Positions 1-56,015 of a stretch of DNA of 56,015 nucleotides are shown piece by piece. Each line of letters starts with the position of its first letter. Positions within the stretch are counted from its first letter, which is position 1. The DNA comes from a virus (taxonomy: Duplodnaviria; Caudoviricetes), in IMG/VR virus record IMGVR_UViG_3300046006_001695, positions 1 to 56,015 of that record, one strand, 5' to 3'. Under the pieces are notes generated by a model. That model was not told the origin of the DNA. It made no database searches and saw nothing but the letters and a program-made list of their open reading frames with translations. Made by a program: the position numbers and the translations under genes.

Positions 1-349
1 CACTATTATATTGTTTTTCTGTATATGCTTCTGGTGGGTCATTTTGTAAACAAATACCAATACTATATTTATTTAATCGAACCATTCCTTTATAATACGA
101 AATGCCCGCGTGGGAGGCTTCATACTTCGGGTCTATTAATTTAATAATAGTTCCATCACGTTGGATATAATAATGATAACTATTTCTTTTTTTAATTAAC
201 GTTCGTCTTGTCGATTTATATGAACCACCATCATCATAATGCAATACAATATAATTAGCCGTGGTACTTCTTGCGGTTTTCTTTGACGATAATGGTTTGT
301 TTAATAATGTTGGGACTATCAATTGTGCGATTAATAACATTTTTAGCAT
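1..349 (-). CDS. N-acetylmuramoyl-L-alanine amidase (Amidase_2-like endolysin), 3' end runs off the window
   Basis: Not in the ORF track; translated by hand: MLKMLLIAQLIVPTLLNKPLSSKKTARSTTANYIVLHYDDGG...NSYHYYIQRDGTI...EASHAG...NKYSIGICL...YTEKQY. IVLH, SYHYYI, HAG and NxxSIGI are Amidase_2 motifs. AGGAGG Shine-Dalgarno just upstream of the ATG at 349. Confidence 0.85.
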   Translation of the reverse strand, partial: MLKMLLIAQLIVPTLLNKPLSSKKTARSTTANYIVLHYDDGGSYKSTRRTLIKKRNSYHYYIQRDGTIIKLIDPKYEASHAGISYYKGMVRLNKYSIGICLQNDPPEAYTEKQYNS

Positions 350-362
350 ATATTCCTCCTAG

Positions 363-486
363 TGGCATCAGGGGATTCGAACCCCACATAGATTTCTCTA
401 AGTCCTTGGCTAGCATAGTGTGGTTGTAACATTCGGGTAGCGCCCGTATATCCACTCCTACCGTCGTCCCGACCGACTGTGATGCC
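363..486 (-). ncRNA. tRNA-like RNA (124 nt) with enlarged central domain; no assignable anticodon
   Basis: Acceptor-like stem GGCATCA/TGATGCC, canonical T arm GGGG-TTCGAAT-CCCC, D-like hairpin GTCG-GTCGGGA-CGAC, variable-arm-like hairpin TAGA-GAAA-TCTA; 62 nt lie where a ~17 nt anticodon arm should be. Confidence 0.65.
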
Positions 487-492
487 AGTTTA

Positions 493-1626
493 TTAAAATT
501 CTCCGCCGATACGAATTGACACCCCGACCGGAAAGATCGGGATGCCGTCACGGCTCAACTCTTGATATCGAACCGTCAAGAACTTACCTACCAATTCCTT
601 ACGACTGAGATATAGTTCCGCTCGATTGCTCTGAGTGCCTTCTGGGCGACAATTGAAACGGTTACCTGTATCTGTTTCCAAGATGAAAATAGCAAGGCCC
701 TTGTCACTTCCATCACCGTCAATAACGTCAACAATACGATATTCTGCATCAACAAAATCCTTTAGTTTAAGTAGTGAATAGGAACGTTTTCCAATTTCAT
801 ATTCCATCGACGGATTACGAATCATGGTTCCTTCAAATCCTTCTGACACGAACTGCGTGTGCTGTTCGTAGACTTCCGTTTCATCCATACACTCCACTGT
901 CTTCACCATCACGACATTTGGTGGGGCGTTATGCAGCAAGTCAACGATAATCTGCTGACGCATGGCGTATGGCAGTTCGTTGTCCACAATGTCATATACA
1001 TGATACATGAGTAGCGGAGATAGTTCTGGACGATACTTTTTGATAGCCTTCATACTTTCCTGCAACAACTGATTATTCGGAAGCATCAGTTCGCCATCAA
1101 GAATGAACCCACCCGTATCAAACTGAAGATGCTGAATCACTTCGGGAATAATTTCCTTGTTGCCTCGACTCCGTGCGTCAGTGCCGTTGAACAACATACG
1201 CATACCGTTGAGCTTGGGCTGAATATAGGACGGCCATTCCACCTTGTTCATATGATCCTTGAACTTGTGTGCCAACATCGGCATGGGCCAACTATCTACC
1301 TTCTCACCTTCACGATAGAATCCCGTATCCAACTGCTTCTTGATAATGGCATCAAACTCAAAGAAAGCCTGCTCTTCACTGTTCCGTTCGTTTGCTCGTC
1401 CAACATTAGTCGGTGCGGCAAAGTATGGCTCGGATTGTTGCTTCTTTGTTTCACGACCCGTTTTGGTCAACTGATACCATTCACTCTGTGTATAGAAATC
1501 AACGCGTGCAACGCGGCGACCCTCGTCATATGCGGTATCGTCTTGAAGAATATGCAACCGCCAGAACTTACGATTACCTGCCTTATTTTCAGAAATGAGC
1601 AAGTCACTACTTTTAATAATTTTCAT
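493..1626 (-). CDS. lig: ATP-dependent DNA ligase
   Basis: Motif I QPKLNGMR, LDGEL, YHVYD, EGTMIR, LLKLKDF and a C-terminal OB fold (LTVRYQELSRDGIPIFP). Start placed at ATG 1626 because it forms an ATGA overlap with the upstream small ORF; the open frame extends to 1635. Confidence 0.93.
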   Translation of the reverse strand: MKIIKSSDLLISENKAGNRKFWRLHILQDDTAYDEGRRVARVDFYTQSEWYQLTKTGRETKKQQSEPYFAAPTNVGRANERNSEEQAFFEFDAIIKKQLDTGFYREGEKVDSWPMPMLAHKFKDHMNKVEWPSYIQPKLNGMRMLFNGTDARSRGNKEIIPEVIQHLQFDTGGFILDGELMLPNNQLLQESMKAIKKYRPELSPLLMYHVYDIVDNELPYAMRQQIIVDLLHNAPPNVVMVKTVECMDETEVYEQHTQFVSEGFEGTMIRNPSMEYEIGKRSYSLLKLKDFVDAEYRIVDVIDGDGSDKGLAIFILETDTGNRFNCRPEGTQSNRAELYLSRKELVGKFLTVRYQELSRDGIPIFPVGVSIRIGGEF

Positions 1627-1724
1627 CGAAACCACCGTTTAAAAAGTTTACCAATTCCCATCAAAAGAAGGCCTACACCAAACACCATCAATCCCCAGTA
1701 CTCATCCATAGAATCATCAATCAT
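1623..1724 (-). CDS. small single-pass membrane protein (33 aa)
   Basis: Hand translation MIDDSMDEYWGLMVFGVGLLLMGIGKLFKRWFR: acidic N-terminus, hydrophobic helix, basic tail. Abuts the upstream stop and overlaps the ligase start (ATGA). Confidence 0.6.
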   Translation of the reverse strand: MIDDSMDEYWGLMVFGVGLLLMGIGKLFKRWFR

Positions 1725-1856
1725 TTAGTTATTTCTCAGGTTGTTAGATGTACATGAACACATACCTTGACACTTGGGACAATCACATTCACCATAGGAA
1801 TATGCCGTGCAATGGCGGGAGAGCAACTTAAAGTATTTGATACAGTACTTACACAT
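1725..1856 (-). CDS. small Cys-rich protein (43 aa, 8 Cys), probable metal binder
   Basis: MCKYCIKYFKLLSRHCTAYSYGECDCPKCQGMCSCTSNNLRNN; GAGG Shine-Dalgarno and a sigma70-type promoter directly upstream of ATG 1856. Confidence 0.6.
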   Translation of the reverse strand: MCKYCIKYFKLLSRHCTAYSYGECDCPKCQGMCSCTSNNLRNN

Positions 1857-1884
1857 ATTTTGACCTCGGTTGTGGTATACTAGT

Positions 1885-1913
1885 AATATAACTGATCTTG
1901 CCCCAAAAGTCAA
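1885..1913 (-). promoter_or_regulatory. sigma70-type promoter
   Basis: TTGACT-N17-TATATT on the minus strand; the -35 sits in the loop of the inverted repeat TTGCCCC/GGGGCAA (1898-1920). Confidence 0.7.
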
Positions 1914-1929
1914 GGGGCAAAATTATCTA

Positions 1930-4449
1930 TTAAAAGGAGAAGAAATCGTTCGCATTCTGGTTAATTTCCGTTGGGATATTTCCCCATTTTAACGCCGTAT
2001 AAAAGTCATCCAATTTATTCCGTAATTCATTTTCAAATAACGCATCCGTATCAATATATTCGGTAACCATTTCCACGATTTGTGGTGGGTCTTGGTATCC
2101 CTTAATTGCCAATGTGTCAATGTGCAACGGATTGTCCTTCAGATATACATACTTAATCTTTGCACCATCTGCGATGGGTTCATATCGTGTTTGAATATCG
2201 AAGTGCGTCAATAACCTGTTATACACAATTGCTGCCTTAATATGTGCAGGAGTTCCTTTCTTGAATCGGTTGATTCCTCCACCGCCCTCCCCTGCGGCAA
2301 ACTGACTGATATTATTTGCCGATGTATTTCGTGCAACTTCTAAATAATGACGAGTCTTCAATGAAGTTTTTAACGCAAGAATCTTCTCGTCTAATTCGTT
2401 CTTATCTACTCTGCCCAAAATATCTGTCAACATCTGCGTCATGAATTCCCGAAATGCTTTGGGGAACGATGACCTTACGACATCTAATCCCTTCACGACA
2501 AGTTTACTGACGTTCTGACGGGTTTCCAAATCATACACCTTGTCCAATGCATATCGCTTCTTAGCGACCCAGAATCCCGTCTTAGCGACACTTTCTCCCT
2601 TAATATGGAACTTATGACTATCGCAATTGAACATACGTTTTGCCATAGAATCATAGAACTTATTCAGTCCACTTTCCATGTCATACGCAATGTCAATGGT
2701 TGCCGCAAGAGCATCGGTGGAACCCTCAGTAAACAATGGCTTTGCTGGAAAGTACACTGAGTCCGTATCGACATACACACAATGGTCTTTCTTCTCACCA
2801 GTTGCCTTTTCGTATTTCAAATTGATAAACTTGGCTGTCGTCTTAATTACATCTTGCCCCGTCAATGTTACTGCAGCAGCATTGTCTACGTCATAGAAAC
2901 GGAACACGGGTAATCCCAGCACACCATACAATGAGTTCAAGAAAATCTTTTGAATATGTTGCCGCTGATCGTAATAAGCAGCCTGCACCTTATCACCGTC
3001 GTTAGTATACTTCTTCATCAGATTCTTATATTCCACACGTTTAGCAAACCATTCTTCTAATACCTCTGGGATAATTCCCTTTGATATTGTACTATACAAT
3101 ACACCATTAGACGCCATCGTGAGATTATTCTCTTGTATAAACTGGACGAACGCATCATACTCTAATTCTACTGTCGTATCATTACCCATTTCTTGAACCA
3201 CATACGCAACAATTTCTTTACGGAAATGTTGCTCCATGTCAAAGTTCAATACTTTGGCTACCTTGGTTTCTGGACTGATATTGAGGCTCATAATAATACT
3301 GGGATACAGCGATTGCAAATCGAGCGAATATACCCAATCATACAATCCCGGCACAGGTTCTTGTACATATGCTCCCGCAAATCCTTCTCTATCACCCATT
3401 GCATCCATCTGTTCTCTACCATCCTTGGGTTTATCGGTCACGATAATTCCCTTGCGATGCAGATAGGTAACAATAGTACCTTCAAGGAAACGGGAACTCA
3501 TGCCATAGTCTTCGTATGGCACGTGTCCAATGTGACAGATACCTCGTACAAGGTCGATGAGATTCAGTTTCTTATCTAGGTCAACGATAATGCGCACGTC
3601 CTGTAAGTTGTACTCAATAAATTTATCCAAGTCATCTCGGAACAAATCATCAAGAGAACCTTCGTAGTCTACCTTGCCCATACCCACTTCCAATCGTCCA
3701 ATCGTATCAAGACGATAATTGGGTTGTTGGGTATACGTGAACTTCTTATACAGGTCTAAATAATCCAATGACGATACTCCAGCAATTTTATATCGTTCCA
3801 TGCGTTCGGAATATTTCACGCGGCCAATAGGACTCAATCTGTTTGCCGTGCCTTTTCCACACACTTGACGAATGCGATTGTATAGATAGGGTACGTCGAA
3901 TCCGTTACTATTCCATCCACTGATAATGGTGGGGCGGATTTGTTCATATGAATTAATAAACTTATGAAGCAGATCTACTTCATCCATACAGAAATGTACG
4001 GATGCTTCTTCAGATTCACGATCTGTATACAATCCACGCTTGTCCAGTACAAAGACTTCATATTTCTTTACGAGAGGATCGTATAATGCAATAGAAGTAA
4101 TTTCATTATTTGGGTTCTTGGTATTCGGAATACCATTTTCCATTGACACCTCAATGTCAAAGAATAAGGTGATATTCCCTTCGGACGAGGTATCTTCGTT
4201 CAGATATAAATCTGTAAGAACGCGAGTTTCTTTTGGAAGGTCACTCTCAAATACATTGGGGGTACCACGGATGAAGCGCCTCGTTTTACTGAGGCGTTCT
4301 CCTGTCATACTGATATACTTTCCTTTGGGGTCACGGACGTATGCGTAATTAAAGTCAGACAATGGTAGAGTAATAAGTCCCTGCGCATCATCCCAAATAT
4401 ATACTACTTGTTCGTCTGATGTTGAGTCGATAAAAATATTTTGATACAT
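1930..4449 (-). CDS. family B DNA polymerase (gp43-like) with 3'-5' exonuclease
   Basis: Exo motifs FFDIE, GWNSNGFD, YNLQD; polymerase motifs DLQSLYPSII, KIFLNSLYG, YVDTDS, KKRY, KGLD. Confidence 0.97.
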   Translation of the reverse strand: MYQNIFIDSTSDEQVVYIWDDAQGLITLPLSDFNYAYVRDPKGKYISMTGERLSKTRRFIRGTPNVFESDLPKETRVLTDLYLNEDTSSEGNITLFFDIEVSMENGIPNTKNPNNEITSIALYDPLVKKYEVFVLDKRGLYTDRESEEASVHFCMDEVDLLHKFINSYEQIRPTIISGWNSNGFDVPYLYNRIRQVCGKGTANRLSPIGRVKYSERMERYKIAGVSSLDYLDLYKKFTYTQQPNYRLDTIGRLEVGMGKVDYEGSLDDLFRDDLDKFIEYNLQDVRIIVDLDKKLNLIDLVRGICHIGHVPYEDYGMSSRFLEGTIVTYLHRKGIIVTDKPKDGREQMDAMGDREGFAGAYVQEPVPGLYDWVYSLDLQSLYPSIIMSLNISPETKVAKVLNFDMEQHFRKEIVAYVVQEMGNDTTVELEYDAFVQFIQENNLTMASNGVLYSTISKGIIPEVLEEWFAKRVEYKNLMKKYTNDGDKVQAAYYDQRQHIQKIFLNSLYGVLGLPVFRFYDVDNAAAVTLTGQDVIKTTAKFINLKYEKATGEKKDHCVYVDTDSVYFPAKPLFTEGSTDALAATIDIAYDMESGLNKFYDSMAKRMFNCDSHKFHIKGESVAKTGFWVAKKRYALDKVYDLETRQNVSKLVVKGLDVVRSSFPKAFREFMTQMLTDILGRVDKNELDEKILALKTSLKTRHYLEVARNTSANNISQFAAGEGGGGINRFKKGTPAHIKAAIVYNRLLTHFDIQTRYEPIADGAKIKYVYLKDNPLHIDTLAIKGYQDPPQIVEMVTEYIDTDALFENELRNKLDDFYTALKWGNIPTEINQNANDFFSF

Positions 4450-4479
4450 GTAACCCCTTAAATGAGAAGAACTACGTTA

Positions 4480-4508
4480 AGTATATATCACCACAGTACT
4501 TATGTCAA
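4480..4508 (-). promoter_or_regulatory. sigma70-type promoter for the DNA polymerase
   Basis: TTGACA-N17-TATACT about 30 nt upstream of the polymerase ATG. Confidence 0.75.
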
Positions 4509-4924
4509 GTCCCTGTGGAACCAAATCCACCAGTTCCTCGTTCGTCCGCCGACACTAATTCGTCTACTTCTTCGGGGTTGAAGTTTACGGTGGGGATGAG
4601 AATGAGTTGTGCAATTTTTTCTCCGACCATAATACGCTCAAATCCATCCGTGGAGTTATGTAAGGCAATCAGTATTTCTCCGATATATCCATTATCAATT
4701 ACACCGGCCACCACGAATAAATTTCGTTTGGTAGCAACTGATGAACGGTCCCGAAGTAATCCACCATATCCTTCTGGGAACTGAATGGCGATACCCGTAG
4801 ATACTAACCTTGTTTGCCCTGCCATTAAAATTACTTCTTCAGAAGCATATAAATCATATCCCAAATCACCTGCGTGCGCCTTGTGTGGCAGTACTGAATT
4901 TTCTGATAACCGTTTAACTTTCAT
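4505..4924 (-). CDS. dut: trimeric dUTPase
   Basis: GYDL, RSS, GVIDNGYIGE, KIAQL and RGTGGFGSTG motifs. Confidence 0.96.
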   Translation of the reverse strand: MKVKRLSENSVLPHKAHAGDLGYDLYASEEVILMAGQTRLVSTGIAIQFPEGYGGLLRDRSSVATKRNLFVVAGVIDNGYIGEILIALHNSTDGFERIMVGEKIAQLILIPTVNFNPEEVDELVSADERGTGGFGSTGT

Positions 4925-5302
4925 TTATTCCTTCTCCTGAAATTTCTTTAGTGTTTCGTATATTGCGTCTTGCACAAACTGCTTCATAGTTTCTTCATCT
5001 CCGCCGCCAGTCTTTTCTATAACTTGATCACTGCGACAAAATACTTTGAAATGTGGAACGCCCTGTATACCCCACGTTTCTCTACAATGGACTTTTTGTT
5101 CTTCTGGGGCCCACGCATTTATCTTAAAAAATTGAATGTGTGCACCTTTTTCTGTATAGAAATTAGCAACCGCTTCATAGTTAGGCAGTGTTGCCTTGCA
5201 CGGACCACAGGTTTCTCCATAAAACATAATGACATACATATCATTATATGTTTTTATTGGAACGCCGGTGGTCATTTCTTTCATGGTAATTTCAGTAACC
5301 AT
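4925..5302 (-). CDS. thioredoxin-like protein
   Basis: FYGETCGPCK active site and GVP cis-Pro motif. Confidence 0.85.
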   Translation of the reverse strand: MVTEITMKEMTTGVPIKTYNDMYVIMFYGETCGPCKATLPNYEAVANFYTEKGAHIQFFKINAWAPEEQKVHCRETWGIQGVPHFKVFCRSDQVIEKTGGGDEETMKQFVQDAIYETLKKFQEKE

Positions 5303-5309
5303 ACTTTCC

Positions 5310-5699
5310 TCACTTAATATAACGTTTTAATGTTGCTTTTATATCTTTGATATTATTATTAATTTCATGTTCCCAAAAATATAATACTTTGTAACCCAAC
5401 CGTTCTAAATCACGTTTTCGTTGTTCGTCACGTTTCCAGATTTCTGCTGCAGTTTTTTTCTTCCCACGGTTGTAATAATCCGCGGAATATCTGGCTGGAT
5501 TACAATGCCAGTAATCCCCATAACATTCTATAATATACTTCTCGTCAATCAAAAAGTCAACATTATAATTATCAATTGTTGCTTGAGATTCATACGAAAG
5601 ATTCATTGAATGTAATACACTCATCATTTTTTGTTCAATTGCATTCAACGAACTTTTTTCCTTTTTTACTTCCTTTTTACGCCCCATCTCTCGCTGCAT
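5310..5699 (-). CDS. DUF559/Vsr-like PD-(D/E)xK endonuclease
   Basis: VDFLI...IIECYGDYWH...D..R...L...GYKVLYFWE pattern; likely start at MGRKKE (5687). Confidence 0.8.
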   Translation of the reverse strand: MQREMGRKKEVKKEKSSLNAIEQKMMSVLHSMNLSYESQATIDNYNVDFLIDEKYIIECYGDYWHCNPARYSADYYNRGKKKTAAEIWKRDEQRKRDLERLGYKVLYFWEHEINNNIKDIKATLKRYIK

Positions 5700-5946
5700 T
5701 AATGGCGGTAATATACTTTTGTTTACTTTGTACTCCTACAAATTTTTCAATTAGTACATTATCCTTTTCAATGATAACGGTGGGAACGGTTCGAATAGAA
5801 TATAACTGTGCAATAGATGGCTTCTCTTCTACGTCGATGGAAATAAACGTTGCATCAAGCGTCATGTCCTCTAACTCCCGAAATACAGGAGCTAACGCCC
5901 TACAAGGGCCGCACCACGGTGCGCTAAATTTAGTAACGGTAATCAT
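5677..5946 (-). CDS. trxA: thioredoxin
   Basis: FSAPWCGPC and TVPT motifs, 89 aa. Confidence 0.93.
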   Translation of the reverse strand: MITVTKFSAPWCGPCRALAPVFRELEDMTLDATFISIDVEEKPSIAQLYSIRTVPTVIIEKDNVLIEKFVGVQSKQKYITAINAARDGA

Positions 5947-6671
5947 TTGTGAAACTCCTTTATACTGATATTATTATTATGGTCTATTACAATTGCGGTT
6001 AAACTCTCCACCCAATCACCGGAATTCAAATAATGTATTCCCGCAATTTGTCTATTTTCTGGTTGGTGAATATGTCCACAGATAACCCCATCACAATTAT
6101 GTTGCTTTGCAAGTTTTGTTGCCGTTACTTCAAAATCTGTGATGTAGTTTACTGCCGCCTTCACACCTTTTTTAATGTCTTTGGAAATGGAGTAATACGG
6201 TAACTTCCTCCACTTCCTCCACTTATTGTACCATGTATTTAATTTTAATGCTAAGTCATACCCACGACCGCCTATTTTTGCAATCCATTTCCATTTAGAA
6301 ACAAATACATCTAGGATATCTCCGTGAAAAATAAAATATCTTTTTCCTTCACCTAAATCCAAGATATAATTTTCTTCTACCTGTAGTTTGCCTAAATGCA
6401 TATGCATAAAATCATGTAAAAATTCGTCATGATTTCCACGAATCCATACCACAGGTATTTTTCTGGAGATATCCAACACTTTGGAAATTACCTTGGTGTG
6501 TTTACTTCTCCATCGCTGTCCCCGAGAAATTGCCCACCCGTCCACAAAGTCTCCGTTGATAATTAGAATGTCGGTATGGTGGGTGTTTAAAAATTCCAAA
6601 AATTCTGCTGCTTTACTATTGTCTGTTCCTAAATGTACATCGGATACTATGATAGCTTTATATCGTGTCAT
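5943..6671 (-). CDS. calcineurin-like metallophosphoesterase, LpxH/PlcP-like (usually annotated UDP-2,3-diacylglucosamine hydrolase)
   Basis: SDVHLG, GDFVDGW, GNHDE, FHGD, CGHIH and NSGDWVES motifs. Confidence 0.88.
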   Translation of the reverse strand: MTRYKAIIVSDVHLGTDNSKAAEFLEFLNTHHTDILIINGDFVDGWAISRGQRWRSKHTKVISKVLDISRKIPVVWIRGNHDEFLHDFMHMHLGKLQVEENYILDLGEGKRYFIFHGDILDVFVSKWKWIAKIGGRGYDLALKLNTWYNKWRKWRKLPYYSISKDIKKGVKAAVNYITDFEVTATKLAKQHNCDGVICGHIHQPENRQIAGIHYLNSGDWVESLTAIVIDHNNNISIKEFHK

Positions 6672-6673
6672 AA

Positions 6674-7387
6674 TTAGTTCCAGTAGTTAACTGTAGTTTT
6701 TTCAAAATATGCTAGGTTATTTCGGTTGAAGAAGTTTACTGTCATATACCACAACATTCCCAAATAACCCAACTTTTTAAATCGGCGTTCGTCTTGACCA
6801 AAATAATGATTTACAATTTTAAACTTAGTTGAATCATATTGCTTGCTTAAAATATAATCTTCGGAGGTATCATATTTATTTGGAAATCCTCCGAACACTT
6901 CAAACATACTGCGACGAGTCAAGAAAAATGCACCAATTGCAAACGGTGTAAACTTTGTCATGACTTTGTTACATAGACTAAACAGATAGAATAAAATAGA
7001 TGCTCTCCATTCAGTTCCATAGTTTTTTGGGCTCAATGTAACTAAATCTAAATTTTCTTGATGTATACATTGTACAGCATCATATATTGCAGCTGTCGAA
7101 AATAACCGAACATCTGCATCAAGAAATAAAATATATGGAGTAGTAACTAATTTGGCACCATTGTTTCTTCCCTCTGAAACCTGTCCACCTTGAATTATCT
7201 CAATGTTCAATCCATGTGACCAATTCTTAATGATATTTCGGGTGTTGTCTGTAGAATCTGCATCGGCAATAATAATTCGTACTTCTCCAATTTCCACCGA
7301 GAGAAATAAATCTCCCAACAAGTGTCCAATATATTTTTCTTCGTTTTTACAAGGAATAACAATGGTGACCAAATCTTTTAACTTCAT
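6674..7387 (-). CDS. glycosyltransferase family 2
   Basis: VTIVIPCKNEE, DADSTDNT, RNNGA, FLDAD, GGF and ED motifs. Confidence 0.92.
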   Translation of the reverse strand: MKLKDLVTIVIPCKNEEKYIGHLLGDLFLSVEIGEVRIIIADADSTDNTRNIIKNWSHGLNIEIIQGGQVSEGRNNGAKLVTTPYILFLDADVRLFSTAAIYDAVQCIHQENLDLVTLSPKNYGTEWRASILFYLFSLCNKVMTKFTPFAIGAFFLTRRSMFEVFGGFPNKYDTSEDYILSKQYDSTKFKIVNHYFGQDERRFKKLGYLGMLWYMTVNFFNRNNLAYFEKTTVNYWN

Positions 7388-9243
7388 ACTACTTCACACC
7401 CGGCGCCGCCACACGCAAGTTCGCCAGATAAATCAGTAGTATCATCTAACTCCACCACCTGACTTAAATCAATATTATGAAGGTGTCCCACCAATTCTTC
7501 GTAATGTTCTGGGGTGATGTCTTCGAACGGCGCTTGAATATAGGTGTGTTCCGAATGCGGTAAAACACTTAATGCGGTGAAGTGCTCCTTATTCGTCCAC
7601 ATCCATTCTCCAACTTCTTCCCATTCGTTTGACTTAATCGTCACGGTGACCGATACATTGTTCTTATTTTCACCCTTACGATGACCGGGCTTCACCCACT
7701 CCTTCCATACCTTACTGACACGGGCGAGTAAGTCTAGAGCCGATTCCTGACGAGTTACCGCCCCGTCTGGAGCCTTCTGGGGCACAGAAATAACTGCTTG
7801 TTGGTTTGGCTTGAAGTATTCATCTTCCAACAATTCTGGATGATTAATCAACAGATAGGTATAAATACTTTCGTTCTTACCCACCCGAATACGACGGATA
7901 TAATGTTCATTGTGCCATGCGTGAATGCCCGACGAGGAACCCAACACCAGTGACGAAGTACCACTTGGCTTGACCGTCGTTGTTCGTGCAGCCTTGTTAA
8001 TACCAATCATTCCAGCCACTCGTTCGTTTTCTGCCTTCACCACATTTGCTGCTTCCTTCATATCCAACTTCAATACGGCACCAGACGCAATACCCGTCAT
8101 ACCAACGCCAATTAACGCTTCACGTTCAGTGGTCCGTTTCCAGATATCACGAAGATAATGGAAATTGGTATAACTTGCCTGTAACGTTCCAATGAACGCT
8201 GCTGCTCTTGCCCGTGCATTATAATCGTCTTGGTCAACAATATCAGATGCATTGATTTCACAGAGGTTACAGAACTGGAATGGACGGAGGCTGATTTCCG
8301 CACAAGGATTCAATCCCCATGCCGCATCATTCGTAAAGAAGAATCCAGGTTCGCCAGAACCACTCAATTCAATCTTCTTCCAGAGATCAAGGAAGATTTC
8401 CTTTTCAATCTTGTGACGAACAATCACCGCAGAGTTATTTGCACGGCCACGTTGTGCTTCATTCTCCCACCAGTTGCCAAACTTGCACGTGAGCATATCG
8501 TCATCGTCAAGGTCAAACAACGCAATCATTGCCGACCGACGAATACCGCCCGACAATACCGCATCTGCAATATAACACATAATGTCATGCACTTCCAATG
8601 TGGTGAGTTGTTCACCATTTGCCTTGCGGTCCAATACCTTTTGGATATTGTGAAGGCAATCCTTCAATGGTTCAGCACCGGGCGCCTTCCCGCCCGCCGT
8701 AATCAACATTGCACCCTTTGGACGAATGTCACGGAAGTCAAACAATGGATATGCCTTGCCCTTCATGTAAGCAGTCACTAACACCTTCACGGCATCTGCC
8801 CATCCTTCGATGCTATCCGCAACAAGGTAACGACGAGACTTGGTTGGTTTATTAATTTCTGGGAGCTTTTCTACGTGCTGACGTTGTACGGAATATCCCA
8901 CACCAGTTCCCGACAATAATAGGAACATGATTTCACTGAATGCGTCACTGTGGTCTACGGGAAGAAAACAACAATTGTATAAACGAGTATTGTTTAAATC
9001 AACTGGCTTTCCCGCAAACTGCAAGGAACGCATCGATGGGAGGATTTTCTTATCATATACAAATGTATATGCGGCATCAATTTCCTCTTTCAACTGAGGG
9101 AACTTCTCTAGATGCATGTTTTTGTTTCTATCAACTAACTCTGTCCATGTTTCTCTACGTTGCTTGTCTGGCAGGTACTTACTGTACTTCATAAAAGTCG
9201 TAATGGCCGACAATAATTTTGATTCTAGCTGCATTTCGGGCAA
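7384..9243 (-). CDS. nrdJ: class II (adenosylcobalamin-dependent) ribonucleotide reductase
   Basis: PSMRSLQF, YNCC, GTGVG, GGIRRSA, NPCAE, TVKPSGT and C-terminal ACGGAGCE; no beta-subunit gene adjacent. Confidence 0.9.
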   Translation of the reverse strand: MPEMQLESKLLSAITTFMKYSKYLPDKQRRETWTELVDRNKNMHLEKFPQLKEEIDAAYTFVYDKKILPSMRSLQFAGKPVDLNNTRLYNCCFLPVDHSDAFSEIMFLLLSGTGVGYSVQRQHVEKLPEINKPTKSRRYLVADSIEGWADAVKVLVTAYMKGKAYPLFDFRDIRPKGAMLITAGGKAPGAEPLKDCLHNIQKVLDRKANGEQLTTLEVHDIMCYIADAVLSGGIRRSAMIALFDLDDDDMLTCKFGNWWENEAQRGRANNSAVIVRHKIEKEIFLDLWKKIELSGSGEPGFFFTNDAAWGLNPCAEISLRPFQFCNLCEINASDIVDQDDYNARARAAAFIGTLQASYTNFHYLRDIWKRTTEREALIGVGMTGIASGAVLKLDMKEAANVVKAENERVAGMIGINKAARTTTVKPSGTSSLVLGSSSGIHAWHNEHYIRRIRVGKNESIYTYLLINHPELLEDEYFKPNQQAVISVPQKAPDGAVTRQESALDLLARVSKVWKEWVKPGHRKGENKNNVSVTVTIKSNEWEEVGEWMWTNKEHFTALSVLPHSEHTYIQAPFEDITPEHYEELVGHLHNIDLSQVVELDDTTDLSGELACGGAGCEVV

Positions 9244-9284
9244 TCTCCGAGCGGTTTAGGTTCATTGGTTCTAATAATTATCAC

Positions 9285-10670
9285 TCACTCTTCCGAAAAA
9301 TCATCGTGGAGTTCAGATAATTTCTTTGCAAGAGTCTTTTTTAACATACCTTCTCCCGCCTGCATTTGCTTCTTCAACAGAATGCCCTTGGAAGAATTTT
9401 CATCATAAATTTCAATCTTTCCAAGACCAGTGTTCATATATACGGGCAACGTAACACCATCAACACCGAATCGATTCTTCATAACATGGCAACGGCCAGT
9501 ATGATTTGCCTTATCTTCCAGTTTACGCGACAGGGAAATCACCAAGTCAGCGGTCATAATTTTCTGGTATGATTCGGCAATCTTATCCGCTTGAATAACT
9601 TCATCTTGAATACTACTGCGTTGTGTTTGTGAGGCGGTCCAGCAGGGAATGGCCATCTCACCAGACATACCACGAATTTCTTCATAGATTGCCCCCAGTT
9701 CTTGGTGTCGAGCGTCTATACGATCAGTAGAACGCATAAGATCGGCATAATCAATTAGTATTAAATCGGGTTTGAGTTTATTACTAATCAAATGATCGAG
9801 ATGTGCCCGAATCGTATGAACGGTAATGGATCGTGCAGGATAATATTTAATGATAATATCACCCGTAACCCCATCGACTGCATCTCGCACCAACTGAGGA
9901 TGTTGTGGAACATTACCCGGCTCAATACCCGTAAAGATCGTATCATATCGAAGTCCAACATAATTCTCGTTCAACTCCAAGGTATAATATACCACCCGTT
10001 TTCCTGCCTTTGCAGCGTTTGCTCCAATCGTGGCAAGTGCCCAACTCTTACCAATACCAGATGGTGCAGCAATCACACCAAGTTCACCAGCACCCAATCC
10101 ACCACCGATTAATTGATCAATGGAATCCCAACCAGTGGGAACCACAATACGAGAAATACCCGATAGTCGAATACCAATGTCGTCTCTCCAATTATGTCCA
10201 ATGTTACGAGGCTGTCCTGCTTTCATTGCCCCATCAATCAAATTCTTAATTTCACCATATTGTCCCATTTGCAATAAATCAACGGAACGGATAATAGCAG
10301 ACTTAATTGCTTGGTTTTTTGCAAAGTCTAGAAAACTATCACGGATATATTGCAAGTCTTCATCGTTCTTTCTTTGAAACGCCGACCGTAATTGGTCTTT
10401 AATGGCAATCTTCAACACATCATCATTAATCACATCCAGCTTCACTTTAAATACTTCTAGCGTGGGTAACGCCTTATAATCAGCAAAGTAATCAATCGTC
10501 GTATCAACAATCCATTGCCCCGCGTTTGATTCAAAGAATTTAGGATTTAATACATCCAACGATTGTTGTAAAAATTCGGTAGACGACAACAAACTTGCTA
10601 ATACTTTTGCCTGAAACGTTGGTCCGTATTTTGCAAGATTGTCTACTGTCGTATCATACTGTGGTGTCAT
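9285..10670 (-). CDS. replicative helicase (gp41/DnaB family)
   Basis: Walker A APSGIGKS, YTLEL, LIDYAD, TASQ and KNRFG. Confidence 0.93.
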   Translation of the reverse strand: MTPQYDTTVDNLAKYGPTFQAKVLASLLSSTEFLQQSLDVLNPKFFESNAGQWIVDTTIDYFADYKALPTLEVFKVKLDVINDDVLKIAIKDQLRSAFQRKNDEDLQYIRDSFLDFAKNQAIKSAIIRSVDLLQMGQYGEIKNLIDGAMKAGQPRNIGHNWRDDIGIRLSGISRIVVPTGWDSIDQLIGGGLGAGELGVIAAPSGIGKSWALATIGANAAKAGKRVVYYTLELNENYVGLRYDTIFTGIEPGNVPQHPQLVRDAVDGVTGDIIIKYYPARSITVHTIRAHLDHLISNKLKPDLILIDYADLMRSTDRIDARHQELGAIYEEIRGMSGEMAIPCWTASQTQRSSIQDEVIQADKIAESYQKIMTADLVISLSRKLEDKANHTGRCHVMKNRFGVDGVTLPVYMNTGLGKIEIYDENSSKGILLKKQMQAGEGMLKKTLAKKLSELHDDFSEE

Positions 10671-11706
10671 TGTTAAACCTGCTAAGAGGAATGAAATTCT
10701 GCGATAACCAACTGTCGTAGTTGGGGAATGCTTGTAGTAATCTAGACTTCATCATCAACTTTGTCAAGTCTACCTTCCGCAATGAAGTTTGTGTCGTCTG
10801 AAATCTATTGACTACCTTCATTTTAGCATCAATCGACATGATACTTTCGTGGAGATTCATTAATGTAATATTTCGTTCAACTATATCTTCATTATTTAAA
10901 ATGTTCTCAATCATCTTGGGAACCTTTTTTATATTTGCATATTTATTGCGAATCATGTCTACCGAAATTTCTGCGGTTGGGTCAGCAATTTCTGGAAGAT
11001 ACTTTTTCAGATTAGTTTCTCCAACACCCTTTACTCCATCAATATTATCACTCTTATCCCCATCTAACGCACGGAAGAAATGAAAGTGTTTTGGATGAAT
11101 GCCATAATCTTCCAAGATTACTTGGTCACTAAATGTTTTCTTTTTGATGGGATTATAGATTTTGATATTTTCTGCGGCAAGTTGAAAGAAATCCTTATCA
11201 GTAGAATAAATAATACTATCTCCGCCGTCTGCCGTAACCAATTGTGATAAATATGCAATCACATCATCTGCTTCTACGTTGTCCAACGCAAAAATAGTAA
11301 CGGGCAAACATTCCAGCATTTCAACCAATGATACCAACTGCCACTTCATATTTTCTTTTTCTTGTTCATCCGTCGTTAAATCATAACTCCGGTTCAACCG
11401 AACCGGAGGTTTACGATTTGCCTTATACTGCGGATAAATCTTTCTACGACTTTGGCTGCCACCCTTTCCATCAAAAACAATGATGGTCCGGGTGGGCTTA
11501 AACGTGCGAATAGCAAGACCTAAACTCTTAAAGAATCCAATCATGCCCCCAATGTGATTTCCATCGTCATCCATTGAAGGCACGGCAGAATACGAACGTA
11601 TGAAAAGGTTCATCGCGTCAACCAACAATACCCGACTGTTATATGTCATACCTTGCGGGTCTTCTTCAAACTTCATATTGTGAAAAATATCTTGCAGATT
11701 AGCCAT
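10654..11706 (-). CDS. 5'-3' exonuclease / flap endonuclease (T4 RNase H, Pol I N-terminal type)
   Basis: LLVDAMN, VFDGKG, YKANR, EADDVIA, STDKDF, GDKSDNIDGVKGVG; start taken at MANLQ (11706), open frame to 11751. Confidence 0.93.
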   Translation of the reverse strand: MANLQDIFHNMKFEEDPQGMTYNSRVLLVDAMNLFIRSYSAVPSMDDDGNHIGGMIGFFKSLGLAIRTFKPTRTIIVFDGKGGSQSRRKIYPQYKANRKPPVRLNRSYDLTTDEQEKENMKWQLVSLVEMLECLPVTIFALDNVEADDVIAYLSQLVTADGGDSIIYSTDKDFFQLAAENIKIYNPIKKKTFSDQVILEDYGIHPKHFHFFRALDGDKSDNIDGVKGVGETNLKKYLPEIADPTAEISVDMIRNKYANIKKVPKMIENILNNEDIVERNITLMNLHESIMSIDAKMKVVNRFQTTQTSLRKVDLTKLMMKSRLLQAFPNYDSWLSQNFIPLSRFNNDTTV

Positions 11707-12028
11707 GTAGGATTTCTTTATTGATAATGTTTGATTGAACACCCATAGCATCTGTTTGGGTGGTGGTCCATGTGCCCATCAAGTTCGGTGGATTAATTGT
11801 GTAGGTGTGCGCAGGAGAGGTACGAATGGTTACTGATGCCTCCCCGCCCCGCTTTAAGGGTCCGACTGGTTTCAACTGAACCTGTGGCTCTGCTTGCATT
11901 AACAACCGACGAAGTTCTAATTCGAAATCGTCACGGTGCTGGGCGACTCCTGGCCAGGAGTACTTGTCGTCCCACGACTTATCATACGCAGACAATACAA
12001 GCTGCACAATATCTTCTGGATTATTCAT
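11699..12028 (-). CDS. hypothetical protein
   Basis: 109 aa ORF that overlaps both neighbours by 8 nt; no motif recognised. Confidence 0.65.
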   Translation of the reverse strand: MNNPEDIVQLVLSAYDKSWDDKYSWPGVAQHRDDFELELRRLLMQAEPQVQLKPVGPLKRGGEASVTIRTSPAHTYTINPPNLMGTWTTTQTDAMGVQSNIINKEILHG

Positions 12029-13163
12029 CTTCAGTTGCCGCCATAATACTCACATCTTCAGGATCAAATTCACTCTGATACTTCATAATCAGTGAATCAC
12101 AAATCTCACTGTAGAGTGCTTCCTTCCGAATAGGGTCTGCATCTAAGAACGCTTGAAAGTCCTTCGATTGAAACTTCGTTTCTTCTCCCGTAGTAGGATC
12201 GACATAGGCATACCATGCCCCTGCCTGCTTGACCATTTTGTTTTCCTTCAATACCTTCAGCCAACTACCCAAATCGTCAATACCACGATTAAAGTAAATT
12301 TCAAATTCTGCCGTGCGATGTGGCGGTCCAAGACGATTCTTGACAACATTTGCCTTCACCTTCACACCGATCACATCACCACTGGAATTACTAATCTTAC
12401 CGAGCAACGACAATCGAAGACGAGTCGATGCGTGGAATGCAATTGCCTTACCACCCGAAGTCGTCCACGGGTCAGAGAACGCCATTGCATTCATCTTCTG
12501 ACGGAGCTGATTCGTGAAGACGAGTGCAATCCGTTCACGGCCCAACAATCCCGTAATCTTACGCATTGCCTTACTGATGATGATAGCCTTGTCGGTCGCA
12601 TATCCATCCTTCCCGAAGTCTGCTTCCATTTCCTTCTTGGTGGATGCGGCGGCAACGGAGTCTACTACGATGGTGACAAGCTTATCCCGTTTCTTGGGGT
12701 CTTTGCGCACTTCTTCGATAATAACCGTGATTGCGTCAAAGATTTCTTCAACCGTCTGCAACTGGACATATACCAACTTATTCATGTCGATACCGACTGC
12801 CTTAAAGAACTCCGCATTGACTGCTGTCTCAGTGTCAATCAGAACCCCTACCCCACCCCTTCTCTGCGTGTTTGCAATCATCTGTGCCCCTATCAGAGAC
12901 TTCCCAGACCCCTCTAATCCAGTGAGTTCGGTGATACGCCCAACCGCAATTCCTCCATTCGGACGATTACTAATTGCCACATCCAACATGGTTGCGCCCG
13001 TTGAAATGAAGTCGGTAAAATCCGTTGGCGTTGATTCTCGTCCATCAAGGAAGAATGCAACTTGGTCACTATCCTTATTCATTTTATTCAAAGATACTGC
13101 AATAAGTTGTGCTAACTCATCACGATCTGGTTCTTGAATAACTTTCTTATCTGGTTTTGCCAT
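12021..13163 (-). CDS. recA: RecA/UvsX recombinase
   Basis: GRITELTGLEGSGKS, IDTE, VVDSVAA, FTNQLR, TSGGKA and KNRL. Confidence 0.96.
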   Translation of the reverse strand: MAKPDKKVIQEPDRDELAQLIAVSLNKMNKDSDQVAFFLDGRESTPTDFTDFISTGATMLDVAISNRPNGGIAVGRITELTGLEGSGKSLIGAQMIANTQRRGGVGVLIDTETAVNAEFFKAVGIDMNKLVYVQLQTVEEIFDAITVIIEEVRKDPKKRDKLVTIVVDSVAAASTKKEMEADFGKDGYATDKAIIISKAMRKITGLLGRERIALVFTNQLRQKMNAMAFSDPWTTSGGKAIAFHASTRLRLSLLGKISNSSGDVIGVKVKANVVKNRLGPPHRTAEFEIYFNRGIDDLGSWLKVLKENKMVKQAGAWYAYVDPTTGEETKFQSKDFQAFLDADPIRKEALYSEICDSLIMKYQSEFDPEDVSIMAATEDE

Positions 13164-13206
13164 ATTATTTTCCTATAGTATAATAACGTGAATGACCCAC
13201 TATGTA

Positions 13207-13235
13207 AATATAGTGGGCCATCCAAGTAAAGTCAA
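13207..13235 (-). promoter_or_regulatory. sigma70-type promoter with inverted repeat over the -10
   Basis: TTGACT-N17-TATATT; inverted repeat 13192-13203 / 13210-13221. Confidence 0.75.
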
Positions 13236-13241
13236 GTGATG

Positions 13242-14036
13242 TTAGTTAAATACTTCGTCAAACTCGTCAATCATATCCTTGACTGACGTTGACTTAAGTT
13301 CTACTGACTTAGCTGCCGTGGGTGAGGTGGGCTTAGTTACAACTTCTTCCTTCACAGGAGCAGCAGTGGGAGGAGCCTTGACTGCATCTGGGTCAAGGTA
13401 TCGTTCGAGCGCAACTTTCAGTTCTTCGTATGAGGGTTCCTTGAAAATTGAACGAATGTCCGGCTGGTCCGTAAGAAACTTCTGAATCTTCTCTGCAGAA
13501 TCCGCAAGTGGCGTCTGATTCGGCTTAGGACGAACCATCGTCTTGGCAAAGTTCGTATCACTCTTTTCCTGCGGGATATATTCTACCACAATGTCACGGC
13601 CGTTCTGTACATCGGTGATATCGCCGTAATCGGGGTCAGAGATAATAGACAACAGTTCGGTGTATACAATCTTGCCAAACGACATGAAGCGAACGCCCTT
13701 ATCTTCTTCACCACGAACAATGATAGGAACGAATGTACGCAACTTTGGACGGAACGGACGTGCCTGCTGCCAATCATCCTTAGAACCGCCGGCCTGTAGT
13801 GCGTCTGCAAATTCTACGATAGGATCACGGTTACCGTTTGAGGTAGGAGACAGATGCGTCTTATTGCCGAGATAATGAAAATATAGTTCAACGAACGGAT
13901 TTTCCTTGTTATCCTTCCACGGAACAATACGAATAACCGTCTTACCTTCCGTGGGCTTCCATAGTGCGTCACTACGGTCGTTCTGACGAGTGAACTGATT
14001 GAGCTTAGACTTGAGTGCTGAGATGTTAATTCCCAT
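13242..14036 (-). CDS. single-stranded DNA-binding protein (gp32-like)
   Basis: LWKP..GKTVIRIVP...PF.E.YFHY, YGDITD...GRD and an acidic C-terminal tail (DEFDEVFN); next to RecA. Confidence 0.85.
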   Translation of the reverse strand: MGINISALKSKLNQFTRQNDRSDALWKPTEGKTVIRIVPWKDNKENPFVELYFHYLGNKTHLSPTSNGNRDPIVEFADALQAGGSKDDWQQARPFRPKLRTFVPIIVRGEEDKGVRFMSFGKIVYTELLSIISDPDYGDITDVQNGRDIVVEYIPQEKSDTNFAKTMVRPKPNQTPLADSAEKIQKFLTDQPDIRSIFKEPSYEELKVALERYLDPDAVKAPPTAAPVKEEVVTKPTSPTAAKSVELKSTSVKDMIDEFDEVFN

Positions 14037-14095
14037 ACGTGTGTACCTCTTAGAGTTTAGAATGTTTTGTTTAGTGAGTTATTGCCCACTTTGTA

Positions 14096-14124
14096 AAGGT
14101 AGTGGGCCGACCTTAGTTTGTCAA
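14096..14124 (-). promoter_or_regulatory. sigma70-type promoter with inverted repeat over the -10
   Basis: TTGACA-N17-TACCTT; inverted repeat GCCCACT/AGTGGGC at 14084-14090 / 14101-14107. Confidence 0.7.
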
Positions 14125-14133
14125 GGGGTGATA

Positions 14134-14541
14134 TTATAATTCTATGATATCGGATAATTTAGTATTAACTACTTTAAGTTTACCGTATGCGGTAACCAAT
14201 ACAGAATTTTTTAATTCATCCCAATTAATTCGAAATGATTTATCTAATACGCCATTGTTTTTCAATTCAATCAATTTATTAATTGCATTTATTGTATAGA
14301 TTGTATTCGTTTGCTTTTTTCTATGTACCGAAATTGTTGACGCCGGTGGTAATGTATTTGAATGTGTTTTCGTAATATTATATGTTAGTACTAATTGATT
14401 GGCATCTTCTATATTTTCTAGTAGATATAATTTATTGAATACTAACACATACGAATTTTTTATAATATCAATAGTGGCGTCTAACTCATCTACGGATGTG
14501 AACGTGCATAATAATTGCGTTTCAGTATTCATATATAACAT
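14134..14541 (-). CDS. hypothetical phage protein
   Basis: Clean 135 aa ORF with its own promoter; function not recognised. Confidence 0.75.
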   Translation of the reverse strand: MLYMNTETQLLCTFTSVDELDATIDIIKNSYVLVFNKLYLLENIEDANQLVLTYNITKTHSNTLPPASTISVHRKKQTNTIYTINAINKLIELKNNGVLDKSFRINWDELKNSVLVTAYGKLKVVNTKLSDIIEL

Positions 14542-14570
14542 CCATTAAAGGTATAACAGTATTAATAAAT

Positions 14571-14599
14571 ATTATAAATAAACGTCAAACCACCGTCAA
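14571..14599 (-). promoter_or_regulatory. sigma70-type promoter
   Basis: TTGACG-N17-TATAAT, immediately followed by ATATTTAT. Confidence 0.7.
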
Positions 14600-14622
14600 G
14601 TCACCGTAAAATAATGGGTATT

Positions 14623-15483
14623 TTACTCTGAAATTGCTCTTCCTTTCAGCATCTCCCAATCTTTCTCTGGACGGTCGATTGTAATGTTTCTTGTCCATGC
14701 CGCATCTAATACCGGAGTGGGTACATTAAGTTCTCGTGCTACATGACGAATTGCCGAAATATCTTTGGGGAAACACGTGCCACCAAATCCATTGTGACCA
14801 TCCGGCCCAGGAACTTGCCAGTGCGATTTACCCATACGAGAATCTGACACTATGGCATCTTTCATAGTATTCCAATTAACATTTAATCTAGAAGCAAGTG
14901 CTTCCATTTCATTCGCAAATGATACTTTGGTAGCAAGAAATGTATTACACAAATACTTATAAAATTCAGCATCAGTTGCACCAACCGTTGCAGAATATTT
15001 AACAGAATCTACAGTACTTTTAATTTCAGTTAGTACATCGAATGCAATGTCTCTCCATACCCATCCACAATATCCTAATAACATAACATCTTGATTTAAA
15101 TAATCATTTTTATAATTTGCTTCCGTTAAAAACTCTGGATTAAACATTACGACATGTTTATTATTCATATCTTGTAATTTCTCCGTTGTCTTAGGCGGTA
15201 CTGTAGATTTTATGACTATTAGTTTCGGGGTCTTACTTTTACCAATATCATTTACCACTGACTCAACAATCGACGTATCACATTCACCGGAAGATTTCAT
15301 CGGCGTTGGTACGGCAACATATATCAAATCAACCAACTCCACCAATTCTTGTAACGATTTGCATGATGGGGTTGTTTCTGGATTAACATCAAATGTATGT
15401 ACCTTGCGATTTTTTAAAGTATATGCGTTTAATACAGCACCCCCCACATATCCCAATCCAACGATTCCTATCTTAAAACTCAT
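14623..15483 (-). CDS. UDP-glucose/GDP-mannose dehydrogenase family protein (short form)
   Basis: GLGYVG, AVPTP, IKSTVPP, NPEFL, KY..N.FLA.K and GFGGTCFPKD; lacks the C-terminal UDP-binding domain. Confidence 0.92.
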   Translation of the reverse strand: MSFKIGIVGLGYVGGAVLNAYTLKNRKVHTFDVNPETTPSCKSLQELVELVDLIYVAVPTPMKSSGECDTSIVESVVNDIGKSKTPKLIVIKSTVPPKTTEKLQDMNNKHVVMFNPEFLTEANYKNDYLNQDVMLLGYCGWVWRDIAFDVLTEIKSTVDSVKYSATVGATDAEFYKYLCNTFLATKVSFANEMEALASRLNVNWNTMKDAIVSDSRMGKSHWQVPGPDGHNGFGGTCFPKDISAIRHVARELNVPTPVLDAAWTRNITIDRPEKDWEMLKGRAISE

Positions 15484-16769
15484 AACCGTATCTCCTTAAT
15501 GTTACCGTATGTATTTCCTGAATATATACGCACAGGGAATTTTTTATTTTCTTCTAAAATCTCTTGTATCTTCTGTAGGATATTAATATCCATAGTTTGC
15601 ATATCCAACAGTATACTATCATATGTATACAACACCAAATGATTTGTAGTATTTTTCATGAGTTCAATAATACGAGTTAATTTTGGCAATGTTCGTACCA
15701 TTTCTAATGATTGTACATAATAATTGAACAGTTTACTTGCATTTGGTGACGGTACATTAACAGTAATACCGTTAGGTAACTTGATGAAGTTCACCCGTTC
15801 ATATTGCTTTCTATGTTCGTGAATCTTTTCAAATAATTCAAAATTATAGGTTTCGATGCTCGTGCCATACATAACTTCAAAAGTGCGCCGTTTACTTTCC
15901 GCATACATATCTTCTGTAATATCTAATGTATTGAAGTATACCTTCGCAAGTTCGGTATGAATTGATTGTTCACTGGGTAAGTCTACTCCCAGTTCATTTG
16001 CCATCAATCGTAGATGATATGCCTCAAAATCCATTTGTACCAGTGACCCAGATGGATATCTACTAATAAAACTATCACGGGAACCGTCTGACTTATTTAA
16101 TGCGGCAAAGTTTATACCACCAAATCTATTACTTGGACGACCTGTAGCAGTATATGGATTATATTCGGTATATACCATGTTATCTTTGAACGCACGTTTT
16201 GTATCAGACGAAAAATGTTCTGATAATAATGTCCTGTCTACGCACAGTCCCGCAGATTCAATATCTTTCAACGTAGACAACAATTTGTACATATACTCAT
16301 ATTGTGGCGGATCATATAATGGAATGAATTTACGTAGCATCGTATTATACTGTTCGCCAATTGCACCCCACGTTGTTAATGGAATGATTCTATTTACGTG
16401 ACGCATATTGTGAAACATGTTATGTGTATCACGAATGTACGAGGTAAATGTATCTTCTAATGTTGGGACATTCATTTGATGAATATACGCAATTGCTGAT
16501 ACGTCTACATCAAGGCACGGTGTAGTCAGTACTTTACTGTTTGCCGTAAAACACAGTGCATTTCCAACCGGCATTTCAAAGTGCGGAGCATCGTCATGTG
16601 AAATGGACACGGTAAAACTTTCACCGTTCATGAACGTTATACATACACATAACAATTCATTTTCCATAACATGATAATATAAATCACGAAAGATCGGCGT
16701 GCAAATATGCATCTCCCGATCCATCCGTGACTTCAACTCGTTATATTGTTCGTAACTATTAATAACCAT
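15480..16769 (-). CDS. family A DNA polymerase-like protein (compact, divergent)
   Basis: TATGRPS, motif A MDFEAYHLRLMA, motif B KRRTFEVMYG, NYYVQS and motif C LYTYDSILLD. Confidence 0.8.
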   Translation of the reverse strand: MVINSYEQYNELKSRMDREMHICTPIFRDLYYHVMENELLCVCITFMNGESFTVSISHDDAPHFEMPVGNALCFTANSKVLTTPCLDVDVSAIAYIHQMNVPTLEDTFTSYIRDTHNMFHNMRHVNRIIPLTTWGAIGEQYNTMLRKFIPLYDPPQYEYMYKLLSTLKDIESAGLCVDRTLLSEHFSSDTKRAFKDNMVYTEYNPYTATGRPSNRFGGINFAALNKSDGSRDSFISRYPSGSLVQMDFEAYHLRLMANELGVDLPSEQSIHTELAKVYFNTLDITEDMYAESKRRTFEVMYGTSIETYNFELFEKIHEHRKQYERVNFIKLPNGITVNVPSPNASKLFNYYVQSLEMVRTLPKLTRIIELMKNTTNHLVLYTYDSILLDMQTMDINILQKIQEILEENKKFPVRIYSGNTYGNIKEIRL

Positions 16770-17177
16770 TTATACCTCTTCGGCGAACCAATACTCCAGA
16801 TAACTTGTAATATACTTCAACAGTCCTCCAAAAGTCAAGTCCGCCTCGGATACTACTACACGATTCGTATCTTCTACCCCATAAATTGTTACACCATTTA
16901 AAAGTTTTATATTTTGTTTTTTGCCCACAATTTTCCATTTTATTTCTGTCGTAACAAACCGTGGGTTTTCTTTCAGTTCGTAATATTGACTATCATTTAC
17001 CTCTACAATAAAGTCTTTATCGGTGACCTGCCGTACAAAATATCGTATAATAAATCCATTTTTAGCATCAGTCTGCGTAACAATCGGCAATGACTGCGTA
17101 GGCATTTCATCCAAAATACGGGTTAATCGTTGTTCGTCAGACTTATAAAGTTTTTGTATTAAATCGATGTCAATCAT
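16770..17177 (-). CDS. hypothetical protein
   Basis: 135 aa ORF tightly packed at the end of the baseplate cluster. Confidence 0.7.
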   Translation of the reverse strand: MIDIDLIQKLYKSDEQRLTRILDEMPTQSLPIVTQTDAKNGFIIRYFVRQVTDKDFIVEVNDSQYYELKENPRFVTTEIKWKIVGKKQNIKLLNGVTIYGVEDTNRVVVSEADLTFGGLLKYITSYLEYWFAEEV

Positions 17178-17179
17178 TA

Positions 17180-20100
17180 TTATGTACCTACTGGGGCAGT
17201 GATATTTGATGCTCGGGTAGTCTTAGCGGTTTTAAATTTTGCCTCCATTGCGGCTTTCCAATTAGTTCCCAAATAATTAAATGTTGAATGTACTTTAGTC
17301 GTCCATCCCTCTCTACCAATGGTATCTTCAATACCCATAATTTGAAATGCTCCAAATGCTTTATAAAAGGTAGGAATACGATCAATCCAAAATAATTCAC
17401 CGATGCGCAACCCTGCTATACCAGGCATCTCGATATCACCTTTTATTGATAGTGCTCCTGGAGATGCGCCAAAAGCATTAGCAAACTGACCATTAGCAGA
17501 ATCTGTAATTTCTGAAACCATCATATCTGGAAATATTTCAATATATCTAAATATTCTATTCATACCCGGGAAATCTCTGATTGCCTTTTCGGCTGCCTTG
17601 GTTGCTTTATCTTTTTCTGCTATTACTACGGCAGTTTGAGTCATTACAGTTTTTGCTGTTTCACAATTTGCACACCGCTTCTTTCCTTCTTTAATTTGAG
17701 AGTCTCTAAAGATGGTACCATCAAAACCAATCGTTCCAATTTCAATATATGCCTCGTCACTACATACTTTAGTACTGGATGTCGATGATTTGCGTTGATT
17801 AAGTGCTGCATAATATTCCGTGCTGTCTAATCTAGTATCTCCTGCAATACCTCTATTCAACGAGTCATAATTTCCTTCACCCTTTGCAATAAACTCTTTT
17901 AACGACTGTAAACTTTTATTTTGTCTGGCAATACGTAATGCTTCTTGATATTTTGCAGAACTTGCGGTGGATCTATTTCCTGCTATTCCGTAATAATAGG
18001 ATTGCCCCGCTTCAAGTACTGCTCCTGGATCAGATTTTGATGCTGCTCCGGCGGGTCTAGTAACTCTATATGGAACTGGGATTGATGCAAATTCTTTTGC
18101 TAATTCTAATTGCGCATCTTCTATTGTTATAGATGTATCTCCATTAACAAATCTTCCCACCTTCGGTCGTTTACCAACAATTAACCAATCACCCAATTTT
18201 TCTTGCGTAGCACTATCAAATACAGTATCCGTTGGAATTTTCTGTGCCGCAATCCACGCTTTAAACGTAACAGGAATTGCTTGATATTTACCGACTGCAA
18301 GAACTGTACCAGTAGGTTTTTGTACAGATAATACTTCTGATATCGTTAATTGCGATAATTTCTTATTCGTTGGTTGTGTAGTAACGGGCGGCGCTTTTGG
18401 TGGTGGACAAGTCTGACATTTTTTACATACTTCAGATTCCAATGTTTTCTTTGCTTTTTCCTGTTCTTTTTTTAATTCATCTGCATTTTTATTGTTCAAG
18501 TTTGCAGACGGGTCAACTGCACCCGGCTTTTGTCCAACACCACCTGTGTTTGCGGTGGTTTGCACATTACCTTTTCCACATACTGCACTTGCCCTTAATT
18601 GTGCTTCGCGGGCAGTTTTTGGAAGTACCGTAATATCTGGACCTTGGATGTTGGCATCGAAATTTCCGTCCTTGTCTACACCTGCGAGGGATGTAATAGC
18701 AAACATTTTGCGCAGGGTGTCATTCGGATCAGATATTTTTGGTGGTTTATTCGGACCAAGGCCAGTTTTAGCAGCAGCAGCTGCTTCTTCTGCCAGTTCG
18801 TCTTTAGTCTTACCGGCATTTGCAATTTCCTGCATGTCTTCGGGTTGTACCAATCCCAACGTGGCAATTTGCGTAAATAATCGTTTCGGCAACGATAAAT
18901 CAATAGAACACTCGGTTAACTCCGATCCTACCAACTTGCCCGTTGCAGCATCGGTGCGAACGTATTTATTAAATGTATGCACTTTATCTATAAACTCTGA
19001 CACCGCTCGGTCAGAACTTTCTCTAAAGTTGGCATCTATTACCATGTAATTATATGGATGTTCCGAACCTTTAATTGGTTCTGCTACATCTATAGCCAAC
19101 TTCCAATAGTTTAATGTTGCGTGATTCATACGTTCCAGTAAACTCACAATACCGCGAAGAATGGTAGTACTACCTACCATACATTCTGCAACTGCCTTAT
19201 GATTTAACCACACACCGGAACTTAAAAAACCACGATCTTCTGCTGCTTTATAGGCGGTTGTAGACTCTTCAAACAATCCACGGGGATCATTTTTGTTTGA
19301 TTGATCATAAAACTTTTTTGTTTCATCATTCGTATCAAAAAACTTTACATCAGATGTTGGTATATTATACTGTGGATTTGCCTGCGCTAGTTGTACCGCT
19401 TTTTCATTAACTATAATCAATGTAGATGGGTCAATAGATCGTAAAAACTTATTCATACCAACATATGATTCCATTGGATCGTCTATATACTTTAAACTTT
19501 CTACATTTGTATTTTTTCGACCGTCGCCGGTTGCATATGGTAATAATAATCCTATTTTTTTCAGTTCCTCATCGCTCATCATCTTACTAAAAATATATTT
19601 CAGTCCCTTATAAGTTTCATCGGTACTATTCAGTACTATATTAACAAAGTATCTCCATGTTATGAAATATGCATCTTCTGAGTCCGCAAAACTATTTTGA
19701 CTTATGACGGGACTTTGTTCAGTTGCGGTCGGATCTCCACCTTTTTTATTTCCACCTTCAAGAAATTGTACATGTTTCTGCCACGGACCAGCGTTATTTC
19801 GAGTGTCGTCTAATAAAGTTTTAAAATTTATACCACCGGTAACGGTTTCTGTGAAATATGACGATACACTGGTGGTATCAGATGCACAAAAGTATTTTGT
19901 ACTGGAGTCTTTTGATGGAATTACTGTATTTTGCGTAGAGTATGCAAACGAATCTTCTGACGGTCCTACAATTTTTACTGTACAATTAAATGATCCATCG
20001 GAATTGGATTTGGTACTAAAGTTTGCCACACGACCAAACATCCACATGTACTGCCCCTGTGATGTATATGCATAATCATCTAAAATTTCTTTTAGTCCTA

Positions 20101-20755
20101 ATTGATTAGTTGCCAATTTATTTAAAATTTCCATAAGTTTGGTACGATCATGCCATGGAAATAAATTTGCGGATATGTCTGGCAATTCTCCCAAACTTGG
20201 TTTTAATTCTGGGGCAAATTGCTGTCCCCATTCTAAGATCATACCAACACCAGGAATTAAAAACGTTCTGTGCAAATTTTCTAATTGCACCAGTGATGGT
20301 ACGGAGATTTCCATCGATGCCTGTGCCAGTACACCGTTCTTAGCTCTACCAACGGTTACTTTAGTAATACCAGGCGGTGGGATTCTGACAAAGTTCGTTG
20401 TTTTATATAACATACCCTGTGTATCAAATATCCCAGATATTATTTGATCGTTTGGGTCTGTTGCATACACTCGTTTGGAGTTTCCTTCTGCCGTATACGT
20501 ATACCCAATCAACGGCATATCTCCCTGTTGTGATGCGTACATATCTTCATATCGTACATCTTCATCTATAGCATGTAATCCTAATGTAAACCCAATATTA
20601 CCTTTACCAAGTTCTGGTAATTCAATAGTGGTGGTGGCTCTTATGAACGGCATAGAAACTTGAATCGTATTATCCAGTTCAGACCGTGCATCCAATAATT
20701 TACTTATGTCTTCATTTATTACTTTGTAGTCAAAAGACCCTTGATCGTGTGCCAT
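17180..20755 (-). CDS. large baseplate hub-like virion protein with inserted lysozyme-like domain
   Basis: Position after tape measure and baseplate genes; hub-like PPPGIT...LEWG and C-terminal MPGIAGLRIG...FQI.GIE..I...GW.T; internal GKYQ, FDSATQ and LAKEFASIP muramidase motifs. Confidence 0.7.
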   Translation of the reverse strand: MAHDQGSFDYKVINEDISKLLDARSELDNTIQVSMPFIRATTTIELPELGKGNIGFTLGLHAIDEDVRYEDMYASQQGDMPLIGYTYTAEGNSKRVYATDPNDQIISGIFDTQGMLYKTTNFVRIPPPGITKVTVGRAKNGVLAQASMEISVPSLVQLENLHRTFLIPGVGMILEWGQQFAPELKPSLGELPDISANLFPWHDRTKLMEILNKLATNQLGLKEILDDYAYTSQGQYMWMFGRVANFSTKSNSDGSFNCTVKIVGPSEDSFAYSTQNTVIPSKDSSTKYFCASDTTSVSSYFTETVTGGINFKTLLDDTRNNAGPWQKHVQFLEGGNKKGGDPTATEQSPVISQNSFADSEDAYFITWRYFVNIVLNSTDETYKGLKYIFSKMMSDEELKKIGLLLPYATGDGRKNTNVESLKYIDDPMESYVGMNKFLRSIDPSTLIIVNEKAVQLAQANPQYNIPTSDVKFFDTNDETKKFYDQSNKNDPRGLFEESTTAYKAAEDRGFLSSGVWLNHKAVAECMVGSTTILRGIVSLLERMNHATLNYWKLAIDVAEPIKGSEHPYNYMVIDANFRESSDRAVSEFIDKVHTFNKYVRTDAATGKLVGSELTECSIDLSLPKRLFTQIATLGLVQPEDMQEIANAGKTKDELAEEAAAAAKTGLGPNKPPKISDPNDTLRKMFAITSLAGVDKDGNFDANIQGPDITVLPKTAREAQLRASAVCGKGNVQTTANTGGVGQKPGAVDPSANLNNKNADELKKEQEKAKKTLESEVCKKCQTCPPPKAPPVTTQPTNKKLSQLTISEVLSVQKPTGTVLAVGKYQAIPVTFKAWIAAQKIPTDTVFDSATQEKLGDWLIVGKRPKVGRFVNGDTSITIEDAQLELAKEFASIPVPYRVTRPAGAASKSDPGAVLEAGQSYYYGIAGNRSTASSAKYQEALRIARQNKSLQSLKEFIAKGEGNYDSLNRGIAGDTRLDSTEYYAALNQRKSSTSSTKVCSDEAYIEIGTIGFDGTIFRDSQIKEGKKRCANCETAKTVMTQTAVVIAEKDKATKAAEKAIRDFPGMNRIFRYIEIFPDMMVSEITDSANGQFANAFGASPGALSIKGDIEMPGIAGLRIGELFWIDRIPTFYKAFGAFQIMGIEDTIGREGWTTKVHSTFNYLGTNWKAAMEAKFKTAKTTRASNITAPVGT

Positions 20756-20761
20756 AGTATT

Positions 20762-21025
20762 TTAATAGTTTTGAGGTATCGTGATAACTGTTCCCGGCTT
20801 AATAAATATAGAGCCGTTCAGTCCATTATTCGCATTTGCAACCACATACCACAAAGTTGCTGATCCTAAATATTTGTAGGCAATCGTATCCCACCGGTCA
20901 CCCATACGTGCTTCATGGGTATATTGAATTTGATCTTCAATAGGATCAGTGGGGATGGCGGATGTATAATATCGCACACCGTCGTCTGTTTTTTTTACAG
21001 TTATACTATTTTGATAACGTGGCAT
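20762..21025 (-). CDS. LysM-like / gp53-like baseplate wedge protein
   Basis: GDRWDTIAYKYLGSATLWYVVANAN...PGTVITIP; start at MPRYQ, open frame to 21061. Confidence 0.8.
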   Translation of the reverse strand: MPRYQNSITVKKTDDGVRYYTSAIPTDPIEDQIQYTHEARMGDRWDTIAYKYLGSATLWYVVANANNGLNGSIFIKPGTVITIPQNY

Positions 21026-21038
21026 ATTTTTATTAAGA

Positions 21039-23084
21039 TTAAGGTCTATTAGGTAATGCACCTGGCGTCAATCTTTCACGGCGTATGGTACCTAGGCGCT
21101 GCATAATTGCATCAATTTGTTGGCGTGATGTACCATTTTTTATGGCTATATTATATGCGTCGATAAGATTTTTTTCTACCCCATCATATTCTGGGTTACT
21201 AGGTTTTCGCGATTCTACACGGGTGGCAATTGGATTACCCGGAGGTGCATCTGGCGTGAGATTAGTTGCAAATCCTTCCATTTTTTCGGTGATGCCATAA
21301 AACGGAGAATCGGCAACCTTAGACGATTTTTCAATTATGGTAAATTTAATATCCATTTCTGCTGCAATTGGTACTTGTCGTCCACCATCAATTTCCCATG
21401 ACGTACCTAATTCGTTAAAATTGGTGTTCAGTGAAGTGACATATCCCGGTTGTTCTGTATATACATCTCCAATCGTTAACCGCACAATGTTTGGTTGAAA
21501 AATACCACGATTAAATCCGTATGGGAATACTAAGCCCGTCAAATAATTAATACGTTTCCAGCACCCATCCAACTCGTCTTTAGAAAATGCAATCACGCCC
21601 AATTTAAATGATATTTCTCGTTGCACCCCAACATAATTAACAAATTTTTCCATACGACCAATGTATTGGTATGATTTATATTCTGGCGTTGCCGATTGTT
21701 GTAAATCTTTGATAAATGCTCTAAATCGAATGGGTCCATCAGTGCCCATTGCAAATGATACCACGATTGGATCATCAAATGCATTATTAATTGATTGATA
21801 TGCTTTTTTAGAGACGGCATTATTTGGGAGTGCTGCTGGTAAATTTGATTCATCTTTTAGATACGTGAGCCGTTTATCTTGTGCTGGGCCCGTTTTAAAA
21901 GCCTTTATTCGTTCTTGCATGTTACTAGTTTTTCCATCTATTATTTCCGAAGCATTCAGACTGGCAAGTCCTGCATTTCCCGCAGAAAAATATCTAACGA
22001 ATGCCTTACCCTGATATTCCGCAAGTACAGGTAATCCACTTGCACGTACTATTGGTCTAGGATTTAATCGTTCAATGTCTGATAATATTTGTGATACTTC
22101 TGCAGCGGTACTTATTTGAGAATCTATTGCTTTTCTGTAATCTTTAGCAGAATCGTAGTCCGCTTTTATGCCAGATTTTTTAGCAACGTTAGATACATCT
22201 GGTCGGCCTGTTGTTGGCCAAGCAACTTGGTTATATTTTGCCAATCTATAACTGGCATAATCCGTTTGTCTTGTTAGTGGCCAAGTTTTTTTATCGTTAC
22301 TATAGGTTAAATACGTGGTATAGTTACCATTCCAACTACCAGGCGACGATGGTATCGCGCCATATACTGACCGAGTAAATCCTACGGTACTTATATTTCC
22401 CCCAAATTTAAACGCAGGCGGTCTAAATCCAACTGCATAATCTTTATCTGACTTTCCTAATTCTGGTCGAGATTTTTTCCATCCTTCTGCACTTGACGGT
22501 GTACCATATCCAAATTCTTCTCCGATATTCTTCTTTGCAGTAAATGCGGAAATGGTGTTAGTAATTGGTCCCGCAAGTTTTTTAAAAAACGCACCAATGC
22601 CACCACCAGCATTTTGTGTAAAACTGTCATACGTAGATTTTTGTAATTGGCCAAGTTTTCTTACGTTTGCATAAGAAACATCGGTCTTTGCTAATAAGGC
22701 ACCGCCTGGGCCACCAGTAATTGGCCGTAAATGTCTACGTAAATGTAAAAACGGGACGGCGTTTCCTACTGTAAATAATGGATTAATTAATCGTGTTTGT
22801 TCAAATGTATTGCCAGTTTGTAGTAATTGTTGTTTTGCTAAAAACAAAAGTCCACGTTTACTGAGAGTAAATAGCGTTAATCTTTTTACGTCTATTAGTG
22901 CACTTCGTACAGGAAGACTTCTACTTTCTCCGAATCCCCAATATCCATTTCCGGGTTTACGTACTATTAATGGGTCGTCGTTTCTTCCATTACTCGGCGC
23001 TCCGTTTTCAAACTTCAACGTACCGGCGCTATATAATCTATTGACGTTTTCGTTAAACCGACTTTCTAAGTTTTTAAATGCCAT
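21039..23084 (-). CDS. baseplate / tail-tube initiator-like structural protein
   Basis: C-terminal FRAFI...YIGRME...Y....REISF...RLTIGD...PGY domain; sits between the tape measure and LysM-like genes. Confidence 0.65.
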   Translation of the reverse strand: MAFKNLESRFNENVNRLYSAGTLKFENGAPSNGRNDDPLIVRKPGNGYWGFGESRSLPVRSALIDVKRLTLFTLSKRGLLFLAKQQLLQTGNTFEQTRLINPLFTVGNAVPFLHLRRHLRPITGGPGGALLAKTDVSYANVRKLGQLQKSTYDSFTQNAGGGIGAFFKKLAGPITNTISAFTAKKNIGEEFGYGTPSSAEGWKKSRPELGKSDKDYAVGFRPPAFKFGGNISTVGFTRSVYGAIPSSPGSWNGNYTTYLTYSNDKKTWPLTRQTDYASYRLAKYNQVAWPTTGRPDVSNVAKKSGIKADYDSAKDYRKAIDSQISTAAEVSQILSDIERLNPRPIVRASGLPVLAEYQGKAFVRYFSAGNAGLASLNASEIIDGKTSNMQERIKAFKTGPAQDKRLTYLKDESNLPAALPNNAVSKKAYQSINNAFDDPIVVSFAMGTDGPIRFRAFIKDLQQSATPEYKSYQYIGRMEKFVNYVGVQREISFKLGVIAFSKDELDGCWKRINYLTGLVFPYGFNRGIFQPNIVRLTIGDVYTEQPGYVTSLNTNFNELGTSWEIDGGRQVPIAAEMDIKFTIIEKSSKVADSPFYGITEKMEGFATNLTPDAPPGNPIATRVESRKPSNPEYDGVEKNLIDAYNIAIKNGTSRQQIDAIMQRLGTIRRERLTPGALPNRP

Positions 23085-23104
23085 GTGTATTTCTCATACA
23101 AAGT

Positions 23105-26100
23105 TTAACGGGACTGTTCACGGAACACGCCGAGCGATGATGCGGCGTCATTACTATTTACTAATGCTTTTCCAACCTTTGCTCCATCCATATGAATCTG
23201 TATACCTTGAAGGGCATTGATGAAATTATTCAGTTGCTTTTCTATACCGGCAGTATCGACGGAAATTGGCGCCTGCGGTTGTGACGTGCCTTGTGCTGCA
23301 GTGGATTGTGTCCCAGAAAGAAATGGAAGCATCGACATCATGTTCCCCATGTCAGGCATCATTGCACTCATTGCAGAAACTGCGGGTGCCTTCTTCTTCC
23401 CAAATAATCCACCGATCTTACCCAATGCACTACCCATTAACTTACCAGGACCACCTGCAATTGACGCAAGGGCACCGCCGACCAATGGAATTTTCTTGAG
23501 TAATGGTGCTGCCAAGCCCATTGGTCCGCCGGCTATACTACTGACGACACCTTTACCTTTCTTGCTACCTAGAAATCCACCAATTTTACCCAATGCACTA
23601 CCCATCAACTTACCAGGACCACCTGCAATTGACGCAAGGGCACCGCCAACGAGAGGAATTTTCTTGAGTAATGGTGCCGCCAACGAACCCGCCAATCCCA
23701 TTGGTCCGCCCAATAAACTACCGCCAAGACTGCCCAATCCTACTTTTCCAAGTAAGCTTCCGGCCACTCCTTTTAATCCACCGCCACCTAATAATCCCGT
23801 AGCTTTTCCGAGTAATCCACCAAGGCCAGGAATCTTAGTTGCCATACCCATTAAATTACTGGTCGTTGATCCACCACCTGTGAATAGATTGCTTATACTA
23901 GACATTGCCCCACCGGCCTTACCACCGAACATATCACCAAATTTGTTTTGCGCCATGGAAAGTAATCCGCTAGTGCCACCTGCCTTCAGTTCTTGGGCTT
24001 TGGCAATTGCTCCACCGGCCTTACCACCAAACATACCACCAAACTTGTTTTGCGCCATGGAAAGTAATCCGCTAGTACCACCTGCTTTTAGTTCTTGTGC
24101 TTTAGCAACGCTTTCACCGGCTTTTCCGCCAAATAATCCACTTAACTTTCCTTGCGCCATGGAAAGTAAGCCACCAGTACCACCTGCTTTTAGTTCTTGT
24201 GCTTTAGCAACTGCCCCACCAATTGGCTTATTTAAGTCGGTATTGATAAATTTAGAAACTTTCCCAAATCCACCATTGGGGGCAACTAGTCCAGAAAAAA
24301 CATCGTTTACTTGTTTTTTAAATACATCAAGTTGTTCGTATTTTTCACCTGCTTTCTTTGCAATAGACCCATATGGTAGTTTTGTGGTACCGGCCAAATC
24401 ATCTGCATATGCAATGATATTATCTTTATTATTTAATGCAATGACCCCAGACGGTGTTACCAAGGAACGTTTGCCGTAGCCGGGTTGAGATATTACATCA
24501 TCGCCTTTAGTTGCTGCTGCTTCAATCGCACCTTCTCCTGCACCAAGTATGCCACCGGCGGTACCACCCACTAATCCGCCAGCTGCCATACTTGCTCCTA
24601 TAACAGCCAATCCTGCTGGTATACCAACCCCACTGCCCATTAGTAATAAACCGGCGCCTATACCAGCTAAAGAAGCGCCGCCACCCGCCCCTATTCCAGC
24701 CCCTTGTTGCGTTCGTCCTTTAATTAATTGACCAACCCCTCCCTCTTCGCCCGCGGCAATTTTTCTTTTGCCCTCTTCTACATTTTTTGATCCAAATTTA
24801 AAAAGAGCAATTGCCGCGGCAATCGTTGCAATTCCTGCTGCAGCTGCCATGATGGGTGCTGCCATGCCACTAGTTGCAAATGCGGTTATTCCCGTATTAA
24901 ATGCAATTGTTGCTAGTATAGCATTTGCAGCAATACCTGCTAATTTGGTTAGTAAATCTATCCCAACCGCCATTCGATTTAAAAATCCATTGCCTTCTGC
25001 TTGTAATTCTTCGGGACTTTTTGTATCTCCGTCAGGCGTTTCACCTGCCATTTTTTGCATGTCACTGATAGTCATACCAAACATCGATTCTAACTCAAGT
25101 CGTTCTGATCTACGAAGTTTGGTAATGTCTTTGCCTGTATTGGCTAATTGTGACTTTAGTTCATTGTATAAATCAGCGTCACTACCCGTTTCAGAAATCT
25201 GTGCCAATCTATTGGAATCAAGATTAAATCCCATTGCCCCAAGAGCTGCTGTACCTTCTAAGAATCCTTCAAAATTATTGATGAGACTATCACCAAATTG
25301 ACTGACTTTATTTAAATCAATTCCAATTTTCTTTGCGTCCGCAGCGGCACGAGTAAATGATTGTGCAAATCGTGTACCATTACGTGCTAGTAGTTCCGAA
25401 TACTGTGAAATGGCCTGCATTGCATCTTTTGATGTCAATCCTTTCTTGGCAAATTCTGCAATAAATTTATCTTGTGATTTTTTTGCTTCCGCAACATTTC
25501 CCAACGATTGTGCCGTAAATACACGACGGGCCTTTGTTAGTTGCTCCGTAGTAACGCCCATTGTACGTGCTTGCATTGCTAAATCTTTAGCGGCATCAGT
25601 CGTTAATATACCACCAAATTCATTTTGATATGCGGCTTGTGCACGTTCGATCATTTCGGCAGAAACACCAAACTCTGGTTTTCCACTGAATAAAGATTTT
25701 GCTGATTCTACATAGCTATTAAAACTTGATACGATATTGTCTACTTTAAGATTTGCCGCTTGTCCTGCGGCGATACCAAACTGTTCTTGAGTTTTGTTGA
25801 TAGCACCTACTAACTTTTGCATTTCTGTATTAGCAGAATTTACTGTTGTTGCGAATGCAGTTAACTTTATATTTTTTAATTCAGATGTTTTTAGTCGAGT
25901 TGATTGCTCAAGAGCATTTACACTGTTAGAACTCTTTCTTTCTGCCTCGGAAGCTTTATTTAAATTATCTCGTAAAGTACCACGTATAGCACGCAACCTC
26001 TGATATTCAATTTCTTCTGCTAAACTTCGGCCGGCAGCGGTTCTTCCCTTTGCCGTTAATGATCTATACTCATCCCTCTGTCGTGCATTATCCTGCAAAG

Positions 26101-26371
26101 CACGCATATCCGAGTCGTGTTTCTTTTTAGCAATAGTCAACTGCGTGCGGATTACTTCTATTTCTTGCTTTTTAAGTGCAGTATTTGTCTTTGCATGCGC
26201 AATATCTTGCACCATAGACGCAATACTAGCAACTACTGTATTTGCGTGTTTAGATAAGATTTGTGTCAATCTATTTTGCGATGCCATAGCACTTCTAGTA
26301 GCAATACTAGCGTTATGATATTCTTTTGCTAAATCTTCTGCTTCTCTTTCTAGTCGGTTTGTTGGCGCCAT
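23105..26371 (-). CDS. tape measure protein
   Basis: 1088 aa; helical Ala/Gln/Lys-rich N-terminal half, hydrophobic Gly/Ala stretches, tandem repeats; downstream of the tail chaperone. Confidence 0.8.
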   Translation of the reverse strand: MAPTNRLEREAEDLAKEYHNASIATRSAMASQNRLTQILSKHANTVVASIASMVQDIAHAKTNTALKKQEIEVIRTQLTIAKKKHDSDMRALQDNARQRDEYRSLTAKGRTAAGRSLAEEIEYQRLRAIRGTLRDNLNKASEAERKSSNSVNALEQSTRLKTSELKNIKLTAFATTVNSANTEMQKLVGAINKTQEQFGIAAGQAANLKVDNIVSSFNSYVESAKSLFSGKPEFGVSAEMIERAQAAYQNEFGGILTTDAAKDLAMQARTMGVTTEQLTKARRVFTAQSLGNVAEAKKSQDKFIAEFAKKGLTSKDAMQAISQYSELLARNGTRFAQSFTRAAADAKKIGIDLNKVSQFGDSLINNFEGFLEGTAALGAMGFNLDSNRLAQISETGSDADLYNELKSQLANTGKDITKLRRSERLELESMFGMTISDMQKMAGETPDGDTKSPEELQAEGNGFLNRMAVGIDLLTKLAGIAANAILATIAFNTGITAFATSGMAAPIMAAAAGIATIAAAIALFKFGSKNVEEGKRKIAAGEEGGVGQLIKGRTQQGAGIGAGGGASLAGIGAGLLLMGSGVGIPAGLAVIGASMAAGGLVGGTAGGILGAGEGAIEAAATKGDDVISQPGYGKRSLVTPSGVIALNNKDNIIAYADDLAGTTKLPYGSIAKKAGEKYEQLDVFKKQVNDVFSGLVAPNGGFGKVSKFINTDLNKPIGGAVAKAQELKAGGTGGLLSMAQGKLSGLFGGKAGESVAKAQELKAGGTSGLLSMAQNKFGGMFGGKAGGAIAKAQELKAGGTSGLLSMAQNKFGDMFGGKAGGAMSSISNLFTGGGSTTSNLMGMATKIPGLGGLLGKATGLLGGGGLKGVAGSLLGKVGLGSLGGSLLGGPMGLAGSLAAPLLKKIPLVGGALASIAGGPGKLMGSALGKIGGFLGSKKGKGVVSSIAGGPMGLAAPLLKKIPLVGGALASIAGGPGKLMGSALGKIGGLFGKKKAPAVSAMSAMMPDMGNMMSMLPFLSGTQSTAAQGTSQPQAPISVDTAGIEKQLNNFINALQGIQIHMDGAKVGKALVNSNDAASSLGVFREQSR
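23409..24215 (-). repeat. coding repeats within the tape measure gene
   Basis: Two near-identical ~105 nt copies 168 nt apart (AAPLLKKIPLVGGALASIAGGPGKLMGSALGKIGG) and three copies at a 102 nt period (AKAQELKAGGTxGLLSMAQ...). Confidence 0.9.
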
Positions 26372-26375
26372 TTAC

Positions 26376-26747
26376 TTACTCAACCAAAGCGTGATACGTT
26401 GCAATAAACAACGTGGTAACATTTCCACTGGGAACCGTGACAAGCGGTGATCCTGAAACTGCCATTCCTTTGTATGATCTGGTTCGTTCTAATCGTGCCA
26501 ATGGCGCACCCGATACTGACATTCCCTTAAAGATAAGGTCACCGACTAATGTTGCTAATGGAGAACCCGATACCGACATCCCCGCATATAGTTTATTGCC
26601 TACTACGGTATATAACGGCGTACCAGAAACAGCCATGCCTTTGAAAGCCCGTCGATCCCCTACTAAGGTAATCAACGGACTTCCCGACACGGACATTCCT
26701 TTATAAGCTCTATCATTTTCTGCTAAAAGATGTCGAAGTAATATCAT
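26376..26747 (-). CDS. five-fold repeat protein
   Basis: Five 19-20 aa units of [YF]xGM[SA]VSG[STA]PL. Confidence 0.75.
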   Translation of the reverse strand: MILLRHLLAENDRAYKGMSVSGSPLITLVGDRRAFKGMAVSGTPLYTVVGNKLYAGMSVSGSPLATLVGDLIFKGMSVSGAPLARLERTRSYKGMAVSGSPLVTVPSGNVTTLFIATYHALVE

Positions 26748-26950
26748 TGTTTACTCGCCTTTTTCAATTGTTTACTTTCTTCTTCCTTCAATTTTCCAAA
26801 TTCTTTGATATAGAAGTTTCGTAAATAGACGGGCATTTGGTATAAATCCATTACACTAAATGCTCCTTTTGAATAATGCGCAATAGTCATTATAGTTCGT
26901 AACAGATCAACCTTATACTCGGGCGTCAGGCCAAAAGAAGTTGACGCCAA
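26744..26950 (-). CDS. gp51-like / tail chaperone second ORF (possibly a frameshift product)
   Basis: F...DLYQMPVYLRNFYI motif; overlaps the end of the upstream chaperone in the +1 frame. Confidence 0.7.
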   Translation of the reverse strand: MASTSFGLTPEYKVDLLRTIMTIAHYSKGAFSVMDLYQMPVYLRNFYIKEFGKLKEEESKQLKKASKQ

Positions 26951-27686
26951 TCGGCAACCTCACGGTCTGTGCTGTACCGCACGTACAATCCACGGAGACA
27001 TTGAAATTAATATCAGGTACTTTGGTACGATACTGTTCACGAAGATATCTGGCATCTTTAACTAATAAACTATCTACAAATGCCCAAATCTTTCCTTTTG
27101 TCGTATCACCATTTACTGATTTAATCATTGCTTTTAATCGGGAGGTACTGTCCGATTCAACATCAGAACTGATTTTTTTCAATGCTTTTAATTCTTTATC
27201 AATTGCCAATTCGTCGCCGCGAGTTAACAACTTCAATGTAATTTCTGCTTTAGACAATGGAAGTACTAACGTAAATTCACTGGGTTCTGAAGATTCTGGT
27301 GCATTTTCTGTTTCAAGATCCGATAAGTTTACTACTTGTTCTACTACGGTTCCACACGACGGACATTCTAATGATACATCATAATCTTTGCCATACCCCA
27401 AAATTCTTGCGGCAATCATTACTGCATTTAAATCACCCAAGTACAAATCTGCCGCTTTCACCCCCTTTGTGGCAATTAAAGCGTCAATCAATCGATCTAA
27501 TACAACACCCTTTTGAATTAAATTCTGTGAAGTTAGAATATCTTCGTGCTTCGCAGTCATGTAGCGTAATTCAATTTGTCCACTTCGCAATGGACTATCT
27601 TCTGGATAAAACACGCCCTTCGATGGAAGGTCGATTGTTTCTGTTGGGAAAGCGTCAACTATTTCTGTAACTGTTTGTTCTACCAT
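26913..27686 (-). CDS. gp26-like baseplate hub assembly / tail assembly chaperone
   Basis: IDLPSKG.FY, MTAKHEDIL, AARILGYG, CPSC and CTC, ending FFWP. Confidence 0.8.
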   Translation of the reverse strand: MVEQTVTEIVDAFPTETIDLPSKGVFYPEDSPLRSGQIELRYMTAKHEDILTSQNLIQKGVVLDRLIDALIATKGVKAADLYLGDLNAVMIAARILGYGKDYDVSLECPSCGTVVEQVVNLSDLETENAPESSEPSEFTLVLPLSKAEITLKLLTRGDELAIDKELKALKKISSDVESDSTSRLKAMIKSVNGDTTKGKIWAFVDSLLVKDARYLREQYRTKVPDINFNVSVDCTCGTAQTVRLPIGVNFFWPDARV

Positions 27687-27724
27687 AAAACCTCTCGGAT
27701 AAAAGTATACTTACATAAATATCA

Positions 27725-29605
27725 CTAGTCTAATGTTTCTGTCTCAAACTGTTGTCGATATTCAATATTAATTCGTTTTACGAACTCTTTAAACATGGAT
27801 TTACTGCGTTCTGGAGTAACTAATGCTCCATCGACAATCATATCTGCCGTTGCTTGCTTTTCTTTCAAGGTATCCCGCATGTTTTCATCGACGGTGCCTT
27901 CACACATCATATAATACACTTGGACTTGACCTTTTTGGCCGATACGATGGGTACGATCTTCTGCTTGTTCGTGTTCCGCAGGCAACCAGCCCATGTCGAT
28001 AAACACCACCGTATCAATTGCTTTTTGTAATCCGTCAATCCCCATCCCCGCAGCACGTAAACTAAACAATCCTACCTTTGCTTCCCCAGAGATTAGTTTA
28101 TCAATCGATACCTGCCGCACATTTCTGTTCATTTCACCGGTTAATAATGCTGCTTTATCTCCGTAGTGTTCGGTTAACAGTTTTAACGGTTTAATATAGC
28201 AACTGAAGACTAGTATGGACCTATCGTTGTCGATAAATTCATCAATCATTTCAATTAATCGTGGTAATTTCTTTTCAATTAAGAATCCCTGCAATTTTGG
28301 CATATGTTGAATCGACGGGCGTCCATCCATCTTCCATTTCCCAAACATTTCTTTCAACAGTTTGTTATATTCACCCTTTTCATCTTTGGTAAGTTCGACA
28401 TACAAATCATTCCGTTGTTTATTCGGTAATTCTTTAAGTACTTGGTCTTTTTTCCGTCGAATAACGAGGTCTTTTGTGCGGTCATGTAAATCTTGCAGAT
28501 TCATCGGTGCCGCACCTTTCCATCCGCCATATCGCTGCGTAAAATGGAAGAAGTTATTGAATCGTTCTTTATCTAAGAAATTCAATAACGCGAACGCTTC
28601 AATCGGACGGGACATCACAGGAGTTCCCGTCAAAAATATTGTATATTTTGTTTTAATACCCGGAAACTTTCGTCGTTCTTTCCATGACCCTAAGATAGAT
28701 TTTGCCCGAATGGTTTGTCGGTTCTTTAAATAGGTTGCTTCATCACAGACTAACAAATCAAAGTTTTGGTCACGTAACCAATGATTGTTTTTGGCAACTG
28801 CATCATAATGCGTAATATGAAATTGGTGGTCAAGGTGCCCATCATAGGTTTTACTATCCCAGATCGTTGCATCCTTTCCCGTGAACTTTTTGACCTCGCG
28901 TTGCCAGTTCACGACCACGCTAAGGGGACATACAATAAGGGTCTTCAAGTTATGTAGTTGGGCATAAGCAATGGCCTGTACGGTCTTGCCAAGACCAGGA
29001 GCGTCTGCAATTAGACACCTTCCACCTGCTCTATCGACAAACTGCACGCCGACTTTTTGATAGCCATATAAATTTAATTTTAATCCTGGGACCGTGAATG
29101 TGGTATCTTCTTGTTCACGGATTTCGTCTAAATCTTCTCGTCGTTCTTGTAATTTTCCTAATAGTTTTTCCGCAGAACTTGACAGAATTGCATTAGGAAA
29201 TGTTTTCATCATCTTGGGCAATTGTACCGAGGGAAATTCCCATCGTTTATCGTCCCCATTCCATTTTCGTCCATCAATTTCGTACTTAAATTGCGCTAGT
29301 AATGTTTTATCATACGGCATGACAACGTAGGCCGTTTTAGCATCCTTTAAATGAATGTTAATTGGGCCTGTTTGCGCTTCTTGTGTTGTTTGTGGTACGT
29401 GGGACAGTTTAGTACGGGGCAATGATAAGTCACTTATGTCCTCATCCAATAATGCCCGTCTAGATGCTTCTACCCAAACCGCCGGTAATCCTGGCGTGGA
29501 GGTGATCCATTGTAAATATTGCGGGGCAGAGCGTCTTACATTCCCTAACGTCTGCCCCGTATATTTACCCCACGTAAAAATTACTTCGTCTAACGACGGA
29601 TGCAT
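27725..29605 (-). CDS. SNF2-family (HARP/SMARCAL1-like) helicase
   Basis: LIADAPGLGKT, CDEA, LTGTP, RRKKDQVLKELP and QAEDRTHRIGQ; short N-terminal WGKY domain. Confidence 0.92.
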   Translation of the reverse strand: MHPSLDEVIFTWGKYTGQTLGNVRRSAPQYLQWITSTPGLPAVWVEASRRALLDEDISDLSLPRTKLSHVPQTTQEAQTGPINIHLKDAKTAYVVMPYDKTLLAQFKYEIDGRKWNGDDKRWEFPSVQLPKMMKTFPNAILSSSAEKLLGKLQERREDLDEIREQEDTTFTVPGLKLNLYGYQKVGVQFVDRAGGRCLIADAPGLGKTVQAIAYAQLHNLKTLIVCPLSVVVNWQREVKKFTGKDATIWDSKTYDGHLDHQFHITHYDAVAKNNHWLRDQNFDLLVCDEATYLKNRQTIRAKSILGSWKERRKFPGIKTKYTIFLTGTPVMSRPIEAFALLNFLDKERFNNFFHFTQRYGGWKGAAPMNLQDLHDRTKDLVIRRKKDQVLKELPNKQRNDLYVELTKDEKGEYNKLLKEMFGKWKMDGRPSIQHMPKLQGFLIEKKLPRLIEMIDEFIDNDRSILVFSCYIKPLKLLTEHYGDKAALLTGEMNRNVRQVSIDKLISGEAKVGLFSLRAAGMGIDGLQKAIDTVVFIDMGWLPAEHEQAEDRTHRIGQKGQVQVYYMMCEGTVDENMRDTLKEKQATADMIVDGALVTPERSKSMFKEFVKRINIEYRQQFETETLD

Positions 29606-29844
29606 TACGCGTCAGTGGTTTCCGTAAGGTCTTCTTCGGTTTTTGGACGGACATAGACCATCCGTTCCATATCCAACTTCCATCCCGCTTCTCCACTCAG
29701 TCGGAGAATCTGCATCATTTGTGCATTCGATTCTTGAATTTGCTGGAGTAATTCACCTTGATACTTTCGCAATAGCTGATTGTTTGTTTGAATCAATTGT
29801 TGTAGTGCTAGTGGCACTTCTAATGTAACTTCTTCTTGTGTCAT
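29605..29844 (-). CDS. hypothetical protein
   Basis: 79 aa helical ORF; its stop overlaps the helicase start (TAATG). Confidence 0.7.
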   Translation of the reverse strand: MTQEEVTLEVPLALQQLIQTNNQLLRKYQGELLQQIQESNAQMMQILRLSGEAGWKLDMERMVYVRPKTEEDLTETTDA

Positions 29845-29845
29845 A

Positions 29846-30694
29846 TTACTTCCCCTTTTGTTGTTTTATGTCAGCAATATACTGATCCATTTTTTTAGTA
29901 TTTTCTATAAAATATTCCGGCGTTGTAAATGGTGCCGTTTGTTTATCAACGAACTCAGGAACATTTATTTTCGTTCTATGTACCGATTCTTGCTCGCCTG
30001 TTGGTTGTACATGAAATGGACACTTTCGTTCCCCATCGGGTGGGTAATTTCCTTTGATATAATTTTTCTGCCATAGATCGCCCTTGATTTCTCCAACACT
30101 TTTTTTCTTTGCAAAATTGGATCGTTCATGATTCCAATTCCAATAATCAGCCGAAAATTGTTCATCGTCGGCAAGTGTTCTATATTCAGGCTCTACATGA
30201 TCAAACACTGTAATATCGACCGGAAATACTTGGCAAATGGGTTCATCTTTTTCAATGATGACTTCTCCAGGATGGGTGAATCGCCAATTCATGGTAAACG
30301 TAAAGGGAACCCAATACGTTTCCACAATTCCAGATAACGCAACAACATTGTGTTTTGGATAGTTTGGAGCGCCCATAACATATAACGCATATGGATATTC
30401 TGTTTTAAACAAATGTCCCGTATGCCATGTAAATGTTGCTTCTCCGAACAACGAAGTAGCAGACCCTACTCCATCAAGTGTAGTTACTTTTATATCTGAC
30501 GGGAGTATTCCGCCATTCCAACTAACAACAAATTTTGATGGAGATAGTATCTCCCAACCGTACCCGTTTGCTATACTCAGTGGTAAACATCTATATGGGT
30601 TTTTTGCATTTGCCGCATCCATCCAATCTCGTTTTAGATTTGCGGGCCTGATTTTATACGGATTGCCATGAACAGGATAGACTATTAGTTTCAT
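29846..30694 (-). CDS. conserved beta-rich protein, DUF6065-like
   Basis: RDWMD...YRCLPLSIANGYGWEI, GIVETYWVPFTFTMNWRFT; start at MKLIVY, open frame to 30769. Family name recalled, not searched. Confidence 0.7.
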   Translation of the reverse strand: MKLIVYPVHGNPYKIRPANLKRDWMDAANAKNPYRCLPLSIANGYGWEILSPSKFVVSWNGGILPSDIKVTTLDGVGSATSLFGEATFTWHTGHLFKTEYPYALYVMGAPNYPKHNVVALSGIVETYWVPFTFTMNWRFTHPGEVIIEKDEPICQVFPVDITVFDHVEPEYRTLADDEQFSADYWNWNHERSNFAKKKSVGEIKGDLWQKNYIKGNYPPDGERKCPFHVQPTGEQESVHRTKINVPEFVDKQTAPFTTPEYFIENTKKMDQYIADIKQQKGK

Positions 30695-30701
30695 AATACA
30701 A

Positions 30702-31235
30702 TTATTTGGGGAATGACCAGTGCATGAATAACTGACATAGATGTTGATTTTCTGCACAAACCAAATCATTACGCCAATGTGTCATTTGCGTGCCCAGCAT
30801 CATGCCGCCGTCGCCACGCTCAATATTAATGGGAACTTCGTTGCCGAGCTTATCAATACACCACAGTGGCCATTCTGTATCAAGGGTATTATCTAATGTG
30901 ATAGAAAGTGTATAGTTCAACCCGTCACGATCAGTGTGTCGATGTAAAGTACCGCCATTATAATAAATACGAGCAAACGAATTTGCTGGAGTCATTTTAA
31001 CTCCTAGTTCATGTTCCAATCGTGGAGTTAATTCACGAAGTGCCGCTTCAAATTCTGGGTGATTTCCTCCATACGAATTATCATAAAACGCGGCGTTGCC
31101 ACCTTCATATACAAGTTGTTCTGCATGTTTCATATCCAGTAGTAATTTAGTAAAATCATTACACTGCTGGTCCGATAATACATTCTTAATATATGAGTAT
31201 CCATGTTTATTAAAAAACTCTGCGGGTGTTTCCAT
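30702..31235 (-). CDS. 2OG-Fe(II) oxygenase
   Basis: RIY...LHRHTDR (HxD) and distal THWR (His) on a double-stranded beta-helix pattern. Confidence 0.82.
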   Translation of the reverse strand: METPAEFFNKHGYSYIKNVLSDQQCNDFTKLLLDMKHAEQLVYEGGNAAFYDNSYGGNHPEFEAALRELTPRLEHELGVKMTPANSFARIYYNGGTLHRHTDRDGLNYTLSITLDNTLDTEWPLWCIDKLGNEVPINIERGDGGMMLGTQMTHWRNDLVCAENQHLCQLFMHWSFPK

Positions 31236-31264
31236 AACTAATTTCTCCTAAATGGGTGTAAATA

Positions 31265-31293
31265 AATATACTTCAATAAATTTTAATTGTCAA
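31265..31293 (-). promoter_or_regulatory. sigma70-type promoter for the oxygenase
   Basis: TTGACA-N17-TATATT, overlapping an ATATTTAT motif. Confidence 0.7.
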
Positions 31294-32090
31294 GTGGTAG
31301 ATTCAATATGATTGTTATAATATTCCAACACCTTATTGTGAAACCGTATATATTCGTCTGTAGTATGACTTCTGAATCTATATGCGTTGTAGTTATCGTT
31401 TGGATTGTAGTTCTCCAGATACGATATTAGCTTTCCACCATCGGTTGCATGATAAAATGTTATATTATGTGGTTCATCCCAATATGCATAGTTTAATTTA
31501 TACATCAATATATATCCCACCAGAACATCTTCATGCTTTAACCACGGAAGTTCAGTCGAGGGCGCGGCCAAGTAATCTTCTTTATGGTTAACTAATTGTT
31601 CCGTGCAATCTCTCGACATATATGTGAAATATCCCGTACAAAATGGATAGGTATATTCAATTAAATTTCTTACGCCGTCATATTGTCTTTCTTTTCTTTC
31701 TAAAGAATGCAAAAATTTATGGAGCTTATTACTATCAATATATGTGGTATTACAAATTCTTACAATATAATCAAATTCTAAATTGTTAAGACACCATTCA
31801 TATGCCAAGATTAATTTTTCTGTCCGAGGGTCGATGCCATCATGTACGACATCAGTAGTCCCGCATACTAAAATATTATTTCCGTCAATGATATTCAATG
31901 ATACATTACCTTTGGCTGGTATAGTTCCAAGCGTAGATATTTCTGATCCATCGGTATTATATCCACCGTAATAATGAATTACCGTAACATCTGGGTGTGG
32001 TATTTTTGACCATGTTGTTTTTGATAGCTCATCCACTACACTATAGGACGATTCAACTGTATTTTGTACTAGTATTACTATTTTTGTCAT
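31290..32090 (-). CDS. glycosyltransferase, GT31-like (GT-A fold), divergent
   Basis: EKLILAYEW...FDYIVR...YID, G...YMSRD and EDVLVG resemble GT31 motifs; the DxD position is degenerate (CNT). Confidence 0.6.
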   Translation of the reverse strand: MTKIVILVQNTVESSYSVVDELSKTTWSKIPHPDVTVIHYYGGYNTDGSEISTLGTIPAKGNVSLNIIDGNNILVCGTTDVVHDGIDPRTEKLILAYEWCLNNLEFDYIVRICNTTYIDSNKLHKFLHSLERKERQYDGVRNLIEYTYPFCTGYFTYMSRDCTEQLVNHKEDYLAAPSTELPWLKHEDVLVGYILMYKLNYAYWDEPHNITFYHATDGGKLISYLENYNPNDNYNAYRFRSHTTDEYIRFHNKVLEYYNNHIESTT

Positions 32091-32097
32091 AACATTC

Positions 32098-33093
32098 TCA
32101 TTGAAAAGTATTTACTACATGTTTTTTTACACTTACCCACCCTTCAGAATTTATAGTACTATTTCCATATGGAAGATTTATAAAGTCGGACATTTTATTA
32201 TTGACTAAATCAAAAAAATCAAACCCTATAACATCACATACATTTTTTAATACATAAAAAAACTGACTGCGTTGAAAGTTTAGTTTTGCCAAAAAATTAT
32301 TTCGTATTACAGTTGCATCCAATTTCATATCCAATAATAAGTGTATGGATTCTTGTATAGAATAGTCATTTCTATTACATACGATTGAATTGGAATTATC
32401 TAACCACAACTCTCTACCTCCCAGCGTATTAGGTAACGATAAACCATAGACCGCTTCAGTTTTAAAATGTGGATAATAATTTTCTTTTTGTGCATCAGTT
32501 TTGATTTTTACTGATACCACGGGAATGCCGCACGATAGCATTTCTCCCACAGATAAACATGATCCTTCCGATTCTGTTGTCATCAATCCACATTTTGCCA
32601 TATTATAATATTCTGTCATTTTTTCTCCCAGAACGGGATATTCTTTCAGTCTATTCATAATTAAAATATTTAATGGGGTATATGGCACTTCAAACAAATT
32701 AATTCCTTTTGCGGGTCTTCCTGGAAATATGCAATCTATTGTTTTATTTATGTTTGGACTTATGTTATATCTTTCTTCGTTAGTAAAAATGTACTCGCTT
32801 ATCGTGTGTGAGGTTACTCCTTTTTGCATACAAAGTTTTGCTATTTCTAAATTATTAGATAATACCGTGAATTTTTCTGGATTTAACCCGTGAAAGTTTT
32901 TATCTAGAAAAAAGTTTATGAGTTCGGGCATAACCCCGTGCGTTAGTATAATATGATAGTCATCAAATGTTTTTAAGAGTTCAATATTGAGTTTATCAAA
33001 TTTACCAAATCGTACACAATCAAACATAGTTAACAATTTATTGTCTTGAACTATAGATGTTGTATATTCATCTAACATAAATTTTTTTGTCAT
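32098..33093 (-). CDS. glycosyltransferase, GT-B fold (GT4-like)
   Basis: GRPAKG and EGSCLSVGEMLSCGIPVV (Ex7E motif). Confidence 0.7.
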   Translation of the reverse strand: MTKKFMLDEYTTSIVQDNKLLTMFDCVRFGKFDKLNIELLKTFDDYHIILTHGVMPELINFFLDKNFHGLNPEKFTVLSNNLEIAKLCMQKGVTSHTISEYIFTNEERYNISPNINKTIDCIFPGRPAKGINLFEVPYTPLNILIMNRLKEYPVLGEKMTEYYNMAKCGLMTTESEGSCLSVGEMLSCGIPVVSVKIKTDAQKENYYPHFKTEAVYGLSLPNTLGGRELWLDNSNSIVCNRNDYSIQESIHLLLDMKLDATVIRNNFLAKLNFQRSQFFYVLKNVCDVIGFDFFDLVNNKMSDFINLPYGNSTINSEGWVSVKKHVVNTFQ

Positions 33094-33104
33094 TATTTAT
33101 TTTC

Positions 33105-36100
33105 CTATATATTAGACCGTGGCAAAAAGTTTCTTTCACTTATTTTTAAATTAACAAAATCAATTCCAGAAAATCCCATAAATTCTCGTATAGATCTAGT
33201 AGTTCCCTTTCCATATTTCCCTAAATCTCCGCCAAATATAAGTGAATTTAATCGTTTCATTGCATGCGCATGTTTTTGATTTCCAACACTACTTCCGTGA
33301 ACTTGCCAATGTTTTGGACACAACCCCGGATCTCCACTCCTATGCCATGTTATAATTTGTTTTGGAGTAAATATGTCATATCCATGTGTAAAAGAGCGTA
33401 TGGAAAGTGCTAATTCTTCGCCAGTATAATAATGTTCAGGATCTTGCTCAACATCTACCACCCAACTACCTTGTGTAAATACAAATCCACCGTACAATAG
33501 TGGCACGCCTACATTTTTAAATCCGGTATTTAATTCATTTTGATATCCACCATATTCTACCCATAGTTCAGAAACAATGTTCCTAATTTTTACAATATCA
33601 ATCTTATCAAGTTCTGTTTCATGTTGAAAATATACATCTACTCCCTTTTCATCATCTCTGATATACGATGGCGAGCAATATGATAGTAATGGTTTGCGTA
33701 TTCCCCTAGATTTTAAATCTTCATAGTCATTGATTATTAATTCGTCCCAATTTTGTATAAATCGAAGATGTGAATCTATTTGCAAAGAGTAGTGCTCTCC
33801 ATTGTAAGCTTGTTGTGCTATTTGCCGAGCCCAACAACCGCCCTGTCCAATTGAATAGTGATATTTTTTTATCTGTATATTATATTGAGATACTAAATCG
33901 TCAATAGCCGATTCGTTCGTGCCTTCTTTTTCATCATATTGCAGACAGATAGAAAACACTAAATTTTCTGGATACTTTGCTTTGTTAATACAGTCCAGTA
34001 TAGTATTCCGTAATTCCAAATCTAAATGGCTAGCAATTGCTACAAATATTTTTTTCGTGTCATGCATCTCAATTGGACGGTGAAGTGAGTTGGTTCTATT
34101 ACTTTCATCTTCTTTTTCTTCAGTTTGTTTAAATTCAATCGAAAGAAATTCTTCCAGGTTCTTTAAAGACCGTGTATATGAATTACCAGTATTAAATAAT
34201 ACATCATTAATAACTTCAATGGAGTGGTCTTGTTGTAAATTATTGTGATTTATTTCTCTGTATCGTGTGTTATCTGGGTTATGTGCGTTATAATTGTGCC
34301 ATATTACCGTTTCGGCCGGCAATTTTATGTCCCATCCATGTAAATATGATGAAAATGTTTGATAATCTTCCTCTCCTTTGCACAACATGGTAGTTGGAAC
34401 TTTTATCTCTTGAACCCATTCAACCGGAGCAAATATAAATCCCGCCCCTATCCATTTTGTGTCAACCACATCATAGTCATCCAGCGCGGCCAAATTTCGT
34501 GTATGGAGTCTATTATCCGTGGGGGCTTCACTAAAAAATTCTCTAATTACTAGTGGCGCATTTGTTGGATATTTTAGTTCGATGTCATCCAATTCAAATC
34601 CATTTGGATAAGTGGAAATAACAACACGGTTGTGTGGCATACTTTTGTGTTGATGTATTAGAATCCCATCCCAATGTTTTTTGAATCTGCTATGTGCATC
34701 TATTTGAAAGAAATATTGTTCGTCCGTAATAAGTTCGTTTTTTATTTTTTCACGTGCCCACACTACCCCCAACGATTCTCCGTGGGGAGTAAATATAATT
34801 TTTATATTTGGGAAGTTTTCTGCTAGTAATTTATTATAATATTCTTCGGTATCTTGTAGATGCACTCCCACCGTTATGCGACTTATATCCTGTGCATTTT
34901 TGTACAAATTATGCAAGGTTGGAATTAACTGCGTATCTCTGTAACTGGCAATCGAAACAAGTATAGTGTTTTGTTTCATATCCCACACATCTTTAAATTC
35001 TCTAGCCCAATTTGCGATGAAATTTTTTGTATCTATAAAATTACATTGCGTTTCTTGATTGTACACACTAGTATTTACATAAAAATTTTTATCGTCTATA
35101 TCATTCATGTAACCACGAAGTCTATACACATATGATGATAAGGTAGAATAGTCATTGCCTATAAATTTAATTGCTCTAGAACAAATTAGTTGTTCTATGA
35201 TAGGGATAAAATTATAGTGGGCATCTATATCTGCGGCATTGGATACATCGTCGTAAAAATACAATTTATAATGTGTAGATAAAACATCAAAAAATAATTT
35301 ATCTTGTTCGTCGGTTGCTATATACAACACTGAATTTTCTGGCACAATCTCTTTTATATTTTCATAAATTTGCTCTGCTGATATAAACAAAGATTTGTAC
35401 TGAAAATCATTTCGTCTAATGTGTATTGCATAATACTGCTGATTACCCAACCATTCTACGCCTTTCCACCCCAAATCAAAAATTTCATTTGTGTAATGGA
35501 CATGTTTAGCTATCAATTGTTTAAGTTCAACATCAAGATGTGTGTATATTGTTTGATAGAAATTACCTAGCAGTTTACCATCAAAAAATAAACATTCATC
35601 GGTTCCTATCAATTCTAACATGTTCGTTATTGGCCTATGTTTTGTAAATTTTTCATTGGGTCTACTCTTAGAAAAATTTAATACATGATTATCGGGTTCA
35701 GTTATTACTTTACTTATTGATTTGACCGCATCAAATGTATTGTCAATATTTTTAATTTGGCAAAATTCATCAAATTGCATAAATTTAATACCAATATCAT
35801 TTATATCAAAAAAATCTTCTAAGCCCATTTGGTCTTTAAGAAGATACATGTTATATTTCGGAGGTAATACCAAAGTTTTATTGGTTAGATATGAAATACA
35901 TACGGCCAATTCTAACGACATTCGTATATTATTAAATCCACCGGGCCACGGTTTCAGTATTAAATACCCATCGGCACCGTCATAATTAATAAATAAATTT
36001 TCAAAATTCCATTTTAAATGATATAAATAATCGGTGCGTTCTTGTGTAACATTCATAAGTAACAATTCCTCTATTTTATTTCTAGCACTATGCGCTGATA

Positions 36101-36878
36101 TTGGTATTGCTTGATTAAATGTATAATCTTGTTTAAAGAACAATGTAGTGTTATAAGTTTCGTCGGTTATGACATTGGGAAAATGTATAATTTGACTTAC
36201 TTCAGTGCTATTATTTTCTTTCCATGCCGTACAACATCCAAAATCTTCACGATATTGAATATGTAAATTATTTTTCTTAACTGCATAATCCAATCCCCAC
36301 ATTTCTGCTTCCCATCGTTTTGTTTTCCTGCGTATTTCTTCTGATGCAGTTTTGTAGTCCTGCATAATAGTTTTTACTGTTTTAAACTTCATACAAAACG
36401 GATACATTATTCCCTTGCCGTATTCTTCGTTGGGTAACGCCGTCCAATCTTCCATCGGTACATAGTGAATAAACCGTTGAGCAATTACTTCGTTGTCTGT
36501 CGGTTTGTATGTGATGGGTTCTAAAAATATCATATCAGGATCAAGAAATAACAGTGTATCATCATCTTGAAAGTGATTGTTGTCACACAACCATTTTATT
36601 GACATATACTTGTTAGGAATTGCTCCCCACCAATATTTTTCTCCCCGCTTTGCTTCTTCTTCTGCGTGTTCCCACTCCAATGCATAATCGGGCAAATCAA
36701 TAACTTCTACATCTGTATCGGTGTATACATCTAACGGACGATTGTTACCCATCTCGTCTGCGCATCTAAGAAATATTAATTTTCCTTGTTGTTTAACCTT
36801 TTTTCGTGACCAGTTCAATAATCTACATTGCCACGATTGATAATCACTATTGCTGGTTGGTACTATGATATAATCCAT
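33105..36878 (-). CDS. four-domain protein O-glycosyltransferase: HPAT/SGT1 (GT95/GT96)-like + O-fucosyltransferase-like + two GT60-like GlcNAc-transferase domains
   Basis: Domain 1: YQSWQCRLL, NKYMSIKWL, LDPDMIF, WEAEMWG. Domain 2: GGFNNIR, LVLPP, HIRRNDF, YIATDE, EQLICSRA.KFIG...STLS. Domains 3 and 4: VSIASYRD/VAIASHLD, QIDAHSRF...WD/QIDSHLRF...WD, GEE, WH. Open frame to 36911. Confidence 0.8.
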   Translation of the reverse strand: MDYIIVPTSNSDYQSWQCRLLNWSRKKVKQQGKLIFLRCADEMGNNRPLDVYTDTDVEVIDLPDYALEWEHAEEEAKRGEKYWWGAIPNKYMSIKWLCDNNHFQDDDTLLFLDPDMIFLEPITYKPTDNEVIAQRFIHYVPMEDWTALPNEEYGKGIMYPFCMKFKTVKTIMQDYKTASEEIRRKTKRWEAEMWGLDYAVKKNNLHIQYREDFGCCTAWKENNSTEVSQIIHFPNVITDETYNTTLFFKQDYTFNQAIPISAHSARNKIEELLLMNVTQERTDYLYHLKWNFENLFINYDGADGYLILKPWPGGFNNIRMSLELAVCISYLTNKTLVLPPKYNMYLLKDQMGLEDFFDINDIGIKFMQFDEFCQIKNIDNTFDAVKSISKVITEPDNHVLNFSKSRPNEKFTKHRPITNMLELIGTDECLFFDGKLLGNFYQTIYTHLDVELKQLIAKHVHYTNEIFDLGWKGVEWLGNQQYYAIHIRRNDFQYKSLFISAEQIYENIKEIVPENSVLYIATDEQDKLFFDVLSTHYKLYFYDDVSNAADIDAHYNFIPIIEQLICSRAIKFIGNDYSTLSSYVYRLRGYMNDIDDKNFYVNTSVYNQETQCNFIDTKNFIANWAREFKDVWDMKQNTILVSIASYRDTQLIPTLHNLYKNAQDISRITVGVHLQDTEEYYNKLLAENFPNIKIIFTPHGESLGVVWAREKIKNELITDEQYFFQIDAHSRFKKHWDGILIHQHKSMPHNRVVISTYPNGFELDDIELKYPTNAPLVIREFFSEAPTDNRLHTRNLAALDDYDVVDTKWIGAGFIFAPVEWVQEIKVPTTMLCKGEEDYQTFSSYLHGWDIKLPAETVIWHNYNAHNPDNTRYREINHNNLQQDHSIEVINDVLFNTGNSYTRSLKNLEEFLSIEFKQTEEKEDESNRTNSLHRPIEMHDTKKIFVAIASHLDLELRNTILDCINKAKYPENLVFSICLQYDEKEGTNESAIDDLVSQYNIQIKKYHYSIGQGGCWARQIAQQAYNGEHYSLQIDSHLRFIQNWDELIINDYEDLKSRGIRKPLLSYCSPSYIRDDEKGVDVYFQHETELDKIDIVKIRNIVSELWVEYGGYQNELNTGFKNVGVPLLYGGFVFTQGSWVVDVEQDPEHYYTGEELALSIRSFTHGYDIFTPKQIITWHRSGDPGLCPKHWQVHGSSVGNQKHAHAMKRLNSLIFGGDLGKYGKGTTRSIREFMGFSGIDFVNLKISERNFLPRSNI

Positions 36879-37824
36879 ATTGCCCATGTATCCAATTAAA
36901 TGTTTTTGCAATACCTTCTTCCAATGTGATAGACGGTTCCCAATTTAATAAATTTTTAACTTTTTCGTTGTGAGAATTTCTTCCACGGACGCCTAATGGA
37001 CCGTCTATATATTTACGCTGTAACTTTATATTTGCTGTATTTTCTATAATAGTAATCAACTCGTTCACCGATACCATACGGTCTGACCCAATATTAAATG
37101 CCGATTGATGGTTACTATCCATTACTTGAATGGTTCCTTCGACGGCATCATCAATATACAAGAAAGAACGGGTTTGTTCACCGTCACCCCACACTTCAAT
37201 CTCATTAGAATTGGTGTGTAACGCATGGGCCACTTTTCGACATAATGCGGCGGGAGCCTTTTCTCGTCCCCCTTGCCAGGTACCTACTGGACCATATACA
37301 TTGTGATATCGTACAATTCGGGTTTCAATTCCATAATCTTCAGAGAAGTGACGGCACATTCTTTCCATAAATAATTTTTCCCACCCATATCCATCTTCGG
37401 GGTCGGCAGGATATTCGGTCCCTTCAATTAAAGGTTCTGGGATAGTGGTGTGTTGTTTGTATGAAGGATATATACATGCCGTCGAGGCAAACAGAAATTT
37501 CTTTACTCCACTCACTTGTGCCGCCTTTAGTGTATTGGTATCGGGGATGATAGATAACATACACAGTGTTTTGTTATGTTCAATAAATCCCATACCACCC
37601 ATATCACATGCCATATGATAGACTTCATCAATGGTTTGAGTGGCATGTAGCGCAATGTCATACTCAGTTAAGTCTCCGACAATATTTTCTGCGGAGTCTA
37701 TCACTTGATACCATTTCTCTAATGGTTTTTTGTCAATTGCCCGAACCTTGTATGATTCAGATAATTTTTTGACGAGATGACCGCCGATAAATCCACCGGC
37801 GCCGGTAACCAATATTGTTTTCAT
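36847..37824 (-). CDS. GDP-mannose 3,5-epimerase-like NAD-dependent epimerase
   Basis: GAGGFIG, DMGGMGFI, ACIYP, YGWEK, GGREKAPAALCRK, WGDGEQTRSF and GVRGRNS closely match the GME subfamily. Confidence 0.88.
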   Translation of the reverse strand: MKTILVTGAGGFIGGHLVKKLSESYKVRAIDKKPLEKWYQVIDSAENIVGDLTEYDIALHATQTIDEVYHMACDMGGMGFIEHNKTLCMLSIIPDTNTLKAAQVSGVKKFLFASTACIYPSYKQHTTIPEPLIEGTEYPADPEDGYGWEKLFMERMCRHFSEDYGIETRIVRYHNVYGPVGTWQGGREKAPAALCRKVAHALHTNSNEIEVWGDGEQTRSFLYIDDAVEGTIQVMDSNHQSAFNIGSDRMVSVNELITIIENTANIKLQRKYIDGPLGVRGRNSHNEKVKNLLNWEPSITLEEGIAKTFNWIHGQYGLYHSTNQQ

Positions 37825-37888
37825 ATAAAACCTAAATTAATGTTAAATGACTTCAAGAATAAATATAATCTTGTGTTATGTAATTATA

Positions 37889-39109
37889 TTATTCAGGTGC
37901 ACCGCATACACTGCCGCCAACACATACTAATGAACAACACTCTTCATTAAAACTACATGATTCTCCAGTACCTAAGCACGACACTGGCGATGGTGTTGGT
38001 TCCGGCACCACCGGCGATGGCGTTACCGGCGACGGTGTTGGTGATACTGGTGATGGGGTTGGTACTGAGAAACATGTTCCATTTAATTCAAAGTCACACG
38101 GACATTCTGCTGGACATGTACCTAATGAGTTTCCTGAACCGTCTGTACATGCACTACCACATCCAAGCGCCGATGTTGGTGACGGCGTTACTGGCGACGG
38201 TGTTACTGGCGACGGTGTTACTGGCGACGGTGTTACTGGTGACGGTGTTACTGGTGACGGCGTTACTGGCGACGGTGTTGGTGACGGTGTTACTGGTGAC
38301 GGTGTTACTGGTGACGGCGTTACTGGCGACGGTGTTGGTGACGGCGTTACTGGCGACGGTGTTGGTGACGGCGTTACTGGCGACGGTGTTGGTGACGGCG
38401 TTACTGGCGACGGTGTTGGTGACGGAGTTGGTGCCACGCAAGCAGAACAATTAGTTGTCTCGCACGATCCAATACCACACGCAGTTGTTGTATAGTAGTT
38501 GCGTAAGAAGACTCCTCCCCCAATTGATTCGCATGAAATTGTCGTTCCTACTACACATGCTACTGGTGACGGTGTTACTGGTGACGGTGTTACTGGTGAC
38601 GGTGTTACTGGCGACGGTGTTACTGGCGACGGTGTTACTGGCGACGGTGTTACTGGTGACGGCGTTGGTGATGGTGTTGGCGTTACTGGCGATGGCGTTG
38701 GTGATGGTGTTGGCGCTACTGGCGATGGTGTTGGTGAAGGTGTTGGTGCCGGTGTTACTGGTGATGGTGTTACTGGTGATGGTGTTACTGGTGATGGTGT
38801 TGGTGAAGGCGTTGGTGAAGGCGTTGGCGCCGGTGTTGGTGACGGCGTTGGTGCTACAGGTGACGGTGTTGGCGCAGGTGCATAACACAAAAAATAATTG
38901 CGTGGTTTTGCTGCAATTAAAGTATAATTTACTTCGGTATATCCACTTGGACATGATGCCGACGGCGTTCCCGATGCACCTGTAGTCCCATATGACGCAG
39001 TTAATGCGTATGCAGGAATGTATGACGGATTATCGATGGTATTTACACGACTTGCCGTGACCGCATAAGAACTGGTTGACGGAATGCCAAATGGAAAAAA
39101 TATACTCAT
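37889..39109 (-). CDS. Pro/Ser/Thr-rich (VTPSP/TPSP) mucin- or extensin-like protein with three 6-Cys modules
   Basis: Three repeat blocks, each followed by a 6-Cys module; N-terminus is paralogous to the two upstream small genes; tightly coupled (TAATG) to its neighbour. Confidence 0.85.
37980..38880 (-). repeat. coding 15/12 bp tandem repeats (GGTGACGGTGTTACT-type)
   Basis: Blocks at about 37980-38065, 38170-38435 and 38563-38880; unit variation is mostly at third codon positions of the VTPSP frame. Confidence 0.95.
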
Positions 39110-39297
39110 TATAGGTACCCAAACCCCTGCCGTGTGACGGTGATTGCCGGCGGACCACCCGGACCCACATAGGCAATTGAAAATTCTGCAAATGATGCGG
39201 TGGCGGGTACTGGACCCAATAAAGTCGTTGCATAACTTGCATTTACTGCATACGAACTACTAAAGGGTATACCCAGCGGGAAAAAACGAATCGTCAT
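39109..39297 (-). CDS. small putative structural protein
   Basis: [19 protein letters not shown] start shared with both neighbours. Confidence 0.7.
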
Positions 39298-39306
39298 ATA
39301 AATACT

Positions 39307-39546
39307 CTACACATTACAGAATTCAACATATCCTGACCCCGAACCAGCCTGTAGCGCTACATATTCTGCAAATGATATTAAACATACACTTTTTCCCCGT
39401 GATCCTGACTGTGGAAACAATACCGTTCCCGCAGTAGATGCGGATATGACCGTTTTAATAAAACTTGCCGACACTGCACATGATGCAGTTACTGCATAGG
39501 ATGCGGTATATAATGACCCCGACCCAAATGGATATACCGACAACAT
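39307..39546 (-). CDS. small putative structural protein
   Basis: VYPFGSGSLYTASYAVTAS start, related to the two downstream genes. Confidence 0.7.
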   Translation of the reverse strand: MLSVYPFGSGSLYTASYAVTASCAVSASFIKTVISASTAGTVLFPQSGSRGKSVCLISFAEYVALQAGSGSGYVEFCNV

Positions 39547-40395
39547 TTAATTTTCTACCGAAACTACATGAATTGATGCCGTCATATCTTGTGCTCCACC
39601 AGTAGTTGCCATGCTTTGAAATATATAGTATAGTTCATTGTTTCCTTGTGGGACATTCAATGCATTTAGTACGGTTCCCATATTTTCTAAGTTTGCCCCA
39701 ATAATTTTTGGAATAAAATAGGTAGTTTCACTGCCCGTAATGATTGCGTCTACTAACAACGAGTTCATTTGCGATTCCGTTACAAACGACCTGTTTTTTT
39801 CGGTAGCATCATTAATAGAAGTCAGTGTACTATACAATCGTACTCGGGCTGCAGTTGTCGTTGCATTTAATGACGCACTCACTAATAAGTAGGTCTTTGG
39901 AATTTGAACATCCGAAATTGACCCACTAATTATTTGCCCGACACTTAAACTTCCGGTGATTTTTGGCAACGATACTCTATTGCTCGTACTTATCGTTGCA
40001 TCTTCTAATAAATATCGATTGAATGTTAAATTTGGATATTGTCCAGACGCCGTGGTGTCTACACGATAATAAGTTAGTTTTGTATTGGCAGGAGTTACCA
40101 CGCCATACATCACGGGGTCAATCGTGTATGTGCCGGCGCTCATCGTGAAATCTCCAATTAATGCTACTGAACTTGAGATGTTTGTATTACCGAATGTTCT
40201 ACTTTTTTCACCTAAATTATTAAGACTAGCTGACGTATCATATAATCGCAATCTACATGGAAAATTTGTTTGAATACTAAGTAACGCATACGCAGACCCC
40301 AGTTCTACCGAACCCGACCCGGTTTCATCGGTCTGGGTAGTAATTAAGCCTCGTGAAAGATTCGCCCCTAATCTAATATATTCTTTTAATCCCAT
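39547..40395 (-). CDS. hypothetical structural protein with internal duplication
   Basis: Two related halves (RLRLYDT...EKSRTF and RVRLYST...EKNRSF). Confidence 0.7.
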   Translation of the reverse strand: MGLKEYIRLGANLSRGLITTQTDETGSGSVELGSAYALLSIQTNFPCRLRLYDTSASLNNLGEKSRTFGNTNISSSVALIGDFTMSAGTYTIDPVMYGVVTPANTKLTYYRVDTTASGQYPNLTFNRYLLEDATISTSNRVSLPKITGSLSVGQIISGSISDVQIPKTYLLVSASLNATTTAARVRLYSTLTSINDATEKNRSFVTESQMNSLLVDAIITGSETTYFIPKIIGANLENMGTVLNALNVPQGNNELYYIFQSMATTGGAQDMTASIHVVSVEN

Positions 40396-40490
40396 AAATT
40401 ATATTCTTTATAAGTATGTTCTGTATATAACTAGTTTGCCGTTATGTTTTAATACGTAGTTGTTGCCCATGCAAATGTCTCTAAAATGTA

Positions 40491-40811
40491 CTACGGTTCT
40501 GGCGTAGGCTCAGGAGTAGGTTCCGGCGTTGGTTCAGGTGTTGGTTCCGGTGTTGGCTCCGGTATTGGTTCAGGAGTAGGTTCTGGTGTTGGTACTGGTA
40601 GATATTCCAATCCTAACGCATCACATATTTCGTCTTCATCCCACGTTTGCTTACTCTTGGCAGCTGCGGCAGCAATTAACGCAGTATCCGATAAATTTGC
40701 CTGTGCTTGTAATTGTCCTACATCAGTAACATCAGTGTAATAAATAACTTGTACCGCATCGGAATTGACGTTTTTACTATAATACATTAGGTACTTTAAA
40801 AATGCTGACAT
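40491..40811 (-). CDS. small protein with C-terminal (TPEP)n tail
   Basis: Globular N-terminus followed by about nine TPEP/IPEP units. Confidence 0.75.
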   Translation of the reverse strand: MSAFLKYLMYYSKNVNSDAVQVIYYTDVTDVGQLQAQANLSDTALIAAAAAKSKQTWDEDEICDALGLEYLPVPTPEPTPEPIPEPTPEPTPEPTPEPTPEPTPEP

Positions 40812-40860
40812 ATTGTGTCTCTACAAATAAAAGGTTAATACTGACTTATACAAATATTTT

Positions 40861-41613
40861 TTAAATTCCAAATCTGCTGCGATTGGCGTTAAAGTTTTGA
40901 CGAACTTCGTCTGCGGTTAATGCAACATTTTTATAAATTCTTACGGTAGCAATTTTTCCTGTTGTTCTACTACCACCGTTTATTATACTTGCAATAGAAC
41001 CACTTGCCGCCGCGCCCGACGATGTAAACACTGTAGCCAACCCATTGGTAATAGTACTCACTAAACTACCCGTCATATAATATGAAATGTTTGTACCTTG
41101 GCGAGTTATACAAAATTGATACCAATTGTTTGCAGAAATACTACTTGCAATAGACGAGGTATATACTATTTGCGGCGGCGACCCCGTTCCTTGTGCGGCT
41201 GCTATTCTATACCCACCGCTTCCACTAACAATACTCAAATCACATTCAGTAATACCGCCCGAACTTTTTCTAAATAATGTTGCGGTAGTAGTGGCGGCGT
41301 CAATGCCCGGTAACGTATTAAAATTTACCCATGCTTCTATACTATAATCTGCGGTGCCCATGCGTAAATTAACATTGTTTAACACAACTGCACGGTCGTC
41401 TATTCCATCAAAGACAATGCTCCCGCCATTTGCCGTATCAAATGTGGGTCCATTTGTTAATGTTGCATTATTATTATTCCCACTTAAATCGGTCCATGTG
41501 ATTCCACTTTCCGGATACGAATTATCATTCATGGCATCTACCCAAAGTACTAATCCATTTTTAATTATCTTAGAGTAATTGGATTGAACAATTCCATGCG
41601 TTGCTGCAATCAT
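40861..41613 (-). CDS. LamG/concanavalin A-like lectin domain virion protein
   Basis: GLVLWVDA...SYP.SG.TWTDLSGNNN...FDG.DD...ALT..EV.QNFNA.R.RFG; start at MIAATH, open frame to 41640. Confidence 0.82.
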   Translation of the reverse strand: MIAATHGIVQSNYSKIIKNGLVLWVDAMNDNSYPESGITWTDLSGNNNNATLTNGPTFDTANGGSIVFDGIDDRAVVLNNVNLRMGTADYSIEAWVNFNTLPGIDAATTTATLFRKSSGGITECDLSIVSGSGGYRIAAAQGTGSPPQIVYTSSIASSISANNWYQFCITRQGTNISYYMTGSLVSTITNGLATVFTSSGAAASGSIASIINGGSRTTGKIATVRIYKNVALTADEVRQNFNANRSRFGI

Positions 41614-42350
41614 ACCGTAATATCCCCGAACAAATACCATGCGTTTGCGTCAGTTTTTATCAATGTTGCCGCACTATATCGGTTTGCAATTTTTAAAGCA
41701 TTGTTTGCACTAAGTAACGTTACGCCAGTGCTAGCACTGGTAAACCGTGTTTGCCCCGACCCACTTTGTGTAAGCATAACTTGGGCACCTATTGGAAAAT
41801 TTACGGTAGAACTTGATGGTACGGTCACGATATTTGCCCCGCCCGATGCCATGAATATTAATCTTCCTTCATCCCCAAGTGCAATTGTATAATTTGTAGT
41901 TTGTGTACTTAAATTCAATCGGTTTCTGACTACGCCATTCATAATAACATCATTAGCAAAACTTGCCGACCCTGACACTGTAAGCCCCGTGCTGCCGGTA
42001 ATAATCAATGACCCCGTAATAAATACGCTACCACTAATATCTAAATCGGCGGTGGGTACTGCTTTATCTATACCAATCCGACTACCAGTAACAACAAGGG
42101 TATTTCTATTAAAGGTACCCATGACCACTCTATCGTCGCTAAAGACTTCTAGTATGGGTAACCCAGAAATGTCATTCACACTCATGAGTGAGCCAGATAA
42201 TTGGTCAGTAATAGAGAATAATGACCCGCTGTTACCATAGAACGCCACACTACCGGACGCTTCTACTTGGAGACGAATCGTATCGTTATTTGCTGACCCA
42301 CTAAATTGTATACTGGCAGAACCAGGTGTGATAATAATATTATTTGGCAC
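41610..42350 (-). CDS. tail fibre-related protein
   Basis: Ser/Gly/Thr-rich; IGI...P...LDISGS spike repeat; C-terminal FPIG...W.L.GD tip domain. Confidence 0.7.
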   Translation of the reverse strand: MPNNIIITPGSASIQFSGSANNDTIRLQVEASGSVAFYGNSGSLFSITDQLSGSLMSVNDISGLPILEVFSDDRVVMGTFNRNTLVVTGSRIGIDKAVPTADLDISGSVFITGSLIITGSTGLTVSGSASFANDVIMNGVVRNRLNLSTQTTNYTIALGDEGRLIFMASGGANIVTVPSSSTVNFPIGAQVMLTQSGSGQTRFTSASTGVTLLSANNALKIANRYSAATLIKTDANAWYLFGDITV

Positions 42351-42406
42351 TAGTACTCCTCATGTAAGTCGTATATATACATATCAGTTATACCCACAAA
42401 TGACAC

Positions 42407-42667
42407 TCATTCTATGTGCCAAGGCGGTAACCATTCTGGAGTTGCTAATATGGTCAGTATTTCATCATAGGTATAATACATACTTTTTGTGGTTAGTGTT
42501 TCTACGCACAATGGAACTGTTTCCGTATCCCATTTTACAAATGTCTTGGTTCCATCTACTGAGGTTCTTACGGTGTCCGCAGATGTTTCAAGCACTTGCG
42601 TAAAATCTATGGATGCTATTTCTGCTACATCAAATATTACAAATTGTCTATGTTCATAGGTATGCAT
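42407..42667 (-). CDS. hypothetical phage protein
   Basis: 86 aa ORF (IDFTQVLETS...R.S.DGTKTFVKW) directly following the LamG genes. Confidence 0.75.
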   Translation of the reverse strand: MHTYEHRQFVIFDVAEIASIDFTQVLETSADTVRTSVDGTKTFVKWDTETVPLCVETLTTKSMYYTYDEILTILATPEWLPPWHIE

Positions 42668-42670
42668 AAT

Positions 42671-43381
42671 TTATACTCCGAATCTACTACGAGTGGCGTT
42701 AAAGTTTTGAAGGACTTCTGTTGCGGTGAGTGCACGGTTGTATATTAAAAATGAAGATGATTTACCATTTATATAATCAACAATACTATTAGCATAATAT
42801 CCACTATTTAAAGTGATTGTTGTATTTGGTGTTAAAAAGGTATTAGTATCACTTACCGTATTTTGTAGTATTCCATTTTCATATAAACTAATGGCGGCGG
42901 TGGTTAATACTGCTGTATAATTATACCAAATATTAGTTACTATTACGTTATTAGAGTTTACTGGTACGATACCTCCACTACTTAAAACTATTGAAAAATT
43001 TACATTATTTAATACAACACCCTCTGAAGTTGCGCCTGCCTTTTGAAAATAAAAACGTCCTCTATCGATTGCTTGAGATGTATCTTGACCAAAAAATGTT
43101 TGATATCCCGTTAAACCACTTAGGTTTACCCATATTGAAAATGTACAAGGTCTATCTAAATTTTGTATGGGAGTTGAAATGTAATCATTCGTTCCATCAA
43201 AAACAATACTCCCGCCATTTCCACCATTAAATGTTGGACCATTGGTTAGTGTTCCGGTATTATTATTGCCACTTAAATCGGTCCACGTTGTTCCACTGCG
43301 CGGATATGATTTCGTATTTGCTGCATCTAAATATAATACCAATCCTTCTTCTGATATATTCGGACCTCTACTAACACTCAT
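42671..43381 (-). CDS. LamG/concanavalin A-like lectin domain virion protein
   Basis: Same terminal motifs as 40861-41613 and 43385-44086. Confidence 0.85.
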   Translation of the reverse strand: MSVSRGPNISEEGLVLYLDAANTKSYPRSGTTWTDLSGNNNTGTLTNGPTFNGGNGGSIVFDGTNDYISTPIQNLDRPCTFSIWVNLSGLTGYQTFFGQDTSQAIDRGRFYFQKAGATSEGVVLNNVNFSIVLSSGGIVPVNSNNVIVTNIWYNYTAVLTTAAISLYENGILQNTVSDTNTFLTPNTTITLNSGYYANSIVDYINGKSSSFLIYNRALTATEVLQNFNATRSRFGV

Positions 43382-43384
43382 AAT

Positions 43385-44086
43385 TTATACTCCAAATCTG
43401 CCGCGAGTGGCGTTAAAGTTTTGTAGAACTTCGTTTGCGGAGAGTGCTCTTCTATAAATTGTAGCAGCACCTAAATTTCCTTGAAATGTAAAAGTTGTTG
43501 AACCGATACGAGCATTTGGTGTATTTCCTGTTACCGATAACATTCCATTTGTATCTGATACCTTACGCTCACCGTTTATGTATACTTGACGAGACGCTCC
43601 ATTAATCACACCTACAACATTTATATATTTATTTTGTAAATGATAATTATCTTGATGTGCTAACCAATTGGTTGCTGTATCTGTTGTATTTCTCGTAAGT
43701 AATGCTATTGTTCCCGTACTGACTACTGCGTCTTCATTCAATACTAATGCAAATAATAATAATCCACTATTTCCCGTCAATTGGATTACTCTAGATATTG
43801 TTGACTTACTATATTTTATCCACACACTTACTGTTAATGTTTGTAAATTGTCACCAGTAATACTATTACTAGACGGTAATAGAATTGTATCATCGGTCCC
43901 GTCAAATACCATCACTCCAGAATTTTCTGAAGAAAATGCAACGCCCGCAACTAAACTTCCACTATTATTATTCCCACTTAAATCTGCCCACGCTGTTCCA
44001 CTACCCGGATACGACTTCGCATTTGCCGCATCTAAGGCAAGTACTAATCCATCAGTGACTATTTTTGGACTATAGGATGTAGACAT
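43385..44086 (-). CDS. LamG/concanavalin A-like lectin domain virion protein
   Basis: GLVLALDAAN.KSYPGSG...QNFNATRGRFGV. Confidence 0.85.
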   Translation of the reverse strand: MSTSYSPKIVTDGLVLALDAANAKSYPGSGTAWADLSGNNNSGSLVAGVAFSSENSGVMVFDGTDDTILLPSSNSITGDNLQTLTVSVWIKYSKSTISRVIQLTGNSGLLLFALVLNEDAVVSTGTIALLTRNTTDTATNWLAHQDNYHLQNKYINVVGVINGASRQVYINGERKVSDTNGMLSVTGNTPNARIGSTTFTFQGNLGAATIYRRALSANEVLQNFNATRGRFGV

Positions 44087-44087
44087 A

Positions 44088-44756
44088 CTACTCCACAGTC
44101 GTCAATGGAGCAACGTCTTTACGTGTTGCTTGTACATAGTAGAAACAATCAATTGGTGTATTGGAATTAATAATTACGGTATTATTTTCAATGTTTTGTA
44201 CATATAATATTTGTTGTGTACCAATTGGAGTTAATTGTACGGTAATACTATCGGGGTCTATTAACCATTCCCATTCTTCTGGTAGTTGAATAACTGTATT
44301 TTTTGTTAATCGTCCCCGCACATATACGCCGTGTTCTGGGCCTTCCAATACACCGTAGATAAGTTTCTTGCCCAGCAATAATTGATGGTCAATTTTGAAA
44401 CTCTTGGTGGTTGCTTGGAATGCTCCAAGAACGGTTGCTGAACCCGTGATACTTAATGCGTTACTGCCCGTAATAATCAACGACCCACTAATAACTGCAT
44501 TACCCGTGTATGGGAATGCGGTTGCCGTAACACCCGTTAATCCTGTGCCATTGCCCTTGAATGACCCTGTAAATGAACCGGTAAACGGAAGAGTTAATGA
44601 ATTAAATTGCAGGGAACTAGAGACTGTACCAGCGGGAATTGATCTAAATCCACTTAACACCGCTGAACTGCTTACTGCTGCATCAAAATTTACTATAATA
44701 GACGAGGATACGCTATTATCAAATATTTGTAGTCCAGATATTTTTGCTGTTGTCAT
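44088..44756 (-). CDS. tail fibre-related protein with chaperone-like C-terminal domain
   Basis: FTGSFTGSF repeats, then KSFKIDH...LEGPEHGVYVRG...LPEEW...TVQLTPIG. Confidence 0.7.
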   Translation of the reverse strand: MTTAKISGLQIFDNSVSSSIIVNFDAAVSSSAVLSGFRSIPAGTVSSSLQFNSLTLPFTGSFTGSFKGNGTGLTGVTATAFPYTGNAVISGSLIITGSNALSITGSATVLGAFQATTKSFKIDHQLLLGKKLIYGVLEGPEHGVYVRGRLTKNTVIQLPEEWEWLIDPDSITVQLTPIGTQQILYVQNIENNTVIINSNTPIDCFYYVQATRKDVAPLTTVE

Positions 44757-44831
44757 AGGTATCTTGTAATAAAGGAATTCTGCCGCACTTCTATAATTAG
44801 TTAGTATCTATACAATAGTATAATTTGTTGG

Positions 44832-45335
44832 TTAGCTCTGCGGTCTGCGTGGCCACAGCGGAGGAGTAGATGCATCCGTGACACCATCCATATACTCTCG
44901 CAACTGTTGTCGATACGTTGCCCACTCGGCCCGCTTCTCGGTCGTCAGCGGCACATCGGGCAATTGCGTGTAGTCGCATGCTTGCAACATCATATTGCGA
45001 TGGCCACGTAAGCTTGCCAATGCGTTCTGTTTAGACGTTTCTATTTCGGCAGCAGTAAACGGGGTGTTCACCCAGCTGTTGGTATAGGCGTCTTTTGTTG
45101 CATCCCACACAATTGGCCCGTCAGATGTGTGCTCAAATTGCACGGGCACTGGTTGTTCCGTGTACTTAAACACCGCGTATCCATAGTCCATTAAGAAACT
45201 GTTGTCTGGTAACGCAGGAAAGCTTGTTTGTGGATGAATCATGCGAAAGTTACTGTACGTCAGCGGGTAGTTGACGGGTTCGCCGTCTTGTATTTGAATG
45301 ACCAGCAAGTCACTATCAGAAATGGTAAGTCCCAT
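44832..45335 (-). CDS. tail fibre assembly chaperone-like protein
   Basis: LR..RN..L..CDYTQLPD......WATYRQQLR...WP motif; directly after the Gly-rich fibre gene. Confidence 0.8.
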   Translation of the reverse strand: MGLTISDSDLLVIQIQDGEPVNYPLTYSNFRMIHPQTSFPALPDNSFLMDYGYAVFKYTEQPVPVQFEHTSDGPIVWDATKDAYTNSWVNTPFTAAEIETSKQNALASLRGHRNMMLQACDYTQLPDVPLTTEKRAEWATYRQQLREYMDGVTDASTPPLWPRRPQS

Positions 45336-45358
45336 AGTATTCTCAGTTAAAGTTAAAG

Positions 45359-46246
45359 TTACACGTTTGCAGCGTTCGACGGATAGCTGCGACCAGCGCC
45401 CCAGATGATGCGGACAGCGCCAGAGCGACTAGCTCCACTACTGCCGTAAAGTGTGGGGGAATAGAATTCGGAATAAGCCCCACCACCACCACCGCCACCA
45501 TATAGCCCGCCATTGCCGCCAGCCCCAGCAATACCGGAATTCCCGTAATCGCCTGCTGCCCCGCCAGAGCCACCCCCGCCGCCAAATCCGGGAGAGTCAA
45601 TCCCAACTGGAGCGCCGCTGCCGCCGGCGCCGCTTGCCCCAGTGCCAAGAATACCAACGCCACCGCCAGCGCCAGATGCTCTAGCTTCGTCTGGCGGACC
45701 AGCATAAAGCGTACCTGCTCCGCCTCCACCAGCACCTCCTCCTGCCCCATCTGCGCCATTGCCGTTATAAGTGCCAGCGCCAGCGCCCCCAGCCCCAGAA
45801 TACCCACCAGCGCCACCACCGCCAAAGCTACCAGCGCCACCGGAGAAGCTTGTGCCAACAGCAGCAGAGAAATCAGCTCCTCCTCTCCCTCTGCACACAA
45901 CAGTAGAAGAAGGGTTGTATGTGACGTTGCTGTTCGCTCCCGGATTTCCCGTGTTTGTTGTTCCACCTGCGCCAACAACAACAGCAAAGGTTTCTCCTGC
46001 GCTACATGAGATGCTGTTGGTGTAGGACAAATAGCCGCCAGCACCGCCGCTTATGTCTGCTCCAGCCTGTGCGCCGCCAACGCAGAGGATCGACACACTC
46101 GTCACGCCAGCAGGCACAACAAATGTGTACGTTCCCGCCGTCGTGTAGGCTTGCTGCCCCTGCGCAGCGACGGCTACACTTCTTCGGAATGATCGACCAA
46201 ATCCTCTGGCTGAACCGCCACCCAATGCTGCTAAAAATGGTGTCAT
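45359..46246 (-). CDS. glycine-rich tail fibre tip / adhesin
   Basis: YTTAGTYTFVVPAGVTSV...poly-Gly tracts...GAVRIIWG; GC-rich codon use. Confidence 0.8.
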   Translation of the reverse strand: MTPFLAALGGGSARGFGRSFRRSVAVAAQGQQAYTTAGTYTFVVPAGVTSVSILCVGGAQAGADISGGAGGYLSYTNSISCSAGETFAVVVGAGGTTNTGNPGANSNVTYNPSSTVVCRGRGGADFSAAVGTSFSGGAGSFGGGGAGGYSGAGGAGAGTYNGNGADGAGGGAGGGGAGTLYAGPPDEARASGAGGGVGILGTGASGAGGSGAPVGIDSPGFGGGGGSGGAAGDYGNSGIAGAGGNGGLYGGGGGGGAYSEFYSPTLYGSSGASRSGAVRIIWGAGRSYPSNAANV

Positions 46247-46249
46247 AGT

Positions 46250-48892
46250 TTATGCGAACTTTGTTTGTGACGCAAATATATTAAACGCTGCGTTTGCGGT
46301 TTTAATCAATGTATAACTGTAAATATCCGTACTCGTGCCACTGCCCGAAGGCAATGTACCCCCCTGCCAACGTGGAGTAATTGCCGTGCCATCTACTTGA
46401 TGCACAGATGCGGTATATCCCACCGATGCGTGATTGACCAACACCGCAAAGGTCATACTTTGTCCAGGATACATCATACTATTTAAGGAGGTTGCTGCAC
46501 TTCCCCGAAAATTAATTGTCCAGTTATTTGCACTACTACCACTTAGATAAAATACTGACCCACTGAGTGCGTCAAAATTTAAGGTGGTTGGTGGAGCTGA
46601 TGCGGTAATATTAACTCGTTCGATAACTCCTTGTAGTATCGTAGTGCCAACTACATGGAATGACGCACTTGGAGTTGTTGTATTGATGCCAAGATTACTT
46701 GCACTTTGAAATAGTACACTGGATGATAATGCTGTTGTGCTTGACCATCGTGGAATATAATTTGTCGTGCCGCCTGCTACATTACTGGCCGTGCCTAATA
46801 ATGAACCACTGAATGAGCCCACTGAACCAGTAGATACATTTACTATTGCACGAACGAATATACTTGATTGTGATGGCGGAGCAACTAAAAATGATAAGGT
46901 TGTACTAGCTAATGTATAATGTATTGTACTGGTTTGAGTAAGACCACCAACCGTTACAGTTAGGGATGAAATATCATATGCTTTGTCCAGTGTATAATTA
47001 GATACACTACCGTTACCCGTAAATGTGTAAGAATCAATGACGATTGAACTAGCTCCCGCAGACGGTGCAGATGGTGCCCATGATGCGGACACTGCAAAAC
47101 TTGCGGAGGTTGCATTTGACGCAGTACCAAACAGTGACGCAGTAATATTACTGGTGGAGAAGACTTTATTGGTTGCCGTTTCTAATACTAAAAGCGTATT
47201 TGGACCAGGATTACCAGAAAGTACTAAATTCACATTAGATGCGGTAACACTACCCGAAATATTCAATGACCCGCTAATGACTACTGGGCCGCGAGTGGTT
47301 TGACTACCCGTGACAAATAATGACCCTGTAACATCTATACCATTTGAAACCAGCAAATTTCCTGACACATGCAACTTAGCCGATGGACTCGTAATACCCA
47401 CACCCACGTTTCCGCCGTTAGGCACTAACGCGGTGGTACCATCTTGTAGACTGACTACGATTCTGGATAGTTCACTACCTCCAGTTGGGACTCCGAATAC
47501 AACAAATGATTGGGCGCCGCCGGCGAAGACGCCAGTGCGAGTATCCAATCTAAAGATGCCACCAACTACACCTGTATTACGTGTGCCAATCTGAGATGTG
47601 TTGATTGCATAGGATAATATGGACCCTGATACTTCTGTAAACAGCGCCGCCGGGTATTGGCCTGGTAGCGCCAATCCTGTGTCCGTTGAGGTGGTTCCCG
47701 TGGTGATGTCACCCAACCGAATACTACCACTCGTTGGGGTGTTTACTATCAATACCGGCCCATTAAACACGGAGGCGGTTGTTGCAAAGGATGCAGTTGC
47801 TGGCGTAAAGGTAATTGACGTTGCCGCACTTGAGGTGGTGGCAAATGATGCACTGGTAACTAGTACTTTTGCTACACCCCCAGTGAAATGTGCCGACCCC
47901 GTATCAAGCGTTATTGTTCCCGCACCGGTAATTGTACCACCCGTCAATCCACTACCGGCGGTTACGGAAGTTACCGTACCAGACCCACCAGTTAAATTCG
48001 TACTAGCTCCTGCTCCGAGTGTGGTAATGTCCCAATATCCACCGCGAGCAGTACCACCTTGTTCAAATATTCGTAATCTATTTTGGAAGACATCAATCGT
48101 TACACCAGTACCGGCTATTGTACTATTAGTTTGCGGTTTTGCTAATAGAATTTCTCCACCTTCATCACCGGTAGAGTTATTGGATACGAGATATTGTCCT
48201 GCTGTAATATTTCCAGTTGCTCGTATTTCCCCAGCAGCCCACCCTACATCTGGTGTCAATCCAACACCAAGTGCGCCGTACACACGGGTACCGTAAAGAT
48301 CATATCTTCCACGAATATCACTGTTGGTATAAATACCAATTGCCGAACCACCAATTCCTGCAATATACCTAGTTGTATCGGTGAGATATATTTTACTATC
48401 GTCGTTACCCGATTCTAGATATATGGATGGAGAAGTTGTTTTGCTAATGTGTAAATCATAACTCGGTGTTCCGCCAATTCCAACGCGATTAAACTGCACG
48501 TTGCCATCATTGTCACGAAGGGCAATAGTATTTGCCGTTGCTGTTGTTGCAGAATCATATCCATCCAATAAATTTGCATTTGCTGCAAACGAAGCAGATG
48601 TTATACTACCACTGAAACTCCCGGTGTTAATTTGCACCGAACTAGAAACGGTTCCCGCAGGGAGTAATGTTTTAACTTGGGTAGAACTACTAACCACCCC
48701 TACTGGAACATTTGTCAGAGTTGCCGCGTTAACGCCATATATATTTGCCCCGCTTCCAGAAAACGATCCCGATATTGAAGTTGCGGTAAGACTGCTTGCA
48801 ATAGTGGCCGAACCAGACACAGTTAAACTTCCCGATAATACGGTATTACCAAAAACTGTCAGTCCTTTGCGGGCAACAAACTCATTCGCCAT
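46250..48892 (-). CDS. tail fibre protein
   Basis: MANEFVARKGL start; Ser/Thr/Gly-rich; repeated VG[IV]G..P...LH spike motifs. Confidence 0.8.
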   Translation of the reverse strand: MANEFVARKGLTVFGNTVLSGSLTVSGSATIASSLTATSISGSFSGSGANIYGVNAATLTNVPVGVVSSSTQVKTLLPAGTVSSSVQINTGSFSGSITSASFAANANLLDGYDSATTATANTIALRDNDGNVQFNRVGIGGTPSYDLHISKTTSPSIYLESGNDDSKIYLTDTTRYIAGIGGSAIGIYTNSDIRGRYDLYGTRVYGALGVGLTPDVGWAAGEIRATGNITAGQYLVSNNSTGDEGGEILLAKPQTNSTIAGTGVTIDVFQNRLRIFEQGGTARGGYWDITTLGAGASTNLTGGSGTVTSVTAGSGLTGGTITGAGTITLDTGSAHFTGGVAKVLVTSASFATTSSAATSITFTPATASFATTASVFNGPVLIVNTPTSGSIRLGDITTGTTSTDTGLALPGQYPAALFTEVSGSILSYAINTSQIGTRNTGVVGGIFRLDTRTGVFAGGAQSFVVFGVPTGGSELSRIVVSLQDGTTALVPNGGNVGVGITSPSAKLHVSGNLLVSNGIDVTGSLFVTGSQTTRGPVVISGSLNISGSVTASNVNLVLSGNPGPNTLLVLETATNKVFSTSNITASLFGTASNATSASFAVSASWAPSAPSAGASSIVIDSYTFTGNGSVSNYTLDKAYDISSLTVTVGGLTQTSTIHYTLASTTLSFLVAPPSQSSIFVRAIVNVSTGSVGSFSGSLLGTASNVAGGTTNYIPRWSSTTALSSSVLFQSASNLGINTTTPSASFHVVGTTILQGVIERVNITASAPPTTLNFDALSGSVFYLSGSSANNWTINFRGSAATSLNSMMYPGQSMTFAVLVNHASVGYTASVHQVDGTAITPRWQGGTLPSGSGTSTDIYSYTLIKTANAAFNIFASQTKFA

Positions 48893-49022
48893 AGATTATA
48901 TCAAGTAAAATGTCCACTGAAAATATTTCACTGGACATTACCGAGGATGCATGTATTAATTTACACACATCCCCTTCATTGTCCAGGGAGTGTACTGCAC
49001 ATATAACTAGTTAAGTATTACA
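48893..49022 (-). promoter_or_regulatory. structured intergenic leader with successive hairpins
   Basis: Sense strand: CCC-TGGACAATGAA-GGG, GGATGTGTGTA/TACATGCATCC, AATGTCCAGTGAAA/TTTCAGTGGACATT. Confidence 0.5.
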
Positions 49023-51104
49023 CTAAATCATTCTAATTGCAGTCTTAACCGTCCATGTATTACTATCGCCCGTCAACTTCAACCGAACGTTTGCACCTAA
49101 AATATCTGCTGTAAAACTTTCACTCAAAGTATCACCAATGTCTGCGGTTGACGTATCAGTAAATTCAATAGTTGAAGTGCCAGCTTGCCATATCGTTAAA
49201 ACTGTTCCAGTTCTAAGATTTGCCCCACTCTTTAATACGTAATCAAAATGTGCAGCATCATAACTACTCGTTGGAAGTGTTGCAACCACGGAGTTGGACG
49301 GGCTTGAAACTGTTGAACTTCCCGAAGTTAACAATATTCCGTGGATAATTGCTCCACCGTTAAGAGTTACTTGAGTTGTTGTAGTTGCACCTTGTGCAGT
49401 AATTTCCGAAAGTGTGATATTACGAGTTCCACCAAGCGTGACACCCGTACCATTGATGGTAATATTATTGGATGTTACTTCTCCACCGGTAACTGAGAAG
49501 TTTGTACTATTGAATGATGCAACACCTTTTGCCGTGGTCGTTGCATTACTACCACTGATAGTAATTGTTTGCCCCGATACGGTTGCCGCAATACCATTCG
49601 TGCCACTAACAATCAATCCTTGGGTCTTGAGAGATACTGTTCCGGTGCCACTTGTTGAGCCGGTAATATTAAGATTGGTGACAATGCCGGTAAGATTACT
49701 ACCATCACCACTGAATCCTACAGACGATGAGATTGACCCAGTGACAACTAATCCCGCTTCCACATGCGTAAGTCTACTTGGAAAATCCACACGAATGGAA
49801 CTGGATGCTGCTCGGCTATCAATATGGTCATCGCCACTTGCCACTGGAACTCGGCCAACGGTTAATCCAACTTCATTGCCCAGTGTGCTTGTGTTTTTTG
49901 GACCAGCAATAAACATTGCACTATTATACGGCTGCCCGCTGATGTTTTCGTAGATAAATTTATCATTTAAACTATCCCAGTATATTGATGCGGTGGCACT
50001 TGTGGACCCAGAATCAAATATTGATAGTCCTGCAAATCTTACATTGTCATCATCATTGAGAACAATTTTACTGGTACCGATATTATATTGCGACGATGTG
50101 ACATACTGCGTACTCATTGAAACCGCTGTCAACAATCCAGTAACCCGCAAGCTTCCCGAAATATTCACATCTTTAGCAATACCCACACCACCTTGAACAA
50201 TTAATGCACCATTGCTGAACACTGTGCTGTTCGTGGTATTGCTAATTGTTTGAACACCAGTGAAGGTGTTAGAACCGGTGGTAGCAATCGTTGCAATACC
50301 CGTGGTATTTCGTACATCTATTTGAACAGAACTACTAACCGTTCCTGCTGGAGCCGAGACAGTTATGGTTTGTCCCGACGCATTTGTTGTAATACCGTTT
50401 GCACCATTAACAGTTAATGTCTGTGTCTTAAGGTCAACGGTACCAGTACCGGTAGTTCCCGCAGTGCTAAGTGTTGCCGCAACTCCAGTTAATCCAGAAC
50501 CGTCACCCTTAAATGAGCCTGTGAATGATCCGGTAAATGGAGATGCAAGATTATTAAATTGTAGTGAGCTACTGACCGTACCAGCGGGCAATTGAGCAGA
50601 ACTACTAAATACTCCTTCCGTATTAAGTTCTTTCTTTACGCCATCCAAGAAATGTACCGAACTTGTATCTAACGTCAATGTACGAGTTGCGGTAATATTA
50701 CCACCACCACTTAAACCAGATCCAGCCGAAATAGATACCGTACTATGATCAATGTGTTGGTTTGCTACATAATTAGTAGTTAGATTATGATCAATCTGCC
50801 CCGATGAGGAAATTGTTCCAGCAGGTGATTGTATTGTTACCGGAAATGTAGACCCATCACCTTTTGTAAACGTGATAGTGTTTCCTGCCCCACTTGCAGT
50901 AACAATACCTGTAGTAGCAACCGAGGAAGTTAACGCATATGACGAACTAATTACGCCCGTAACATTAGCACCATTACCATAAAAAGCATTAGCTCTAATG
51001 TTACCCGAGGACGTAACATCTGCACTAAACACACTGGACCCAGTAACGTCTAGACCAGCCGCCAGTACCTTCAGTCCTTTACGCGCTACAAATTCATTTG
51101 CCAT
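49023..51104 (-). CDS. tail fibre protein
   Basis: MANEFVARKGL start with GGAG Shine-Dalgarno; Ser/Thr/Gly-rich; C-terminal domain related to that of 51137-52525. Confidence 0.8.
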   Translation of the reverse strand: MANEFVARKGLKVLAAGLDVTGSSVFSADVTSSGNIRANAFYGNGANVTGVISSSYALTSSVATTGIVTASGAGNTITFTKGDGSTFPVTIQSPAGTISSSGQIDHNLTTNYVANQHIDHSTVSISAGSGLSGGGNITATRTLTLDTSSVHFLDGVKKELNTEGVFSSSAQLPAGTVSSSLQFNNLASPFTGSFTGSFKGDGSGLTGVAATLSTAGTTGTGTVDLKTQTLTVNGANGITTNASGQTITVSAPAGTVSSSVQIDVRNTTGIATIATTGSNTFTGVQTISNTTNSTVFSNGALIVQGGVGIAKDVNISGSLRVTGLLTAVSMSTQYVTSSQYNIGTSKIVLNDDDNVRFAGLSIFDSGSTSATASIYWDSLNDKFIYENISGQPYNSAMFIAGPKNTSTLGNEVGLTVGRVPVASGDDHIDSRAASSSIRVDFPSRLTHVEAGLVVTGSISSSVGFSGDGSNLTGIVTNLNITGSTSGTGTVSLKTQGLIVSGTNGIAATVSGQTITISGSNATTTAKGVASFNSTNFSVTGGEVTSNNITINGTGVTLGGTRNITLSEITAQGATTTTQVTLNGGAIIHGILLTSGSSTVSSPSNSVVATLPTSSYDAAHFDYVLKSGANLRTGTVLTIWQAGTSTIEFTDTSTADIGDTLSESFTADILGANVRLKLTGDSNTWTVKTAIRMI

Positions 51105-51136
51105 ACGTTATCTCCGAAATGGTTTGTATATAAATA

Positions 51137-52525
51137 TCATAATAGTTTAGGAAACATCTTAAATAAGAATTGCACAGTCCAATCCCCCGACCCAGATCCC
51201 AAACTATTAGCACGTAATATGATATCTGACCCAACTTTAATAAAATTAAAAGATAAATCGTAGGTTTCCCCCACATCCGCGTTAGAAACGTCGGTGAACG
51301 ATATATCACTACCACTCCACGATGCAAGGATAAATCCCGACCGAACTGATCCTATCCGCTGGGCATTATATTCAATAGAAACTCCACTAAATACATCGCT
51401 AGGTATATATGGTTCTATTTGTTCCGTTGCACTAAATATGCCACGTTTTACTGATGAGGAGATAATCGTACTAATTGATGCGGTAGCTGTCGTAACGGCA
51501 ATTTGTGTAGTAGCTAACTTACCAACAAATGATGAGCCGGTAATGCTGGTAGTAACATTCAGTGAACCAGTTATCTGTACTTCATTTCCCGCAGCATATA
51601 TAAGATTACTTCTATTACCATCGTCAGTTCCATTACCTACAATAAAAGCGGCAGGTATAGATGATACAGCGTTAAATTGGCCTTGAACGTGTTGATGATT
51701 GGCTAATGCTATTGTTTGATAACCCTCTGCATGTGAATATGAACCCGATGCTATTGTTTCTTGACCTTCAGCGTGTGAGTAGTCTCCTTTTGCTTGGGTA
51801 TTATCTCCTTCAGCATGTGAGTAGTTTCCTATTGCTTTAGTAATACTTCCTTCAGCATGGGAGTTCTCTCCGGTTGCTATATTCCCCTCTAATCCTTGAA
51901 TAAGAGAGCCTGTTATAGTTTGATTGCCATTAAATGAATTTGAACCAGTTGTTGCAAATCCAAGCGCAACAATTTGAGTTGAACCACTGACAATATTTAC
52001 AGGTATGTTAGCGAGTCCAGTATATGATACTTGCGCAGAACTTGATACGATACCACTCGGAACATTACTAAGTCCCGTATACGAGACTTGTGAGGAACTG
52101 GAGACTACTCCTGACGGGAGTCCTGAAGGTGGCACATACGATGCACTCGTTGCCCAACTGCTTGTTCCTACAAGGTTGCCAACGAATGACCCAGTAAATA
52201 AATTGGCTCTAATAGATTGTGATACGGTAAGATTGCCAAAATAGGCATTGGAGGCAGAAATGGTATCATATACAATTGAGCCACCAGCAGCCAGTGATTG
52301 CGCAACCAGTGCGTAACTAGCCGTGCTTGCATAATCCGCAACGGTAAGATAACTACCAGAGTTATTTGTTACGATGATATCATGGTTATCCACAACAACA
52401 TTATAGTTGTCTCCAGTATTAACCAATACCTGATATACTTCGCTTGGAGTTACCGTGGAAAGATATTCGCTTCCTTTTTCAATAACAACGGTAATATCCG
52501 GTATATCTAGTTTTATATTGTGCAT
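51137..52525 (-). CDS. tail fibre protein with YadA/Hep-Hag-like 14-aa repeats
   Basis: Four tandem [NY]SHAEG..T.A.G units plus GIVSSSAQV repeats. Confidence 0.8.
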   Translation of the reverse strand: MHNIKLDIPDITVVIEKGSEYLSTVTPSEVYQVLVNTGDNYNVVVDNHDIIVTNNSGSYLTVADYASTASYALVAQSLAAGGSIVYDTISASNAYFGNLTVSQSIRANLFTGSFVGNLVGTSSWATSASYVPPSGLPSGVVSSSSQVSYTGLSNVPSGIVSSSAQVSYTGLANIPVNIVSGSTQIVALGFATTGSNSFNGNQTITGSLIQGLEGNIATGENSHAEGSITKAIGNYSHAEGDNTQAKGDYSHAEGQETIASGSYSHAEGYQTIALANHQHVQGQFNAVSSIPAAFIVGNGTDDGNRSNLIYAAGNEVQITGSLNVTTSITGSSFVGKLATTQIAVTTATASISTIISSSVKRGIFSATEQIEPYIPSDVFSGVSIEYNAQRIGSVRSGFILASWSGSDISFTDVSNADVGETYDLSFNFIKVGSDIILRANSLGSGSGDWTVQFLFKMFPKLL

Positions 52526-52528
52526 TTA

Positions 52529-52879
52529 TTATCTAGTTACCGTTGGTCTTACTGTTAATCCGCCTTCTAGGATGCGACGAACTACTGGACCTGTTGAGCC
52601 ACTGGTAATATTAATATCATATACATACTTACGTTGTGTTAGTTGTAGTGTAGATGCAGGATCTAGTTGTATAAATAAACTGCCCGAGGTATATGGAGTT
52701 GCCTTTTCAAACGAAAATGTTGCGGCAACTTCATCTGTGGTGTAATTTTCTCGTAATTGGCCGGTGAACGTATAATTGGTAATATCCAATGGAGTATTGT
52801 TATTACTACGATTTTGCAATTGTACGAGTATTTTAAATGTTTCACCTTGCCCGACTTGAAAATCTGTAATATCTGCCAT
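52529..52879 (-). CDS. small structural protein (BppU-N / Ig-like adaptor type)
   Basis: QGETF...PLDITNYTF..QLR...YVYDI...RILEG...V.P.VT pattern. Confidence 0.7.
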   Translation of the reverse strand: MADITDFQVGQGETFKILVQLQNRSNNNTPLDITNYTFTGQLRENYTTDEVAATFSFEKATPYTSGSLFIQLDPASTLQLTQRKYVYDINITSGSTGPVVRRILEGGLTVRPTVTR

Positions 52880-52961
52880 ATAATTCTCATTATAAAGAAT
52901 ACTCTAGTATAAATATCAAAAAGTATGTTAATAGGGTGGTTTTATATGACTTTATATACAA

Positions 52962-52997
52962 AATCTCCACAGCGTAATTTGTAACGCCGTGGAGATT
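52962..52997 (-). terminator. intrinsic terminator-like hairpin after the tail tube gene
   Basis: AATCTCCACGGCGT-loop-ACGCTGTGGAGATT followed by T residues. Confidence 0.7.
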
Positions 52998-53020
52998 CTA
53001 TATCTATTATTACAACAAGA

Positions 53021-53509
53021 TCAATAATTCAAAACACAATAGTCGGGCTGGACGGTAAGTGTGAATGTCATCACATCATCAGTACTCCAATCCATTTCAC
53101 CAAAGTTGACTTCAGTAATTTGTGCGCCCTTGATAATCCATTCTTCGACTTTATCACCCACTGGGCCAAGCACATTGAGTGTTAAGTCTTTCTTGTAGAA
53201 TTCAAGATATCCGTCACGACCCGTGACCGATTCATGATGTAAACGCACCCATTCCATAACGGCTTGTGCGCCTGATGGGACGATTGGGTCATATAATTCC
53301 AATGCCATACTTCCCCATGTAGTCTTTCCTTTCACATATCGTTGTACATTGATATGATCAAGTGGCTTTGAATCTTGTTTAATAGTTGGCCGTGCTACTT
53401 TTTTTACGAGATAAGAAGGAATTCCATCCATGTATAGGATGAAACGATTTTTCATTTTTGGTTCAAATGCTGTAAAGAACAGCTCTTGTTCTGATACTAG
53501 GTTTGCCAT
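53021..53509 (-). CDS. tail tube protein (gp19-like)
   Basis: FEPKMKNRF...LYDPIVPSGAQAVMEW...GPVGD.VEEW; directly downstream of the sheath gene. Confidence 0.9.
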   Translation of the reverse strand: MANLVSEQELFFTAFEPKMKNRFILYMDGIPSYLVKKVARPTIKQDSKPLDHINVQRYVKGKTTWGSMALELYDPIVPSGAQAVMEWVRLHHESVTGRDGYLEFYKKDLTLNVLGPVGDKVEEWIIKGAQITEVNFGEMDWSTDDVMTFTLTVQPDYCVLNY

Positions 53510-53535
53510 GTATAATCTCCGAAAGGATATCTAAC

Positions 53536-53544
53536 TATAAATAT
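53536..53544 (-). promoter_or_regulatory. candidate late-promoter motif ATATTTAT(A)
   Basis: Same motif lies about 25-35 nt upstream of several genes: 52908-52916, 51129-51137, 37859-37866, 31262-31269, 27715-27722, 14565-14572. Confidence 0.6.
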
Positions 53545-53560
53545 AAGAAGGTTGAAAATT

Positions 53561-53587
53561 GTGAGGGGAGATTTTACCTCCCCCCAC
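53561..53587 (-). terminator. hairpin between the sheath and tube genes
   Basis: GTGGGGGGAG-GTAAAAT-CTCCCCTCAC followed by AATTTT. Confidence 0.6.
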
Positions 53588-53597
53588 CTTTCTCAAT

Positions 53598-55934
53598 TTA
53601 CGCGGTTGGGAACGTTGCGCCTGTTGGGAGAACATTGAAATCAAGAATAATGAATTCTGCTGTTCGTGTGGGTTGTAGATAGAGTTGTCCGTACAGGATG
53701 TTTCTATCAATCACATCAGGCGTGTTATTTGTTTCATCCATGACCACGCGGAATGCGTACAATCCAGAACGTTCTTGTACACTTGCAAGGTATGGGTTGA
53801 CAATGTTGAGGAAACGATTGCGTGTTGCTTCAACATTCTGTTCGAACACTAAATAACGTGCCGAACTTGCAATATACTTCTTCACCGCAATTAACAAACG
53901 ACGGACGTTCACACGATCAAGTGCTGATGAACGGCGTTGTAGTGTCTTCTGACCCCATACGCAGATACCTTGTCCTGGGAACTGTGCAATTGGGTTTACC
54001 TTTCCTTCGTAGAGTGTATCACGACTTGCTTGTGGTAAGCGAACCTTGACACCGACTGCACTTGCAATGCCACCACGATTTAATCCAGCAGGTGCAAACC
54101 ATTCTGCTGCAACATTATCGTTGTAAGCATAAATTTCTGGAAGAATTACTGACGGTGGAACCCAAATTAACTTATTGGTATTGGTATCAATGACTCGTAA
54201 CCACGGATAGTAGGTTGCTGCGTAGTTACTATCAATTTCACCCGCCTTTGCTGTTGCTGTTGCTAATGTAGCGGTTAATCCCGTAGTATCCATGATGTAA
54301 AATGCATCTCCACGATCTTCACACAAGGTTAATGCATAATCTGCAATATATGAATGATATTCATAGATAACACCAGGAAGTATTAATAAGTTAAAGTCAA
54401 ACTGATCTGGATTACTGATGGCATCCAATGCTTTCTTATATGATACTGATCCTGCTGACACAGAGGTTGATAAATTGAACCCTTGACTATTGGTAGCAAC
54501 GATGTCACCGCCCATGTTAATGTCACGTGCAGGATTTAATCCGTCAAATCCGCCTTGGAAGGCCACCGAGAACTTACGATAGATGAAACTATCTGCGTCT
54601 GACAGTGAGATTGCCTTTGGCACTGCTCCATTTGGCACATCCACGATGTTTTCAAGATTAAATACTGTACCAACGGTAACTGAGCCCGATGGAATTGGTC
54701 CAAGATAAGAATTATTGGTTTCATTTCCTGCGTCAAAATTCCAACCATAATAATATTTCTTGTCGATTGATTGTGTAGTATATCCTTCAACTGCGCCGTC
54801 AAGCCAACGACTTGTGACATAATCTGGTGCCGTTAATTCACTTGATGCCGCCGACACGGTTGATTCATATGCCGCAAATCCAAACGGAAGTGCTGTTTCT
54901 GGAATCTGCGCATCCGTCATTTCTACCCAAATATATTGTGAGTTATTTGGGAAGTCACCTTGATAATACATTTCACCCGTTACAGTATCTTCAGTTGGTG
55001 CACTGTTACCAATGACCCGTGCAATATACTGTGGACTATCTGGGTCAAGATTTACATTGTCAAACTGTTCTAATATTTCCGAACGTGCATCCGTGTCATC
55101 ATAACGACGAACGAACATTGTAAAGGTACCAAAATTATATTCAACATCTCCACTGGCTTTCATGTTTGCAAACGATACTTTAATTTCTTTGTTTGCAGAA
55201 TTGCCGTCACTGAGTGTGTGAATCTTGAATAGATCTAATTTACTACCACCCAACGTTTGTGATTGAATATACGGCGTACTGGCGTGATTGTAATTGCCAT
55301 ATGTTGAGCCATCAAAATTTAACGCAGTACTTGATGTTACTGCTTGGAATGTAATACTAGTTCCGGCGGCGGCCACTGCTTCAGGGAAAATTGCATAAAT
55401 ATATGAATTTTGTGTTGTAATTGGTGTTGAAGCAAAATAATCTTGGAATGCGTTGGAAGTTCCCTCAGTCGGACTCAGTGAACTTGCACTAATGTTGGTA
55501 CCGCCTGATGCCGATACAACTAAGCTAAAACTACTAGTAGTTCCGGTTGCTGTTGCATTCGTAATCGTATTTCCTGTACTGCTTGGATGTAATACCGCAT
55601 ATACTTTTCTACCCGACGATCCACTGGCATAAATTACCGCAGACTTTGTGGTGGTGGGGTCATATCCAGTAGTTCCTAATACACGAACGATGGTTGCTAC
55701 ACCAGATTCGCGGAGATAATTTTTTGCCGACAATCCCGTGTAATGATTGGTATCTGCTTCGCCAAATCTGGTAATATATTCCTGTTGACCACGCACGATG
55801 GTCGGGATAAACGCTGGACCTTTTGGTGTGGGTCCAATAAATGCCGCCCCGATTTCACTAATACCTTGAGTTAGGAAACTTAAATCCCGTTCTCTGGTAA
55901 ATACGCCAGGGGAAACAATTCTTTCATTTGCCAT
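53598..55934 (-). CDS. contractile tail sheath protein (gp18-like)
   Basis: SPGVFTRE, GPTPKGPAF, WFAPAGLNRG, WGQKTLQ, RVNVRRLL, FEQN and PTRTAEFI. Confidence 0.96.
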   Translation of the reverse strand: MANERIVSPGVFTRERDLSFLTQGISEIGAAFIGPTPKGPAFIPTIVRGQQEYITRFGEADTNHYTGLSAKNYLRESGVATIVRVLGTTGYDPTTTKSAVIYASGSSGRKVYAVLHPSSTGNTITNATATGTTSSFSLVVSASGGTNISASSLSPTEGTSNAFQDYFASTPITTQNSYIYAIFPEAVAAAGTSITFQAVTSSTALNFDGSTYGNYNHASTPYIQSQTLGGSKLDLFKIHTLSDGNSANKEIKVSFANMKASGDVEYNFGTFTMFVRRYDDTDARSEILEQFDNVNLDPDSPQYIARVIGNSAPTEDTVTGEMYYQGDFPNNSQYIWVEMTDAQIPETALPFGFAAYESTVSAASSELTAPDYVTSRWLDGAVEGYTTQSIDKKYYYGWNFDAGNETNNSYLGPIPSGSVTVGTVFNLENIVDVPNGAVPKAISLSDADSFIYRKFSVAFQGGFDGLNPARDINMGGDIVATNSQGFNLSTSVSAGSVSYKKALDAISNPDQFDFNLLILPGVIYEYHSYIADYALTLCEDRGDAFYIMDTTGLTATLATATAKAGEIDSNYAATYYPWLRVIDTNTNKLIWVPPSVILPEIYAYNDNVAAEWFAPAGLNRGGIASAVGVKVRLPQASRDTLYEGKVNPIAQFPGQGICVWGQKTLQRRSSALDRVNVRRLLIAVKKYIASSARYLVFEQNVEATRNRFLNIVNPYLASVQERSGLYAFRVVMDETNNTPDVIDRNILYGQLYLQPTRTAEFIILDFNVLPTGATFPTA

Positions 55935-55957
55935 ACGAATCCTCCAAATGGGTTATA

Positions 55958-56015
55958 TTATTCTGATACTTCCCCGGTTTCCATATCTATGTTACCAGTT
56001 CCATATGTCTGTTGC
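55958..56015 (-). CDS. 3' end of an upstream gene (partial)
   Basis: Reads QQTYGTGNIDMETGEVSE-stop just before the sheath Shine-Dalgarno. Confidence 0.55.
   Translation of the reverse strand, partial: QQTYGTGNIDMETGEVSE

What the first reader, a model, noticed from the sequence alone, without database searches (positions are those of the whole stretch)
29846..39546. Candidate phage-encoded, eukaryote-style protein O-glycosylation system with its own mucin/extensin-like substrate
Seen: a contiguous, co-oriented run at the end of the tail-fibre array: Pro/Ser/Thr repeat protein, GME-like epimerase, four-domain GT, GT-B, GT31-like GT, 2OG-Fe(II) oxygenase, DUF6065-like protein. A UDP-sugar dehydrogenase lies elsewhere in the window. 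Established: GT95 (HPAT) and GT96 (SGT1) glycosylate Hyp and Ser in plant extensins; GT60 enzymes add GlcNAc to Hyp of Skp1 or to Thr of protist mucins; POFUTs modify small Cys-rich modules; prolyl hydroxylases are 2OG-Fe(II) oxygenases. The fusion's domain families attach the first sugar to a protein rather than to DNA or LPS, and the adjacent gene carries both acceptor types (P/S/T tracts and 6-Cys modules). Inference: the phage builds a glycosylated, mucin-like virion appendage for shielding, adhesion or host mimicry. The oxygenase could supply hydroxyproline, but it is a generic phage-type oxygenase, so that link is weak.
Basis: partly seen in the sequence, partly recalled or inferred. Interest (0 to 1): 0.9.

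Follow-up and report, generated by a model that had tools for sequence, protein, structure and literature searches.

The report
Phage hydroxyproline-type protein O-glycosylation gene cluster
A lake-water tailed phage carries, next to a proline/serine/threonine-repeat fibre-like gene, a set of enzymes otherwise typical of plant, algal and protist protein O-glycosylation, and relatives link these enzymes directly to prolyl hydroxylases, which suggests that phages and some bacteria make mucin-like glycoproteins in a way so far known only from eukaryotes.

Summary
Seven co-oriented, tightly packed genes on the minus strand (29846-39109) encode: a 406-aa Pro/Ser/Thr-repeat protein with three 6-Cys modules; a GDP-mannose 3,5-epimerase homolog; a 1257-aa fusion of HPAT-like, O-FucT and two GT60 (PF11397) domains; a GT-B transferase; a GT31-like transferase; a 2OG/Fe(II) oxygenase; and a DUF6065 protein.

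The new result concerns the oxygenase. It is homologous to the C-terminal half of a tandem oxygenase whose N-terminal half is a collagen/HRGP-type prolyl 4-hydroxylase. That tandem enzyme sits directly upstream of the transferase in 59 of 71 related viral loci. In bacterial MAGs it is fused with HPAT-like and GT60 domains in one polypeptide.

Pro/Thr/Ser-rich ORFs lie near the cassette more often than expected. Conversely, 9 of 120 viral loci picked only by a (P[ST])7P pattern hold the enzymes, against 0 of 118 controls. No hallmark gene of DNA glycosylation was found.

Best reading (about 0.6): cytoplasmic hydroxylation and O-glycosylation of Pro-rich virion proteins. Nothing is shown biochemically. 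The window's own lineage lacks the canonical P4H domain, so the hydroxyproline step is weakest here. I found no paper describing this system.

The parts
37889..39109 (-). Pro/Ser/Thr-repeat protein (406 aa) with a short N-terminal region, three repeat tracts and three 6-Cys modules; proposed acceptor
   Evidence: No Pfam or PHROG family. An ortholog with the same N-terminus stands in the same position in L006/L008/L013/L025.
36847..37824 (-). GDP-mannose 3,5-epimerase homolog (would supply GDP-L-galactose/GDP-L-gulose)
   Evidence: PF01370 4.5e-43. PDB 2c59 E 9.1e-88, 298 bits, against 108 bits for the next family.
33105..36878 (-). Four-domain glycosyltransferase, 1257 aa from ATG 36878 (the ORF is open from TTG 36911)
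   Evidence: 165 proteins at E<=0.001 among 4921 candidates, all 120 listed holding PF10250 and PF11397. 74 viral loci.
35970..36878 (-). N-terminal HPAT-like (PF23452) GT-A domain with invariant D-P-D
   Evidence: E 2.3e-5, just over the cut-off. 17 of 22 family members match PF23452, best E 2.2e-13, and no other family. D113-P114-D115 invariant.
35106..35966 (-). O-FucT domain (PF10250)
   Evidence: 7.5e-25. A profile of the family hits only POFUT2 chains in the PDB at E<=1e-5 (4ap5 6.8e-7). Invariant H486, R488, R489, D491.
34197..34967 (-). First PF11397 (GlcNAc-transferase, GT60-type) domain, D-x-H present
   Evidence: 1.5e-30 and 4.1e-9. D727 and H729 invariant.
33153..34049 (-). Second PF11397 domain, D-x-H present
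   Evidence: 3.2e-37 and 4.3e-5. The sequence shows Q-I-D-S-H. In several relatives this copy is a separate gene.
32098..33093 (-). GT-B (GT1/GT4-type) glycosyltransferase
   Evidence: PF13692 3.4e-4 and PF00534 7.7e-4, both below cut-off. Atlas features 0.96-0.97 and TM 0.63-0.70 to Glycos_transf_1 clusters. Homolog in L045 and L052.
31290..32090 (-). GT31/Fringe-like glycosyltransferase
   Evidence: No Pfam hit. Atlas 0.97-0.98 to Galactosyl_T/Fringe clusters, TM 0.66-0.78. Homologs in 13 of 74 related loci.
30702..31235 (-). 2OG/Fe(II) oxygenase (177 aa), homolog of the C-terminal half of the tandem prolyl-hydroxylase-type enzyme of relatives
   Evidence: phrog_2954 7.1e-27. HMM of the tandem enzymes matches at E 1.5e-9, positions 302-407. 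Invariant R89, Y91, H100, D102, H153, R155, H172. Model pLDDT 96.2. Nearest folds are protein prolyl hydroxylases.
29846..30694 (-). DUF6065 protein (282 aa from ATG 30694), dUTPase-like fold; role unknown; travels with the oxygenase
   Evidence: PF19541 8.5e-75. Model pLDDT 89.8. dUTPases reach Z up to 10.2, with 13 chains at Z>=8. Co-occurs with the short oxygenase in L005-L009, L013, L025, L045 and beside an O-FucT+oxygenase fusion in L233.
40491..40811 (-). Small ORF (106 aa) ending in a (P-E-P-T)n tract; possible second acceptor; not established as a gene
   Evidence: Only a sub-threshold Trypan_PARP match.

Best explanation
The cluster is a phage-encoded system for post-translational modification of Pro-rich virion proteins. 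It works in the host cytoplasm.

Proposed steps:
1. The 2OG/Fe(II) oxygenase hydroxylates residues, most likely prolines, in the [T/S/A/V]-P repeats of the adjacent 406-aa protein and possibly of other fibre proteins.
2. The four-domain transferase attaches first sugars. The HPAT-like domain and the two GT60-type domains act on hydroxyproline and/or Thr/Ser. The O-FucT domain adds an L-sugar from a GDP donor.
3. The GDP-mannose 3,5-epimerase homolog makes that donor (GDP-L-galactose or GDP-L-gulose) from host GDP-mannose.
4. The GT-B and GT31-like enzymes extend the chains.

The product would be a mucin/arabinogalactan-protein-like, heavily O-glycosylated extended appendage on the virion.

Shown here: gene content, domain families, catalytic motifs, conservation, gene fusions and neighbourhood statistics.
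Inferred: every chemical step, the acceptor, the sugars and the virion location.
For: (a) Domain families. The only families matched by the fusion are HPAT, O-FucT and PF11397. 17 of 22 relatives' N-domains hit HPAT and nothing else. The profile hits only POFUT2 in the PDB. Relatives add a PLOD GT domain, 5.6e-21. Metal and catalytic motifs are conserved.

(b) Link to prolyl hydroxylation.
- In 59 of 71 related viral loci with enough upstream DNA, a ~410-437-aa tandem oxygenase ends within 150 bp of the transferase start. 70 of 74 loci hold this or the short oxygenase. By sequence cluster, 23 of 29 hold the tandem form and 3 the short form only.
- The N-half is PF13640 in 7 of 7 tested (4e-13 to 8e-20). 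As a profile it hits only prolyl 4-hydroxylases in the PDB: B. anthracis 1.8e-39, Chlamydomonas 5.9e-32, human C-P4H 1.1e-31, PBCV-1 3.9e-30.
- The window's oxygenase is the homolog of the C-half.
- Its model is nearest to protein prolyl hydroxylases: P. putida P4H Z 17.9, Dictyostelium PhyA 16.9, Trichoplax PHD 16.9, PBCV-1 vCPH 16.6, PHD2 16.5 (Foldseek E 1.8e-10).
- Fusions: one 1205-aa protein in L236 holds HPAT (1.4e-7), PF11397 (6.8e-50) and PF13640 (1.4e-17). The same layout appears by BLAST in L229, L230, L237 and L240.

(c) Acceptors.
- P/S/T/A-rich ORFs, always co-oriented, lie in 25 of 74 loci, and in 12 of 20 loci with >=8 kb on both sides, at 0.5-4 kb from the transferase.
- By sequence cluster this is 7 of 12, against 11-17% of random 22-kb windows in two near-complete relatives (binomial p 0.0015).
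- Reverse test: 9 of 120 viral loci found only by a (P[ST])7P-coding pattern hold relatives of the oxygenase or transferase, against 0 of 118 loci found by a (G[ST])7G pattern (Fisher p 0.0033). None of the nine is a near-copy of the first set.
- In L164 and L178 the order is: P/T-rich protein with a tail-fibre-type domain, then P4H, then (in L178) GT60.
- Bacterial loci L225 and L228 have Pro/Thr-repeat proteins with twin-arginine-like N-termini beside the cassette, with no phage genes seen among the ORFs scanned in L225.

(d) Setting. The cluster stands among tail-fibre-like, baseplate and sheath genes, and its genes are tightly spaced or overlapping.

(e) Donor. The GME homolog sits beside an O-FucT domain. 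The cultured cyanophage S-SCSM1 has oxygenase / O-FucT / oxygenase together with GMD, GDP-fucose synthase and GME, as annotated.
Against: - No biochemical or proteomic evidence of any kind exists.
- The window has no PF13640 domain. Neither does G001, an 89%-complete relative of the same lineage. Here the hydroxyproline step rests on a divergent oxygenase with no significant sequence match to any solved protein. Its fold neighbours include non-prolyl enzymes within about 1-2 Z units: 6n1f 17.4, HalB 16.9, PiuC 16.1, SnoK 15.7.
- The HPAT match of the window's own protein is only just over the cut-off.
- PF10250 also holds enzymes that do not act on proteins (my knowledge of the family, not tested here).
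- The 6-Cys modules match no EGF/TSR or any other Pfam family.
- Adjacency to the repeat gene is not universal. It is absent from 8 of 20 well-flanked loci. In the 100%-complete G002 the two P/S/T/A-rich ORFs lie at 153 and 167-172 kb, while the cassette lies at 38-42 kb.
- Most Pro/Thr-repeat loci (111 of 120) show no such enzyme within the few kb held.
- The background estimate comes from only two genomes.
- In S-SCSM1 the module lies among tRNA and nucleotide-metabolism genes, not among structural genes.
- The PST protein has not been shown to be a virion protein.
Confidence: 0.6

Rival explanations
1. The enzymes do hydroxylate and glycosylate proteins, but the acceptor is not the neighbouring repeat protein. 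It could be another virion protein (capsid, sheath, fibres) or a host protein such as a translation factor, modified as part of host takeover.
For: The top structural neighbour of the oxygenase is the P. putida hydroxylase solved with EF-Tu. The eukaryotic GT60/PhyA pair modifies a single cytoplasmic protein (established knowledge). In G002 and in 8 of 20 well-flanked loci no repeat gene is adjacent. In S-SCSM1 the module is not in the structural region.
Against: Repeat genes are enriched next to the cassette, and the cassette is enriched next to repeat genes. The N-half of the relatives' enzyme groups by sequence with collagen/HRGP-type P4Hs that act on Pro-rich repeats, not with PHD-type enzymes. 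Five to seven transferase domains, plus carbamoyl- and methyltransferases in relatives, suggest a bulky glycan on many sites rather than a regulatory mark.
Confidence: 0.17
2. The cluster is an auxiliary glycan-metabolism module. It remodels host lipopolysaccharide, capsule or another surface polysaccharide during infection, and the repeat protein is simply a fibre protein with flexible Pro/Thr linkers.
For: Phages commonly carry nucleotide-sugar and GT genes. The GT-B enzyme and the GME homolog would fit polysaccharide synthesis. Pro/Thr linkers are common in phage loci without these enzymes (111 of 120). Bacterial relatives stand beside GT25-, GT2-, GT10-type and MBOAT genes.
Against: It does not explain the near-constant pairing, and the fusion, with a prolyl 4-hydroxylase. 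None of the four domains of the fusion matches an LPS or capsule family. No flippase, polymerase or lipid-carrier transferase was seen among the cluster's ORFs.
Confidence: 0.12
3. The oxygenase and transferases hypermodify the phage DNA with glycans, as in the phage 5mC-dioxygenase/glycosyltransferase pathways.
For: Phage gene clusters that pair a 2OG dioxygenase with GT-A/GT-B transferases are known to glycosylate DNA (preprint 10.1101/2023.12.21.572611, passages read). A helicase gene follows the cluster. One relative's P4H has a faint Tet_JBP hit (0.005, below cut-off).
Against: No C5-methyltransferase (PF00145) or thymidylate-synthase-type gene (PF00303) was found in the window or in four related records, one of them 100% complete. 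A Tet_JBP search also found nothing, but its control rang nowhere, so it is uninformative. The oxygenases group with protein prolyl hydroxylases. The transferase families are protein-directed ones.
Confidence: 0.04

Closest known systems
Plant and green-algal hydroxyproline-rich glycoprotein pathway (P4H, then HPAT/GT95, GT77 arabinosyltransferases, GT31 Hyp-galactosyltransferases; Ser-galactosylation)
   Same: The enzyme families are the same: a collagen/HRGP-type P4H in relatives (Chlamydomonas P4H 5.9e-32), an HPAT-family domain, a GT31-like enzyme, and a GT77-type PF03407 gene in relative L030. The acceptor-like protein is made of [A/S/T/V]-Pro repeats.
   Different: The phage enzymes are soluble and have no N-terminal membrane anchor (sequence), so they would act in a bacterial cytoplasm, not in the Golgi. 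The domains are fused in one polypeptide together with O-FucT and GT60 domains. No contiguous prolines occur, so the protein is not extensin-like. The donor sugars are unknown. The family assignments of the plant enzymes to GT95/GT77/GT31 are from my knowledge, not from a call.
Cytoplasmic Skp1 hydroxyproline glycosylation of Dictyostelium/Toxoplasma (PhyA prolyl hydroxylase, then Gnt1 of GT60, then further multi-domain transferases)
   Same: It is a cytoplasmic pathway of soluble enzymes. A prolyl hydroxylase is coupled to a PF11397/GT60 transferase. Dictyostelium PhyA is among the nearest folds of the window's oxygenase (Z 16.9). Multi-domain transferases occur in both. P4H+GT60 fusions in bacterial MAGs show the same functional pairing.
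   Different: Skp1 is modified at one proline (established knowledge). Here the likely acceptors are long repeats. The relatives' P4H half groups by sequence with collagen-type rather than PHD-type enzymes. HPAT, O-FucT and PLOD-GT domains are added.
Giant-virus protein modification: chlorovirus PBCV-1 prolyl 4-hydroxylase with virus-encoded glycosyltransferases; mimivirus collagen-like fibre hydroxylysine glycosylation
   Same: These are virus-encoded P4H and GTs acting on virus-encoded Pro-rich or collagen-like proteins. PBCV-1 vCPH is a sequence relative of the relatives' P4H half (3.9e-30) and a fold neighbour of the window's oxygenase (Z 16.6). A PLOD-type GT domain occurs in close relatives.
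   Different: Those are eukaryotic viruses. To my knowledge hydroxyproline O-glycosylation has not been shown for them, and the PBCV-1 capsid glycans are N-linked (recalled). Here the host is a bacterium and the P4H is genetically coupled to Hyp-type transferases.
Mycobacteriophage virion O-glycosylation by phage-encoded glycosyltransferases
   Same: Tailed phages that glycosylate their own virion proteins with their own transferases, whose genes lie near structural genes (seen only in search listings and abstracts; details recalled).
   Different: That system has no hydroxylase. Its transferase families and acceptor sequences are different (recalled). Homology to that system was not tested here.
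Phage DNA glycan hypermodification clusters (C5-MT + 5mC dioxygenase or ThyA-type enzyme + GT-A/GT-B)
   Same: A 2OG dioxygenase next to several glycosyltransferases in a phage genome.
   Different: The partner genes are absent. The oxygenase and transferase families differ.

Membership tests
HPAT family (Pfam PF23452; CAZy GT95 by my knowledge) | Sequence match to the family model above the curated cut-off | tested here: met
   Window domain: E 2.3e-5, 24.4 bits against a cut-off of 23.9, residues 4-233 on model positions 3-241 of 307. This is marginal on its own. 17 of 22 homologous N-domains match, best E 2.2e-13, and no other family is matched.
HPAT family (Pfam PF23452; CAZy GT95 by my knowledge) | GT-A type metal-binding D-x-D motif conserved | tested here: met
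   D113-P114-D115 are invariant in 19 full-length and 22 N-domain sequences. That this motif is the catalytic one in HPAT is inferred.
HPAT family (Pfam PF23452; CAZy GT95 by my knowledge) | Transfers L-arabinofuranose to peptidyl hydroxyproline | not testable with these tools
   No solved HPAT structure was found by the profile. Activity needs an assay.
PF11397 GlcNAc-transferase family (GT60; Skp1 Hyp- and protist Thr-GlcNAc transferases by my knowledge) | Sequence match above cut-off | tested here: met
   E 1.2e-78, 265 bits against a cut-off of 21, two full copies.
PF11397 GlcNAc-transferase family (GT60; Skp1 Hyp- and protist Thr-GlcNAc transferases by my knowledge) | D-x-H metal-binding motif | tested here: met
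   D727 and H729 are invariant in copy 1. Copy 2 reads Q-I-D-S-H.
PF11397 GlcNAc-transferase family (GT60; Skp1 Hyp- and protist Thr-GlcNAc transferases by my knowledge) | Works downstream of a prolyl 4-hydroxylase | tested here: met
   This is genetic evidence only. P4H is directly upstream in 59 of 71 loci. It is fused in one polypeptide in L236 and by BLAST in L229, L230, L237 and L240. In the window itself only the short oxygenase is present.
Protein O-fucosyltransferase family (PF10250; POFUT1/2) | Sequence match above cut-off and nearest solved relatives | tested here: met
   E 7.5e-25, 88.6 bits against a cut-off of 31.5. The profile hits POFUT2 chains 4ap5, 4ap6, 5foe and 8ay1 at 6.8e-7 to 3.2e-6, and no other glycosyltransferase.
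Protein O-fucosyltransferase family (PF10250; POFUT1/2) | Acceptor is a folded Cys-rich EGF or TSR module | tested here: inconclusive
   The neighbouring protein has three 6-Cys modules, but they match no Pfam family. The family also contains non-protein-directed plant enzymes (my knowledge).
Collagen/HRGP-type prolyl 4-hydroxylase (PF13640) | Sequence match to PF13640 in the window | tested here: not met
   No match in the window at E<=0.1, nor in G001 and G003 of the same lineage. It is met in relatives: 7 of 7 at 4e-13 to 8e-20, and only P4Hs in the PDB. The window's oxygenase is therefore not filed as a member.
2OG/Fe(II) oxygenase superfamily, protein prolyl-hydroxylase-like fold (for the window's 177-aa oxygenase) | HxD...H iron triad and a 2OG-binding basic residue; double-stranded beta-helix fold | tested here: met
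   H100, D102, H153, R155 (and R89, Y91) are invariant in 20 sequences. Model pLDDT 96.2. 168 chains reach Z>=8, all those listed being 2OG oxygenases.
2OG/Fe(II) oxygenase superfamily, protein prolyl-hydroxylase-like fold (for the window's 177-aa oxygenase) | Specifically a peptidyl-prolyl hydroxylase | tested here: inconclusive
   Five of the seven best VIA rows are protein prolyl hydroxylases (Z 16.5-17.9), but other enzymes are tied within 1-2 Z. There is no significant sequence hit in the PDB.
GDP-mannose 3,5-epimerase | Close sequence similarity over the full length to characterised GME, well above other SDR epimerases | tested here: met
   2c59: E 9.1e-88, residues 4-315 on 32-341. The next family, UDP-glucose 4-epimerase, gives 4.5e-30. 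No NCBIfam equivalog passes its cut-off.
GT31 (Galactosyl_T / Fringe) | Sequence or structure match to the family | tested here: inconclusive
   No Pfam match even at E 10. Atlas feature scores of 0.97-0.98 go to viral clusters in which 15-44% (one cluster 74% Fringe) of members carry the family. Structure rows with Fringe/Galactosyl_T meet the Atlas bar at TM 0.68-0.74.
Phage DNA glycan hypermodification pathway | Neighbouring C5-cytosine methyltransferase plus 5mC dioxygenase, or a thymidylate-synthase-type hydroxymethylase | tested here: not met
   PF00145 and PF00303 are absent from G000, G001, G002 (100% complete), G004 and G005, with working controls. PF12851 is also absent, but its control rang nowhere.

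The most novel reading that the evidence does not exclude
Tailed phages and some bacteria possess a so far undescribed, cytoplasmic hydroxyproline-centred protein O-glycosylation pathway. It would be built from a collagen/HRGP-type prolyl 4-hydroxylase genetically coupled or fused to HPAT-, GT60-, POFUT- and PLOD-type transferase domains. The pathway would turn Pro/Thr/Ser-repeat proteins into mucin- or arabinogalactan-protein-like glycoproteins: virion fibres in phages, and twin-arginine-exported surface proteins in bacteria. This would make the hallmark 'eukaryotic' Hyp-glycosylation machineries (plant HRGP, protist Skp1) members of a wider family with prokaryotic and viral branches. It would also explain why prolyl 4-hydroxylase is an abundant 'cryptic' viral auxiliary gene.
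Probability: 0.45. Interest if true: 0.9.

Novelty: new variant of a known kind. Interest (0 to 1): 0.82.

Why it matters
Hydroxyproline O-glycosylation is regarded as a eukaryotic trait (plants, green algae, some protists), and virion glycosylation in tailed phages is known from only a few cases.

A phage and bacterial version would do four things:
1. It would give a function to viral prolyl 4-hydroxylase genes. A survey of Baltic Sea viruses lists P4HA among abundant auxiliary genes and states that how viruses use it 'remains cryptic' (PMC9301287, passage read).
2. It would predict a new class of glycoprotein fibres on aquatic phages. These could affect adsorption, stickiness to mucus or particles, protease resistance and recognition.
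3. It would provide soluble, bacterial-cytoplasm-compatible enzymes for making Hyp-glycosylated or mucin-like polypeptides in E. coli.
4. It would bear on the origin of the plant HRGP and protist Skp1 pathways.

The question is directly testable, because a cultured cyanophage (S-SCSM1 on Synechococcus WH 7803) carries a related module.

Tried and rejected
- Megablast of the whole region against 50,697 phage records: no match.
- Single-sequence pattern search with the N-domain in viral contigs: nothing. The alignment-based search was needed.
- NCBIfam gave no equivalog for any of the six enzymes.
- I considered that DUF6065 might be the missing hydroxylase. Rejected: its model has a dUTPase/dCTP-deaminase-like fold (Z up to 10.2, rows below Z 4 unrelated), not a 2OG-oxygenase fold.
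- Promoter and terminator scan of 29500-40900: counts no different from shuffles (55 against 48.1 +/- 7.6; 5 against 7.9 +/- 2.6), so it says nothing about transcription units.
- Profile of the HPAT-like domain against PDB sequences: only a chance-level helicase hit.
- Profile of the short oxygenase against PDB sequences: nothing significant.
- Simple density of P/S/T-rich ORFs near the cassette, compared with the rest of the same genomes, gives only a modest enrichment. It had to be judged by sequence cluster.
- Sequencing runs: no RNA holder listed.
- Contigs of four lake-water runs cover the enzyme genes (one run with no differences over 29600-37398) but break inside the PST repeats. The alternative joints there cannot be told from assembly artefacts.
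- PMC13326640 held none of my six search terms.
- Literature searches that found no description of a phage P4H plus HPAT/GT60 system.
- Not run: a complex prediction (enzyme with substrate, judged not worth a job) and the large representative-protein search.
Supplementary files of papers were not consulted.

Full report
WHAT IS THERE

The window is a 56-kb fragment of a virus record, estimated 26% complete. It comes from a myovirus: tail sheath at 53598-55934 and baseplate hub at 26913-27686. The nearest isolate by sheath protein is Microcystis phage Mel-JY01, at 46% identity. The stretch recurs in lake-water metagenomes: 6 runs from 6 studies hold at least half of its sampled words.

Between a tail-fibre-like gene set (41610-42350 and 40861-41640) and a helicase (27725-29605) lie seven minus-strand genes. 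Their spacings are 64, -32, 11, 7, 54 and 7 bp.

The first gene encodes a 406-aa protein that is 26% Pro, 16.5% Ser and 16% Thr. It has three repeat tracts and 2+6+6+6 cysteines. It has no Pro-Pro and 97 [STAV]-Pro dipeptides, and it matches no Pfam or PHROG family.

DOMAIN ASSIGNMENTS

- The epimerase is a clear GDP-mannose 3,5-epimerase homolog: 2c59, E 9.1e-88, against 4.5e-30 for the next family.
- The large protein most likely starts at ATG 36878 and overlaps the epimerase's end. It has four domains:
  - an N-terminal domain that matches only the HPAT family. The window's own match is marginal (24.4 bits against a cut-off of 23.9), but 17 of 22 homologs match, best E 2.2e-13, and no other family is matched. 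Its D-P-D motif is invariant.
  - an O-FucT domain (7.5e-25), whose only solved relatives by profile are POFUT2 chains.
  - two PF11397 domains (1.2e-78 in all), each with a D-x-H motif.
- The next two genes are a GT-B transferase and a GT31/Fringe-like transferase. Both are supported mainly by the Atlas and not by Pfam.
- DUF6065 has a dUTPase-like fold. Its role is open.

THE OXYGENASE

The 177-aa protein matches no Pfam family above cut-off, but it keeps the H-x-D...H triad and basic residues that are invariant across 20 homologs. Its model is confident, with pLDDT 96.2.

Its nearest solved folds are protein prolyl hydroxylases: P. putida P4H at Z 17.9, Dictyostelium PhyA 16.9, Trichoplax PHD 16.9, PBCV-1 vCPH 16.6 and PHD2 16.5. 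Other 2OG enzymes follow within 1-2 Z, so the fold alone does not fix the substrate.

The comparative evidence is more telling. The fusion transferase has a large family. 165 proteins scored E<=0.001 among 4921 candidates. All 120 listed carry PF10250 and PF11397; 19 of them also carry a precomputed HPAT hit and 11 carry PF25342. I found 74 viral loci with relatives.

- In 59 of the 71 loci with enough upstream DNA, the gene that ends within 150 bp of the transferase start is a ~410-437-aa tandem oxygenase.
- 70 of 74 loci hold this enzyme or the short form.
- The exceptions are L035 (cut at the gene start), L048, L054 and L076.

The N-half of the tandem enzyme is PF13640 in 7 of 7 tested. As a profile it hits nine PDB sequences, all prolyl 4-hydroxylases: B. 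anthracis, Chlamydomonas, human collagen P4H, PBCV-1 and the human transmembrane P4H. The C-half is the homolog of the window's oxygenase.

The window's lineage (L005-L009, L013, L025, L045) has the epimerase in the upstream position instead. It keeps only the short oxygenase, always together with DUF6065. It has no PF13640 domain, either in the window or in the 89%-complete relative G001.

FUSIONS AND BACTERIAL VERSIONS

In the species-representative genome collection, 25 loci encode relatives. In an Arenicella MAG a single 1205-aa protein carries HPAT (1.4e-7), PF11397 (6.8e-50) and PF13640 (1.4e-17). BLAST shows the same P4H-with-transferase layout in four further MAG loci. In a Planctomycetota MAG an O-FucT domain is fused to the short-oxygenase type and stands beside a DUF6065 gene.

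A 4.3-Mb MAG chromosome (L225) has this order: Pro/Thr-repeat protein, GT25-like gene, tandem P4H, HPAT/O-FucT/GT60 fusion, a 1319-aa multi-GT protein, MBOAT, and a further GT60. No phage family appeared among the eight ORFs scanned. Its repeat protein, and two in a Paraglaciecola MAG, begin with twin-arginine-like motifs (reading these as Tat signals is my inference).

Close relatives of the window's protein (71% identity) add a PLOD-type GT domain. Others are fused to, or followed by, carbamoyltransferases, methyltransferases, a PF03407 gene and a GT17 gene.

CO-OCCURRENCE WITH REPEAT PROTEINS

Forward test. P/S/T/A-rich ORFs (at least 80% P+S+T+A and at least 20% Pro in 60 residues) occur in 25 of 74 loci. 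All are on the transferase's strand. They occur in 12 of the 20 loci with >=8 kb on both sides, at 0.5-4 kb from the transferase. Counting one per 80%-identity cluster gives 7 of 12.

In two near-complete relatives, 17% and 11% of random 22-kb windows contain such an ORF. The binomial p against 0.17 is 0.0015. This is a rough test with a small background.

There are counter-examples. 8 of the 20 well-flanked loci have none. In the complete genome G002 the two such ORFs are far from the cassette.

These proteins alternate Pro/Thr/Ser/Ala tracts with small Cys-containing modules. In several cases they carry fibre-type or lectin-like domains.

Reverse test. Nine of them (1.09 Mb in all) encode relatives of the oxygenase or transferase. 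None of 118 loci (1.07 Mb) returned by a (G[ST])7G pattern does (Fisher p 0.0033). The nine are not near-copies of the first set or of the window. Three of them share short similar segments.

In L164 and L178 a P/T-rich protein with the same tail-fibre-type domain as window 41610-42350 is followed directly by a stand-alone P4H (8.2e-17; 4.1e-20). In L178 a GT60 gene (3.3e-35) follows as well. Podovirus-like contigs L070-L078 show the order: large structural protein, small P/V/A/S-rich protein, P4H, O-FucT-like gene, carbamoyltransferase.

RIVALS

DNA glycan hypermodification is a real phage precedent for 'dioxygenase plus transferases' (preprint 10.1101/2023.12.21.572611, passages read). Its partner genes are absent from the window and from four related records, one of them complete (the Tet_JBP search had no working control). 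The enzyme families here also differ.

Host polysaccharide remodelling does not explain the pairing and fusion with a prolyl hydroxylase.

A protein acceptor other than the neighbouring repeat protein, including a host protein, cannot be excluded. It is the strongest rival.

MECHANISM, WITH STATUS

- Shown: gene order, families, motifs, fusions, neighbourhood statistics.
- Inferred: the oxygenase hydroxylates prolines of [T/S/A/V]-P repeats in the cytoplasm.
- Inferred: the HPAT-like and GT60 domains start chains on Hyp and/or Thr/Ser.
- Inferred: the O-FucT domain uses a GDP-L-sugar supplied by the GME homolog. GDP-L-galactose is the 6-hydroxy analogue of GDP-L-fucose (established chemistry); the pairing of donor and domain is my inference.
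- Inferred: the GT-B and GT31-like enzymes extend the chains, and the product is assembled into the virion as an extended, glycan-coated fibre or decoration.

The hydroxyproline step is best supported for relatives with the tandem P4H. It is less well supported for this window.

COMPARISON WITH WHAT IS KNOWN, AND NOVELTY

The closest systems are:
- the plant/algal HRGP pathway and the cytoplasmic Skp1 pathway of protists (same families, different setting);
- chlorovirus and mimivirus protein modification (eukaryotic viruses);
- mycobacteriophage virion glycosylation (no hydroxylase).

Seven full-text searches found no paper describing a phage or bacterial P4H coupled to HPAT/GT60-type transferases. 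One survey explicitly calls the role of viral P4H cryptic (PMC9301287, passage read). The library lacks many subscription-journal papers, and I did not see supplements, so prior description cannot be fully excluded.

The cultured cyanophage S-SCSM1 carries an annotated oxygenase / O-FucT / oxygenase module with GDP-sugar genes. It offers a test system.

LIMITS

- All evidence is computational.
- The background for the neighbourhood test is two genomes.
- ORFs were called mechanically.
- The repeat array of the PST gene may be mis-assembled.

Noticed in passing
window 29846-30694: DUF6065 (320 relatives at E<=0.001) models with high confidence as a dUTPase/dCTP-deaminase-like barrel followed by helices (Z up to 10.2). 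It travels with the short oxygenase in phages. It also stands beside an O-FucT+oxygenase fusion in a Planctomycetota MAG (L233). A nucleotide- or UDP-binding role in the pathway is conceivable but untested.
   Followed up: partly
window 14623-15483: The UDP-glucose/GDP-mannose dehydrogenase-family ORF is only 286 aa. It has the N-terminal and central domains but no C-terminal PF03720 domain anywhere in the window. It lies next to a DNA-polymerase-A-like ORF, 15 kb from the cluster, so its link to the cluster is doubtful.
   Followed up: partly
window 40491-40811: A 106-aa minus-strand ORF ends in a (P-E-P-T)n tract. One lake metagenome contig has a 6-base insertion in this repeat, at 40583. 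It could be a second small Pro/Thr-rich acceptor or not a gene at all.
   Followed up: no
window 38203-38880: Short-read contigs of four lake-water runs stop at the PST repeats. They show alternative joints, for example 38434 to 38672 in three runs. This is either repeat-number variation in the population or assembly ambiguity, and the window's repeat count should not be taken as exact.
   Followed up: partly
L225 4377-5552; L228 5276-6271: Bacterial MAG loci with the same P4H/transferase cassette encode adjacent Pro/Thr-repeat proteins whose N-termini carry twin-arginine-like motifs followed by a hydrophobic stretch. This would fit export of proteins already modified in the cytoplasm.
   Followed up: partly
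P0003 residues 1295-1496 (relative, 71% identical): Some close relatives carry a fifth domain, PF25342 'PLOD GT domain' (5.6e-21; 11 of the 120 listed proteins). This is the transferase type that glycosylates hydroxylysine in collagen. It raises the question whether the second oxygenase domain hydroxylates a residue other than proline.
   Followed up: no
L366 (Synechococcus phage S-SCSM1, record 100204-111294): A cultured cyanomyovirus has four annotated 2OG-Fe(II) oxygenases, an O-FucT gene flanked by two of them, a carbamoyltransferase, GMD, GDP-fucose synthase and GME. These are interspersed with tRNA genes, including tRNA-Pro directly before the oxygenase/O-FucT pair.
   Followed up: no
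L053, L054, L064, L068, L076: Five of the 74 related viral contigs are labelled as giant-virus MAGs in the collection. Whether these are true giant viruses or mis-binned phages was not examined. Two of them (L054, L076) lack the oxygenase.
   Followed up: no
window 39110-39546: A 437-bp non-coding gap precedes the PST gene. It is the only long gap in the cluster. The simple promoter scan found nothing distinctive there.
   Followed up: partly

Follow-up and report, generated by a model that had tools for sequence, protein, structure and literature searches.

The O-glycosylation of proline-rich repeats by enzymes of the HPAT, GT60 and O-fucosyltransferase (O-FucT) types is held to belong to the eukaryotic secretory pathway or to the protist cytoplasm. 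In the extensin pathway of plants and green algae, prolyl 4-hydroxylase (P4H) acts first, followed by HPAT (GT95) on hydroxyproline (Hyp) and SGT1 (GT96) on Ser. The hydroxyproline glycosylation of Skp1 in Dictyostelium and Toxoplasma proceeds from PhyA to Gnt1 (GT60) and then to the two-domain PgtA. The mucin O-GlcNAc transferases of Trypanosoma cruzi are single-domain Golgi membrane enzymes of GT60 that act on Thr of Thr/Pro-rich mucin repeats, and POFUT1 and POFUT2 (GT65/GT68) are enzymes of the ER lumen that place fucose on Ser/Thr of EGF or TSR domains, which are small, folded and rich in Cys. To our knowledge, glycosylation of phage virions is known solely from a few small transferases; in mycobacteriophages, small single-domain transferases encoded by the phage modify capsid and tail-tube subunits at their C-termini. 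In the chlorovirus PBCV-1, one protein, A111/114R, is described as having three glycosyltransferase functions (PMC7826918).

We analyzed a 56,015-nt stretch of DNA, the whole of which is called the window below, from an uncultured, distant T4-like myovirus. It encodes a single polypeptide that joins domains resembling several of these enzymes, within a cassette that also encodes a proline-repeat protein.

A single reading frame encodes four glycosyltransferase domains

The gene and its domains are as follows.

33105..36878, minus strand: gene for the four-domain glycosyltransferase, ~1257 aa counted from the ATG at 36878; the frame is open to a TTG at 36911
36012..36878, minus strand: domain 1, of GT-A type and HPAT-family-like, its DPD (D124, D126) invariant, from PF23452 via relatives, AF2 and Foldseek
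35106..35966, minus strand: domain 2, O-fucosyltransferase-like (PF10250) with an HIRRND motif, from Pfam and conserved residues
34122..34970, minus strand: domain 3, first GT60 (PF11397) with motifs ASYRD and IDAH, from Pfam and conserved residues
33153..34049, minus strand: domain 4, second GT60 (PF11397) with motifs ASHLD and IDSH, from Pfam and conserved residues; the closest relatives encode it in a 307-aa gene of its own

The frame runs uninterrupted from 36911 to 33105 on the minus strand, with 1268 codons counted from the TTG. Because homologues start at residue M12 (MDYI...) and a 98%-identical cluster includes members of 1257 and 1260 aa, the ATG at 36878, which lies inside the 3' end of the epimerase gene, is the likely start on sequence comparison. 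These cluster members stem from other assemblies, which argues that the fused frame is no assembly slip. The original prediction of one fused polypeptide at 33105-36878 was thus borne out. It had also held the protein to lack a membrane anchor and to be probably soluble and cytoplasmic; in keeping with this, the transferase has no hydrophobic segment (top 19-residue Kyte-Doolittle mean 1.25).

The O-fucosyltransferase-like domain that had been predicted was recovered by a direct Pfam match to PF10250 (aa 316-602, nt ~35966-35106; E 7.5e-25, 88.6 bits versus a cutoff of 31.5) covering the full model, positions 1-326 of 326. PF11397 GlcNAc (GT60) was matched twice, at 134.9 and 150.5 bits versus a cutoff of 21, and the two pieces run separately against Pfam gave E 6.2e-39 (nt 34080-35039) and E 1.1e-43 (nt 33108-34079). 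The two GT60 domains had been noted to differ, and they do: they are 24% identical to each other, and both motif sets, ASYRD/IDAH and ASHLD/IDSH, are present. We take the D-x-H and ASxxD of GT60 to be metal/nucleotide-binding motifs. Among the aligned sequences, H497 and R499 of the O-FucT motif were kept in 121/121 and R500 and D502 in 120/121, D738 and H740 of the first GT60 (IDAH) in 121/121 and 120/120, and D1046 and H1048 of the second (IDSH) in 49/54 and 45/53.

The N-terminal ~300 aa (aa 9-310) gave no Pfam match, HPAT included, even at E<=10. We therefore describe it through an alignment, A2, of 36 N-domain sequences, comprising the window's own and 35 chosen from phmmer matches and related loci. 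As the first member of A2, the window's N-domain had 0 families at E<=0.01, and PF23452 HPAT was matched by 25 of the 36 sequences (best E 1.8e-40). This model was also carried by 31/120 full-length homologues among the matches listed. The N-domain found P0131 (E 8.5e-30) and P0104 (E 7e-28) in phmmer, both with PF23452, and its alignment to P0094, which has HPAT at E 2.3e-10, was colinear. Its AF2 model (pLDDT 88.4) has a GT-A fold, with GT6 retaining GT-A enzymes as the best Foldseek matches (E ~1e-9, TM ~0.5). The DxD motif was invariant in all 36 sequences of A2, and across the aligned sequences D124 was kept in 118/118 and D126 in 117/118. Judged by model and conservation, the region is a genuine domain despite having no Pfam match of its own. 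The HPAT likeness first proposed for it therefore stands by way of relatives; the window's own domain misses the model.

All four domains are present in 48 of 121 aligned proteins and three domains in another 69; nearly all of these proteins are from uncultured phages. A PLOD-GT domain is appended at the C-terminus in 9/120 homologues among the matches listed, and in close relatives the architecture is divided between genes of 923 and 307 aa. The Pfam names of all four domains and of PLOD-GT refer to the O-glycosylation of proteins at Hyp, Hyl, Ser or Thr. The architecture had been called undescribed. This holds for the literature, in which our searches found no published description; in sequences of uncultured phages it is common rather than unique.

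Genes surrounding the transferase

Further genes of the cassette are listed below.

36847..37824, minus strand: GDP-mannose 3,5-epimerase homologue (PDB 2c59; Pfam Epimerase); its 3' end overlaps the transferase start
32098..33093, minus strand: GT1/GT4-like glycosyltransferase, a weak match (PF13692 E 3.4e-4, under cutoff), directly downstream of the transferase
31290..32090, minus strand: 266-aa protein of unassigned family that co-travels with the cassette, with homologues in 13 related loci
30702..31235, minus strand: 177-aa 2OG-Fe(II)-oxygenase-like protein (H100-x-D102 ... H153), from BLASTP, hhalign and structural alignment
29846..30694, minus strand: DUF6065 protein, predicted dUTPase-like beta-barrel (PF19541 E 8.5e-75; start M26; AF2 pLDDT 87)

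The transferase, epimerase homologue, repeat protein, GT1-like, 2OG-oxygenase-like and DUF6065 genes form a tight cassette on the same strand. These surroundings, which the original prediction had not taken in, hint at the substrate and at one sugar donor. LamG-type and tail-assembly-chaperone genes precede the cassette, a position that fits a fibre protein. An SNF2 helicase gene adjoins it; this gene, like those of the baseplate, belongs to the backbone, and both kinds border the cassette in locus L012 as well.

The best PDB match of the epimerase homologue was 2c59, the Arabidopsis GDP-mannose 3',5'-epimerase (E 9.1e-88, 298 bits). At E 9.1e-88 to 6.2e-87, its five best PDB matches were all GDP-mannose 3,5-epimerase; the family ranked second came at 4.5e-30 and 108 bits, and its best NCBIfam match, GDP-fucose synthase, reached only 115 bits. 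An epimerase of at least 40% identity was present in 26/72 loci. Homologues of the GT1-like gene adjoin the transferase in L044 and L049, and the 266-aa protein gave no match in Pfam or NCBIfam.

A prolyl 4-hydroxylase accompanies the transferase in related phages

In related phages, the transferase is linked to Pro-repeat proteins and carbamoyltransferases as well as to an epimerase and a prolyl 4-hydroxylase. Of the 46 N+FucT loci with a 417-aa protein, 44 have it immediately upstream of the transferase, and the PDB matches of its N-terminal half are solely prolyl 4-hydroxylases (9/9, best 1.2e-24). The linkage of hydroxylase and transferase was also seen in two bacterial chromosomal copies. 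The window, which is ~26% of the genome, was negative for a collagen-type prolyl hydroxylase in tblastn. It has only the 177-aa oxygenase-like gene, whose product lacks a collagen-type hydroxylase domain. This product and the C-terminal domain found in the related phages' double hydroxylase are homologues (BLASTP E 3e-7; hhalign 94%, E 1.2e-7), and its Atlas model aligned at TM 0.88-0.89 to part of 390-410-aa PF13640 proteins.

DUF6065 always accompanies the 177-aa oxygenase-like gene, and the two stand in place of the hydroxylase in 11/72 loci. By structure comparison its fold is dUTPase-like and not oxygenase-like, with VIA-align Z against dUTPases of up to 10. An oxygenase-like gene next to a dUTPase-like fold, in a T4-like phage and beside an SNF2 helicase, could suggest that the cassette serves to hypermodify the phage's DNA, its bases being first hydroxylated and then glycosylated as happens for T4 glucosyl-hmC or base J. 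We consider this highly improbable: the relatives' oxygenase matched prolyl 4-hydroxylases only in the PDB, every transferase domain falls in protein O-glycosylation families, the scanned cassette ORFs matched no hydroxymethylase or TET/JBP family, and the SNF2 gene belongs to the backbone.

Proline-repeat proteins are candidate acceptors

Three ORFs upstream of the epimerase gene share an N-terminal motif.

37889..39109, minus strand: candidate acceptor P0122, 406 aa, with three (TPSPV/PTPSP)n blocks parted by Cys-rich modules; second gene upstream of the transferase
39109..39297, minus strand: 62-aa ORF with the repeat protein's N-terminal motif; counterpart in L012
39307..39546, minus strand: 79-aa ORF also with that motif (YPFGSGSLYTASYAVTAS); counterpart in L012

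P0122 contains 106 Pro, 65 Thr, 67 Ser and 20 Cys, with 87 [TS]P dipeptides and 59% Pro+Thr+Ser. L012 has an arrangement homologous to this region, and the order repeat protein, epimerase, transferase was found in 6/6 loci of the closest clade (69% identity); 4 of these loci are complete and 2 are cut within the repeat ORF. Pro-repeat ORFs occurred in 28/71 transferase-centred loci (39 ORFs, 1192 kb) and in 0/160 control loci (2353 kb) centred on sheath or DNA-polymerase genes in related phages, giving a Fisher p of 5e-17 for loci that are non-independent. The linkage is not universal. A further 16 polymerase-centred control loci had a transferase match and no Pro-repeat ORF, and a Pro-repeat ORF was found in the fetched flank of 18/56 multi-domain transferase loci and absent from that of 38/56, contig ends cutting many flanks.

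Of 10 repeat proteins scanned, only 1 carried a known virion domain, a crAss muzzle C-terminal domain; a PHROGs search with P0122 returned nothing, and the repeat proteins scanned matched neither EGF nor TSR domains in Pfam. Disulfides are not expected to form in the Cys-rich modules within the cytoplasm. The sole other Pro-rich candidate standing out in the window is a 106-aa (TPEP)n ORF.

The enzyme might have other protein targets, with the repeat proteins not its main one. These could be subunits of the capsid or tail, which are glycosylated in mycobacteriophages, or a host protein, in the way that Gnt1 modifies Skp1. Gnt1 and HPAT target specific protein sites, mycobacteriophage virions are glycosylated by phage-encoded transferases, and many loci have no Pro-repeat ORF nearby. 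We judge this improbable, as the linkage to Pro-repeat ORFs persists through a change of gene order (upstream in the window and L012, downstream of the epimerase in L004, L005 and L007) and the (TPEP)n ORF is the only other conspicuous Pro-rich target in the window.

It is also unlikely that the transferase builds or remodels polysaccharide (host capsule, LPS or free glycan), for example altering the infected cell surface, next to Pro-repeat genes that are unrelated fibre neighbours. The transferase has no membrane segment, and a Pfam scan of neighbouring ORFs matched no flippase, polymerase or lipid-carrier transferase family. Prolyl 4-hydroxylase, found directly upstream as described above, is an enzyme without a role in polysaccharide synthesis, and the strong enrichment of Pro-repeat ORFs likewise argues against such a role. 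What speaks for it is the GT1-like gene within the cassette, the typical glycan-tailoring genes in cassettes of relatives (NodU/CmcH-type carbamoyltransferases, a methyltransferase and GT17), the 38 multi-domain loci without a Pro-repeat ORF and the breadth of PF10250. That family also spans plant cell-wall polysaccharide transferases, so the acceptor may be other than protein.

Proposed function

We propose that the transferase probably O-glycosylates the phage's own mucin/extensin-like Pro/Thr/Ser-repeat fibre proteins in the host cytoplasm, with P0122 and its (TPSPV)n repeats, two genes upstream, as the leading candidate acceptor. Both GT60 domains would transfer GlcNAc from UDP-GlcNAc onto Thr/Ser or hydroxyproline. 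The O-FucT-like domain would use a GDP-L-sugar donor, and the neighbouring GDP-mannose 3,5-epimerase homologue suggests that this may be GDP-L-galactose. The HPAT-like domain may add a further sugar onto Hyp or Ser. As first suggested, the four domains may act as an assembly line and the two GT60 copies may differ in their acceptors. The joint product would be a mucin/extensin-like bottle-brush glycoprotein serving as a virion fibre or decoration.

A broader reading, which we put forward tentatively, is that widespread uncultured aquatic T4-like phages may run a plant-like hydroxyproline-rich-glycoprotein pathway inside bacteria. An oxygenase, followed by an HPAT-like/O-FucT-like/double-GT60 enzyme with phage-made GDP-L-galactose, would yield heavily O-glycosylated (TPSPV)n virion fibres with cysteine-knot beads. 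The window's four-domain fusion would then be a self-contained builder of a defined multi-sugar O-glycan, and these 'eukaryotic' enzyme families would have a large viral reservoir.

If the proposal is true, many environmental phages produce glycoproteins of a mucin- or extensin-like type, for which they themselves provide both the enzymes and the sugar nucleotides. The enzyme would be a soluble four-in-one O-glycosyltransferase, expressible in bacteria and with its natural substrate encoded alongside, of use in glycoengineering. It would also offer a testable handle on the roles of phage glycan coats (adhesion, protease resistance, shielding) and a fresh angle on the origin of GT95, GT60 and GT65/68-type enzymes.

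Comparison with known systems

As in POFUT1 and POFUT2, the phage O-FucT-like domain is a PF10250 domain with a conserved HxRRxD-type motif, and the phage repeat proteins also bear small Cys-rich modules. Unlike those enzymes, it would act in a reducing cytoplasm, and the adjoining epimerase points to GDP-L-galactose and not GDP-fucose. PBCV-1 A111/114R is likewise a viral multi-domain cytoplasmic enzyme that glycosylates a structural protein of the virus itself and needs no host ER/Golgi, as proposed for the phage. It comes from a eukaryotic giant virus and concerns N-linked glycans on the capsid protein. In mycobacteriophages, as in the proposal, O-glycans are put on a tailed phage's own virion proteins within the host cytoplasm, whereas those systems are not known to involve a hydroxylase, an epimerase or mucin-like repeats.

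For a TPSPV acceptor without hydroxylation, the closest analogue of the phage enzyme is the T. cruzi GT60. The Skp1 pathway resembles the phage system as proposed in its soluble cytoplasmic GT60, in the partnership of prolyl hydroxylase and GT60 and in a multi-domain transferase that extends the glycan. However, it modifies one Pro of one folded protein, whereas the phage candidates are long repeat proteins, and the phage has two GT60 paralogues, 24% identical, with other partner domains.

The extensin pathway differs in several respects. The phage enzyme would work in the bacterial cytoplasm without a Golgi or membrane anchor, its HPAT-like domain shares one polypeptide with O-FucT and GT60 domains, the phage repeats are TPSPV or TPSI and not Ser-Pro4, the window contains no P4H domain, and the window's N-domain misses the HPAT model by itself. 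What the two have in common is an HPAT-family GT-A domain, a collagen-type prolyl 4-hydroxylase that adjoins the transferase in phage relatives, candidate acceptors rich in Ser/Thr-Pro repeats, and a plant-type GDP-mannose 3,5-epimerase.

A glycosyltransferase with four domains

The transferase frame (36911-33105, minus strand) contains 1268 codons without a stop. Because homologous proteins begin at the position corresponding to M12, we took the ATG at 36878 as the start codon, giving a protein of about 1257 aa. Pfam identified an O-fucosyltransferase domain (O-FucT, PF10250) at aa 316-602 and two GlcNAc/GT60 domains (PF11397), and the first 300 aa had no Pfam match of their own. The two GT60 domains share 24% identity, and the distinct motifs that the original prediction had assigned to them, ASYRD/IDAH in one and ASHLD/IDSH in the other, were both found as described. 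The family motifs of all four domains were conserved in an alignment of the query with 120 listed homologues. A PDB sequence search with the whole transferase returned no match. The protein looks soluble, since no 19-residue stretch has a mean Kyte-Doolittle value above 1.25.

We characterized the N-terminal domain through its relatives. Searched with phmmer, 1.84 billion representatives yielded only 69 relatives at E<=1e-3, among which were some stand-alone proteins 250-340 aa long; a few had an N-terminal hydrophobic anchor. A word-based search for stand-alone proteins gave only 8 matches, mostly fragments. Matches to the HPAT family (PF23452) were counted in the precomputed Pfam column of the homologue list and in a smaller alignment, A2, which comprises the window domain and 35 relatives (3 N-terminal domains of related loci and 32 shorter phmmer matches, not all 69). 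PF23452 was matched by 31 of the 120 listed full-length homologues, including P0009 (69% identity to the query), and by 25 of the 36 A2 sequences (best E 1.8e-40); the window's own domain within A2 had no match. Another homologue with an HPAT match, P0094 (E 2.3e-10), is colinear with the transferase at 37% identity across 1022 residues. The AF2 model of the domain (pLDDT 88.4) had its best solved structural matches among GT6 retaining GT-A enzymes (E about 1e-9, TM about 0.5), and a D-P-D motif was invariant. In a profile search against the PDB, all rows were at chance level, such as chondroitin synthase at E 0.016. The PF23452 matches of the relatives, the colinearity with P0094, the GT-A model, and the D-P-D motif identify this region as a predicted HPAT-family-like GT-A domain, through transitive homology and not as a member by its own score.

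Distribution of the architecture

A search of 5.8 billion proteins uncovered 136 homologues of the transferase. Among the query and 120 listed homologues, 48 contained all four domains, 69 the first three, and 4 other combinations. Some homologues carried added C-terminal domains, including PLOD-GT (9 of the 120 listed), GT2, Glyco_trans_1_2, and F5/8 type C. Two genes, one of 923 aa and a GT60 gene of 307 aa lying six bases away, together encode the protein in the closest clade (69% identity), and in another clade a carbamoyltransferase gene lies between genes of 917 and 308 aa. Members of 1257 and 1260 aa in the window's 98% cluster, from other assemblies, confirmed the fusion.

No record among 50,697 deposited phage genomes covered 80% of the transferase, and only 6 had single-domain matches. 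The multi-domain form was found in only about nine records of 185,579 species genomes, most of them short MAG contigs labelled Saprospiraceae or Bacteroidota and two of them long bacterial contigs or chromosomes. The bacterial chromosomal copies, L238 (a 4.3-Mb Candidatus Azotimanducaceae MAG chromosome) and L241 (a 712-kb Paraglaciecola MAG contig), have a hydroxylase nearby, and L241 additionally has two Pro-repeat ORFs and an epimerase-like gene. The cultured cyanophage Synechococcus phage S-SCSM1 contains a single-domain O-FucT gene (102768-103751) adjoining a gene annotated as a 2OG-Fe(II) oxygenase or "ferrochelatase". The latter label, which the Atlas also gives to relatives of the window's 177-aa protein, looks like a propagated misannotation.

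The phage and its cassette

The 56-kb IMG/VR record has a CheckV completeness of about 26%, and every long ORF lies on the minus strand. Its identified genes specify a tail sheath, a baseplate protein of T4 type, a DNA polymerase of family B, and an SNF2 helicase; the best cultured match of the polymerase is Microcystis phage Mel-JY01 (44.5% identity), in which the search of deposited phage genomes detected no transferase. Judged by these genes, the phage is a distant T4-like myovirus. The genes in and around the cassette are tightly packed or overlapping and follow this order along the minus strand.

Order of genes in and around the cassette (all minus strand)
Start: LamG-type genes, then a tail-assembly-chaperone gene
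40491-40811: 106-aa ORF ending in (TPEP)n; then a 282-aa ORF
39307-39546: small ORF, 79 aa
39109-39297: small ORF, 62 aa
37889-39109: P0122, the (TPSPV)n repeat protein, 406 aa
36847-37824: epimerase; then the transferase
Next: weak GT1-like gene, then a 266-aa gene
29846-31235: 177-aa oxygenase-like gene, then DUF6065; then the SNF2 helicase

The epimerase (SDR) scored 298 bits (E 9.1e-88) with the Arabidopsis GDP-mannose 3',5'-epimerase; the next family reached 108 bits. NCBIfam, which appears to have no model for GDP-mannose 3,5-epimerase, gave only a sub-threshold GDP-fucose synthase match. Three LamG_3 (concanavalin-like) paralogues and one adjoining ORF lie just upstream of the cassette (40861-41640, 42671-43381, 43385-44086, and 44088-44756, minus strand) and are probably fibre or receptor-binding proteins. 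The adjoining ORF has a weak match to a Chlorovirus glycoprotein repeat (E 0.0057).

Proline-repeat proteins near the transferase

Pro, Thr, and Ser make up 59% of P0122. Its three blocks of repeats contain 87 [TS]P dipeptides, and Cys-rich modules lie between the blocks (20 Cys in total). Its N-terminal motif is common to the 62- and 79-aa ORFs; across the three tandem ORFs it is of the type F/Y-P-x-G ... S-Y/F-A-x-x-A-S. A corresponding trio is found in the related viral locus L012 (6512-6760, 6770-6964, and 6978-8984), and in both loci the first two ORFs are 62-82 aa and the third is the long repeat protein. A strict regular expression matched the motif in the window only, which understates its conservation because diverged copies are present in L012 on direct reading. 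The shared motif may serve in docking or recognition.

Among 10 Pro-repeat proteins, a search for virion or anchor domains gave one crAss muzzle C-terminal match and nothing else useful, and PHROGs had no match to P0122 or its 282-aa neighbour. About nine TPEP/IPEP repeats form the end of the 106-aa ORF. Its Pfam match, to trypanosome procyclin (PARP), is compositional; the protein is possibly a second acceptor, or simply a linker protein. Several long shadow ORFs on both strands overlap the repeat gene at 37957-38985 (GC up to 0.476). We rejected them as extra genes, as they arise from the repetitive (TPSPV)n coding sequence.

We searched 71 transferase-related viral loci (72 with the window) for Pro-repeat ORFs, defined as ORFs of at least 100 aa in which some 50-residue stretch has 15 or more Pro and 42 or more P/T/S/A/V/E. 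Such ORFs were found in 28 of the 71 loci, comprising 18 of 56 multi-domain and 10 of 15 mostly O-FucT-only loci. In control loci taken around the sheath or polymerase genes of related phages, the count was 0 of 160 (Fisher p = 5e-17, with related loci not independent). However, 38 of the 56 multi-domain loci had no Pro-repeat ORF within the fetched flank, and 16 further polymerase-centred controls, which contain a transferase match, had none either, which argues against a link between the transferase and the repeat proteins. Clades differ in where the repeat gene lies relative to the transferase, and the linkage persists.

Hydroxylase and tailoring genes

A 417-aa two-domain oxygenase was found in 57 of the 72 loci. 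In the PDB, the N-terminal half of this protein (PF13640) matched prolyl 4-hydroxylases exclusively (9 of 9 matches, best 1.2e-24). Among 58 loci with the N-terminal domain and O-FucT, 46 had the hydroxylase, in 44 of these directly upstream of the transferase. In 11 of the 72 loci, it is replaced by an adjacent pair of genes encoding the 177-aa protein and DUF6065 (the window, L011-L016, L026, L044, L061, and L062). The two arrangements are mutually exclusive: no locus had both, and 4 had neither.

The 177-aa protein is homologous to the C-terminal domain of the hydroxylase (hhalign 94%, E 1.2e-7; Atlas TM 0.88-0.89) and keeps the HxD...H pattern. With three hydroxylase queries, tblastn detected no collagen-type hydroxylase elsewhere in the window. 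DUF6065, a mainly viral family, was considered as the missing prolyl hydroxylase and rejected. Its model (pLDDT 87) instead resembles barrels of the dUTPase/dCTP-deaminase type, with a Foldseek E of about 2e-4 and VIA-align Z scores reaching 10, and oxygenase folds were absent among the matches listed. PDB sequence searches with the 177-aa protein and DUF6065 gave no match.

The epimerase (at least 40% identity) was present in 26 of the 72 loci and carbamoyltransferases in 41, the window having none of the latter. Related cassettes carry one or two carbamoyltransferases of the NodU/CmcH type.

Carbamoyltransferase or tailoring genes in related viral loci
L007: 12756-14303 and 15215-16777
L012: 13735-15291 and 15990-17624
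L009: 8156-9577

Methyltransferase and GT17-like genes occur in the L009 cassette; the window has neither, with the GT1-like gene in their place. As the tailoring genes vary in this way, the predicted glycan probably differs between clades.

Proposed function and comparison with known systems

The families of the four domains are named for protein O-glycosylation of Hyp, Ser, or Thr. The transferase travels with a prolyl hydroxylase, a homologue of a GDP-L-sugar-forming epimerase, and glycan-tailoring enzymes, as well as with Pro/Thr/Ser-repeat proteins placed at the end of the fibre-gene block. The most economical explanation, which we favour with moderate confidence, is that, in the cytoplasm of the host, the phage would O-glycosylate mucin/extensin-like fibre proteins of its own. 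The modified residue, the sugars, the order of action, and a placement on the virion are predicted from family knowledge and gene neighbourhood. Hydroxylation is a doubtful step in the window phage, since its sole oxygenase-like gene is the small one and the fold of DUF6065 is dUTPase-like.

A full-text literature search, with most subscription journals outside its coverage, turned up no description of a system of this kind; it covered phage HPAT and phage GT60, the combination of prolyl 4-hydroxylase, glycosyltransferase, and proline-rich protein, O-fucosyltransferase with prolyl 4-hydroxylase, and mucin-like O-glycosylated tail fibres. The nearest described analogue found is A111/114R of PBCV-1 (PMC7826918).
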